The notes beneath the pieces were generated by a model. It was not told the origin of the DNA. It ran no database searches and saw nothing but the letters and a program-made list of their open reading frames with translations. A stretch of 64,000 nt of DNA, from positions 1 to 64,000 of the forward strand of contig NW_026939314.1 of the NCBI RefSeq assembly GCF_032062105.1, in the 5' to 3' direction. A program made the position numbers and the translations under genes. This document shows, piece by piece, positions 1 to 64,000 of this stretch. Positions within the stretch are counted from its first letter, which is position 1. Each line of letters begins with the position of its first letter. The DNA comes from Saccostrea cucullata. Its lineage: Eukaryota.

Positions 1-400
1 ATCCGGGGCAATGTTGGGGCCGAAATGGCCGACCCAAGTTTTACATAGGAATATTTAGGAAAAATCTTTAAAAATCTTCTTCTCCAGAACCACTGGACCA
101 GGAAATTGAAACTCATGTGGAATCATCCTCATGTAGTGTAGATTCAAGTTTGTTCAAATCATGACCCCTGGGGCTAGGGTGGGGCCAAAATGGCCGACCC
201 AAGTTTTACATAGGAATATATAGGAAAAATCTTTGAAAATTTTCATCTCCATAACCACTAGGACAGGAAAGATGAAACTCATGTGGAATCATCCTCAGGT
301 AGTGCAGATTCAAGTTTGTTCAAATCATGACCCCTGGGGCAAGGGTGGGGCCAAAATGGCCGAGCCAAGTTTTACATAGGAATATATAGGAAAAATCTTC

Positions 401-431
<31 letters not shown>

Positions 432-660
432 GGAAAGATAAAACTCATGTGGAATCATCCTCAGGTAGTGCAAATTCAAGTTTGTTCAAATCATGACCCC
501 CGGGGCTAGGGTGGGGCCAAAATGGCCGACCCAAGTTTTACATAGAGATATATAGGGAAACCTTTTAAAATCTTCTTTACAAGTACTTCAGAGCTATGAT
601 TAGTGATATTTATATGGAATCATCCTCAGGTAGTGTAGATTCTAGTTTGTTCAAATGATG
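1..660 (+). repeat. ~166-bp tandem satellite array (Cg170-like), probably the central array of a Helentron/HINE
   Basis: The anchor TGGCCGA(C/G)CCAAGTTTTACATAG recurs at 26, 191, 357 and 523 (period 165-166 bp). Unit length and motifs (AAAATCTTCTTCTCCAGAACCAC, GATTCAAGTTTGTTCAAATCATG) resemble the oyster 166-bp satellite. Confidence 0.85.
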
Positions 661-2794
661 AACACCTGGGGGGGGTGTGTGAGAGTAAATTCAAGCCTGA
701 TGTGCTTCAATTGTTTCTAGAACACTAAAAATTCTTCCGTGATTACTTATTGAACCGTCGGGATCGGTACTCAAAAAAAGGGCAAATAACTCTAATCATA
801 ACATGGGAAAATGAACAACTGGTTCGCGACGATAAATATTCGCGAGCAGAGGTTACTCGAGGAACTTGCGGATATTTATCGCACGCGTATAATACTTGGT
901 TTACAGTATCTCCTCTCAACGGCAGACGTTAGAATTATCCAAAAGTCAAGTTAGTTCTTTAAGGCTGAAGATTTTCTTAGCATAGAAAAAAAAGAAACAT
1001 TACAAAGAAAGGTTAATTCTCTAACTGAGGGGTGGACAAAAGAAAACAGGAATTATCAAAGAAAGATTCAGGAAATTGTTAGAAAAAAAGTCTTATCGAA
1101 ACATTGCTGAAGTTTACAAGAAACAAAAAAATACTTTAAATTCATCTTTTTAAGGACAATTCAGAAACTGGAGAGTTAATCAGTAGGATTTAACAAAGCG
1201 TGGGTGGATAACAGGAAGGGGTTCCAGGTAGTACATCCTTAAATATCCTAAAAAAAGTGTTGCGTTTGTTGATATAGAGTTATATATTGTAGATATTACA
1301 ATTGGTTGATTACAACTTGATGTTCACTTTGAAGCAGTAAAAAAAATAAAGACTTGGTGCTTTTATTTTCTTTAAAAAAAATCTACTAAAATCCCAGATC
1401 TGGGAGAACTGGCTTTATGAAAATGCACTGATCTTGAATTTTAGGGCAAACTGGAATATATAAGTACTTTCAGCGTTGAATAAAATATGAGAGCACCCTC
1501 TGATCTATAAAAATTTAAAAGATGTATCGTAATCCTTAGAAACAAATCTATGATTTACTAGTTGCATATTTTGGATAACAGATTGTGCTCTATATTAACT
1601 ATTGAGAAATAGCTATTAAAATCGGCGGTTATTGTAGACTTATTTAGAATATGAGGACAATTTAGGTAATACGTGACATCATAATACATTGACTAGCCAG
1701 AAAATTATGCCATTTTATAGATACACAATCACCGAAGATTTTAAGGATATTTAACACATTATAAACTGAAACTAAATAGTTTGATTTTCAGAAATCCACA
1801 ATGCAAAACAAGGACATTAGTGAACTTTTTAAAAATACATTTACACTAAAAAGACCTTTCATAGGCAATACCACCGTCCATCAGGTGAAAAAAGGGGAAC
1901 ACCTATTCCCTTTATGTCTCTATTACTTTAGGGAATGATATGACTTTGTATGAACTTTATCAACAGTTCTCTGATGCTGATGAAAGGGACATTTACAAAC
2001 TCTTAATTGAAGGTCCATTTTCCAATACGAGAGAGAAAGTATTCAATAGAAATGAATAAGTATAAATCATATGTACATTTTATTATGCCTTACGAAAAAT
2101 GGCACTGTATGGCACAAATTGTTAATCTCATTAATTAAATAGCCATCTATTTAAATAAAGCTAAATAAGCATATGCTTATCTATTATCAATGTCATTTGT
2201 TTGTTGCTGTATGGTCTGTTTTAAATTTTATAGTCATGAAAGACAATATTCTAGAGGAGGCTTTATTCATTTGTTTTCTTTGATCTATCAAATCAATTTA
2301 TTTTGCTGTAAATAAATAATTTTCTAAATACAAATGAGGTAAACAAATCATTTTCAAATTCAACACTTGGTTCAACACAGATTTCTTATCATTGATATCT
2401 GTTTGAGCCCTGCCTTAGAATTTCGTTAAATCGCCTATACTTTTCTCATATTAATGATTACTAATAACTCATCACTTCATTTGTTATTTAGAAAACATTT
2501 TTCTTTCCTTTGTTAAATAATTCAGAAGTGAAAAACAATTAAATAGATTATCCAATCTGTATATACTGGTCTAAGTTGACAAAGCAGGTGAAAACTTTGT
2601 CATTGTCTGTGATTTGTTTAATTGAGTGGATACAATGCTCTTGTCTTCAAATAGAATTTATTATTACCTGGTTAGTGAAATACTGACTGTTGTTCTACAG
2701 AGAAATTGTAAAGATATAATTATCACATTAAATTGTTGATAACTTTTTATCATAAGAAGAAGCAAACGGAGTGTGTGACAGTGTGCAGGGATTG

Positions 2795-3048
2795 TTCACT
2801 CATCCATATCACCTGATCATTAGTTAGATGATCACTCATCCATATCACCTGATCATTAGTTAGATGATCACTCATCCATATCACCTGATCATTAGTTAGA
2901 TGATCACTCATCCATATCACCTTATCATTAGTTAGATGATCACTCATCCATATCACCTGATCATTAGTTAGATGATCACTCATCCATATCACCTGATCAT
3001 TAGTTAGATGATCACTCATCCATATCACCTGATCATTAGTTAGATGAT
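2795..3048. repeat. 36-bp minisatellite, about 7 copies
   Basis: The unit CATCCATATCACCTGATCATTAGTTAGATGATCACT repeats nearly perfectly and explains the 12-aa-periodic ORF 2750-3028. Confidence 0.95.
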
Positions 3049-3299
3049 TGAAAGATCAATGTTTGCTCAGCTACTAAATTGTATTGTTTGAGAAAACTTT
3101 GGGCTTGAACATTGTTCGTTATCTGTATATAATACACAATGATAAATACATGTAGTACATTCAGAAATGTTATACATGGCACAAAATACAATAATTACGC
3201 ATGCATTATTAAATTAAAAATACAGTCCACAGATATACATTTGTACAAAAATTTACGCTGAACGTTGGTCTATGATGGAGACATCTTTACATTTAAAGA

Positions 3300-4660
3300 T
3301 AAATTTTCCCACAATACTGCAGGCGAATATTGAAAAGAATTTTGAGACATTTCAGTTTGGAAATTGAACATGTCAGGCAGGTAATACTAACTTATATACT
3401 TTCAATTGTTCATGTACTGACAAACAATAAATTTCTTTTCTTCAAATAAGTGTTTTGATGGCTTTTTATAGACAGCATCTAAGACACAGCCCGCTGCTCT
3501 TTTCTGTAACTCATGAATCCTTTCGAGGTTAGATATTGACGCATTACCTCAAACTGTGAAACTGTATATAACTGATGGCATTATATAAGCATTATAGAAT
3601 AACTTTCTAAAGATTTTCTTAATACTGCGTAATACAGATATACATCCAGATACAGATTAACAAACAGCATCGATATGTCTATTAAAGTTGAGTGAATTAT
3701 CAATATGAATTCCAACTTATTTTTCATGTGTGACACTCTCAAGAATTCATCTGAAATTTGTAAATTTAGATTTTGGTTTTTCAGATTTGACCGTCTCTGA
3801 TGTGTGCCTAACAACATGCATTTTGTTTAATTAGTGTTCAAAATCATGTGAGTCTGAGAACACCATGTTTCTTATTCTACGTATATTGTCCGAGGATAAC
3901 ATATTTTGAATGGAAGAAATAACTGTCCGAAAAGTGAAGAGTAGCGTCATTCACAAATTAATCAATATATGATTTTTAAATAAATAATGGAGATCATTGT
4001 TGTAAAATAAGAAAAGAAGTAGACCTGAAATTAATCCCTGTGACACTATTGCTGTGGCTAATATTTTTTTCCGATTTTATATTTACAAGCTTAAGTTTAC
4101 CACTCTGAAATCTACACTCTAAAATTAGGGCAACCAATTTTACTGCTTAAGGGTCAAATTTTTAATCAAAATATCATGATTCACAAAATCAAAAGCTTTA
4201 CTGAAGTCAAAGAAATGTTACGCCGACAAGTTCAAAGGTATTCGTTGCTTGAAAGTATTTATCAATTAATTTAGTAAGAGCAGTTTGGCATGAGTGTGAT
4301 TCTTTGAAACCTGATTGTGATTTCCAAAGTAAATAAAGTTCTCATAAAAATTTAGAATGTGATTATCAACTTGTTTTTCAATTAATTTCGACAATTAGGG
4401 GAGGAAAGATATTATCCTATAATTAACAGGATAAAATCTATCTTCTTTTCTTTATTTATGGGTGTTACCTTTGCAAATTTTAATTCATTTGAAAATATTT
4501 CAGTAGAAATACTGACATTGATAGAATAAGTGATTCATTTGTGTATGACTGGTGCAGCGTGTTTTAGCAGGCAAGGACCTATGGTATCTGTACCAGCAGA
4601 TTTTTAAAAATCAAGTTTGTTTAAAAATTGCATCTTTCCAGTTTAAAACCATCTGAAAAT
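3300..4660 (-). mobile_element. Degenerate non-LTR retrotransposon (CR1/L2-like) ORF2 reverse-transcriptase fragment
   Basis: The minus strand encodes QSGFKESHSCQTALTKLIDK (~4260-4325), FFDFSKAFDFVNHDILIK (~4165-4216) and MLLGTHQRRSNL (3817 down), with many stops and frameshifts. Confidence 0.85.
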
Positions 4661-4689
4661 CAAAAGGGGTTTCTTGTTGGATGAAAAAT

Positions 4690-5540
4690 ATGGAGATAAC
4701 GGACAATATTCAATCGAAAAAAGACTATTTTAGCTTAAAATTTTTTGAGCAGAGCAAAACGGACCTTTAAAATAGATGAATTTGGATCATATAGCAGTGA
4801 GCACCCTCTGCGGAACACTCACACTCGATGTGTGCTCCTTGTGATAATCGGACATTAACGAGAAAATCCGAAATTCCATCGACAAAACAGTCTGTAAATA
4901 AGTTTGAAATTAGTACAAAAACTGTCAGTAAGCATTTGACTCATTGATAGATTGTATATGCTGACACAGTCATTTATCGACAATATCAGACAATTATGAC
5001 TTTTATCTTTAAAAAAAGACGTTAATGGTAATCTAACAACCAAGCTCTATGATAAATGTTGTGACTTTATTTCTTCGATCATCAACTTCTCTTACTTATG
5101 CAGAAATATACGTTCATCCCCTGCATACTTATATCTCAAAGTTCTATGCTCGATGACCATGTCAACAAATACAATTTATCACTGAGTCAAATGCTGACTG
5201 ACGTTGTTCATTCTATTTGTTAGTCAATTATTTATACATATTTATACACTTTGACGACGGATTTTTCCGTTATTTCCTGACCACGACAAGGAGCACGGCG
5301 GGTGTAATCGGTCGGCAGGGGATATTCACTCCTCCATGGCCCCCGATCCCTTCTCCAATATTTTTGAGGTCCGTATTTGCTCTGCTCCTATTTTGAATTG
5401 TTAGATGGACTTTTTATCATGTATACTATTCGTTTTATTGTTTACTTTTTAACGTCATTTACGTGGCACTAGTTCCCACCTCTGATGTTTCGGAGGTCTG
5501 TGGACTTTGATATTGAATACTGTTCGGTATCTCCATATCC
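4690..5540. mobile_element. Two Penelope-like element 3' fragments in inverted orientation (minus ~4690-4990, plus ~5010-5540)
   Basis: The plus copy encodes TTKLYDKCCDF and SLSQMLTDV, followed by the family 3' UTR (GGCGGGTGTAATCGGTCGGCAGGGGATATTCACTCCTCCATGG). The reverse complement of the same 3' part lies at 4690-4990. Confidence 0.7.
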
Positions 5541-6349
5541 TTCTTCTTACGAGAATTTTAATTGAAATGGAGAGTGGACCGGCGGAGGGCTACAAATTCC
5601 GAACTGTACTTAGCACTTTTTGTGCAATGACTATTGTGAAACGGGACCTCTGTTTATACTGTTTGTTAAAAAACAACCTATAGTCAATGCATGTTGTTCA
5701 TTTGTATTGTTTGTTTCTTAAAAAATCCAAAAAATAAGCTACCGTTTTTGCATAATTTAATTTTTTTCCCATCAAATGATTTATAATATTCAAAATTCAT
5801 CTTTTCTTTCTTTTCTTTAAATTCAATATCATGTCATTTACTTAAAAATTAAGTATTTCTCCTTCCGTGACACAAATATCAAAAAAATAAATAAATAAAT
5901 AAATAAAAAAAAAATTACACACTCCGAATTCATAAATCTTTTCAATATATTCTTAAGTTTGTGAATTATTTATATTTTTTTACTTAGTTCCAAAAGTATT
6001 CCTTAAATTTGATGGAAACATGGTGCTTGAAGATAAGTATCCCCAAGAGGTGGCTTATGTAAATTTGTAAAACTTACGTTATTCTAATTTAGAAAAAATA
6101 TGATGAACAGAAGAAATTTTAAAAATAAAATTAATATAACATCTCTGTATATGTATTTCTGCTGGTCGACAGTCTGTCCCCGAGGATACTTGTCGTTCGG
6201 TACTCATTTATTGATGATTATACATAACAACGAAACGATACTGGCTGATGTGTCACTCAGTATAAAAAGGCGTCATTCATTTGAATCTATAAGGGAAAAA
6301 AGACTTAAGGAGTTAATTCAGTCCCCCTCGAATATGGTAACTTTTATCT

Positions 6350-6710
6350 CAATCTCACGAGGATATATCGACATAAGACTGGAAATTACATTTGTTTATT
6401 AAAAATACGTCGTTGATATATCTAAACATCGAGTTGAAGTCCAAAGCAAGTGATCCCTTTTCATCCATAAGACGAAAATATTCTGCTTCATATGAATACA
6501 AAAATAGGTCTGCTAATAATGGGGTGAAGTTGGTATCCATGGGAAATTCAATGGCTGTTGGAAGACCTGGTCTCCAAAAGCAACATATATATTGTCAACC
6601 AGAAACTCAAACTTCTTTTTTTCTATGTCGAACTCAGAGCAAGTGTGTGTACCATTAGAATGGTTTCATTTTTATTGAAAAAATTAGCTGTCAATGATAT
6701 CAAAAAGCCT
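6350..6710 (-). mobile_element. Penelope-like reverse transcriptase fragment
   Basis: ORF 6355-6540 reads MDTNFTPLLADLFLYSYEAEY...FNSMFRYINDV, matching the PLE motifs GxPMGTNCAPLLADLFL and FRYIDD. Confidence 0.8.
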
Positions 6711-7109
6711 GAACAAACAATGCTTTTTTCTCCAACTTTTTGAATATTTTAATATAATTTTCCGATGTTTTGGACGTCCGTGTTTGCTCTGTTCCTATTT
6801 TGTATTGTTTAATGGACTTTGAGCTTAAATACTGCTCGTTATCTCTACATGTTTCATATTGAAATTTATAATTGTAACATCCATACAGAATGGATAGTTA
6901 CTCTTATCTTATCTATCCCGAATACCAGATTACCTATTCCAAATAAAACATTATTTAGACCTATTTTCCTTAATATTTATAAACATAAGTTATTTATATA
7001 TGTACATGTAGGACTCAAAAGTCAAAGTTCCGATGGTCACGCCAAAGACTTGTGCTCTGCGCCAAACTCCTAATATTTGATGGATTTATGTGGTTTTTTG
7101 AGACCAGGT

Positions 7110-7875
7110 ATTCAAACAATTTATTGGAAATCTCATGGGTACAAATTGCGCTCCGTTATAAGCAGACTAATTTTTATATTCAAATGAAGCAGAATTCATG
7201 CAAAATCTTATGCGTGAAAAGAAGAAAACACTTGCTGTGGCCTACAACTCAACATTTAGATATATCGACGACGCATTGTAGTTAACAATGGTACTTTCCA
7301 TTCCTACGTCGATACGATATATCCTGGTGAGCTTGAGACAAAAGATACTACATAGTCTGACACTTCTGTTTCATACTTAGATATTTAACTTCAAAAAGAC
7401 GCTAATGATAATCTTACAACCAAGCTATATGATAAACGTGATGACTTTAACTTTTTTATCGTCAATTTCCCTTACTTATGCAGCAATACATCTGTATGCC
7501 TTCATCACCTGCATACGGAGTATATATATCTCAGTTGATTCGATACGCAAGAGCATACTCTTAGCAGTCTCGTTTAAAGCCATCATTTTGTAAGTTCTAT
7601 GGTCGATACAATGACCCTGTCAGCAAATTCATTTATCATTGAGTCAAATACTGACTGACGTTTTTCATACAAATTGTTAGTCAATTATTGATACACTGAA
7701 TCGACGACGGATTTTTCCGTTATTTCCTGATCATTACAACGAGCACATGGAGGGTTTGACCGGTCGGCAGGGGATGCTCACTCCTCCATGGCATCTGATT
7801 CCACGTCTGATGTTTCGGGGGTCCGTGTTTGCTCTGATCTTATTTTATATTGTTTTATTGACTTTGAGATGGACC
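7110..7875 (+). mobile_element. Penelope-like (Naiad-type?) RT 3' half plus 3' UTR, degenerate
   Basis: Encodes MGTNCAPL, NSTFRYIDD, SYLDI, TTKLYDKRDDFNF, PAYGVYISQLIRYARA and SLSQILTDVFHTNC*, then the conserved 3' UTR. No C-terminal GIY-YIG domain follows. Confidence 0.85.
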
Positions 7876-8220
7876 CCAGTCGCCCCCCTTAAAGACAAAT
7901 GATGTAAAAAAAAAATGGATGTCTGGATTGGTATGTATTTTTAGCCTAATTTCATTGAAAATGATACAAATAATAAATTTCTAGAATATAAGGAAAATGT
8001 TAACCTGTGACGCTCAAATTCTACCCTTCTGAAACCATCCTTATTATTCTATACAAATATTTTTCAATTCAAATACTATTTTTTGTTCAACTTTGAATAG
8101 AAATTTAAAAACTACATATTGTATTCATTAAAAGATGACTCTAGTTGTTATTTTAGTAGTTTTTGATAAAAGTTAGATCGTGTCATCTGTCCTTAAAGTC
8201 GAAATGTTAAGATAAGATTC

Positions 8221-8370
8221 AAGATGTGCTCGGTGCTGTCTACGAGCTTCTATGATGTGCTCGGTTCTGTCTACATTCTTCCAAGATGTGTTCTGTGCTG
8301 TCTACGAGCTTCTATGATGTACTCGGTTTTGTCTACATTCTTCCGAGATGTGCTAGGTCCTGTATACGTC
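8221..8370. repeat. ~31-bp diverged minisatellite (62-bp dimer)
   Basis: About five units of (A/T)GATGTGCTCGGT(G/T)CTGTCTAC(GAGC/ATTC)TT; a lone copy occurs at ~8628. Confidence 0.8.
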
Positions 8371-9206
8371 CTAAGTTCTGCTTTTTACTGCTTTTGTACA
8401 TAACAAATCAAAATTAATTCATGAATTAAAAAAAAAAAACATTTAAAAAGCTACAACTTTAGGGACTTTTATGCTTTATTTTAATTACATTACGTTCCAT
8501 GAATCCATGTACATTTGTATATATTATATGTTAATATATTTTTATACAGACTTTCTACAACGCCATTGAATATGTTGAAGTAAAATAGGCGTTTGATTAA
8601 ATAAACCAGATTCAGTTTCAGTTTATAAGATGCTCGGTGCTGTCAACGTTCCTCTTAGATGTTTTCGTTGTAGTCCTTTGAAGTTGATTGAAAAGTTAAT
8701 AAAGCAATGATGATGAATTGTGTTATATGAACATTTGGAGGCTAATGTATAAAGTTTGAACTAATCAGTATTTTTTTTTTATAATTTGTGAGAATCATAA
8801 TAACGTCATCAGATAATTGTTTCTTTGAGATTTTCTTTCGAAAGAGCTGATTTTTTTTTTATTTCATTCAAGAAAATATATACCAGTATTATAAATCCTC
8901 ATTTCAAAGATAACAAATGAAAAAAAAATCACAACATAGCAGGCATTAGCTTAGTAAAATAAAAAGCACACGTTTATTGTATATTTTAACATACAATTTC
9001 AGAATATACACTGATGAAAATTCATATTAAATTCAATAAAATCGATACTTAAACAATAGTGAAATATGGAATACGTAACAGTTAACCAATCACTTTTGAG
9101 ACATTGATTATGGTACGATATATATATATCTGGCTGTTGAAAGACCATTTAGCAGAATTTCACAGATTCGCGAGAACGCGGCAGATTTTTACGCAACAAA
9201 AAAAAA

Positions 9207-12059
9207 ATGCGCATTCAGTGGGTTATCACTTTAATTGTAGGCTTCTTAGCTTTATCTAAAGCTACCATTATTTCTCAGAAATATGCTGCGAAACTTGACT
9301 TTAATGATAAGAAGTCAAACAATGACCTTTTAGGCGAACATGATGCTAAATCGTTGACTGAGTGCGCCGCGATGTGTCAAAGGGAATGTGTGTTTTTTGG
9401 TTTTAATCCTAAAATGAAGAAATGCCGTACCCACAAGAAAAGTCTAACGTCTGTGCTGTCTGAGGAGGCCGGCTGGAGATACTACTCAGATAACGGTATG
9501 TATATTTGGGGTTTTTTTTATTGTCTTAGCTTCTTTGGTTTTTTTAGGTCCTTCTCGAGGGGACACGATTTTTTTATCAAGTTTCTTGTTTTTTTTTGTT
9601 TTTTTTTTTTTTAGATTTTTCTAGCATGCCCAAAGATTGCAAGGATCTTCAAGAAAATGGACAAACCATCACAGGGGTGTATGATATATACCCCTACAGA
9701 ACATTAACCTTCCAATAAGTGTCTACTGCGACATGACCACGATGGGTGGTGGATGGACGGTAGGTTTTTTATTTTATGATTAAAAGTACTTAATATAACA
9801 CACCTTGTTTCGGTGGTTTTAAGGATTGTAGGATTGTATTGTAGTTTATATCATAAAAAATCGATCCTACGATTGTTCGAAGCAATAAATCTAAATGTAA
9901 TGTATGCTAATTTTTAAAGGCAATTCAGAAACGCGTAGACGGATCCGTAACCTTGGACAGGAACTGGACGGATTATAAGAATGGCTTTGGTTCACCAGAA
10001 CAGGATGTCTGGATTGGTAAGTGTAAATCGGTTTCAAATAAGAACTTTTAGTCCTTCAAAGTTTTAAGATAAAAAAAAAAATCTAAAGTTAAGACCAGGT
10101 AATGTGTGTTCTATGATATTCAGATATCGTGTTTTATTGATATTTCAAATAATAAAAAAAAAATAGAAAAGAGGAATATCATTTAGCGGCATATTCTAAT
10201 GAGACTAATTTAGCAATATTGTCTACAGCTATGGAAAATAATCTGATTTTTCATTACGGTAGATTCATATAGATTTTAAAAGAATTAATTGTATTCGATG
10301 AACTTTTCAGATGATTTCAAATATATCTTAATACAGGAAATGACGTAATCCATAAATTAACAAAAGAAAACCCATCATCCCTGTATGTGTCCATCACTCT
10401 TCAGAATGTTACAACGCTGTATGAAATGTACGACCGATTCTCTGTCTCCGACGAAGCAGGAAAATATCAACTCTTTCTTGCAGGACCTGCCACGGGAACT
10501 TTAGGTAAGTGTATTCATGTTATGTTATTAAAATTGGGTTAAAATAACGTATATTATCATAAGTATTCTTTTCTGTATTGAAAGATTATAAAGTTCTTGA
10601 AAAAAGAAAGATGTGTTTTTTTCTGATATTATGTATACTTTTTTGATTCCACGCTAAATAAACATGTTTAATATTACAGAATTTCATTTGCAGAAACAAT
10701 TCATATACTCAGCAGATATTGAATCTGTTATTGTCAAGTAGATAAAATTTCTAATTATACATCTAATGTACAAGGAAAAATTAATTTTTTTAAACAAACA
10801 AATCCAATAATTACATTTGTTCAACATTGCTTTTCAGATTGGGTTTCCTGATAATTTTTTATAATTCACATTTTAACTGATACGGAAAAAGTTTACAGCG
10901 CATGTTAGTCTGATTTTCAATGATCCACATTTTTTACTACTACTGAATAAGAAGTTTACCGTGCGTCATTAATCTTAAATGTCTAAAGATTAGCAAATTT
11001 TTGATGATAAAAAATATTTGATCGGATAAATATTCAAATAAAAAAAGCTTAAAATGCCTGATTCAAAAGACCTCAACGCGTTTCACATTTACATTTATTT
11101 AATAGGAAATCTACCATCTTAAAAGATTCACAGATACACCATATCTTATCTCCTTATTTATGATTTACTTTATATTGCATGTTATACATGTTTGAAGGCA
11201 CGTTCTCGGACAAATATTAAAATTTCATTTTTTCATATTTTCTAAAATTTCAAATGACCTTTAACCCCCCCCCCCCCCCAGTGTAACCCGTCTGTTATTT
11301 ATTGTTACACTAGAAAGGATGCTATGTGAATTGTGTAGTGTTTTGTTGTCTTGTATTATATTTATCTCTCCGTACAGGTAACAACACGTTAAACAATGTA
11401 TTTCAGACGTACTTCAGTATTAAGATTAATGTGATGTAAATTAATAATTATTATCTCTGTTATATATTTTCTCTAATTCTGCAGGTGCCAGTATGATAGA
11501 CACCAGGGATTCTACAGCTTAACTAAATAAATATTATCGCTCTACCCAGCACCTAAAGCCGTCTATCTTAGAAGTACCTCATTATTATTGACAATTAGAT
11601 TAAAAATATATAAATCAATTAACTTTGTGATTCCTTTTGTTTGATTTTACAGGGGACAGCATGTTTTATTTTACCATGATCTGTCTGGGATGTTCTTCTC
11701 CACCCAGACAGAGGTAACGACGAGTATAGTGGATATAACTCTGCTGATCTATTTTAAACAAGTGTCCATGTATTTTTTTCTTTTTTAATTTTACAGGAGA
11801 CAGTATGTTGGACACCGGTTCTTCTTGGGGAGATCTGTCTGGGATGTACTTCAGCACACCAGACAGAGATAACGACGGACAAAGTGGTTTTAACTGTGCT
11901 GATAACGGTGACATTAGAGGGGGCTGGTGGTTTAACGGATGTCACAAAGCCTTCCTTAACGGACAATGGTCCCCGGAGTCCTGGTCTTGTCCATGGTGTC
12001 CCACAGTAAGGAGTGGGACCTCAGTGAGGGGGACCATCATGATGATTAGACGCCACTAG
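9207..12059 (+). CDS. Secreted fibrinogen-related domain (FReD/ficolin-like) protein with an N-terminal PAN/apple-like module; exons 9207-9495, 9615-9759, 9920-10016, 10337-10504, 11797-12059; 1-nt frameshift near 9705-9712
   Basis: Signal peptide MRIQWVITLIVGFLALSKA; SLTECAAMC...C..FGFN...KC; FReD motifs PKDC, VYCDMTTMGGGWT|AIQKRVDGSV, WTDYKNGFG, VWIG|ND, FSTPDRDND and GGWWFNGCHKAFLNG. All introns are GT-AG with consistent phases. AATAAA at 12122. Confidence 0.9.
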
Positions 12060-12405
12060 GTAAACATCATTACATCTTAATATCCATTTTTTTCTTTTTG
12101 AATCACTCTGAAATTTTCAGTAATAAAAGTTGTTTTTTTTATAAAAAAAAATATGCTATCATACATTTTTCTGTGAAGTATTATTTTTTTTTAACAGACG
12201 AAAGATTATCCATGGATTATGGAAACCCTCAAGAGTCGATTTCAAATTAATTTTTATCGCTGAAAAAAATCACAAACAAACAGACAACTGGACCGAGCGT
12301 CCTAGGAAAATATATTGGCCCCTTATTTTTTGGATAGAAATTTTAAAAACAACACTTTGTTCTAAAATGTTTGTATGTATGGTTAGAGGAGATCCCAATA
12401 AACAT

Positions 12406-12550
12406 GAGGATAAACCAAGATCTCTTCCGAGGAGACGAATATACAATCCGAGGATAAATTAAGATCTCTTCCGGGAAGAGGAATGTACGATCCGATGATA
12501 AATCTAGATGAATTCCGAGGAGACGAATATACGATCCAACGTTAACTTAA
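12406..12550. repeat. 44-bp minisatellite, about 3.3 copies
   Basis: GAGGATAAA...GATCTCTTCCGAGGAGACGAATATAC starts at 12406, 12450 and 12494. Confidence 0.8.
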
Positions 12551-12657
12551 GAACACTCCATTTCCTGATTTAGAACTGTATACACCATACTTAATGAAAT
12601 TATATAACAAAAGATAACAGTTGCAAGTGTTTTTTTTAATTAAAAGAGAATGAATCA

Positions 12658-13376
12658 TTATGTAACAGAACACTCTTCATGCTCCAAATGAAATGGAGAA
12701 TCCTCACAAATAAAGGGAAGTTTGGGTCCTTCTTCTCCTGTATAGTACGTGTAGTTTCTCTCAGTCACCTGCCGTCGTTATGATTAGTCAAAAGGAGGCC
12801 AAAGATGGGGGCAACTGCTATTTCACCCTCATCGTTAGGATTCGTATGGGGTTCTTCTTCTTCTTTTTTGGGGGATGGGTGGGGTGGGGGGGGATGGAGG
12901 GTTCAATTTAAAATCACATATTCTAGTGTTTAACTTGATATTTAGAGTATGTTGAGGGTATTAAGATATTCGATGTCAAATTACGATTCATCAATATTTA
13001 GATTATACAAATCTATCAACACTTATATAGGTACATTTTACATAATGGTTGATATGACCTTAGATTTACAGCGCAATTTCATGCCTAGATCCTCCCCTGT
13101 TCTCTTACTATCAATATAGTTGGTGAGTACTTTTTCTTTCTCCTCTGAGTCTATGACGACCATGTGAGCCCCCTGCTGGTGACAGAATTCACTGGAATTC
13201 AACATGGACGTCGGTTCCTTGTGGAAAGAGAAACACCAACTACTCACATTGACAAATTCCGGGGAGCATCTCAAAACCTCTGATCCGGAAATCCCAGAGG
13301 AACATTTCAAAGGTTCCGAATTAATGGCGATCAAAACTGTCAAATGATATAAATAATACAAGGGTACATTCGTCAT
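12658..13376 (-). pseudogene. C-type lectin (CTLD) gene, copy A, probably decayed; exon 13376-13085 and C-terminal fragment ~12863-12658
   Basis: Exon after an acceptor CTGTTAG|ATG encodes a hydrophobic N-terminus and CSPEFVNVSSWCFSF...FCHQQGAHMVVIDSEEKEKVL (CTLD N-half). The downstream fragment encodes ...GPKLPFICEDSP...* (CTLD C-terminal FICE motif) with a frameshift. The WIGL-containing middle part is missing, and the donor is GC where copy B has GT. Confidence 0.75.
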
Positions 13377-14493
13377 CTAACAGATTATGATTTAATCTTT
13401 AAGATGTTCCCACTCTTACAATTTCATGTTTTCAAATTATATAAAGTTTCAGGTACTCCAATTCACATCAACAAGTCATTGTAAATATGCTAAAATGTCA
13501 ATGATAGCGTTTGAGGAGTGAAGTTTCTTTTATATAATGCACTACATGTATAACGTAAATATAGCTAACGGCTTAAAAACATGTTATAAAGTAAAACATG
13601 GGTTAAAATAAGATTCATTCCTTATATTTTTATTTCAGTGTAGACGATAAGACTATCTTTCTTACCAAAAATGACTTAAAATTGAGCATATATTAAATCA
13701 AACCTTAAGAGGAGATTTTCATCATTCCAAAGGTGATTTTTAATATGTTTTACCTGTAGCAATGCAACTCAATAGGAATGTAGCTACAATCGGAAGGCCT
13801 CTTGATACTAGTTTGAAATGAATGCATTGGGTATTTCATTAACCGTAAATAAATAATTAAATCCATGAAACAATTTCAGCAACTCTCTTTGAAAGTAGAA
13901 ATAATAGCATAGCTATTTTTGTGTAAACATGATAATGTGTCATATAGAGAGGAAAAGTAAAGGTTTTGTTCTAGTTTTGACTTTATTTAATTTAAAGGCA
14001 TATATGTATTTTTTAGTTCACAAATAGTGCGTATGAATTCTTTTGACTGAAATTTATTTTAGATATCCGATTTGAATAACTGATAGTTTTACTGTAATCA
14101 AAACAGTAAATTATCTTAAAAATAAAGTTATGAAAAACTCTTGAAGTAAAAACTGACGAGATAAATCAGGAAGAGTTATTCTTCTTGTCTCATGAAAGCT
14201 TTTTTTCCTTTTGTGACATGAAATTAGACACAAGTAACATCTTTTTAAAAAGCTTGCCAGTCTACATCAATTAATATCTGCGCGAGAAGGGATACACATT
14301 TAGAGCAATAGCTTTTTGGGTTTAAAATATGTTCTAACTATCTATTTTGAAAACCTTGTATAAATAAAAACCTCATTGTATTTAACTTGTAGAAAGAAAT
14401 CATTTCTACACTGCTTACTAAATAGTTGTTATTCGCTGGGTGTTTTCTTCAGGTGGAGCGGTCTGCCCTTGGGTCTAAATTGATTTAAAGCTG

Positions 14494-15858
14494 TGTTACA
14501 ACGCGAAATGTAATAACAACGCGAAATGTAATAAACATGGATTATTACATTTTTTGTTATTACATTTTGCGTCGAAATCAACGCAGAATGTAATAACGCA
14601 AAATGTAACAAGACATCTTTGAGGATTATTACATTTCGCGTTATTACATTTTGCGTCGAGATCAACGCAATATGTAATAACGCAATATGTAATAGCATGA
14701 TTTTTGGATTATTACATTTTGTGTTGTTACATTTTGCGTCGAGATTAAGCAAACAGCAAGAACGCAAAATGTTATAGTACTCTTTATTCAGCCAGATTGA
14801 GTACAATTATTAATAGAGTAGTAGCCGATGAAGAGGATATTAAACAAAAGGAAAAAACAGATACATGTATATGCAATTTCCTACAATTAATGAATTTCAT
14901 AATATATTGATATAATAAGCTACATGTGTTTAAAATCAGTTTAATTAATGTATTCAAATTATAGTTGTTGCAAATTAGAAACGCGCGTGAGTAGCAGTGT
15001 ACTTTTGCTTTTTTTAAATAGAAAATGCAATGAATCTAAAAGAAAACCTATTTATTTGTACTGGCAGGTGTAAATATATTTTTGAAGGGTTTATTGACAA
15101 TTGTGATACCATACTGATCTATGCAAATCGCTTGCATTGCAGACAAGCAAAAACACCCCCCCCCCCACTCTCTCTCTCTATCAAATAATAAAATGGACTG
15201 TTTCTGCATGTCCATAGTAATACAATGATAAATATGCTAAGTAAACACTCAACTCTATCCCTGCCCTTCCTCGCTTGACACACACACACACACACACTTC
15301 TTTGTTAACCAATGTACACATACCAAACATGCATATCAAGAGCTAATAATGAACTAATGGTCAATTCTTTGGTAATTAAATAAATTGTGTTATTGGTTAG
15401 AAATTTAATAAGACTATAAGACTATCAAAAATATGCCAATTAAGTTTAATTAAAGCTTTATAATTTAGCACAGTGTATTCAATATTACTACAGTCAGAGT
15501 CAGAAAAACAATACATTTTGATGTATTTATGTCTGTAAAAGCCCTAGCGTTGTTCTCATTGTTTTAGTTCTAAATATTTTGTACAGCGTTTTACCCATGT
15601 TGGTTATATATATATTTTGAATCAATTTTATGATCTTTTTTGTTAAACGCAATAAAAAAAATTGTATTTTGTTTTATTACATACTGTTTATTACATTTTG
15701 CGTTGTCTTTAGTGCAAAAATGAAATAACGCAAAATGTAACAACGAAAAAGCACGTTATTACATTTTGCGTTGATCTCGACGCAAAATGTAATAATGCAA
15801 AATGTAATAATCCAGGTTTATTACATTTCGCGTTGTTATTACATTTCGCGTTGTAACA
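14494..15858. mobile_element. Non-autonomous DNA transposon with TG...CA ends, long internally repetitive TIRs and a 6-bp TSD
   Basis: TIR TGTTACAACGCGAAATGTAATAACAACGCGAAATGTAATAAAC at both ends; TSD AAGCTG at 14488-93 and 15859-64; empty site in the paralog at ~49070. Confidence 0.9.
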
Positions 15859-16535
15859 AAGCTGCATTGCAACACCTTTTAGAAAATCTGTTATCAAATC
15901 ATGAATCGTAATCATTTTAAAAGATAGATATAATTTGATACATATTTTGCTAGATTGTATTTTCTCCACTGAGGTAAACAGTTTTAATGTGTGTTCATCA
16001 ATAGTTTTGAGTTAAATTAAATAAAGAATGTGGCATCTGGGTAAGATTTCCTTATTATTTGCACAAAAATGAAATACTTATTAGAACTTTAGTACATATT
16101 TAACCTATTAAAACCTAAAAAAGCAAATCATAATGTTCGGGGGTCATCAGAATGATACAATATTGAACACGTCTAGCACAGGCGTTAATTTGAATACTGA
16201 TACTTAAAATTATGAGGAAATATTTTACATATATAATAAAGATGTTAATGAAGGTATATTGGTAAATATTGGCACAAACTGGCTGTGCAAATGTACGAGT
16301 TTGAATACAAATATTGTACATATTGCCGAGGTTTTAAACTTTGATTTTTGTAGGACCTGTTGTAAAGATTAAGATGTTTATTTATTTATTGGATTTTAGA
16401 ACCAGCTGAACCTTGAACACTGTGTTGTCTTGTGTTTGAATAGTTTAAATATCTTTTATGAAGTGAATCCTTGTTTTCACCAACATAAATAAGTTCACAA
16501 AGATATGACAATATTCAGTAGACAGCATCATAGTA

Positions 16536-16753
16536 CCATGAAAGTAGAATTTTTAGCGAGGATTTAATTTTGGCATTATTAGCATTATTAGTGTAAAATT
16601 GAATATTGCTTAAAATTGATTGCGTTTTATTTGTAATAAGTTCTTTAGTCTGCATTTAAAAAATGCCTTTATAACATCTCGCTAAAAATAAATTGACAGT
16701 TTTTATGAACAAATCGCTAAATTTGCGTCTCGCTAACATTTCCACTTATACGG
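16536..16753. mobile_element. Small MITE with TA TSD
   Basis: Imperfect TIRs CCATGAAAGTAGAATTTTTAGCGAG and CCGTATAAGTGGAAATGTTAGCGAG flanked by TA; empty site CATAGTAATTTAG at ~50250. Confidence 0.75.
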
Positions 16754-17229
16754 TAATTTAGTTGAAGCAAAATTTAAAATTGAACCATATTATATGTAGA
16801 GTTATCTCTCATGTCTAAGAGAGGCTGTTTGTGACACAGGGAAAACGACATAAATTAACCTAATGTAAAAGGCTGGAAGCAATCTTTTTTTTAACTTATT
16901 GAATAGATACAGTAAACGTTATAAGTAGAATGGAATTTCACAAGTTATTTTTTTTAATCATATAAGTGTGAATCATTAGTAAACTAGGTAAAACAAAAAT
17001 AGACAAACTTGATTTTTTCTAAATACCTGTTCATAAAGGAGCTAGGTCTATTGCATGTGCTTCAAAGAATACTAGTATCTTAATAATGACATTGTATAAT
17101 TTTGATAAAGAAACTGATTAAAACTAATCTTATAGAATTTTCTTGCATTCCTTACAGCATCGTGTTATTGCCTATAAAGACAATACTTGTCTAATTCTTC
17201 AAAATGAGAGAGAGAGAGAGAGACAAAGG

Positions 17230-17982
17230 AAGGATATGGAGATAACGAACAATATTCAATCTAAAAATCCACAAAATAATACAAAATAGGAGAAGAATGA
17301 GCACAGATCTCCAAAACATCAGAGGTCGGAACAGGTCCCATGGAGGAGTGAGCATCCCCAGCTGACCGGTCACACCCGCCATGTGTTCCTTGTTATGATC
17401 AGGAAATAACGGAAAAATCCGACGTCAATTCAGTGTATAATTAATGGACTAACAATTGGTATGAAAAACGTCAGTCAACATTTGACTCAATGATAAATTG
17501 TATTTGCTGACAAGTTCATTGTATCGACCATAGAACTTGGGAAATGATGACTTTAAACGGTACAGTTGATATTCGTCTTTCCTCAACATGCTTGTCAATA
17601 ATTTACCTTTTTTTTAAAGAAATTTTTCATACATAGAACATGCTCTTGCATATCGAATCAACTGAGATATATGAAGGTATATTGCTGAATAAGTAAGGGA
17701 AGTTGAAGAAAGAAAAGTTAACGTCATCACATATATTATCATATATCTTGTTAGATTATCATAAACGGTTTTTTTTTTTTTCAAGTAAAATTTCCATGTA
17801 AGAAACAGATGTGTCTCAAGCTCACAAGAATATATCGTATCTACGTAGGAATGGAAATAACAATTGTTAATGGACAATACGTCGTCGATATATCTAAATG
17901 TCGAGTTGAAGGTCGCAGTAAGTAAGTGTTTTCTTCATTTCACGCATAAGATTTTACACAAATTCTGCTTCATATGAATATT
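17230..17982 (-). mobile_element. Penelope-like RT 3' fragment plus 3' UTR (duplicated at 50630-51330)
   Basis: Encodes YEAEF, FNSTFRYIDDVLSINN and ISQLIRYARACS. The 3' UTR gives the spurious ORF MAGVTGQLGMLTPP. Confidence 0.85.
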
Positions 17983-19164
17983 AAAACATGCATTCAGCAG
18001 GTTTATTATCTAAGTAAAGAAGAATGGATGCACATGCATTAAATACACTGGTGTCGAGTACATTAAATGCTTACAGCGACGATATTTGCCGATTTCCATA
18101 AATACTTTCATATTACACGTGCAGCTTTGTTGAATGAATTAAGGGAAACAAACATAAACAAAACTTAAACGGAATTCTCTCCGATAAAATGAAATACAAA
18201 CATTTACACACATTCAAATCTGTTTGAGAATGATTTGTTAATTCAATAAAACACAGGGATTGACATTAATTTACAGTTATCTATAAATCAAGACGGTGCT
18301 ATTGATTTTTTTTCGTCTATTCAATAACATGAACCATTGAGAAAATAAATTTATATTGATTACGACAGAAGATATTGTATGAATTATATCCTTTCATACT
18401 GTGATGAAATCAACTCTGAAGTTGAATGAATTTTAATTCTGACGTACACTACATGATTTTACTCTTGATATCTGATCAAGGAGCAAATCAGAAACAAAGG
18501 TGTTCACCTTACTATTAGGTTTAATAAACTCTGTTTGAACACAAACGATGAATTTCTGTTGATTGATTAAGTCAGTGTTAAATTCGATTGCAACACATGC
18601 CTAACGTTATATTGTTTTTTTTGTCATTTAAAAAGAATCTAATTTGGTTCTTATTATTTTACTTAGAAAATTAAGGTGTATTTGTCCATCTACATGAACG
18701 GTTTTAACTTTAATATCAAATTATATTTTTCAATGAAATAGACACAGCATAAATGCTAATCTAATTGTTAATTTGCTGACATTTACTAAAATCCAAAGCC
18801 ATCAGTCTTGAAATGTATTTGTATGCATGTGGTTGAGAGCAAAACAGATAATTGATTTTTAATCTGTCAAAGGACTGTTATAATGCCAAATAATGATTCA
18901 TATCCTGTAATCTTACATTTTGGGGGAACTATCTTTTTCTAAAACACCTGTTTTCTTTGAAATTTTGCAGTATATGAAACGCACATGTTTAAAGATTTCA
19001 TCACCAGATAAAAACTAAACTCAAATGTTTATATAGGAGGGGTGATCAAAAAGTTGGTTCATGGAGATTTTATTTCGTGTATGAAGAATTGATCAGTAGA
19101 TATACAATAGCTAAATTGCATTGAGTGGTAGACATGCATTCATGGATCTCTTCATACCTTGAAA

Positions 19165-19430
19165 CACCCGTGGGGATCCGGGGTAGAATAGGTCCTCAGT
19201 ACCCCTTGCTTGTCGTAAAAGGCGACTAAATGGGGCGGTCCTTCGGATGAGACCGTATAAACCGAGCCCCGTGTCACAGCAGGTCTGGCACGATAAAGAT
19301 CCCTCCCTGCTCAAAGGCCGTAAGTGTCGAGCATAGGCCCAAATTAGCAGCCCTTCACCTGCAATGGTGACGTCTCCATATCAGTGAAAAAATCTAGAGA
19401 GGGATGTTAAACAGTATACAATCAACCAAT
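19165..19430 (+). mobile_element. SINE-like non-autonomous retroposon with (CAAT)n tail and no visible tRNA head
   Basis: TSD CATACCTTGAAA at 19153-64 and 19431-42; a second copy lies at 27318-27590 (-); tail ACAATCAACCAAT. Confidence 0.85.
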
Positions 19431-20459
19431 CATACCTTGAAAACCACGAAAATTAACCAACAGGAAAATTAGCGATTTCACAATACAATGAAAAACACCT
19501 GTCAACATTCCACATAATGATATATTGTATATAAAGAAAAGGTCAGTTATCGCCTCTATAAAAATTTGTGAATCTTTTACTTCAAACGAGACTGTTGATA
19601 TCCTTGTTTCAACAATGTTTTAGCTTACCTCGTTGTAAATAATGTTCGTAATATAACTCGCATATGCATTTCAAATCAACTTGAGGAAATCTTATACAGG
19701 TAAGAAAGCTATATTGCCACTGACGTTAGGGCAGTTGTCGTAAGCAAAATTGATAATCGTTATCTTAATCATATGTATTCCATTATCCATTGCATAACTA
19801 ACTGTAAATATTATTGTCTATCTTTACATCTCAGGTCAGATCTCTCTATCAGCAGAAAACTACCCTAGAATTTAAACTCTTCAGTGTTTTGTGTATAGAA
19901 CAGTTTGGAAAATTTTATTGGAACACTCCGCAGATGCAAATTACGTGTTGCTTTTAAGAAAGAACATGCTAAAAATGGTTTTAGAGATGCTCTGAAAGCA
20001 TGAATTTCAAAAATAAGCAAAAAAAAAATTGGTTATCCTTATGGAAAAGAAACAATTCGAAAATTTGAAGTTAAGCAACATTCCTTTGGGTCTGAGGTGT
20101 AAATGGAAATAAAATATGTTACATGATATTTAGAGTGGAAAAAAATCATTTTTTATCATAAGATAGCATTCAACAATTTTATGATTTATAAATCAGTTAT
20201 ATCTGACGTACAAGAAGATACGACAATCACTACTGGCAAAAGACAAGATACTTTTGTCTTTTAGAAATGTCAGCTGTGGAAAAAAAAAAAATTTCTCCGC
20301 GCTTACCCAGAATTTCTACTTGTACCATATTATTTTTCCCCCTGTGTAAAAAAAATCGCTTCGACGGACCCGTAAAACAAACTTTTAAAATGCCAGCTTC
20401 AATTATTTTTCTCTTCTCAAATTGCTGATAGGAATCTCTTAATTTTTCATAGTTCATCC

Positions 20460-20953
20460 TAGCTACAGATCCCGTAATGCAAAAGCGTGCAATTTTCGGC
20501 GCAATATTTTTTGCGCGCTTTTTGGGAGAATTTCTCGACTTTCTAGCATTAATTAATCAACTACCTTTCACTCCCTAATTGTAGACACATTCTGTAGCCA
20601 AATGTATATTTTATCTACCTCCCAACCATTTATAGTTGTCTCTAAAGAAACGAAAATCGCTTGAAGTTGATTTTTAGCAATCTAACAAATAATTTTAGTT
20701 AAGTGAATTTATCACCTGTAAAGATGACTATAAAGGGTAGGTAAATGGATTAAATATATAGATTAGCTAACTTATGTGTCTTGAAGTAGGGAGTGAAAGG
20801 TAGTTTTTTGACCGATGCTGGAAAGTGGAGAAATTCTCCAAAAAATGTGCAAAAAATATTGCGCTGTAAATTGCACTTTTTTGCACTACGGGATCTGTAG
20901 CGTTATCGTCAAAGACAAGTATAATAATCCATAACGCTACAGATTGGCAGCTA
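20460..20953. mobile_element. Non-autonomous DNA transposon, AcademH-like (TAG...CTA ends, 9-bp TSD)
   Basis: TSD AGTTCATCC at 20451-59 and 20954-62; termini TAGCTACAGATC and GATTGGCAGCTA; ~120-bp internal inverted repeat (20461-20580 vs 20785-20901). Confidence 0.65.
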
Positions 20954-21640
20954 AGTTCATCCTAGTACTTTCTTCGAACATCTAAGCAATTTATTTATGA
21001 ATTTGAAAATTTCCCTTGTATATTCATCTTCGGTACAGAGAATATACTCCACGGATACCTATAAATACCTTATAAAATGATACGGCCAATAAAATAAAAA
21101 AAAGTCAAAGTTTATTTCTTTTCATAAAATGTGTTAATTGCTTAACCGAAGTCTTATTGTTAAATGTGATTAAATGTAATAAGGATTTAAGTTGTTCATC
21201 ACATACATTTACGTTACTACATTTTATGAATTCTTTTATTTGATTAAAACTATAAAAGGATTGAAGTTGTTCATAATAAACATGTTTTATATGTTACTAC
21301 ATTTCAGCTTTCAAGTTTATCAGACAAAATTACAACTTTTACAGTTATTTATAAGGACATTCTGTTCCTAAACACTTCAAATAAAAAAAAAATTCAGGGT
21401 TTTAAATTATTTATAAGGACATTCTGTTCGGAAACAATGCAAATAAAAGAAGTACATGGTTAACAGGAAGTGAAGAAGATAAAGACCATGAATATATAAT
21501 ATTCAACAGGAAATCATAGTGTGTGTAATTCTGATTAGTCGTGAACGGACCTGAGAGGTTGTCATTCGCGGAACTTGATAAGAGCCTGGCGACATTTGAT
21601 TATTTCTTCACTTACTGAGATAGGGGCGAGGTGTTTGGTA

Positions 21641-24016
21641 CCCAAACAGAAAAAACAGCCTATCGGATCATGCTAACAACTCGTGTGTAAATCATGGTTT
21701 TGATATGATTTCGGTATAGGAAAATTTCACATGCAAATGAGCTAATGGATCATGGTTCTGAGATGATCTGTTAAACTAAACAACTAGCAAGAAAACCATG
21801 ATCCTGGTATGATCTGTTGTAGAGCTAACAACTCGTATCAAAACCATGATCCTGGAATGATCTGTTGTAGCTAACAACTCGTATTAAAACCATGATCCTG
21901 GTATGATCTGTTGTAGCTCACAACTCGTATTAAAACCATGATCCTGGTATGATCTGTTGTAGCTCACAACTCGTATTAAAACCATGGTCCTGGTATGATC
22001 TGTTGTAGCTTACAACTCGTATTAAAACCATGATCCTGGTATGATCTGTTGTAGCTAACAACTCGTATCAAAATCATGATCCTGGTATGATCTGTTAAAT
22101 AGAACAACTCATAGGAAAATTCTACTTCTTATACAATTTTACTAAACACTTTGATATTTGCAATAAAGTTGTCTTTAATATTTGATAAATAATTTCAGTT
22201 ACCAAAAATTAAGAGAAATATTATACACTTATGTCACATGAACCATGACGTCATATAAATATAATCCCAAAAAATGATCTTCCTTAATAAGATGATGATT
22301 TAAATATAAAACATTATCCAAACTATTCACTGAATTGTATAAGAACAGAATCACAGAAATCCATTCTTCTTAAAGAATAATCCGGAACTCACTGATATCA
22401 CTGCTTATTTATGATTACAACATCTGTTCACTACAGAATCAGCAGAGTGGTGGATCTATTATTCAGAATCACAAACACTGAAAGGGCTCTCAATGAAGTA
22501 GTCTATCCTCTGATATACGCTCTTTATATGTGTACATAAGCACCTTAAAAAGAAACGTAGAGAAAGTGGTATTTATTTATCAATCAACATATCATTATCT
22601 TTAGATCATGAAAATATGAAATATTCAAGTACTTTCCTCATTGCATTAGTGAAAAGAATTAGATTTATCACCAAAAGAATACTATTGTTGAAATGTAATA
22701 TTATTTACGTACACAAATTTTGTCTTCACCAAAGGCGGATCTTTTGAATTTGTGAATTTGAATGCAACTCAGATGTTAATCATGAAGATGGAAATGTCTG
22801 TAGCTGCAAAAGAATTTCATTTTTATAAATAAACATTTTATATAATGATTAACATGTACATGTACAACAAATATTTGAATCAACAAGGTCAATTTGATGC
22901 TTAAATTAAGTTTTCAGCTCAAATCCATGTAAAGCTTTGCTATGTCTCTTCTACACATTTACAAAGGAAAAATGAATCATGCACTTGCTGGTAGAAATTA
23001 AAAAAGGTCAACAATAAAATTGATGAATTATACTCACCGAGAATAGAGTTAATAGTCCAGCACTTATTGTTATTGCTTATATGATGCAAAGGCTTTTCTT
23101 TTAAATCGGCAACAAGAAAACACGCACATCTTGTTTATCAGAATTCAAATTCTGACCTAGATCAGCTGCAAACCACTGTACTACAGCGTGCTGCCCAGCA
23201 GGAGAATTGCATAACAAGGTTACTACGACTCTGAAACTGACCAGTGATCCAATCCAAATCTAATGCCTCAAAGTTAGATTGGGAGTGGATCACAAATATT
23301 ACATGAAGAGAAAGAGTTTTAATAAAATTCTGGCTGCGTTATTTAAACAAAATACATGTGTGCTAATTTAAATATGAATTATTGTATTAAATTTGTTTGT
23401 CATTTCATTCAATTTCAAAAAAATATAGTCTTTGTTACTTATACCTGTACATGCTGTGTGCATTTTAATTATTAAAACTTAATTTTCCTGTTTTCTTTTA
23501 AATAAGACTTTTATTGATGTATGTATGTTGTTTGATTCTCCAAGCTAAAGTGAATTTAAAGCTTGCATTTTCACCTATCATAGATGACAAAGTTAACAAA
23601 CCATATCAGGATCATACAACCAATTCTGACAAAGTTAACAGATCATGTAAAACTCATGATTCTCAACAGAGAAGTTAACAGATCATGTGTAACTCGTATG
23701 GAGTTTAAAGACTAAGTTAAGAAACCATATCAAAATCACAAACTTTAAGCAGTTAAAGTTAACGAATCATTTCAAACTCATGTTCCTTTTTTTCTAAGTT
23801 AATGGCACATGTCAGAATCGCAAGAAAATCATACCAGACTCATTCCCCAGAAACAAACCACATCAGGATCATACTTCCTTATTTGTCATCTATGATTTCA
23901 GTATGATCCATTTAATGGATACTGTCTAAATCATAGTTCAAAATCATGAATTTGTGAGTTTGATATGGTTTGTATGTGATTTTGGCATGATTTGTTAAGA
24001 AAAGTTTTTGTTTGGG
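21641..24016. mobile_element. Non-autonomous EnSpm/CACTA-like DNA transposon (CCC termini, TA TSD)
   Basis: TIRs CCCAAACAGAAAAAAC and GTTTTTGTTTGGG, TA on both sides, empty site GTTTGGTAGC at 24641, and subterminal repeats at both ends. Confidence 0.75.
21790..22110. repeat. 46-bp subterminal tandem repeat, about 7 copies
   Basis: Unit AACTCGTATTAAAACCATGATCCTGGTATGATCTGTTGTAGCTCAC. Confidence 0.9.
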
Positions 24017-25479
24017 TAGCTTTTTGATTATGCTTGGAAAAGAGAGGGGGGATGGGAAGGGGGATGACGGTGGTTGGGATGGGGTATTTTATTCGTGTAT
24101 TTTCCTAGACCATGGGGTGTTGGTATTGGATTGTACTCTGTATAGTGTGATCGCCGAAATATTGACGACTCGTTAAACAACGATAATTAATCAATGAATC
24201 TTAACAACTTCAAATTATTTATTTAAATTATCTTGAAGGTTAATGAAGACGCCGTTAGACGAAATCTAAGAGTTATCTTAAAAGTTTGTTTTTCAAAAGG
24301 TTTCGCCTCAAAATATTTTCTTTTTCTAAAATAAGGCCCTTGCTATTTTATATGTTACTACATTTCATCTTTCAAGTTTATCCGACAAAATTACAACTTT
24401 TTGTTATTTATAAGGACATTCTGTTCGTAAACACTTCAAACAAAAGAAGTATAGGGTTTACAGAAAATTCAGAAAAGGACAAAGACCTGTGAGTATATAC
24501 AGTGTAATATTTAACAGGAAATCATAGCGCGCTGAATTCTGATTAGTCGTGAACAGAACTGTGAGGTTGTCATTCCCGGAACTTCTTTAAAGCCTGGCGA
24601 CATTTGATTATTTCTTCACTTATTGAGATAGGGGCGAGGAGTTTGGTAGCTTTTTGATAATGCTCGGAAAAGAGGGGGAACGAAGGGAAGGGGGAGGACG
24701 GTGGTGGGGATGGGAATATTTAATTATAAATCACCTAATATTTCAAATGAGTTTTAGCCTTTTGATTTGACTCATAATGACTCTTAATGATTTTTCTCCA
24801 ATATATTCCCGTGTCAACATTGTATCCTTTTTGGTTCCATGCTCCCATTTTGGGGTCATATTTCGAACAAAATTGAATATGCTTTACCTGAGCATGCTTG
24901 TATGTAAACATGACTATTCATGGCTGTTCTTTAGAAGAATATTTTACAATTTAAATGGACAGTTGAACTTTGAGATATGCGTCTTTCTAAATTTACCGTA
25001 TCTGTTTGCATACATATTTAATGGAATCCTAAGCAAACTTAATGCATAGTTAATGTTGGGCAGAAGCGGAAACTAATCACTCTAATCATCAATACCTTTT
25101 TTAATTTTCCTAAAATTTGTCTATTTTTACCTGATAAACTATCATATGTCGCTCCACTTGCCATCCAGCATCTACAGCAACACCTAGTCTATTGTCATTA
25201 ATCTCTCTGAAAAATAGTTAAATAACAGACATCAGTTATTAACCTGTGAATCTGTCTCATTTAGAACAACCCCTAATGTGCATAACATTCTGCATATTTA
25301 TCAACAAAAATTATACTGTACATGACTAAACCTTATATTTATCAGTATATATATTAACTTGATCACTATCAATTGTCTATTATTAGGTATTTCCTATGAT
25401 TTTCCTTAAGGGATCAAAACTAAAACACGAGGCCCCTTGGGCTAGGGCCACAATACTCTACGAAGTCACTGTCTCTGCC

Positions 25480-37616: not shown

Positions 37617-40600
37617 CTGAAAAAAATAGGCATTGTAGATTATAATTTTATATTTAAATTTATGATTCCCAAGTATAAATTACTTAAGACTAAACCCAAG
37701 CACCATTTTAATTTCTTGAATGTGAGATTTCCTTTGTATTTAAGGGAGTCGACTTTGGTTCCCATTGTGCTTTGTGCTTCATAGTAAAATGAAAAGTATT
37801 TACTTTTTAATAGCAACTTTTAACATAATTTATAGAAGTTAACAAAATTAAGAAATAATTGGTCAAAAATTGATTTACAATTTTACATTATTGATTTTTA
37901 AAACGAATTTTCAACTGATAGGAAAGTTGGCGTCGTATCTTTTAAAGCATTCTTTTGACATTATGATACATTAAAACTCTTAAGAAATGGGTCATAAAAT
38001 GTTATAAAGAAAGCATATCAAATAAAGCTCTTGAAATTCCATACTAAGGAATTTGATATTCTCTCATTATTTTTATACTTTTTTGTATAGATCCATTGTA
38101 TCTGTCATTCTTTATCAATCCATTAAACAGGGAAAAAGCAATAATATTGACATTTTAGATGCCCCCTTCTGGAAACAAGACGATAGAATTTTGTGTTTCT
38201 TGTACTTAGGTTATAATGTACATAGGTTGCAATTGCACTATTCTTCACGCAGTTTACTGTATTTAAGAAAAAAACGTTTTTATGCCTTTAGAGCAATAGT
38301 TTTAATATAGTTTAACACATTTAATACGAGTTTTTTTTGGTTATATTTGAAAATAAATACATATACAATCAAATTAAAATTAGATGTTCCGAATCCGCTA
38401 CCGCTCCTCAAACATCTAACAACATCCCATTTAGGGTCACGTCAGTATATGTATTTAAAATATGATATAATTGGCATTTGTAAAATGTATAACGTAAAAA
38501 AATCAAAACGATATTTTTTTTTAATTTTGCTGTACATACCTTTGCATTAGGAATGTGTTTATATTTAGAATTTTGTACACCATGCTTAATGAAATCGGCA
38601 CAAACTGGAAGAAGAGAAATATCAATTTTAATATTGTCCTTACTTTTCCTGATATAAAATTTATTGAAGAATTCGGTTTTTAAGGTAAACTTTTACTAAG
38701 AGGGGAAAAAAGTCTTATAAATACTGGACGTTTAATACCTATTATTCTTGTGTAAAATTTTAATTTCAACTTACTGGGTCAATAACCTACTTTCATGCTA
38801 ATAGCCGAAACTATTTTTTTTACATTATGACTAGTTTGTTCTAAAAATACAAAATATTAAATGATAAAATATTATAGCAACGGGACAGCATTGCGTTATA
38901 AAAATAAACGATAAGAGTTTCGGCCATAAACTTATTAATTATTCCAGTCCGAATTACCTCTATCATTTTTTGTATATACATGTGTATTTTTTTTTAAATT
39001 TTTAATCGAAGATTACAAAAATATGAATGATAGGAACTGTAAATTATTTACATCCACAGGTTATGTTTGCTGCCCTAATTCTAATGGTATTAATAGCATA
39101 AGTGGTAAAAATTATTGAGATATGTTGTCTGGAAATGTTATTTTTGAATTTCTTTATTTCACAGCATTCAATTCTTTGAAATAATTTGTGAGGTTTAACG
39201 TATTAAATATTTGCAAAATGTTGTTCAGAAATATGTTACATTTACTTTGTAATTACTATTTTCAAGAAATAACAATTTTTGACAAAAATGAAAAAAAAAA
39301 AATTAGTCCGAATTTCCTCTGCATTTCTAAACATAGACTTTTATTCCTGTATTTTTTCTTCAAACAATATTTTTTTTTTTATTCTTGAGTCAAAATTTGA
39401 TTATTTTATCAATATAGAATGCGCTTGCAATAAATTTTCATTTATGTCCTCTGAAACCAGCGTAAACTTAATTCTTAAGACAATATAAAGAATACATCAA
39501 CTTTTTGTCAAAAACAAGATATTTTCACATTACAAACGTTCAAAGTGTCTATCGTGAATACACTTTTAGTAATCAAGTGTGGATAAGCTTAATGATCATT
39601 TTGATAAGAGAAAGGTTTTATATCTGAAGCTTTTTTATATAAAAGATACAATTTGTATCTATTGTATCATTATAAGAGAAATGTCTTCTTATCTGATGTA
39701 TCATCATAAGAGAAATGTCTTTTTATCTGATGTATCACTATAAGAAAAATATCTTTTTATCTGATGCAACCTTGTATGAGAAATAAGCTTTATATATAAA
39801 ATATTGTTATATGTTGCATGTTTAGAGCTGTTAAAGCTATTTATTTTGACGATAAAAGGACAGGAAAAAAACAACAACTGCCAAAACAATCTATCTAATT
39901 AAAAATTAACAAGGAATGAAGTAAAAAGATGGTTAAACTAAGAAATTGCACCAGTTAACAAACGCAGGTGTTTACCTAAAGGTCACTCGATCGTTCTCGA
40001 AAGATGTATACGTTGAGTATTTATAAGTTTCTGTTTGTAAATAGAAAAAAATTACAGCTAAGGCACAAAACAGTATGGTTAGATTCCCATTTGAAACTCA
40101 AAACAGTATGGTTAGATTCCCATTTGAAGCTATGAGGAAGAAATTTACCCTTAAGTTAGAATCCATTTTTTTTTACCTATAGAAAATAATTCATCATATC
40201 TTCAAATGGCAAAAATTATCAATTTCATTATTAATATAAGAAAAATCAATTTGAATAATTTGATATTTTTCGTTGTTTTATCTGGTATGGCTGTTTTTTC
40301 AAAAAAACATGGCACGCGCGGACACCAGATAAAAAAAAAACAACTTTGAATGGCTTTATTTGACGGGTTGATTTTTATCAAATGTATCATTTCATGCGAT
40401 AGAGGCTTTTTACTAGCATCTGATCTCTGTATATCTCTGTTTTTACTTTATTTTCTTAAATTGTCTGTTATAATCTAATTTATGATTGAAATGTTCACAA
40501 ACTCACAAAAATGGTCATTCTACTTGCTATATTTTTGGGGAAAAAACGAAACACTAGCTTATCAAAGTAGGCATATTGAAATTAAAGATATCTCTCCTAT

Positions 40601-40679
40601 CAGCCGGTTATTGAACCTTAATACTTGTACTTACAGCTTTTTCTTCTCAGTCTCAATATCCCATGTTCTCTGAGCAAAC

Positions 40680-41100
40680 TGTTAATGTAATAGAGTTCCT
40701 GTTAATGTATTAGAGTTCCAATTAATGTAATGAGTTCCTGTTAATGTAATAGATTTCCTGCTAATGTTATAGAGTTTCCCGTTTTTATGATAGAGTTCTT
40801 GTTCATTTAATAGAGTTCTTGTTATTGAAATAGAGCCCCTGTTAATGCAATAGAGTTCCTGTTAATGTAATAGAGTTCCTTTTAATGTGATAGAGTTCAT
40901 TTCAATGAAATAGGTTTCTGCTTATGTAATAGAGTTCCTGTATATATTATAGATTTCCAGTTAATGTAATGAATTCTTGTTAATGTAATAGAGTTTCTGA
41001 TAATGTTAAAGAGTTCCTGTTAATGTAAAAGAGTTCCCGTTAATGTTATAAACTTACTGTTGATGTTTCAGAGTTCCTGTTAATGTAATAGAATTCTGAT
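40680..41100. repeat. 20-bp minisatellite, about 21 copies
   Basis: Unit GTTAATGTAATAGAGTTCCT. Confidence 0.9.
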
Positions 41101-41283
41101 GTATGTTATGTCTCTCGGAAAGCTGTAGCATAGATTCAAGCAGCTCTCGATTAACGATCTTTTTTTTTTACTCAGAGAGCTACAGTTCCGCATCTAGCAT
41201 ATTCAGAGCAAAAGCATTTCCGAGAATTTAATGGTAAACACGTTTTTCATGTCATATGTCCCTCTTTCTCCCTCCCCATACCC

Positions 41284-41286
<3 letters not shown>

Positions 41287-41336
<50 letters not shown>
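41287..41336. repeat. (CT)n microsatellite (also 44953-45022; (GA)n at 59329-59376; (TA)n at ~50970-51035)
   Basis: Directly visible dinucleotide runs. Confidence 0.95.
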
Positions 41337-41339
<3 letters not shown>

Positions 41340-41521
41340 ACTTACATTTATTTTAGTGTTTGACTTGAGATTAAGAGTATGTTTAGGGTATTTCGATATT
41401 CGATGTCAAATAACAGATCATCAATATTTAGAATATACAAATCTATAAACACTTATATATGTACATTGTACATTGTACATAATGGTCAATATGACCTTAG
41501 ATTTACAGCACAATTTCATAC

Positions 41522-41826
41522 ATAGTCCCTCCCCTGTTCTCATCCTTTCAATTTATTTGGTTAGTACTTTTCCTTTCTCCTCTGAGTCTAGGACGACCAT
41601 GTGAACCCCCTGCTGGTGACAGAAGTCAATGGAATTCAACATGGACGTCGGTTCCTTGTGGAAGGAGAGACACCGACCACTCACATTGACAAATCCCGGG
41701 GAGCATCTCAAAACCTCTGATCCGGAAATCCCAGGGGAACATTTCAAAGGCTCCGAATTAATGGCGATCAAAACTATATAATCATATAATCTAAATAATA
41801 CAATGGTTCAAGGGTACATTCGTCAT
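41522..41826 (-). pseudogene. C-type lectin exon, copy B (pseudogene)
   Basis: Paralog of 13085-13376 with an insertion disrupting the signal region and an in-frame TAA after KVLTK. No downstream FICE exon follows. Confidence 0.8.
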
Positions 41827-41933
41827 CTAACAGATAATGCTTAAATCTCTAATATGTTCCCACTCTTAAAATTTTATGTTTTCAAATTATATAAAATTTC
41901 ATGTACTTCAATTCACATCAACAAGTCATTGTA

Positions 41934-42979
41934 CGAGGGTTGTCCCAAAAAATCGTAGACAATGTTTATAATTTTTTAATCATGCAACCAATACTTACCA
42001 AATTTTGCAAAGACATAATATAGTCAATGTTCTTTGAAATTGTAAATTTTTAAATATATATCTTTCATATTACTAATATAAGAACGATTTATATGAAGGC
42101 TGATAAGGCCTGTCGGCGCACGGACAAAATTCGGAATAATTTACGCATATAACTATAACATTTGCTTTTATTTCTTTAGTTCTTTATAATACATTGTACT
42201 CAAATTGGAATCACTGAAACCAGAATAAAAAATCTTAATATTATGTCAAAATTTCATATAAATATCATTAGAAATAGGCGATTGGTGTCATGATTTTCAT
42301 AGTATCGTTGAAATTGAGTTTGATGAAAATGACGTCGTCAAACGCGTAGTCGGCGCACAGAGATGTAATAAATTGTGTTGGATATGGTTAATCTACATCG
42401 GAGACGGGGAAAAAAAAGAGTACAGAAGTGACATTTCACACCAGATTTTAATAAAGATGTTATTCTTAAATTGCACGATATTCAATGAGAGGTTTTTTTT
42501 CTGTACCGAAAATAGTTATTTACGGCATGTAAGAAGTAGAGTAGTGTTTGATAAACGCAGACAATTTGGAAAAATCTGGACCGCAAACGACATCAAATAA
42601 TTTGTATTCTCTGCTGCCTTCAATGTAAGGCAATCTTTCGACTAAATTTCGACTGAAATTGAATCTGCTTTAAAAAAAACAAGTAAAAAACAAACGGACA
42701 ATTGTAAATTTAAATATGTCCGTTAATCACGAGTGGTCTATCACTTTAAAAAATTATTGAATGTTAATACCCGCTAGTGAAGCAGACAAGGAGATCATGA
42801 CGTTATAAGAGACGTAATTTACGCTTGCTTTCGTGCGCCGGTGTACACTGACATTCTTTCTTTATTTTTCCATAATTTTCTTATAAGATGTGATATCATC
42901 ATGAAACTTGAAGAAATTTAATAAAGGAAAGGGAAACAAAACTGTCTTACCTGTCTACGACTTTTTGGGACAACCCTCG
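41934..42979. mobile_element. Tc1/mariner-type non-autonomous element
   Basis: TIRs CGAGGGTTGTCCCAAAAAATCGTAGAC and GTCTACGACTTTTTGGGACAACCCTCG; TA TSD; empty site CATTGTAAATATGC at ~13480. Confidence 0.9.
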
Positions 42980-43199
42980 TAAATATGCTAAAATGTCAAT
43001 GATAATGTTGAAGGAGTGGAGTTTCTTTTTATATAATGCATTTCATTTATAACGTACATATACCCTACGGTTTCAAAAATTTTTCCTACAAAAAATGGCT
43101 TAAAATTGAGCACATTTTTAAAGAAACGTCAAGCGGAGTAAAATCGTCATATTTGCTTCAGAAAGAAGACCTATTACAAACTTTCAAATAATTTAAAAG

Positions 43200-44949
43200 T
43201 AATTAAACCTGTTTGTAAAGTTAGAAAAATTTACAACTAAGGCACAAAACATGTATATGTTTTGTTTATGTTTCCGCCCAAGTCAATGTAGCAGCATTTT
43301 TACATGTGCTCGATCCTTTCCTAGCCTCACAGGAGTAAGTAATTATCCAAATTTAAATTATGAGGAAGAAATCTATGTTTAGTTACAATGAATTTTTTAT
43401 ACCTATAGAAAATTAATTCATCGAAATCATCTTCAAGCCATGTACAGAAAATTGATAATTTCAATTATTATGTTTATATAGATGATATAATATCAATTCT
43501 TTTTGAATTTAATTTATATTTGTTTGTAGTTTTTTATCTTCACGAGGTGGAATGTCAGTTCCAAAATTTTTTTCAAAAAAATCCTGTTAATTCGGCTGAC
43601 GTTTGTATGGACAAGGTCCCAGAACAAAATCAAGCAAAGAAACTTTGAATGGCTTTATTTAACGGGTTGATATTTTATCAAAATGCATCATTTCAGATGA
43701 AGTATGCAGAAGAAGAAGCTTTTTACTAGGCTGCCATCAAGGCCAGCAGAACTGTCTAAGAAAGAATTGGAAGTAGCAATCTCTGTTTTTGAGAAAGGTT
43801 TTGGAATTTTCAGATGTTTGAAAGTGTTTCTGTTATAATCTAATTTATGATATTTTGAAATGTTCACAAACTCACAAAAATGGTCATTCCCCTGCAATTG
43901 TACGCGCATTTTTGGGGATACAGAAACGTTGATTTCCGTTGTTAGGTTTTCAGACTAACACAAAGCAGGCATATTGAAAGTTAAAAAAGATGATTCCACA
44001 AAAACTTTGGAAATTCATTGAACCTTATATAACCTGGAAACAGCTTTAAATGTTATGAAAGACATCAGCCTCAATGTCCCTTGTATTGCAAACTGACAAG
44101 GGTGTAATACTGCAGTGCTAAAAGATGAAAATATAACTACAAATGCTCGCAATCCAGAGAGGGCTCTCACACAAATATAACTGTACATGGAGTTAGCCCT
44201 GAAGCTGTTAATGCTAAAGCAGCAGATCATTAACTTTACATCGTTAATGTTATAGGAAACGTTACTTTGATCTGTTTTAGCTGATGAGGTTGAATCCTTG
44301 AAAATTGATGAAATGGATAGAGTTTTTGTCCACAACTGGAATAAATGACTTTGTTAGAAAATTGCCAAAGCGTTTTAATGAAATAGATGACAACGTTAAA
44401 ATACAGTTCAACTTTTAATGTGCCTTTCCAAGTGTTGGTGAATTTCATGCGAGAAATAGGTTTCTGCTTATGATATTGGAGAAGTTCCTGTATATATTAT
44501 CCACCACAGTTAATGTCGGCACAAAAGTGAATTATTTGTTCGCAATGTAATAGCACCAGTCGTTCGAATATGTTAAAACTGACAGTGACATTTCCTAAAA
44601 GAGTTCCCGTTAATGTTATAAACTTACTGTAAGAAACCTTACAAAGAGTTCCTGTTAATTTAAAGAAAGGATATTGTCTGAAATGTTGTTACGTCATTTA
44701 AAAAAGAACTGTCATGGAAAGTGTAAAGATTTAAGCAGAACATGTCGAAATCCAGACTTCTGCAGCTTGGAAAGTCCAGAGAGCTAAGTGAATGCATGTT
44801 GCACAGAAATATGCTTGTTCGAAAATTGTGTTATGTTTCCAGAGCAAAAGCATTTCGAGAATTTACTGTCTGATAGATTTGGCATCATCATTTTTTGATG
44901 CTTTCAACATACGTGGCCCAGAGACAGAATATGTGCTATCAACATGTAC

Positions 44950-45025
<76 letters not shown>

Positions 45026-47470
45026 GACTTACATATATTTTAGATGTTTGACTTGAGATTAAAGTATGTTTGAGAGGTATATTGAACGATTTCGATGTCA
45101 AATAACAGCACACCAATATTTAGATTATACAAATCTATAAACACTTATATATGTACATTGTACATGTTTTGTACATAATTGTCAATATGCCACACATTTG
45201 ATTCCATTACAGCACAATTTCATACATAGTCCTCTCAATAGAAGACAAGAAGTTTCTTCACTTCATGGATCAAGTTTTCAATTTATTTGGTTACCCTTTT
45301 AGACAACCTTACCAGACAACCGGTCAATGGCCCTGCATAGAGCCAAGTCGTTTGATGCCAACTTGCGCTCTAACACAGAAAAGAAAAAACAAGTCGTTGC
45401 TGGTGACAGAAGAACATCAATGGAACCTGTTAAACATGGTACTTACCAATGTTCGCTGTATTCCATTGAAGAAGGAGAGACATTCGTGTGGTGTTTGACC
45501 GTCGGCAAAATATCAAGATGTGTCATTGAATTCTGTGCTTCTTCAAGGAACTTCTGAACAGTCTGGTTGGAAATCCCAGGAAAAGGAACATTTACCATGG
45601 CTACAACATATGTTTTATAATTTCAAAGTACCGATCAAAACTATATATTTCATATAACCAAAACAAACTTCAACAATGTTGATTACCAAATGACTAGACA
45701 TGTATTTGGCAATACTGCATCGCCAGCATGGCCAATTAGATAAAGCTTAGAAAATCTGACTAATATGTACCCACCTTATAAGAATTTTATGTTTTCAAAT
45801 TATATAACAATTTTACCTTGTCGCACTTCAATTCACATCAACAAATAAGATTTCATAAGTTTGTCAAACAGCAGAGAGGTGTAATGTGGACCAAAAAATC
45901 TTAGCAAAGGATTTAAAGGATTTTTTAATCATGCAACCAAGAACTTACCAAATTTTGCAAAGACACCTTTACATAAAGTCAATGTTCTTTGAAATTGTAA
46001 ATTTTTAAATATATATGGCTTTTTACATATTCAATATAAGGAAAATTTATATGAATGATGATAAGTAAAACTGTGGGACGACCCATTACCAAAACTGTAC
46101 AACAAATGGATCTCATATAACTCTATAACATTTGCTTTTATTTCTAGAATGTACAGCGATATTCTTTATAATAGAGAGGTTTTGTACTCAAATCAAAGAA
46201 TGCAGTGGCAGCAACTCAAGTTGTGTGAAGAAAAAATCTACAATCAGCTTTCTATAGGTCAAAATTTCATATAACATATCATTACAAATAGGCTTAGAGT
46301 TGTGTGCATGATTTTCATAGTATCGTTGAAATTGAGTTTGATGAAAATGAACAACTTTCTTCACTGATAGTCAAGTTGTCGGATATATTTCCAATGAAAC
46401 AAGGAGGTTTTAATTTGTGTTGGATATGGTTAATCTTTTTAGCCAACCATCGCAATAGCATCACGTTAGAACAGAATGTAATCCTGCAGATGTAGTGACA
46501 TTGATCACACAACTTAAAGATTCAGCATGGCTTAAATTGCACTGATATACCAATCAGAGGTTTGAACTTGTTAATCCGAAAATAGTTAATTACAGAAGCA
46601 CTAGCTGCAAGCAAGAAGTGGACACAGAAGTTTGATAAACATCAAACCGCTTTTCGGAAAATTTTCATCTTGCAAACAGACTGGTAGGAAATAATTTAAG
46701 TATTCTCTGCTGCAAAGTAAGGCAATCTGTTAGATTTGATCATCCTCAGTTGTTAAGGGACAGTGAACTTGCAATAATTGCGTGTGTTCAAAGAGAGAGT
46801 TATATGGAAGAAATGAAGAAAATGAAAGAGTCAGGCAGAATTCTACACAACAGTACCATCCTATCTCTCTCTCCTGTGTTGGACAGTGAAGGTGTTCACT
46901 TTAAAAAAAGTGAATGAAGCAGAACTAGTGAAGCAGGCAACAGCGCAACCCAATAATTCATGACGTTAAAAACCATCATGTCAGTCACTTGCTTATTTTA
47001 CTTTCATTCAGAAGTCACCGGTGTACACTGCCATTTCACAGAGGGTGCTTTTGCGGCAGGATAATTTTGTTATGAAGAGAAAAGTTTCCTCTTTCATCAG
47101 TGTGATGTGATCATCATGAAACTTCAGTCAACAAAAGAAGTGCATGCTTATAAAATGTTACCCTTTGATACATTTGCTATGACAAGGCACAAAGAAATTT
47201 AATAAAACAATGGGGAAACAAAACTGTCTTACCTGTCTAGTGACGACTTTGAGATTGGGACAACCACAAGTTCGTCTTTTAAATGCGCTAAAATGTCATT
47301 ATGATAATTTTGAAGGAGTGAGTTTCAATTTTGTATCAGATAATTTGCATTTCAAAATTTATAACGTACATATACTTTCCTACGGTTTCAAAAATTTTTC
47401 CTACAAAAAATGGCTTAAAATTGAGCACATTTTTAAAGAAACGTCAAGCGTATAAAATTCATATTTGCTT
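43200..47470 (+). mobile_element. BEL/Pao LTR-retrotransposon gag-pol fragments finely interleaved with a copy of 40030-43140 (probable consensus chimera)
   Basis: Pao motifs appear in the correct order: LPFRQ..LPDNRSMALHRAKSFDANL (45290-45365), IRVVFD (45482), DYQMTRHVFGNTASPA (45681-45727), WDDPLP (46074), GYISNETRRF (46381), NPAD (46480), LSLSPVLDSEG (46861) and HFTEGA (47032). Confidence 0.75.
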
Positions 47471-50400
47471 GCAAGAAAGAGAGACACATATTACAAACTT
47501 GACAGAAATAATTGTTAAAAGTAATTAAACCTTCCCCTTTTTTTGTTTTAACCTTTTCATTATTGGAAAAAGGTGATTTTTAAAGTTTTTCCGGTGTAAC
47601 AATCCAATTGCAAAAACGTGAAAAGGGATGCTCAAGGAATACAAGCCTTGGATGTGATCCTTCTCAAAGACGAGTTTGAAATGAATGCATTGGATATTTT
47701 TTTAACCGTAAATAAATAATTAAATGGAAAACAAGTTTTGTGAAACAATTAGCAGATCTCTTTGTTGAAAGTTAGAAATAATATTTTTTGTCATTTTGTG
47801 TACAAGATGATAATGTGTCATATAGACAAATGTTACATTAACTCTCTTTACGTAACAGTTAGTTAAATATTCATAACGTAATGAAGCCATTTTTGTGTAA
47901 ACATGATAATATATCATAGTTAGAGCAACGGTAAAGGTTTTATTCTAGTTTTAACTTGTCAAAAAGAGAGGACAGGTAAGGGTTTTATTTTAGATTTGAC
48001 TTTTTTTAATTTATAGGCATATATGTATATTATGATACTGTTAAATTCACATGTCTGGATAATTTTTTTGAAATGAAATTTATTTATAGTCATGTCGAGA
48101 AATTATTGATAATGTCAATTATTTTTATTGTAATCAAATATATTTGTCAATGTTTATCTTTTTAAAATTTATAAAGTTATGAAAAACTCTTCACGAAATG
48201 TCAGTTCCAAAATAAATCATGAAACATTATTCCCCTTTTTTGTTTTAACCTTTTCATAAAAGGTGATTTTTAATATTTTGACATGTAACAATCCAACTCA
48301 ACAGGAATTTTGCTACAATCGGAAGGCCTCTTGACATTACTTTGAAATGAATGCATTGGGTATTTCTTTAACTGTAAATAAATAATTAAATCCAGGAAAC
48401 AACTTCAGCAACTCTCTTTGAAAGATGAAATAACAACTGAGTCATTTTGTGTAAACACGATAATGTGCCATATAGAGAGGAAAATGTTATAACTCTCTTT
48501 AACTATCTATTTTTGAAAACATTTTTTAAATTAAATTTTATTGTAGTTTTAACTTGTATAAATAAAAAGGGTTTTCATTTCTAGATTTGACTTTTTTTAT
48601 AGGCATATATGTATTTTTAGTTCACAAATAGTATGAATTCTTTTGACTGAAATTTATGTTAGATATCCGATTTGAATAACTGATATTTTTACTGTAATCA
48701 AAACAGCAAATTATCTCAAATAAAGTTATGAAAAACTCTTGAAGTAAAACCTGAGATAAATCATGAAGAGTTATTCATTTTAAAAGCCTTTTACCTTTTG
48801 TGACATGAAATTAGACATAAGTAACATCTTTTTAAAAAGCTTTTCTAAATCAATCAATATCTGCGTGAGAAGGGATAAACATCTGGAGCATTAGCTTAAT
48901 GGGTTTAAAATATGTACTAAATATTTATTCTGAAAACCTTGTGTAAATGAAACATCATTGTATTTAACTTATAGAAAAAAATAATTTCTACACTGCAAAC
49001 TGAAGAGTTGTTATTCTGTGGGTGTTTTCTTCAAGTGGGGCGATATGCCCTTGGATCTAAATTGATTTCAAACTGCATCGTAACACCTATTGTAAAATAT
49101 GTTATCAAGTCCTGAATTGTAAACATTTTAAAAGATGGATATAATTTGATGCACATTTTTTTTAATTGTATTTTCTCAACTGAAGGAAACAGTAGTAATT
49201 TGTGTTCATTAATATGTTTTTCATAAAAAGGGAGAGGGCGGGGGTAAAGTAAGAAAAATCCAAGATTTTGCACTAGTTTCTTATTTATTGTATACATCTG
49301 AACAAAGATATATGATAGATCATGCATCTGGATACCATGACATGGTATCCAGATGATCATGATTCTATGTCTAAATTTTCATATTGAAATATGTTCAATG
49401 GCAATCACTATATAAATTCAATCAATGAGTTATACATTTATTTAGTTATTGCGTTAATTTGTTTTGGATACTTATTTATCAGCAAGATACTATATTTTGA
49501 TAAGTGTTTTGTATAAATCATTCTTTTATTATAGCTCATGAATAATAGTCTCTAATAAAACATTACCAAATTCTAGAGAATTTGGCGTTCAATATCTTGA
49601 CGTTTTATTGAATCCTGAGTTTTATATCGTGTACGAGTATGCCCGAAACATTCCGAATACGAGCGTTCATTATCGAACGCCCCGTTATAAATAAAAGAGT
49701 CGTCTGACCAAATTCTCTGAGTTAAATTAAAAAAAGATAGTGGCATTTGAGTAAGATGTCTTAATTATTCACACAAAAATAAAATACTGATTAAAACTTT
49801 AGTACACATTAAACATGTTAAACCCATTAAAACATAAAAAAGCAAATCATAACGCTCGGGGGGTCATCAGAATGATGCAATATTGAACACGTCCAGCACA
49901 GGCTTTAGTTTGAATGCTGATACATAAAATATGAGGATATGTTACAGATATCTAATAAAGGAGTTAATGAACATATATTGGTGAATATTTGCACAAATTG
50001 GCTGTTCAAATGCACAAGCTTGAATACAAATATTGTATATATTGCTGAGGTTTTATACTTTGATTTTTGAAGGACAAGTTATAAAGAAAAATATGTCTAT
50101 TTATTTATTGGATTTTCAAAACCTGCTGAATCTTTAACACTGTGTTGTCGTGTCTTTAAATAGATTACATATCTTTAATGAAGTGAACCTTTGTTTTCAC
50201 CAAAAAAATAAGTTCACAAAGATAAGACGGCATTCAGTAGATAACGTCATAGTAATTTAGTTGATGCAAAATTAAAAATTTGAACCAAATTAAATGTAGA
50301 GTTATCTCTCTTGTCTAAGTAAAAGGCTGGAAGTAATCTTTTTTAAATTATCGAATCGATACAGCTTACGTTATGAGTTAAATGGAATTTCACAACGTAT

Positions 50401-50629
50401 TTTTTTTTAAAATCATATCAGCGTGAATCATAAGGAAAGTTGGTAATACAGACATATACAAACTTGATTTTTCTTTTTAAATAGCTATCGATAAACGAGG
50501 ATGGTCTATTGCAAGTACATATAAGACTACTATTATCTTATTAATGACATTGCGTAAGTTTTGATAATAAAACTGATTTAAACGAATTTTATAAGACAAA
50601 ACATTTTTAATTCGTCAAAATGAGAGAGA

Positions 50630-50972
50630 GAAAAGAAAGATATGGAAATAACGAATAGTATTCAATATCAAAGTCCATAAAACAATACAGAATAGGAGCA
50701 TAGCAAACACGGACCTCCGAAGCATCAGAGGTGTGATCAGGTGCCATAGAGTAGTGAGCATCCACTGCTGACCTGTCACAGCCGTTGTGTGCTCCTTGTC
50801 GTGAAATAACGGAAAATCCGTCGTCAATTCAGTGTAAAAATAATGGACTAACAATTAGTATGAAGACGTCAGTCGGCATTTGTCTCAATGATAAATTGTA
50901 TTTGCTGACAATATCATTGTATCGACGATAGAATTTTTACGAAGGGCAAGCTCTTACGTATCGAATCAACAA

Positions 50973-51018
<46 letters not shown>

Positions 51019-51330
51019 TATATATATATATATATACTTACCGTATGCAGATAATAAAGGTATATTGCTGCATAAGTAAGGGAAGTTAACAATAAAAAAG
51101 TTTAAGTCATCAAGTTTATCATATAGCTTGTTAGATTACCATTAACGTTCTTTTCAAGTAAAATATCCAAGTATGAAACATGTGTGTCTCAAACACACCA
51201 AAATATATCGTATATACGTAGGAATGGAAATTACCATTGTTTATGGACAATACGCCGTCGATATATCTAAATTTCATTTCATTTCATTTCACGCTTTAGA
51301 TTTTGCACAAATTCTGCTTCATATGAACAT
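50630..51330 (-). mobile_element. Penelope-like RT 3' fragment (duplicated copy), interrupted by (TA)n
   Basis: Paralog of 17230-17982. Confidence 0.8.
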
Positions 51331-52715
51331 AAGAATTTTCATTTAGCAGGTTTATTATCTAAGAAAAAGAGAAAGAGAAATGGGTGTCACATTAATTTCA
51401 TACACTGGTGCCAGGTATATAAATATTTTCGTATTACACGTGCAGCTTTGTTTAATGAATTAAGGAAAAAAGACTAAAACAGAACTTAAACAAAATTCTC
51501 GTGGATAAAATTTAATACAAACATTGACACATTTCAAATCTTTTTGAGAATGATTTATTTTTTCAATGAAACATAGGAACTGATATTAATTTAAAGTTAT
51601 CTAGTATTCAAAACGGTGCTATTGATTATCTTCTCATCCATTCAGTTACATGAACCATTGAGAAAATAACTTTATATTGATTATGACAGTAGATATTGTA
51701 TGAATTATACCCCTTTATACTGTGCTGAAATTAACACTGAAGTTGAACAAATTTTATTCTGACCTACATTATATTGATTATGACAGTTGAAAAATTAGAT
51801 TTTTTATTTATGTATGAATTATTTATCAAGAGTTTCCTTTATCACTGTGCTGAAATGTACAAACTAACTACTGAAGATTTGATTAAATATATTGCCCTCT
51901 TGTAATTTTCAATAAGCGGTCAAGGTCAAGCACGGCTACTAATTTTGCATTTGATACACTAATTTGATATTCAATGATATCTCACTATGTTTTCATTAAT
52001 TACAAAAGAAATTAACAGTGACTTTGATCTAAGTTATCTAGTTGTGTACATGTATATAGTAAGAAGTTTGACGAGTGTAAATTTTGACGAGAAAAGATAA
52101 ATCGTCAATATAGTCATAATTAGCACATCGTCAAAATTTCCACGTTTACAGTACTCTTGATATCCGTAGACACAAAGGAGTTGATCTAAGTACTGGGATT
52201 TATAAACTCTGCATGAATACAAACAATGACTTTCTGTTAATTAATTAAGACAGTATTAAATTCTATTGCAACACATACCGAAGGTTACATTTTTATGGTT
52301 TCTGTTAATGTTTAAAAAATCTAATTTGATTCTTATTATTTCCTGTACAAAATTGTGGTGTTGCGCTGAAATACATGAATGGTTTAAAATCTAATATCAA
52401 ATTATATATTTCAATGAAATAGGTAAATTATTTAAAGTAATACAATTGTTCATTTGCTGACATTTGCTAAAACCCAAAGCAATCAAACTTGAAGTGCTTT
52501 GGCATGCATATGATTGAGGACAAAGCATATATTGGATGTTTAATCAGTCAAATGTCTGTTGTAATGCAAAGTAATGATTCATATCTTGTTTTGTTTTTAT
52601 ATTTTGGGGGAACTTTCTTTTCTCACAAACATTCTTTATTTGAAATTTTGCAGTATATAAGACGCACATGTTTTAATATTTCATCACCAACTGAACACTA
52701 ACCACAAATACTATA

Positions 52716-52923
52716 CTGTAGATCACTAAATTTTAGCGACACTTTACTTTCGCGAGATAGTCATTGACTCTTGATAAGCGAGACAAAAATTTTGCGAGTT
52801 GTGGATATTGCTCTATATAATCTTAAGGAATACTATTATACGCGAGAATTAAATTTTCGCGAGCACCCTGTCTCGCGTAATTACGCGAAAATAAAGTTCT
52901 TGCGAATCAAAAGTGATTTACAG
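52716..52923. mobile_element. Small TA-TSD MITE (TACTGTA...TACAGTA type)
   Basis: TIRs CTGTAGATCACT and AGTGATTTACAG; internal TCGCGA repeats; absent from copy A. Related ends occur at ~830-908 and ~52040-52153. Confidence 0.7.
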
Positions 52924-53983
52924 TATATTCACTAAAGGAATCAAGTTCATTTGAATTTAAAGTCCAACTAAATACTTATAAAATGAGTATTAACAATTCG
53001 TTATGATTGTAATAATGAAATATGGAGATAAATAACTCTTGTTCAATTTCAACTTCATTAAAATAACACATATCGAAAGCTGACAATTCATTATGAAAAT
53101 AATGGTCGAACAATTAATGTCAAATCACATATTTACTAGGGGTCAAATTTTTGTTGTTTCAGAAAAATATATTGGTTCATGGAGATTTTATTTCGTGTAT
53201 GAAGAACTGATCAAATAGAATCAAATATGTCAGACTCAAAAGTATTTGATATTTTGAATTCACTGGGATATTTTGAGTCGAAATATTGCAGATGCAGCTA
53301 TTATAGTTTATTGATTATATTATCTAATTGAGGAGTCATTAAGAGTTTACAACAATAACGCAAGGAAGCTCTAAACACAGGTACAAAGTTTTTGGACTTG
53401 GAGAAAATTACATCGTATAATTTTTCGCATATTGAGACATTTTTTTCATTTTTCAACCTAGATTTACATTCCTTTATTCTTAGAAAAAAATAATAATAAA
53501 TAACTTTGCTTCAATAAAAACACTATTGTTTTCTTTTATTTGAAAGATACTTGAAATAATCAATTCATTTACTTATCATCCGACCTACATAATCGTAGTA
53601 TATTACTTCTATTATTCATTGTGTACTTTATTATAATTACTTTCTTATATCTACTTCTAACTTTTCGGTGTTTTGTGTTTAGAACTTTCTTGAAAATTCC
53701 GTTGGAAGGCTGTGCATCTGTGGATCAGATTGAGTGTTACTTTTAAAAAAAGAACATGCTGGAGAGTTTTAGAGATGCTCTTAAAGCAGAATTAATTTTG
53801 GCAACATTGATGAAAAAGCAACAACGTTCAACAAGCGATACTGGCAAAAGATAAAATAGGCTAAGACCCCATTACATCCACTATTTTTGGGTCTTCTTTT
53901 ATAATACTGCAACAATTTATCAATTAAAACCTGTTGTCATTCCTGATTTACAAAAAGTAGCATTGATTTTTATTTACTTAATA

Positions 53984-54262
53984 CACAGTGGGCTAAGAAA
54001 AGTCTGCAAACGTGTAAATTTCCGTTTTTTCTTTTTTCAATTTTATGCGAATTTTGTTTAGGAAAACAAAGTGCACAAGATTGCCTATTTGCAAAATTTA
54101 TATGCATATATCACTCGTATACCATACATTTATATCAGATGCATTTTATATGTAAAAATGTAAGATTTTTTTAAAATGAAAAATCAAAATTTACGGAATT
54201 CCGACAGAAGTGAGAAAATTTGGGAAAACATCTCAATTATTCACCTTCTTGTGGCCACTGTG
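53984..54262. mobile_element. 279-bp MITE with CACAGTG termini (Transib/Chapaev-like)
   Basis: Ends are CACAGTGGGCTAAGAAAAG and, reverse-complemented, CACAGTGGCCACAAGAAGG; flanks TAATA and TAAGA. Confidence 0.55.
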
Positions 54263-55589
54263 TAAGATTAAAATGCAAAATAAAAGCAAAGTTTTAAAAC
54301 AATCATTATTTTTTGTGCTTGACTACAGAATATCAAAATTGTTACTGTTTTTGTTTTTACATCATATACATGTAGATCTTTTTAGGAAATGAATTCCTTA
54401 ATAAACAAAAAATCAGATTTATTAAGTCTTTGTGTTGGTCAGAAAAAAAAAACAACTACATAAAAGTCTATGTATGTATGCTTAATACATCAGTAATTAA
54501 ACTTCTGACAAAACAATCAATGTAAACAAATTTCTCCATATCATTATTTATACTTTATAAAGTAGACGAACATTTTCAAACGTAACATTACATAATAAAT
54601 AATATAGTCCCAAAGAATGGAATTTCATTTGAATGATACCAGGTAATTAAACTAAATGTTTGAAGTCTTGTAGCGAAAATGATTCCCAACTCTGTACCCA
54701 TTTAATGCATTTTAAATATTCATAAGAAACCCACTCAAAATTCCTGATAGGAGGAAGAGGATATAAAATATTAGAGCTTTATTTTCTTTGATTTTAGAAA
54801 ATTTTATGTATCTATGAACGTCTGTTTCCCTCAGGAATAGACAAAATTCGAAAAATAATTAGTGAGGTTTAAAACTACATCCACAATTATTAAATTTCAA
54901 AAATAATTGTAGAAACTGCGTTTTATTTATTTTTTTTTTTCATGTTGACCCTTTTTTATATTTCCAGATTTATTGTTTGGCTGTTGGGGGCTTGCTTACT
55001 TGGGCGGTCATCTGTTTACCAAGTAGGTGCAGAATTAAGAAAAAGGCAACAAGACTGTAAACATGATCAATCACTTAACGGTAACATCACATTTTCAAAA
55101 TACCGCTAATGCATTAATAGATTGATTTTAATAGGTGTGCAATGTTCGCATTTTTAACGATATTTTGAACAAGATTTATTTCATATTAAAATGCATTTTA
55201 ATAAATTCCTTTAGAGCTAACAGAGAGCGTATGTAAAGACGAATAATAACTCGAATTGTTAACGGTTGGTCATTTTTCAACGACAGAAAATGACCCCCAC
55301 CCGTAGAAAAAAATCATCTTTAGTAGTAAAAAGAACACCAGGGGTAATTATTTTATTTGTAGATCCCATAGAAAATTGACCCCGTTGTAATATGAACTCT
55401 TTTAGAGTTATCTAGAATTCCAACGATTAAATTGATTAAAAGAATCAGATCGACCGCATCGATAATTCATTATAGCATTTTAAAATGCTAACGGGCAATG
55501 GCTCATTTGATAGGCGTGCAACCTGAATTAGACTTTAATAGAACCTGACATGTCTCTATTTGTCAAAAGGAGGGAAAAGATTTTCAATA

Positions 55590-56700
55590 CATGCATTGGC
55601 CCTTTTTCTAGTTCTGCATTGTCTGCATTGGCCAGCAAACTACAAACTTGTATTTAGGAATTGTAATGACATTGTTGCATTTGCTCAGTAATAAAATCCG
55701 TTAATGCTTTGCATGTTTATTCACTTTCCTCGACTTAAATAAATATTTAAATTTATTTAACTCCAAATTATATTTGTCCTTTACATTCAGCACGATTTCA
55801 ATTGCATATGTAATTTAAAAAAAACACAAATCAGAATGAGAAAAATTGCGTGCAATGAATGGACATCATGTTAGTGCTTCCGTGACTACCTACCTGATAT
55901 ATAATATAATTTTGGAAATAAGCGAATACAACCATAACCTATATTTTGGACTACTTTCATAGTAAAAAAAAAACATCATTTGTAAATCTTTTTAATATTT
56001 CACTATGGTGGAAGAAGTCTTTATTTTTTTGTTGTTGGTGTTGTTGCCAAAACATTGAAGTACAATCGAAAATTTAAATAATTTAGATAAATTTAAATAT
56101 CCCACAAGTATTCTTAACTCATATCAAAATATAACATTGAATGATAGCATGAATATGTAAACTCCTTAGACAACATATTATCATAGATACAAAACATTTT
56201 GTTTAATGAACCATAGAGCATTATGCATCTTATAAATAAAAATCTCAGAAAATATTTTACGAAATTCCAACAGAATAGAGAAACTTCTTAGCCCTCTTTT
56301 GGTCTCTGTGTCTCTGTGTCTGGCAATGCCTGCTTTGTTTTATAGGGAGAGAAAAGTGTTCCAATACCTGCATTGGTCCTTTGACAGTCGTGCATCGGCC
56401 AACATCTTACACAGTGTCTTAAGGAATTATCAGGAAATTTTTGCATTGGCCGAATAATAAAAGTCGTCACTGCATTGCACGTTTATTCAATTTCCTGGTT
56501 TATCAATTTACATTTGTATTCTTTGAAAGCCGAGTTACCCTAGTCAATTACATTTAGCTCAATATTGACTGCTTGTATGATTAAAATACAACAAAAATCA
56601 GAATGAGAAAAAATGTTAGAAATTGAATGGACAGAACGTTTTTATTTCTGTGAACACTTATATGATATGATTTTGGAAATAAGTGAAAAAATCTTGGTTG
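55590..56700. repeat. Diverged local direct duplication (~55590-55925 vs ~56370-56685)
   Basis: Shared blocks TGCATTGG.CC, GTTTATTCA.TTTCCT, AAATCAGAATGAGAAAAA, TGAATGGACA and TTTTGGAAATA occur in the same order. Confidence 0.65.
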
Positions 56701-57611
56701 ACGGCATTCCACATCAATCACATATGATCAACGTCACTTTTCTACTTGACATACTTTGAAAACCGTTACTACAAATCAACATTAACGTTTACATTTTCAT
56801 CTTTCTAATCTTTTTATCGGTATTTTAAAAAAAAACTTTGAATACAATTTCTTTTTCAATGGCTTATTTAAATATTTCTTAGGTATATGCAAGTTTTGTT
56901 TTTTCCAGGGGGTAAAACTGTATACATGTAGCACGTTAGAAAAAGAAACCACCACCCCACCCCCTTTTCTAATGATATTACATTTAATAAATTGTATGGA
57001 GATTTCATGTAAAATTTACCATGAAATTTCATTGACTTACAAAATGGTGCTGAAATTGCAATTTTTAAGGCTATAATTGTATAAACGCATAAGGTTCCTA
57101 TCGGCACTTTTAGATGACAGGTTCTTATATAAAAATTCTTTTTTTTTTCTGCGTTACATTTAGGTAAGAAAAATACGTAATCTTCGAGTTGCCCGGCCTG
57201 AATATACCATTGCTATAAAAACATTAACAATGTATTTGAAAAGTATAATTAATGATGTATACTTTATTACGTAAATAAAAAGATGATGCTAATTAAAAGC
57301 TAGATAATGCATTAATATATCTTATTAAACATGGGAAATTCCAGTTTAATGTCTTATACTATCTATATTGTATGTCATACAGCTCAGGACATTATTTATT
57401 AAACTGCACTCGTAAATGCTTACAGCAGCGATATTTACCGATTTCAATAATTATTTTGTTAATTACACGTGCAGATTTGCTTGACGAATTAAGGAAAACA
57501 GACATAAACAGAACTTAAACAAAATTATTTTCGTTAAAAATATGCAACCATTGAAACATTTTAAATCTGTTTGAGAATGATTTATGTTTTCAATGAAACA
57601 CAGGGACTGAC

Positions 57612-57830
57612 AGTAGTAAGGGGGGTAGTCTGGGGGCACCTTAGAGGCACCGCCACTCCCCAGGGCCGTCTGGGGTCACCATTCATAGGGTAGTCTGAGG
57701 GCACTTTAAAGGCACCCACCACTCGTAGGGCCGTCTAGGGTCACCACCCTTAGAGGCCGTTTGAGGTCAACTCTCCTAGGGCCGTCTGATATCAACTCTG
57801 TTAGGGGCGTCTGAGGTCACCCATCCCATG
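57612..57830. repeat. GC-rich subterminal short repeats of the putative TIR
   Basis: About seven copies of (A)GGG(CC/TA)GTCTG(A/G)GG(GT/GG)CACC in an otherwise AT-rich window. Confidence 0.75.
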
Positions 57831-58402
57831 AGTTCATTCTTACACATCCATTTTCATTTTCAACCTTGGGGTTTTTTTTTTTTTGTTTTTTTTTTCTAAT
57901 TTTAGGGAGTGGGGCATATATACCCACAAGATAATGACTTGTAACCATTTTTTCCAACACCTGCACAGCTTTCTACTTGTAATTATTCCATTTTAGTGCT
58001 ACAACTAAGGGATTGTCAAGGGTACACCTGAGGTACCCGAGAAATCATTACTATAAAAAGTCCAAACTTTTTCCCAAAAATTTTCACAGTCCATGCAGTC
58101 TTAGTTTAAACGAAGAGGGAGTGTTGGCATCTTGGATTAGTAAGTAATAAATAGTAATACACAGCTTGTTTCTTGTTTCCGTATTAAATTTTGCGATAAA
58201 AAAAAATTCAATACCAGCATCAATAACAACAATAAAAAAAATCTGTATTTTATTAATTAAGTTTTAATTCTTCAATATCAATTGTAAATGTACATGATTT
58301 CACATTTAATATGATAAAACGATCTGCTGACACATATGACCAAAACTTATCAGTACAAAATAAAAAAAAATTACTGTCAGTTCTCTTTAATTCCAGTTGA
58401 CT

Positions 58403-59324
58403 TTACTTAAATTTTTTCATATAATCTTGAACATAGTTCACAAGCATTGAACTTTGAAGTAAATCAACTCGTAGAGAGTCGATTAAATCAGACAGTGCCC
58501 CTAACTCCTCTTTTAAAGGATATTGGGAATCTTGAGGTCTGCATATCATCTGAGCATACCCGGATGACGCTGGGGTATTCATAACTGGAGTCTGAAGTGG
58601 AGTCCAGATGTGTTCAGGAGAAGGAAGGACATGTTCTTGTTTCACTGGGACATATCCTTGTGATCCTTGACACGCTGGAGTCACTGGTGACACAGGGCTA
58701 TACCCTGGTGACGTGGGGCTTGGTGATGCGGGGAGGCTTGGTGACACAGGGCTATACCCTGGTGACATGGGGCTTGGTGATGCGGGGAGGCTTGGTGACA
58801 CAGGGCTATACCCTGGTGACACTGGGCTATATCCTGATGCTGCTGAGGAATAGCCAGATGTCAACGATCCTAAGGTGAACGTACACCTGGTACTAGCTCT
58901 TTTTTCCAAGGCTTCATACTTTCCAGGGTTTTCCCGTCTGTAATTAAAGAACAAAACATAAAGTATCTAACCGAGCATACAAAGTCCTAATCTGTTAAGA
59001 AAATATTGAAAAAAAATGTTCTACATTTAAATTCTAAGACTTTAAACTTTAGAGTTGTTCTGTTTTCAAGATTATTATTCAATCCTTATATTTTTTTTTT
59101 TGTTTATGGTATCATTCTTTTTTTTTTTCGTATCAAAGTTCGACATGTACATTTGTAATACACTTAACTTATGAAAACAACTATACCTAAATGTTTTCAG
59201 CTGTGGATCCTCTTTATCTGTTTCTTGGGTGAACCCTACTTTCCCTTTTTGTTTTACCATTTTCCTTTTTAAAAAAAAATACATTTAAAAAATTTTACAA
59301 TTTAAGCTTACAATTTAAGCAAAT

Positions 59325-59380
<56 letters not shown>

Positions 59381-60243
59381 TCCTTAGAGGTAAGATTTAC
59401 CTTCGAGTTAAAATAATCGAGTCCTCTGACTCGCTCAGTGATCTTTTTATCCCCCTTTTCACTGGCTCTTCTTTCAGTTGGAGGTCTTGGGGGGAATTCC
59501 TAGTTAAACAGAAATTTTAAGACATTTTGTAAAAGAAAATAAAGCAAAATAAAGCAAATATATAAAGAACTACGTACGCTAAATCTCGATCCCAGCCTAC
59601 ATTTTACACCCATTTAATTCAATGATTATTTCGATTTGACCATAAAATCTATGCAAAGAAGACTTCAATGGTAATTGATTAATAATTTTTATACCAGTGT
59701 TTAATTTTTAATAACTCTTATTTCCAGCTGTATTTATATGGGTACACAGCGTTTTCCATTTTAATCGGGCTTGAACGCGTAAGCATATTTCAAAATATTC
59801 TTGGATATAAATAAAAGTTCCTTAAATCTTTCTTATGGTTCACACATATAAAATTAAACAAATGTAATTGATTATATACACTGTTTTAATTGTAAATCCT
59901 TCGGGGGGAAAAAAGAGTTATATCTCTTTGTTTTCTCGACAAAGTAATGTTTTATGAAAATTCAAATTTATATCTAAAGAAATATCAAATGTAGTTAACC
60001 TCTGCAAATGGACTAGGAGGTAGGCGGGGGAACAAAATTATCGTTTGCAGTTCTTTGTAATTTAGAAAAATGCTTATAAATTGGTTTTTTAAATCTGAAT
60101 TTTTTAAATGAGTTACGAATTTTAAGAATATCAACTTACCCCGAATCAAACACCACCTCAAAATCTTTTCCCAACTCTAACCATTCCTTTTCAAAATCTC
60201 CAAATGTCTTTGAAGGCGACGAAGTAAAGAAAGCTTCAGCCAT
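58403..60243 (-). CDS. Novel 271-aa putative nuclear protein with RNA Pol II CTD-like YSPVSP repeats; exons 60243-60140, 59499-59401, 59264-59187, 58937-58403
   Basis: Three GT-AG introns, all phase 2, join into one open frame of 816 nt: MAEAFFTSSPSKTFGDFEKEWLELGKDFEVVFDSG|NSPQDLQLKEEPVKRGIKRSLSESEDSIILTRR|KMVKQKGKVGFTQETDKEDPQLKTFR|RENPGKY...GYSPVSP...YMKKFK*. Confidence 0.75.
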
Positions 60244-60313
60244 CTCTTGTCTTTTGAAGGTTTTTTTTTTTCTGAAGTCAGTTATATTATTTTTTTTTTA
60301 CATTTATCCATCC

Positions 60314-60345
60314 TATTTATATTCCGGGGGGACGAAGGGGCGGGG
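60314..60345 (-). promoter_or_regulatory. TATA box plus GC box upstream of the CTD-like gene
   Basis: Minus strand reads CCCCGCCCC (60345-60337) then TATAAATA (60321-60314), about 70 nt upstream of the ATG at 60243. Confidence 0.6.
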
Positions 60346-60469
60346 CTATAGGATTTTCAATATATTTGTGGATTAGAAAAGGGGTTGCGCGGTAAAAAAA
60401 AATAAAATCGGGCAACCATCTCAATTGTTTTTTATTTAATTTAAAAGTGGTCTCGTTTTTTGACCTTTT

Positions 60470-61775
60470 AGAAAATACCGCGTTATGACTGTGCGCGCGT
60501 TTTCTTTAATTATTCAATGCATCGTATGAGTGTCTAAGCTAATATTCTATGATTATTCTACACATGAAGTAGTACGAAATCGTTTATGTTTCTATTTTTA
60601 TGTTTTATAATTATCCAATACATCTTATATTATATTATCTTATTTTCCCAATCAAGATGCCTCAAAAAGCAGCATGAAAAAAAAGGAACACATACAAATG
60701 TATACACATATAAACACATATTTTTCAAGCACAAAGTTATGTGTTAAACGTGTCGTTGAAAACAAATTTTCAAACTGGGTTTAAAATTTAAAAAAAAAAA
60801 TAAAAATTTAAAAAAAAAAAGGTCAAAATAGTATACATGTATATAAATTTTTGTTCATCATTCTGTGTAACATATTTTTATTAACAAAACCATTTAATCA
60901 GAAAATGAATTTCATCACCCAATAAGCCGGAGATGCATTTGTTACATGCAGTTTCGTTCATTCCTAGTACCAGAATATCTATCAATAATACTAATATTCT
61001 ATAATCATTCTACGCTTGGGGTAATATGAGTCCTATTTTTTCTTTAGCTTTTGCATCTCACCCTATGTTTGATTTTTCTTATTATTAAGGGATAAAAATT
61101 GCTTTTATAAAAAAAAATATATATTTCATACAAACTTGAAAAATAAAACAACACACAAAGTTTTAAATTAATAACAAGTATCTATGCTAATGTTCTATAA
61201 TTATATTCAACACGAGAATGGGAGGTCGTACAAGTTGTATTGTTCATATCCGAGGTTTGATTTTTTCTTTATCATAAAAAAATCATGATATTCTATACGT
61301 TATACACTTTAAATTAAACCGGGTCACACGTGCGCAGAGTATAATTGACAATACATGACTTGATTTATCTACTGTCATTCACAAAGATCACTGAAGCGAG
61401 TTTTTTAAAAGTTCATTTTACCTTTAAAAAAAAACCGCGCGCGCGCGCATTATGACTGCGCGCCTTTGTTGATCATTCATCAATGTATCGTAATTAAGGG
61501 TTTCCATGCTAATATTCTATAATTATTCTACACGTGGGATATTACGAAATCGTTTATGTTTCTATGCTTATGTCCCATGATTATTCCACCAAGACATTGT
61601 ATATGTTTCTATGCTAATATTCTATAATTATTCTTTTGTTTTATTTTTGTATCATATATTATAAAAGGACGATATCCTATATGTGTGTGTGTGTGTGTTC
61701 GTCGTTTCACCCCATTTACATGACACCACTTCTATCTAGTCATTCACAAAGATCATCGAAGTGAGTTTTTAAAAA
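60470..61775. repeat. Dispersed repeated motifs in the intergenic region between the divergent genes
   Basis: CTAATATTCTATAATTATTCTACAC-like motifs at ~60539, 60991, 61187, 61509 and 61614; TCATTCACAAAGATCA at ~61375 and ~61740; GCGCGC blocks at ~60495 and ~61440. Confidence 0.65.
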
Positions 61776-62434
61776 TTGTTCAATCATACTTTGTAAATAA
61801 TTCATTGAAAAAAATCACTTTGTAAATAATTCATTTAAAAAAAATATCACAAATCATTAAATCAAATTCATTTAATTTACAAATAAATTCACGATTTTCT
61901 TTTTTAATGATTTAAAATCAAAGATACTAATCAAGAGTGTGATTATGCTACCGGGTATGTGCTTGTTTGTGTATTTTTAAAAAATCTTTATATCATTTTA
62001 AAAATAATTCATTATCTAAAAAATGCAAGATTGTTCTTTCATTCACGCCCAAAGTACAGAGACCGACAACCAAGACGTGTGTCGTCGTTTTCTAATTTGA
62101 AAATCCTCGTGACCCCAATTATTAAATCACCCGGCCAAAGGTGTTGAAATTATAATAGCTATACCACCCAATATATTAATGTATGAACAATAATGATGCC
62201 CTGTGTAGACCCAATTTAACTCAATTTAACATAAATAAAATAACAGAAAAAAACATTGATTGCATTTGAGAAATGAAAGATATCAGCTAGGCGACGGATG
62301 CGGGAATTTGATCAGAGCTAAAAAACCCGCATCAGAGCACGTGCGTAAACCTAATTGATATCTCCATATATGGGATTCGCGGGTAAAAAGTCATATGACC
62401 AAAAAAAAAACGCCATTATTTCAAGACGGAGAAG

Positions 62435-63918
62435 ATGAGGATGAGACGAAAAGAATTGTGGTTTATGCTCATGGTAACATGCATGCATGTTAAAATTTCT
62501 GAAGGATCGCCTTGGCCCTGCAGAATCTGTCCAATCACTAGTACCGGAATAGCAGACTGTAGACACATCATTTCTGGTTGCGTGAGAGTAATTCCGTGGC
62601 CCCTGGACTATCTCAGAGAGATTATGATGTTTAGTTGTTTAATAAAATTGGAACCCGAGAATGCTAAGCAGTTTGCGAAAAATCGATTCGGGGAGGCGTG
62701 CAATACCAATGGTAAGTATTCAATTTTTTTTCATATATAACTTTTTTTTCTTTGGTAAAACTATATTTAAATATTTGAATTTTTCCAGTTGGAAATGTCC
62801 AAGTTTAATATTTACTCATTTTCCAATTTTCTCTTCACCCCCCCCCCTTTTTTTTTTATTATACGTATCACTCGGTTATTTTTCTCTACGAATATGACCG
62901 AGGAGTTACGAGTGAATGGAATGTTGTGTACATGATTTGTGACGTCACCAAACTTGGGGTAAACAGTATGGTCACCGTGACTTCCCATTCTATTCATTTC
63001 ATTTTTGAAGCATCAGATTATTTTAATGCTACAGACACTAGAATTCGACTGCTAAGTTTTTGTAACAGGTATAGTATATACTAGAGAAAGAGTTCGTATC
63101 AGAACACAAGTTTACTGTTTCAAATTTATTAAACCTGAATCAAATCATGGTACTTCAACCAGAGAAAACTAATTTTAAAAAAATCTGTACATGTTATAAT
63201 TAGTTCATTATTGTTAAATGGGGATGACATCTGGGCAAAAGAAGTTGTACAATACACAAATTTAAGAGTCCTCTATGCACTGTACACTAAAGAGTTCTAA
63301 TTTTGTGGTAGTTATATGCAAATAGTTTTCTGTCCTTGATCATTCATAAAATAAAACAAATTAAAATGTATAATTTATTCCTTAACTTTCACCAAATCAG
63401 GCATTCATAACATTTTAGTAGACCAAGATGAATAGTCAAAGAATTCAAAGAAACACAATATCCTATAAATTTGAAACTGATTGTCGAAAACATTTTGTAA
63501 ATATTTCATGTCAATTGGGAATTGCTAAATGATTTTTTTTTTTCCACAGGTGTACCTAGTTCTACAACTACCCGTGACATTACAGAAACTACTAGGCCTA
63601 CCCTCTCCAAGACTGCTACAAAAACCTTATTGCCAGAATCAAATAGCGAAGACAAGACTTTTGATGACTTCAAAGCAGAAGGTCAGTGTATAAAACTGTC
63701 ATATTCCCTTTATGTATTATGGGACTGATTGTCAAAACAACATTTTGTAAATATTTCATGTCAATTGGGAATTGCTAAATGATTTTTTTTTTCCACAGGT
63801 GTACTTAGTTCTACAACTACCCCTGACCTTACAGAAACTACTAGGCCTACCCTCTCCAAGACCTTAAGGTCGGAATCAGAAAGCGAAGACAAGACTTTTG
63901 ATGACTTCAAGGCAGAAG
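62435..63918 (+). CDS. Secreted or surface protein: signal peptide, Cys-rich (LRRNT-like) domain and tandem Thr/Ser-rich mucin exons; exons 62435-62711, 63550-63681, 63799-63918; incomplete at the window end
   Basis: Hydrophobic leader LWFMLMVTCMHVKISEG; WPCRICPITSTGIADCRHIISGCVRVIPW; donor G|GTAAGT; two phase-1/1 exons (GVPSSTTTRDITETTRPT... and GVLSSTTTPDLTETTRPT...) with CAG| acceptors and |GTCAGT donors. Confidence 0.7.
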
Positions 63919-64000
63919 GTCAGTGTATAAAACTGTCATATTCCCTTTATGTATTATGGGACTGATTGTCAAAACAACATTTTGTAAATATTTCATGTCA

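What the first reader, a model, noticed from the sequence alone, without database searches (positions are those of the whole stretch)
57390..64000. Probable Polinton/Maverick terminus inserted in a duplicated host segment and carrying intron-containing accessory genes
Seen: 57390-57611 is a third copy of a host segment. In the two other copies it continues ...TGA(C/T)|ATTAATTTA; here it breaks exactly after ACTGAC into AGTAGTAAGGGGGG and a ~220-bp GC-rich repetitive block. Established: Polintons start with AG, often (AGT)n, have long TIRs and make 6-bp TSDs. Inference: everything from 57612 on is the arm of a large virus-like element. Its first cargo is two divergently transcribed spliced genes that are not among the canonical core genes (pPolB, INT, ATPase, PRO, MCP/mCP). 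This would be an undescribed accessory module: a nuclear CTD mimic plus a surface glycoprotein.
Basis: partly seen in the sequence, partly recalled or inferred. Interest (0 to 1): 0.85.

Follow-up and report, generated by a model that had tools for sequence, protein, structure and literature searches.

The report
Oyster Polinton end carrying cargo genes
The last 6.4 kb of the window is one end of a large virus-like mobile element (a Polinton/Maverick) lodged in an oyster genome, and it carries two spliced passenger genes that related copies in other oysters also keep; the kind of element is known, but this passenger set seems not to have been described.

Summary
57393-57611 is a third, 220-bp copy of a locally duplicated host stretch. 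At 57612 it gives way to AGTAGTAAG... and a ~220-bp array of seven ~25-bp direct repeats.

The main interpretation is supported, mostly through relatives. Three oyster loci (two in Ostrea edulis, one in Saccostrea echinata) start to match the window at exactly the same base, with unrelated flanks. They stay collinear through the repeat array, a 4-exon disordered protein gene with RNA-polymerase-II-tail-like heptads, and a divergent mucin-like glycoprotein gene. They then run into a protein-primed DNA polymerase gene 8.5-9.7 kb from the end.

A fifth end with the same terminal bases closes a block of packaging ATPase, protease, capsid and integrase genes in one locus.

The window stops 6.4 kb in. 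Its own core genes, second end and target duplication are therefore unseen.

The heptads are expanded only in some lineages, so "CTD mimic" remains speculative.

In two relatives the DNA outside the end is itself Polinton DNA. I read this as nesting, but it is unresolved.

Verdict: a real Polinton-type arm; a known kind of element with a conserved passenger pair I could not find described. Moderate interest.

The parts
57393..57611 (+). Target DNA: third, partial copy of a locally duplicated host stretch. The last six bases (57606-57611, ACTGAC) are the predicted half of a target-site duplication.
   Evidence: 80.6% and 83.7% identity to 18064-18268 and 51419-51583. Both of those continue past the break with sequence absent here. 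The duplication itself could not be tested because only one end is seen.
57612..64000 (+). Terminal arm of an integrated Polinton/Maverick-type element. It runs off the window end.
   Evidence: Collinear with O. edulis L001 (window 57609-60762 to L001 11675-8780, 70-83% nt) and with L002. The same order of end, repeat array, two passenger genes and then polymerase is seen in L001, L002 and L003.
57612..57632 (+). Element terminus: starts AG, with AGT repeated twice. Bases 1-9 and 15-21 are invariant in all five ends compared.
   Evidence: alignments with unrelated flanks outside; it is the only exact match in the window.
57612..57830 (+). Subterminal array of seven direct ~25-bp units. Likely binding sites for the element's integration or replication proteins (inferred).
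   Evidence: Equivalent arrays lie next to the end in L001, L002 and L003.
58403..60243 (-). Passenger gene 1, intact: 4 exons (60243-60140, 59499-59401, 59264-59187, 58937-58403 including the stop), 271 codons. It encodes a disordered Ser/Pro-rich protein with four YSPVSP heptads and a conserved C-terminal helix.
   Evidence: Four collinear tblastn segments to annotated oyster proteins; GT-AG at all three introns; exon lengths sum to a multiple of three. Structure and PDB evidence. The exons were not joined in any tool.
60244..62434 (.). Spacer between the two divergent genes. It holds two copies of a ~150-bp unit with a CG-repeat core (60479-60630 and 61446-61604). Presumed shared promoter region (inferred).
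   Evidence: The unit is also present and repeated in L001 and L002.
62435..64000 (+). Passenger gene 2, 5' part only. Exon 1 (62435-62711) encodes a signal-peptide-like start and a Cys-rich domain. Thr/Ser/Pro-rich exons follow at 63550-63681 and 63799-63918, inside 237-bp tandem exon-plus-intron units (63476-64000). Any exons between 62712 and 63549 are unresolved.
   Evidence: Same place and orientation as a 469-residue mucin-like membrane protein gene in L001 and its counterparts in L002 and L003. Four cysteines are invariant across the four copies.

Best explanation
Bases 57612-64000 are the polymerase-side terminal arm of an integrated Polinton/Maverick-type (polintovirus-like) element. 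The element belongs to a family that, as far as found here, is confined to true oysters.

Shown: the end is at 57612. It begins AG, has AGT twice, and is followed by seven direct ~25-bp units. Next come two divergently oriented, intron-containing passenger genes. The first encodes a 271-codon, largely disordered protein whose Ser/Pro-rich linker carries heptads like those of the RNA polymerase II tail. The second encodes a protein with a signal-peptide-like start, a Cys-rich domain and mucin-like repeats. [quoted passage not shown]

Inferred:
- The end and its repeat array are what the element's integrase joins to host DNA.
- The element's own polymerase starts protein-primed copying there. 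A short terminal reiteration is what such replicons use to slide back.
- The two passenger genes are expressed from the shared 2.2-kb spacer.
- The first passenger acts as a nuclear adaptor or regulator; the second acts as a cell-surface or particle-surface protein.
- The element landed in a 220-bp copy of a locally repeated host stretch.

Whether this copy still has its core genes is unknown, because the window stops 6.4 kb from the end.
For: - Sharp shared end: the window, L001, L002 and L003 align from exactly the same base, with unrelated DNA outside.
- A fifth end, in L001, has the same invariant terminal bases and its own subterminal array.
- Collinearity inward: window 57609-60762 matches L001 at 70-83% nt. 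L001, L002 and L003 are collinear from the end into the polymerase region.
- Polymerase: the L001 open frame 166-3117 (983 codons) matches PF03175 at E=1.6e-18 and the phage DNA polymerase family phrog_1907.
- Core genes tied to the same kind of end: the L001 block that ends with the fifth terminus holds A32-like ATPase, adenain-like protease, double-jelly-roll capsid-like and rve+chromo integrase frames in a row. A matching row is in L003.
- The copies evolved under selection: dN/dS is 0.08-0.12 for the polymerase. For passenger gene 1, pN is far below pS.
- In L002 the end cuts an unrelated 372-codon frame.
- In the window the end cuts a stretch that has two uninterrupted paralogues.
- Passenger gene 2 is homologous by position, orientation and cysteine pattern in all four copies.
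- An end-proximal region of intron-containing passenger genes is a described Maverick feature in nematodes (bioRxiv 10.1101/2022.07.12.499685).
- Mavericks were present in all the mollusc genomes analysed in PMC10294476.
Against: - No core gene is detectable anywhere in the window (tblastn with the L001 frames).
- Only one end of any copy is held. Inverted terminal repeats, target-site duplication and full length are therefore untested.
- The Pfam matches for the ATPase, protease and capsid frames are below the curated cut-offs (E 0.005-0.009). Their order and the strong L001-L003 protein matches carry that argument.
- In L001 and L003 the DNA just outside the shared end is itself Polinton DNA, so the end could there be an internal joint.
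- The third copy of the host stretch is cut off on its left side too, so the 'empty site' reading is weaker than it looks.
- The 5'-AG rule for Polinton ends is from my own knowledge (Kapitonov and Jurka 2006). I could not open that paper.
Confidence: 0.8

Rival explanations
1. The unit bounded by the AGTAGTAAG end is not the end of a whole Polinton. It is either a shorter unit of its own (end, two passenger genes, polymerase part) or an internal joint of Polintons. It appears as a free end in the window only because that copy is a sub-element or a rearranged piece.
For: - In L001 the DNA right outside the end is the C-terminal remnant of a second polymerase gene on the other strand, followed by ATPase, protease, capsid and integrase frames.
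- L003 shows protease, capsid and integrase frames in the same order and orientation outside its end.
- The L001 arm polymerase frame covers only the N-terminal part of the polymerase profiles within the held DNA.
- An inversion of one arm of a single element would give exactly the L001 layout.
Against: - In the window and in L002 the DNA outside the end is not Polinton DNA.
- The L001 core-gene block has its own end of the same kind, followed by other DNA.
- Between L001 and L003 the arm polymerase is about 80% identical in protein, but the outside genes are only 26-47% identical. The two sides therefore have different histories, as expected for one element landing in or beside another.
- The subterminal arrays of the two L001 ends differ.
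Confidence: 0.12
2. This is not exclusive of the best explanation. The window copy may be a dead remnant: an arm that has lost its core genes by deletion or rearrangement, with only the passenger genes surviving, perhaps taken over by the host.
For: - No core gene is seen in the 6.4 kb held.
- Passenger gene 1 is intact and evolves under constraint, which would also fit a domesticated gene.
- Relatives are annotated as ordinary oyster genes.
Against: - In the relatives the polymerase starts 8.5 kb or more from the end, beyond where the window stops. Its absence here therefore says nothing.
- The L001 and L002 arm polymerase frames are open over all that is held.
Confidence: 0.3
3. These are two ordinary host genes in conserved synteny, and the break at 57611 is merely the edge of a host segmental duplication.
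For: - The genes have introns and are annotated as oyster genes.
- The window is rich in local duplications.
Against: - Four copies in three genomes share the block but have unrelated flanks starting at the same base.
- There are two copies on one O. edulis chromosome, 0.8 Mb apart.
- The block continues into a viral-type polymerase.
- The window's host DNA is Saccostrea-like (87-90% nt to S. cucullata). Yet the arm is closest to an O. edulis copy and gives no blastn match to the S. echinata copy.
Confidence: 0.02
4. The end belongs to another transposon superfamily with subterminal repeats, and the polymerase genes nearby are unrelated neighbours.
For: - Subterminal direct repeats are common in several DNA transposon superfamilies (own knowledge).
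- No transposase or integrase lies on the held part of the arm.
Against: - The polymerase region is collinear with the end in three copies from two genera.
- The same terminal bases close a block of Polinton core genes.
- No other transposase domain was found in any frame of the arms.
Confidence: 0.04

Closest known systems
Polintons/Mavericks of nematodes with end-proximal passenger genes (Widen et al., bioRxiv 10.1101/2022.07.12.499685)
   Same: Both are large virus-like elements with a polymerase and an integrase. Both have a region of a few kb next to one terminal repeat that holds intron-containing passenger genes. In the nematode elements a membrane glycoprotein was added to the core set.
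   Different: The nematode passenger region lies between the terminal repeat and the integrase; here it lies on the polymerase side. The nematode passengers are proteases and kinases, and the glycoprotein is a herpesvirus gB-like fusogen. Here the passengers are a disordered Ser/Pro-rich protein and a mucin-like protein with a small Cys-rich domain. No fusogen likeness was found, and none could be tested properly.
Adintoviruses / animal Polintons (Starrett et al. 2021, PMC8502044)
   Same: Both are animal-associated, with polymerase, rve integrase, adenovirus-like capsid, protease and ATPase genes, inverted terminal repeats, integration into host DNA, and lineage-specific accessory genes.
   Different: The accessory genes described there (PLA2-like, gasdermin-like, cupiennin-like, 'Oncoid') are not those seen here. 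That paper mentions no molluscs.
Mollusc Polintons sampled for polymerase phylogeny (Jeong et al. 2023, PMC10748475)
   Same: Both come from marine molluscs and have a protein-primed polymerase. That paper gives the general features: 13-25 kb, 100-1500-bp terminal repeats, 5-8-bp target duplications.
   Different: That work concerns a polymerase subgroup with a VSR nuclease insert, found in a mud snail and a sea slug. No such domain was found in the 983-codon frame of L001. Oysters and passenger genes are not treated.
C-terminal repeat domain of RNA polymerase II largest subunit (RPB1 CTD; Pfam PF05001)
   Same: Both have tandem seven-residue units with Tyr1, Ser2, Pro3, Ser5 and Pro6. A family profile hits only RPB1 tails in the PDB, at E down to 3.7e-9. 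One O. edulis relative passes the Pfam cut-off at 37.7 bits.
   Different: There are four good heptads in the window protein, against dozens in RPB1. There is no polymerase core. The window protein scores 20.2 bits against a cut-off of 20.3. Crassostrea and S. echinata relatives have one or two heptads. The conserved parts of the family lie elsewhere.

Membership tests
Polinton/Maverick (polintovirus-like element) | [quoted passage not shown] | tested here: inconclusive
   None in window 57612-64000 or elsewhere in the window, but the window ends 6.4 kb from the terminus. In three collinear relatives the gene starts 8.5-9.7 kb from the same terminus (PF03175 E=1.6e-18).
Polinton/Maverick (polintovirus-like element) | Retrovirus-like (rve) integrase gene | tested here: inconclusive
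   Not in the window and not on the held parts of the arms. It is present (rve 48-55 bits, plus a chromodomain) in the blocks adjoining the arms in L001 and L003. The L001 block ends in the same terminal bases.
Polinton/Maverick (polintovirus-like element) | Virion module: double-jelly-roll capsid protein, packaging ATPase, adenain-like protease | tested here: inconclusive
   Not in the window. In L001 there are three adjacent frames with sub-threshold Pfam matches (Pox_A32 E=0.005, Peptidase_C5 E=0.009, DJR-like E=0.007). L001 versus L003 protein matches reach 1e-62 for the capsid-like frame.
Polinton/Maverick (polintovirus-like element) | Ends beginning 5'-AG (own knowledge of Kapitonov and Jurka 2006; paper not readable here) | tested here: met
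   All five ends begin AG at the first base shared. The base before it varies.
Polinton/Maverick (polintovirus-like element) | Terminal inverted repeats of 100-1500 bp (PMC10748475) | not tested
   Only one end of each copy is held. No inverted copy of the terminal bases occurs in the window or in the loci. Fetching the other ends was left out; see referred steps.
Polinton/Maverick (polintovirus-like element) | Target-site duplication of 5-8 bp (PMC10748475) | not tested
   This needs the second end. The window's paralogous uninterrupted sites predict ACTGAC.
Polinton/Maverick (polintovirus-like element) | Several copies per genome in unrelated places; length 13-25 kb | tested here: met
   Two copies lie 0.8 Mb apart on one O. 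edulis chromosome, at least two in S. echinata, and one in the window, all with unrelated flanks. The arms are at least 11.6 kb long; full length is unknown.
RPB1 C-terminal repeat (PF05001), for passenger gene 1 | Tandem YSPTSPS-type heptads reaching the Pfam cut-off | tested here: not met
   The window protein scores 20.2 bits against a cut-off of 20.3. The O. edulis relatives score 37.7 bits (P0002, above the cut-off) and 16.7 bits (P0001, below it), and the S. echinata relative gives no match. It is a likeness in a variable linker, not family membership.
RPB1 C-terminal repeat (PF05001), for passenger gene 1 | Repeats attached to an RNA polymerase catalytic subunit | tested here: not met
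   The protein has 271 codons and no other domain. The structure model shows disorder plus two helices.

The most novel reading that the evidence does not exclude
An oyster polintovirus lineage that still moves between oyster genera and is equipped to interfere with host RNA polymerase II transcription and with cell surfaces. The window's host DNA is Saccostrea-like, yet its arm is 75-83% identical in nucleotides, introns included, to a copy in Ostrea edulis, and unalignable by blastn with a copy in Saccostrea echinata. Elements with the same kind of end carry a CTD-like heptad protein, a TATA-binding-protein homologue, PC4 coactivator domains (one fused to a CARD domain) and a fast-evolving mucin-like membrane protein.
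Probability: 0.2. Interest if true: 0.75.

Novelty: new variant of a known kind. Interest (0 to 1): 0.5.

Why it matters
Polintons are thought to be ancient DNA viruses that live mostly as genome residents. What they carry besides their core genes is known for few animal groups.

Here a passenger pair is kept next to the element end across at least two oyster genera, and its better-tested member is under purifying selection. It sits alongside transcription-related passengers (TBP-like, PC4, CARD-PC4) in neighbouring elements of the same kind. This gives concrete candidates for how such elements deal with the host nucleus and cell surface.

It also warns annotators. Genes named 'RPB1-like' or 'uncharacterized LOC...' in oyster genomes can be element passengers, not host genes.

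Oysters suffer from DNA virus disease. A catalogue of their resident virus-like elements has descriptive value for reading oyster genomes and transcriptomes.

Tried and rejected
- Host-synteny reading. I looked up the genomic places of the closest annotated relatives expecting to test synteny. The shared sharp end with unrelated flanks rejected it.
- Pfam on the window's small frames and exons gave nothing beyond the near-threshold CTD repeat.
- An exhaustive phmmer of glycoprotein exon 1 against 1.84 billion representatives gave one hit, a repetitive junk-like protein that I disregard.
- PDB sequence search with the 983-codon polymerase frame found no hit.
- Rfam on 57000-64000 found nothing.
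- The AlphaFold2 model of a full-length relative of passenger gene 1 had mean pLDDT 54 and pTM 0.22. No fold search was run, since a low-confidence model gives meaningless matches.
- The first pattern search for the terminus used a wrong spacer length. It was corrected.
- A second AGTAGTAAG in L003 and one in L001 lack any repeat array, and I take them as chance.
- I tried twice to open Kapitonov and Jurka 2006; it is not held.
- I considered an arm inversion or self-integration to explain L001. I could neither confirm nor exclude it.
- Joined exons: the exons of the two spliced genes were searched one by one by reference.
Full report
**1. What is in the window**

The window is AT-rich DNA without N. 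Bases 57413-57615 match 18064-18268 at 80.6% and 51419-51583 at 83.7%. Those two stretches lie inside a large internal duplication, about 12915-20006 and 41349-53793.

In a three-way alignment the third copy starts to match near 57393 and stops at 57611. The other two continue, alike, with ATTAATTTA.... The third copy is thus only about 220 bp and is cut off on both sides.

From 57612 the window reads AGTAGTAAGGGGGG and then a G+C-rich block to about 57830, with repeat periods of 25, 26 and 65. A short core of the unit occurs seven times at 57628-57809, all in one orientation, and nowhere else in 64 kb.

**2. The two genes**

*Minus strand.* This is a four-exon gene: 60243-60140, 59499-59401, 59264-59187 and 58937-58403 (including the stop).
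- All three introns are GT-AG.
- The exon lengths sum to 813 coding bases, or 271 codons.
- Four collinear tblastn segments match annotated proteins of Saccostrea echinata, Ostrea edulis, Crassostrea gigas and C. angulata.
- The gene is intact.

I tested the model exon by exon, by reference.

*Plus strand.* This gene starts at 62435.
- Exon 1 (to 62711) has a signal-peptide-like start and a Cys-rich stretch.
- At 63550-63681 and 63799-63918 lie Thr/Ser/Pro-rich exons. Each begins and ends in phase 1, inside 237-bp tandem exon-plus-intron units that run off the window.

**3. The decisive comparison**

The last exon of the minus-strand gene finds relatives only in oysters.
- L001 and L002, on one O. 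edulis chromosome, 0.8 Mb apart;
- L003, in S. echinata.

Window 57609-60762 is collinear with L001 at 70-83% nucleotide identity, introns and untranslated parts included.

All three loci begin to match the window at exactly base 57612, and the DNA outside that base is unrelated in all four. This is the signature of a mobile-element end, not of synteny. In L002 the end cuts an unrelated 372-codon frame.

**4. What the arm leads to**

L001, L002 and L003 remain collinear with one another from the end inward, over more than 11 kb. The order is:
1. the repeat array;
2. the disordered-protein gene;
3. a divergent gene for a signal-peptide, Cys-rich, mucin-like membrane protein;
4. a polymerase region.

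The mucin-like gene is seen. The window's exon 1 matches its L001 counterpart at E=3e-7, and four cysteines are invariant over the four copies at 18-28% identity.

In L001 the polymerase frame (166-3117, 983 codons) matches PF03175, the protein-primed organellar and viral family B polymerases, at E=1.6e-18. It also matches the phage DNA polymerase family phrog_1907.

State of this gene in the held parts:
- L001: open over 983 codons.
- L002: open over all 929 codons held, with no stop and no frameshift.
- L003: one stop and one frameshift.

Between copies the polymerase shows dN/dS of 0.08-0.12. For the disordered-protein gene, pN is far below pS against L002 and L003, and dN/dS is 0.46 against L001. 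The copies therefore diverged while functional.

**5. The same kind of end closes a core-gene block**

In L001 a second end lies about 8.8 kb further on. It has its own subterminal array, and the same bases are invariant: positions 1-9 and 15-21 of the window's end.

The block it closes holds, in a row on one strand:
- an A32-like ATPase frame, an adenain-like protease frame and a double-jelly-roll capsid-like frame (each below the Pfam cut-off);
- two unknown frames;
- an rve integrase with a chromodomain;
- a CARD-plus-PC4 protein.

L003 shows protease, capsid-like, integrase, a TATA-binding-protein homologue (E=7e-20) and a PC4 protein in the same order. In L003 the capsid-like gene has one stop, the integrase has at least one frameshift, and no ATPase was detected.

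This ties the terminal bases to elements with the full Polinton core set. PMC10748475 gives the general features of the class: 13-25 kb, 100-1500-bp inverted repeats, 5-8-bp duplications.

**6. An unresolved point**

In L001 and L003 these core-gene blocks lie just outside the shared arm end.

In L001 the first thing outside the end is the C-terminal remnant (about 145 codons) of a second polymerase gene on the other strand. It matches the C-terminal part of phrog_1907; the arm's frame matches the N-terminal part. That gene is interrupted once.

I favour one element having landed in or beside another, for three reasons:
- Between L001 and L003 the arm polymerase is about 80% identical in protein, while the outside genes are 26-47% identical.
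- The two L001 ends have different subterminal arrays.
- The window and L002 have non-Polinton DNA outside the end.

An inversion of one arm, or an internal joint, is not excluded.

**7. The passenger proteins**

*Disordered-protein family.* A profile search finds 33 proteins. All the annotated family members are from Ostreidae; the two weakest matches are RPB1 proteins hit through their own CTD repeats. The conserved parts of the family are:
- an acidic/aromatic N-terminal motif;
- a basic patch;
- a short helix;
- a 35-residue C-terminal helix.

The structure model is otherwise disordered: mean pLDDT 54, with helices at 105-127 and 241-275 of the S. echinata protein.

The RNA-polymerase-II-tail-like heptads lie in the variable linker. 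There are four in the window, about a dozen in one O. edulis copy, and one or two in Crassostrea and S. echinata. The window protein misses the Pfam cut-off by 0.1 bit. A family profile hits only RPB1 tails in the PDB.

'CTD mimic' is thus a lineage-specific possibility, not the family's defining trait. My best guess, an inference at about 0.25, is a nuclear adaptor whose linker is a substrate or docking site for proline-directed kinases and tail-binding factors.

*Second passenger.* By architecture this is a type I mucin-like membrane protein with a fast-evolving Cys-rich head. No relative was found outside these loci.

**8. Host and spread**

A host exon at 9207-9611 finds fibrinogen-related lectin genes of Saccostrea (92% to S. 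cucullata). Window 8872-12843 is 87-90% identical in nucleotides to that S. cucullata locus. The host is therefore Saccostrea-like.

Yet the arm is closest to an O. edulis copy and gives no blastn match to the S. echinata copy. This hints at several element lineages shared across genera, possibly by horizontal spread. I could not measure host divergence between the genera here.

**9. Literature**

- Mavericks were present in all the mollusc genomes analysed in PMC10294476.
- End-proximal, intron-containing passenger genes and an added membrane fusogen are described for nematode Mavericks.
- The accessory genes listed for adintoviruses are different ones.
- I found no description of this oyster passenger pair. 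That is absence of evidence only.

Noticed in passing
L001 about 11676-20483: Outside the shared arm end lies a second Polinton-like block. It holds a C-terminal remnant of another polymerase gene, then ATPase-like, protease-like, capsid-like, two unknown and rve+chromo integrase frames, and a CARD+PC4 fusion protein. It is closed by its own end of the same kind with a different subterminal array.
   Followed up: partly
L003 about 15708-21181: The S. echinata neighbour block has protease, capsid-like and integrase genes, a TATA-binding-protein homologue (PF00352, E=7e-20) and a PC4-domain protein. Together with the CTD-like protein this makes a theme of RNA polymerase II-related passengers. 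Several of its genes are broken (counts are in the report).
   Followed up: partly
window 8872-12843; 12915-20006 and 41349-53793: The host part of the window is a cluster of fibrinogen-related/PAN lectin-type genes with a large internal duplication. It is 87-90% identical in nucleotides to a Saccostrea cucullata contig, so the host is Saccostrea-like but not that assembly.
   Followed up: partly
window 57612-60762 versus L001 and L003: The arm in this Saccostrea-like host is 70-83% identical (introns included) to an Ostrea edulis copy. It gives no blastn match to the Saccostrea echinata copy. This suggests element lineages shared across genera, possibly by horizontal spread.
   Followed up: partly
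window 60479-60630 and 61446-61604: A ~150-bp unit with a CG-repeat core occurs twice in the spacer between the divergent genes. It is also repeated in the same spacer of L001 and L002, so it may be a conserved regulatory unit.
   Followed up: no
window 63476-64000; L003 4574-5679; L001 5768-6475; L002 5586-6039: The mucin-like repeats are built differently in different copies. In the window and in S. echinata they are tandem ~240-bp exon-plus-intron units with phase-1 exons. In the O. edulis copies they are 33-bp or 39-bp repeats inside one exon.
   Followed up: partly
L002 11576-12694: The element end cuts a 372-codon open frame with a Cys-rich start and no Pfam match. It is probably part of another repeat family.
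   Followed up: no
protein P0011 (S. echinata LOC133180114): This annotated gene model reads through from the disordered-protein gene into the subterminal repeat array, giving a tail of GWVTPDGF-like repeats. It is probably an annotation artefact, and it shows a second copy on the same contig.
   Followed up: no
window 59329-59376; 41285-41337; 44951-45023: A (GA)24 microsatellite lies in intron 2 of passenger gene 1. Long CT/GA runs also occur in the host duplication. L001 has a CT run at the matching place in its intron.
   Followed up: no
window 14501-14788, 20462-20901, 25529-25701: These stretches match their own reverse complement at 72-76% identity (palindrome-like repeats) in the host part of the window.
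   Followed up: no

Follow-up and report, generated by a model that had tools for sequence, protein, structure and literature searches.

Terminal accessory genes of oyster Polintons carry YSPxSP words that resemble the tail of RNA polymerase II

The window analyzed here comprises 64,000 nucleotides of Saccostrea cucullata, the opening 64 kb of contig NW_026939314.1, which is 90.8 kb long. Near its right end begins a Polinton/Maverick element that spans positions 57612–79013 (21.4 kb) and continues past the window end. The parts of the element that fall within the window, apart from the gene treated below, are as follows.

57606–57611: target-site duplication ACTGAC, 6 bp, with its twin directly after contig base 79013
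57612–57787, plus strand: left TIR, 176 bp, beginning AGTAGT; 170 of 176 bases identical to the right TIR (contig 78838–79013)
57612–64000: left part of the Polinton/Maverick, which runs on to contig position 79013
62399–64000, plus strand: divergent second accessory gene, read by eye, which runs on to contig position 65150

Beyond the window, the element encodes pPolB (PF03175 at E values of 4e-19 and 7e-26 in two ORFs), an rve integrase with a chromodomain (PF00665, 2e-10; PF00385, 2e-8), and a CARD-PC4 gene. In the module where they would be expected lie a candidate A32-like packaging ATPase (PF04665, E 0.002) and a candidate C48-like cysteine protease (PF02902, E 0.008), whose matches fall short of the curated Pfam cut-offs. 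Two ORFs of 441 and 157 amino acids are presumed capsid proteins by their position. Neither ORF matched Pfam, NCBIfam or PDB, and the longer one gave one weak PHROG match of unknown function. A second insertion, on contig C6581, shares 99.7% identity across the 1,311 bases compared and has a different flank, which indicates that the element moved recently. The termini (AGTAGT on the left, ACTACT on the right) and the 6-bp duplication correspond to the Maverick hallmarks given in PMC8097293, (AGT)2//(ACT)2 or (AG)3 ends and a 6-bp target duplication, and the length lies within the 12–25 kb of such elements; vertebrate Mavericks range from 12.7 to 24.6 kb in the same text. With the Polintons/Mavericks (adintoviruses) treated in PMC8097293 and PMC11071296, the element shares its ends, duplication, pPolB, integrase-chromodomain, and an accessory region beside the TIR, and the candidate ATPase and protease would fit the same pattern. 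It is a young, ordinary Polinton/Maverick.

One feature of its core genes deserves separate mention. In four copies, pPolB is broken by a GT-AG gap at one common site (contig 69747–69900; C17385, C5986, and C12981), and it is continuous in the C6581-type element. The gap is likely a spliceosomal intron in a Polinton core gene. Vertebrate Mavericks, by contrast, are reported in PMC8097293 to have intronless core genes, whereas the oyster element has this gap as well as three introns in an accessory gene.

That accessory gene, our main subject, is the first inside the left TIR; it reads toward the terminus and ends 791 bases from it.

60316–60343, minus strand: TATA box (60321–60316) and GC box (60338–60343), sequence motifs
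60140–60243, minus strand: exon 1, with an acidic-aromatic DFExEW motif
59500–60139, minus strand: intron 1, GT-AG, phase 2, donor conserved in paralogs
59401–59499, minus strand: exon 2, with two basic clusters, probably an NLS
59265–59400, minus strand: intron 2, GT-AG, phase 2, with a (TC)n microsatellite inside
59187–59264, minus strand: exon 3, from the gene model and paralog alignment
58938–59186, minus strand: intron 3, GT-AG, phase 2
58403–58937, minus strand: exon 4, with the end of a two-helix motif, a Ser/Pro linker, the C-terminal helix, and the stop
58685–58831, minus strand: four YSPVSP words (58831–58814, 58810–58793, 58756–58739, 58702–58685), at spacings of 7, 18, and 18 amino acids
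58406–58522, minus strand: conserved, family-defining C-terminal amphipathic helix, from profile, alignment, and fold
58249–58254, minus strand: candidate polyadenylation signal AATAAA, by motif (ATTAAA also at 58391, 58310, and 58268)

A first-pass annotation of this DNA had proposed a four-exon gene with uniform phase-2 introns, a 271-residue product, and a TATA/GC-box promoter, and reassembly from the window sequence reproduces all of this: minus-strand exons 60243–60140, 59499–59401, 59264–59187, and 58937–58403 join into 271 amino acids, each of the three introns is GT-AG and phase 2, TATAAA lies 78 bases 5' of the ATG with the GC box further upstream, and AATAAA lies 3' of the stop. Four paralogs have a comparable TATA context, and among 23 first exons matched in paralogs, 15 have the exon-1 donor GT at the identical phase, some of the other eight perhaps being offsets or decayed copies. 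Relative to the closest paralog, exons 2 and 3 and the start of exon 4 are ~95% identical and the introns 85–91%, with exon 1 at 89% and a gap (the paralog copy is broken); in distant paralogs, alignment is limited to the coding parts. The same junctions are traversed by predicted gene models of other oysters (Ostrea edulis, Saccostrea echinata, and Crassostrea/Magallana). Some further named records merely duplicate copies present in the analyzed genome and are therefore not independent support. On the strength of this comparison of sequences, we take the gene model to hold and the gene to be real.

Junction reads across the three introns, which would have been a direct sign of splicing, were not recovered. 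The intron joints of the gene were absent from four runs (X1, X2, X4, and X5) and those of the paralog L041 from four (X3–X6), six different runs in total, and because the runs had no host-gene positive control, this null result indicates no expression in those libraries rather than absence of splicing. The exons were almost uncovered in three poly(A) runs, and contigs from X1 and X2 span introns as well as exons, as DNA would. Repeat reads are mostly 90–95% alike, so the runs may stem from another lineage.

From N to C terminus, full-length members of the family consist of the DFExEW motif, the exon-2 basic clusters, a two-helix motif that straddles the exon 3/4 junction, a variable Ser/Pro linker, and the C-terminal helix, in which E, L, and D-L-x-Q are nearly invariant. 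The elements described at first reading are present in the translated model: the acidic-aromatic N terminus, the basic clusters KRGIKRS (residue 49) and RRKMVKQK (residue 67), of a kind that recurs in full-length homologs, and the C-terminal amphipathic helix, which is conserved across the family and predicted to be helical. Three psi-KxE motifs also exist, at residues 43, 192, and 235, but they are not conserved, and we rejected them as SUMO sites: the third, LKEE, coincides with the beginning of the conserved helix, at which the lysine is not kept, and the Ostrea homolog lacks the first.

One subfamily retains the DFExEW motif and both helical blocks with a linker of only ~10 residues, whereas 60–200 residues part the two blocks in motif-bearing members. 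For a linker-less protein, P0092 (51-row alignment), structure prediction gave helices at residues 7–21, 23–38, and 46–80 (pLDDT 80.5, pTM 0.40), the last being amphipathic and ~35 residues long. These helices are confidently predicted and do not pack in the monomer model, which fits an oligomer. Comparison with 48,161 solved chains produced only single-helix matches (best Z 4.9), and the likeness of the long helix is to coiled coils in general. A bZIP-like fold, with a basic helix continuous with a zipper, found no support in this comparison. We found no DNA-binding domain in the family protein, no LxCxE or PxDLS in the 18 relatives scanned, and neither LxCxE nor paired CxxC in the window protein.

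The family is numerous in this genome and, in the searches made, has no relative outside oyster-associated records. A query of the last 53 residues matched 58 of 97 candidates in the genome, a lower bound on the number of copies. A profile of the C-terminal helix retrieved 74 proteins among 1.84 billion representatives, two of which (P0058 and P0070) were repetitive false matches and were removed. Twenty-one matches were looked up, and the named ones are oyster proteins with two exceptions, a record labelled as an oyster parasite, which probably represents host contamination, and a JGI record without an organism name. IMG/VR and JGI metagenome contigs yielded no relative. Apart from PF05001, the protein matched nothing in Pfam, and searches of PHROGs, NCBIfam, PDB sequences, and the ESM Atlas were equally blank. 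Two relatives carry the NCBI name "RPB1-like."

The gene had been suspected to be encoded by a mobile element, and co-occurrence of its homologs with Polinton TIRs had been named as a check; both expectations were borne out. The gene in the window sits between TIRs that are themselves bordered by a target duplication. Across the genome, 25 of the 58 copies have a correctly oriented Polinton end no more than 3 kb downstream and none (0/58) has a reversed end beside it, a count in which seven of the ends served as search seeds, most copies could be read only ~1.5 kb downstream, and one further copy, C2006, is omitted. Twenty control stretches (152,131 bases) contained no Polinton end, and none of the 20 had core genes. 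Polinton core genes were matched on 14 of 42 family contigs, the other 28 having none within the 7–30 kb read, and on six contigs the family gene and pPolB are arranged head to head, less than 10 kb apart. The core genes found on C6581 and near one C19158 copy are those of a neighboring or nested element. The linker-less subfamily is also found at Polinton ends (C16752, C11954, and C19945). The gene is a terminal accessory gene of an oyster Polinton, a context that is shown for the window copy and that the family tends to follow in the analyzed genome; some copies without a Polinton end could be domesticated. We also considered carriage by a second, endonuclease-VII-type Polinton clade and rejected it, as the end of that element (C19158:27518) falls within a family gene copy.

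The copies have further peculiarities of arrangement. Many have a partial second copy of the C-terminal helix 150–400 bases downstream of the first (C4689, C10891, C14600, C17511, C19461, C6062, C2006, and C11242). C19461 and C9002 have alike layouts of 50–65 kb in which family copies face outward at both sides of a pPolB fragment and LTR-retrotransposon ORFs; these are possibly larger or nested decayed elements.

The first-pass annotation described the linker as a series of CTD-like heptads. The four YSPVSP words stand, but not the heptad array: read in the CTD register, the region contains one degenerate unit (2/7), YSPVSPG and YSPVSPS as the only adjacent heptads, and then two words at 18-residue steps, with no YSPTSPS and no Thr4 in the window protein. 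The two 18-residue units are a recent 54-bp tandem duplication, 97% identical and with almost uniform codons.

The word itself is nevertheless retained well beyond this copy. When both helical anchors are required, YSPxSP occurs in 12 of 18 lineages (11 of 17 after allowing for two rows that are one gene), against a shuffle mean of 0.06. When the C-terminal anchor alone is required, so that fragments are admitted, Y[ST]PxSP occurs in 18 of 43, 12 of 34, and 7 of 22 lineages at 90, 80, and 70% collapse (shuffle means 0.12, 0.09, and 0.06). The claim that the register is conserved across copies thus holds for about one-third of lineages, far above shuffles; the remaining two-thirds or so have no word in the available sequence, many being fragments or decayed copies. 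The lineages share ancestry, so these counts are not independent events; a 38-column tree cannot order the lineages, and the first word may have been inherited. With one position left open at a time, the expected residue is found in 13 of 17 words for Tyr1, 13 of 22 for Ser2 (the loosest of the five fixed positions), 13 of 19 for Pro3, 13 of 15 for Ser5, and 13 of 14 for Pro6. Positions 4 and 7 vary freely, with T and S, respectively, in 1 of 15 family words each. That Tyr opens 13 of 17 xSPxSP words, against a background of 3%, argues that this is not a plain SP-rich linker.

Arrays in the relatives have periods of 7, 9, 12, 16, and 18 residues, with true 7-residue tandem registers in six (P0001, P0008, P0013, P0014, P0022, and P0089); units are 12 residues long in the closest paralog and 7 residues long in the Ostrea homolog. 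Such differing unit lengths around one word suggest that the arrays were rebuilt separately. The family as a whole spans zero to seven words at varied spacings, and the word persists in linkers that are otherwise unalignable. A lack of spliced transcripts, or homologs without heptads that would reduce the repeats to 54-bp slippage, had been named beforehand as signs against a CTD-like function. Both occur in part, the one in the runs examined and the other in the linker-less subfamily, but retention of the word in 12 of 34 lineages and its amplification at several periods argue that slippage is not the whole explanation. At the same time, the linker-less subfamily and the wordless lineages indicate that the word is not needed for the core job of the family.

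How far, then, does the likeness to the CTD extend? The host RPB1 CTD, on C21863, has 44 heptads, mostly YSPTSPS, with Thr4 in 31 and Ser7 in 28, both rare in the family words. Pfam PF05001 scores the window protein at 20.2 bits against a cut-off of 20.3. The Y1-S2-P3-x-S5-P6 word is common to both, but the CTD is part of the polymerase, and the window protein, which is not a polymerase, has only four words, with Val4 and irregular spacing. Its repeat region is not a CTD. PMC8835803 gives YSPxSPx as the ancestral word of the CTD, the Toxoplasma CTD consists of nine YSPxSPx words whose Ser5 is phosphorylated by Cdk7 (PMC5069487), and the fission yeast CTD requires Tyr1, Pro3, Ser5, and Pro6, whereas Ser2, Thr4, and Ser7 are dispensable (PMC8051263). 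That the letters essential in fission yeast are kept in the family while the others drift is the best argument for mimicry, albeit on small numbers. According to PMC6548728, yeast has a di-heptad as the minimal CTD unit and mammals a penta-heptad, so the family protein cannot replace a full CTD. Separately, a 378-residue frame on C6117 (~68100; L206) contains many YRPTSPS/YKPTSPS-like heptads; it is neither RPB1 nor a family member and is a second CTD-like protein.

The explanation that we favor, with a probability of roughly 40%, is that the product is a nuclear hub protein whose disordered linker would present CTD-like YSPxSP words to CTD kinases and readers. The basic clusters would direct it to the nucleus, and the long helix would form oligomers, which would make even one to four words per chain multivalent. 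CDK7/CDK9-type kinases could then phosphorylate Ser5 and Ser2 of the words, readers of single heptads (Pin1, capping enzyme, and CTD phosphatases) could bind them, and the acidic-aromatic N terminus might contact a coactivator. The protein could act as an E1A-like adaptor that helps the element to have its own Pol II-type, spliced genes transcribed and their RNAs processed, or as a pure decoy that dampens host transcription; if the protein is CTD-directed at all, we lean slightly toward the adaptor. Recruitment or sequestration of the CTD machinery, as proposed in the first-pass annotation, is a hypothesis. That the protein would be a CTD mimic of viral or transposon origin, which the same annotation raised, we hold as a tentative possibility. 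Speaking for the hub reading are the anatomy of the element, the family at Polinton ends, retention of the motif, the Tyr1 excess, the 7-residue registers, and the recurrent basic clusters; on the other side are the missing intron joints, the presence of only two adjacent heptads, the rarity of Thr4 and Ser7, the linker-less subfamily, and the lack of a DNA-binding domain.

The main rival keeps a nuclear accessory protein but makes YSPxSP a general proline-directed phospho-switch (for MAPK, cell-cycle CDKs, GSK3, and Pin1) that controls stability or timing, the likeness to the CTD reflecting shared kinase chemistry. MAPKs and CDKs usually act on PxSP; in the family, arrays often have periods other than 7, neither Thr4 nor Ser7 is retained, and many lineages make do with single words, all as such a switch would have it. 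Generic proline-directed kinases, however, make no demand for Tyr1 or for exact 7-residue registers, and the preponderance of Tyr1 in xSPxSP words and the six relatives with exact tandems make this account, to us, somewhat unlikely. A less likely proposal does away with the function of the linker altogether, treating it as neutral low-complexity slippage, the motif as an inherited relic, and the helical core as all that matters. The near-identical 54-bp units with their uniform codons, the linker-less subfamily, and the broken array of the C9002 paralog all agree with it; it does not readily explain why the word is kept in unalignable linkers or why expansions of different unit lengths repeatedly carry it (though not those of L042, L046, and L062), and we regard it as improbable. 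We give slightly less credence still to a virion, genome-packaging, or replication factor, in which a coiled-coil scaffold would be joined to a phosphorylation-controlled spacer. Such a role would suit the long amphipathic helix with its generic coiled-coil matches and the retention of the gene in many Polinton copies, but the gene is placed in the accessory region at the end of the element, away from the morphogenesis module, and has a TATA promoter of its own; the N terminus resembles an activation domain; and the family, unlike core genes, had no relative outside oyster-associated records in the searches made.

Two other accounts concern origin. That the repeats were taken over from the RPB1 tail of the host, or from the linker of that tail, seems very unlikely. 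The window repeats do align to the host pre-CTD linker slightly better than chance, with a score reached by 14 of 300 unit-shuffled linkers (3 of 300 for the closest paralog), but twelve queries were tried, only 9 of 35 identical residues share a codon, and the repeats score higher against consensus CTD than against the linker. No DNA match beyond 10 bases was found between family repeats and the host CTD, and the protein likeness to the linker is marginal. A recent capture is not supported; convergence is the more likely origin. Finally, we think it extremely improbable that the family is one of host genes, or that by-eye joining of exons created an artefact. The "RPB1-like" names, the 28 contigs without core genes, and the lack of junction reads could be read in that way. 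Against this, the TIRs and target duplication refute a host gene for the window copy, and the second insertion with its different flank, the 25 oriented ends, and the conserved donor and junctions speak for a real, mobile gene.

Among known systems, the proposed hub protein can be compared with the Oncoids, short-linear-motif proteins that adintoviruses encode upstream of PolB and that carry LxCxE, and with adenovirus E1A (PMC8502044). The oyster family resembles them as a short-motif protein in the same position upstream of PolB. The analogy is not exact, as the oyster protein has a CTD-like motif in place of the LxCxE of the others, and its gene reads toward the terminus. Other viral proteins, such as influenza polymerase and KSHV ORF24, are reported to reach Pol II via its tail by binding the CTD or Pol II, whereas the oyster protein would imitate the CTD. 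In the literature searched, we found no description of the oyster family or of a virus-encoded CTD mimic; the Adintoc lists in the supplements to PMC8502044 could hold the family under an earlier name. What is known here is the element, an ordinary Polinton/Maverick, and what appears new is an accessory family with CTD-like words. If the hub reading is correct, a protein that copies the tail would represent a different takeover of transcription than viral proteins that bind it. With the natural series from zero to seven words, one could ask which letters of the CTD, and at what spacing, the host enzymes require away from the polymerase. The family also offers a first way into the regulation of Polinton genes in molluscs and, with the pPolB gap, an instance of Polintons with spliceosomal introns, and it accounts for oyster gene models misnamed "RPB1-like."

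Several other genes were noted. The second accessory gene is likewise spliced, with a signal-peptide-like Cys-rich exon, 237-bp repeated units with Thr-rich exons and, past the window, a hydrophobic segment and then a tail. Pfam gave no match to it from 62399 onward, relatives lie near four other family copies, and its product resembles a membrane protein with a mucin stalk. The CARD-PC4 gene (contig 77139–78152, minus strand), at the element's right end, fuses CARD to PC4, a Pol II coactivator family, and at least four other copies keep this fusion. A different Polinton, adjoining the second insertion on C6581, encodes an IAP with BIR and RING domains (L019:2360–2977). Outside the element, a host gene in the window (9153–9614, plus strand) has a 153-residue frame with a signal-peptide-like start and, by eye, a PAN/apple-like Cys pattern.
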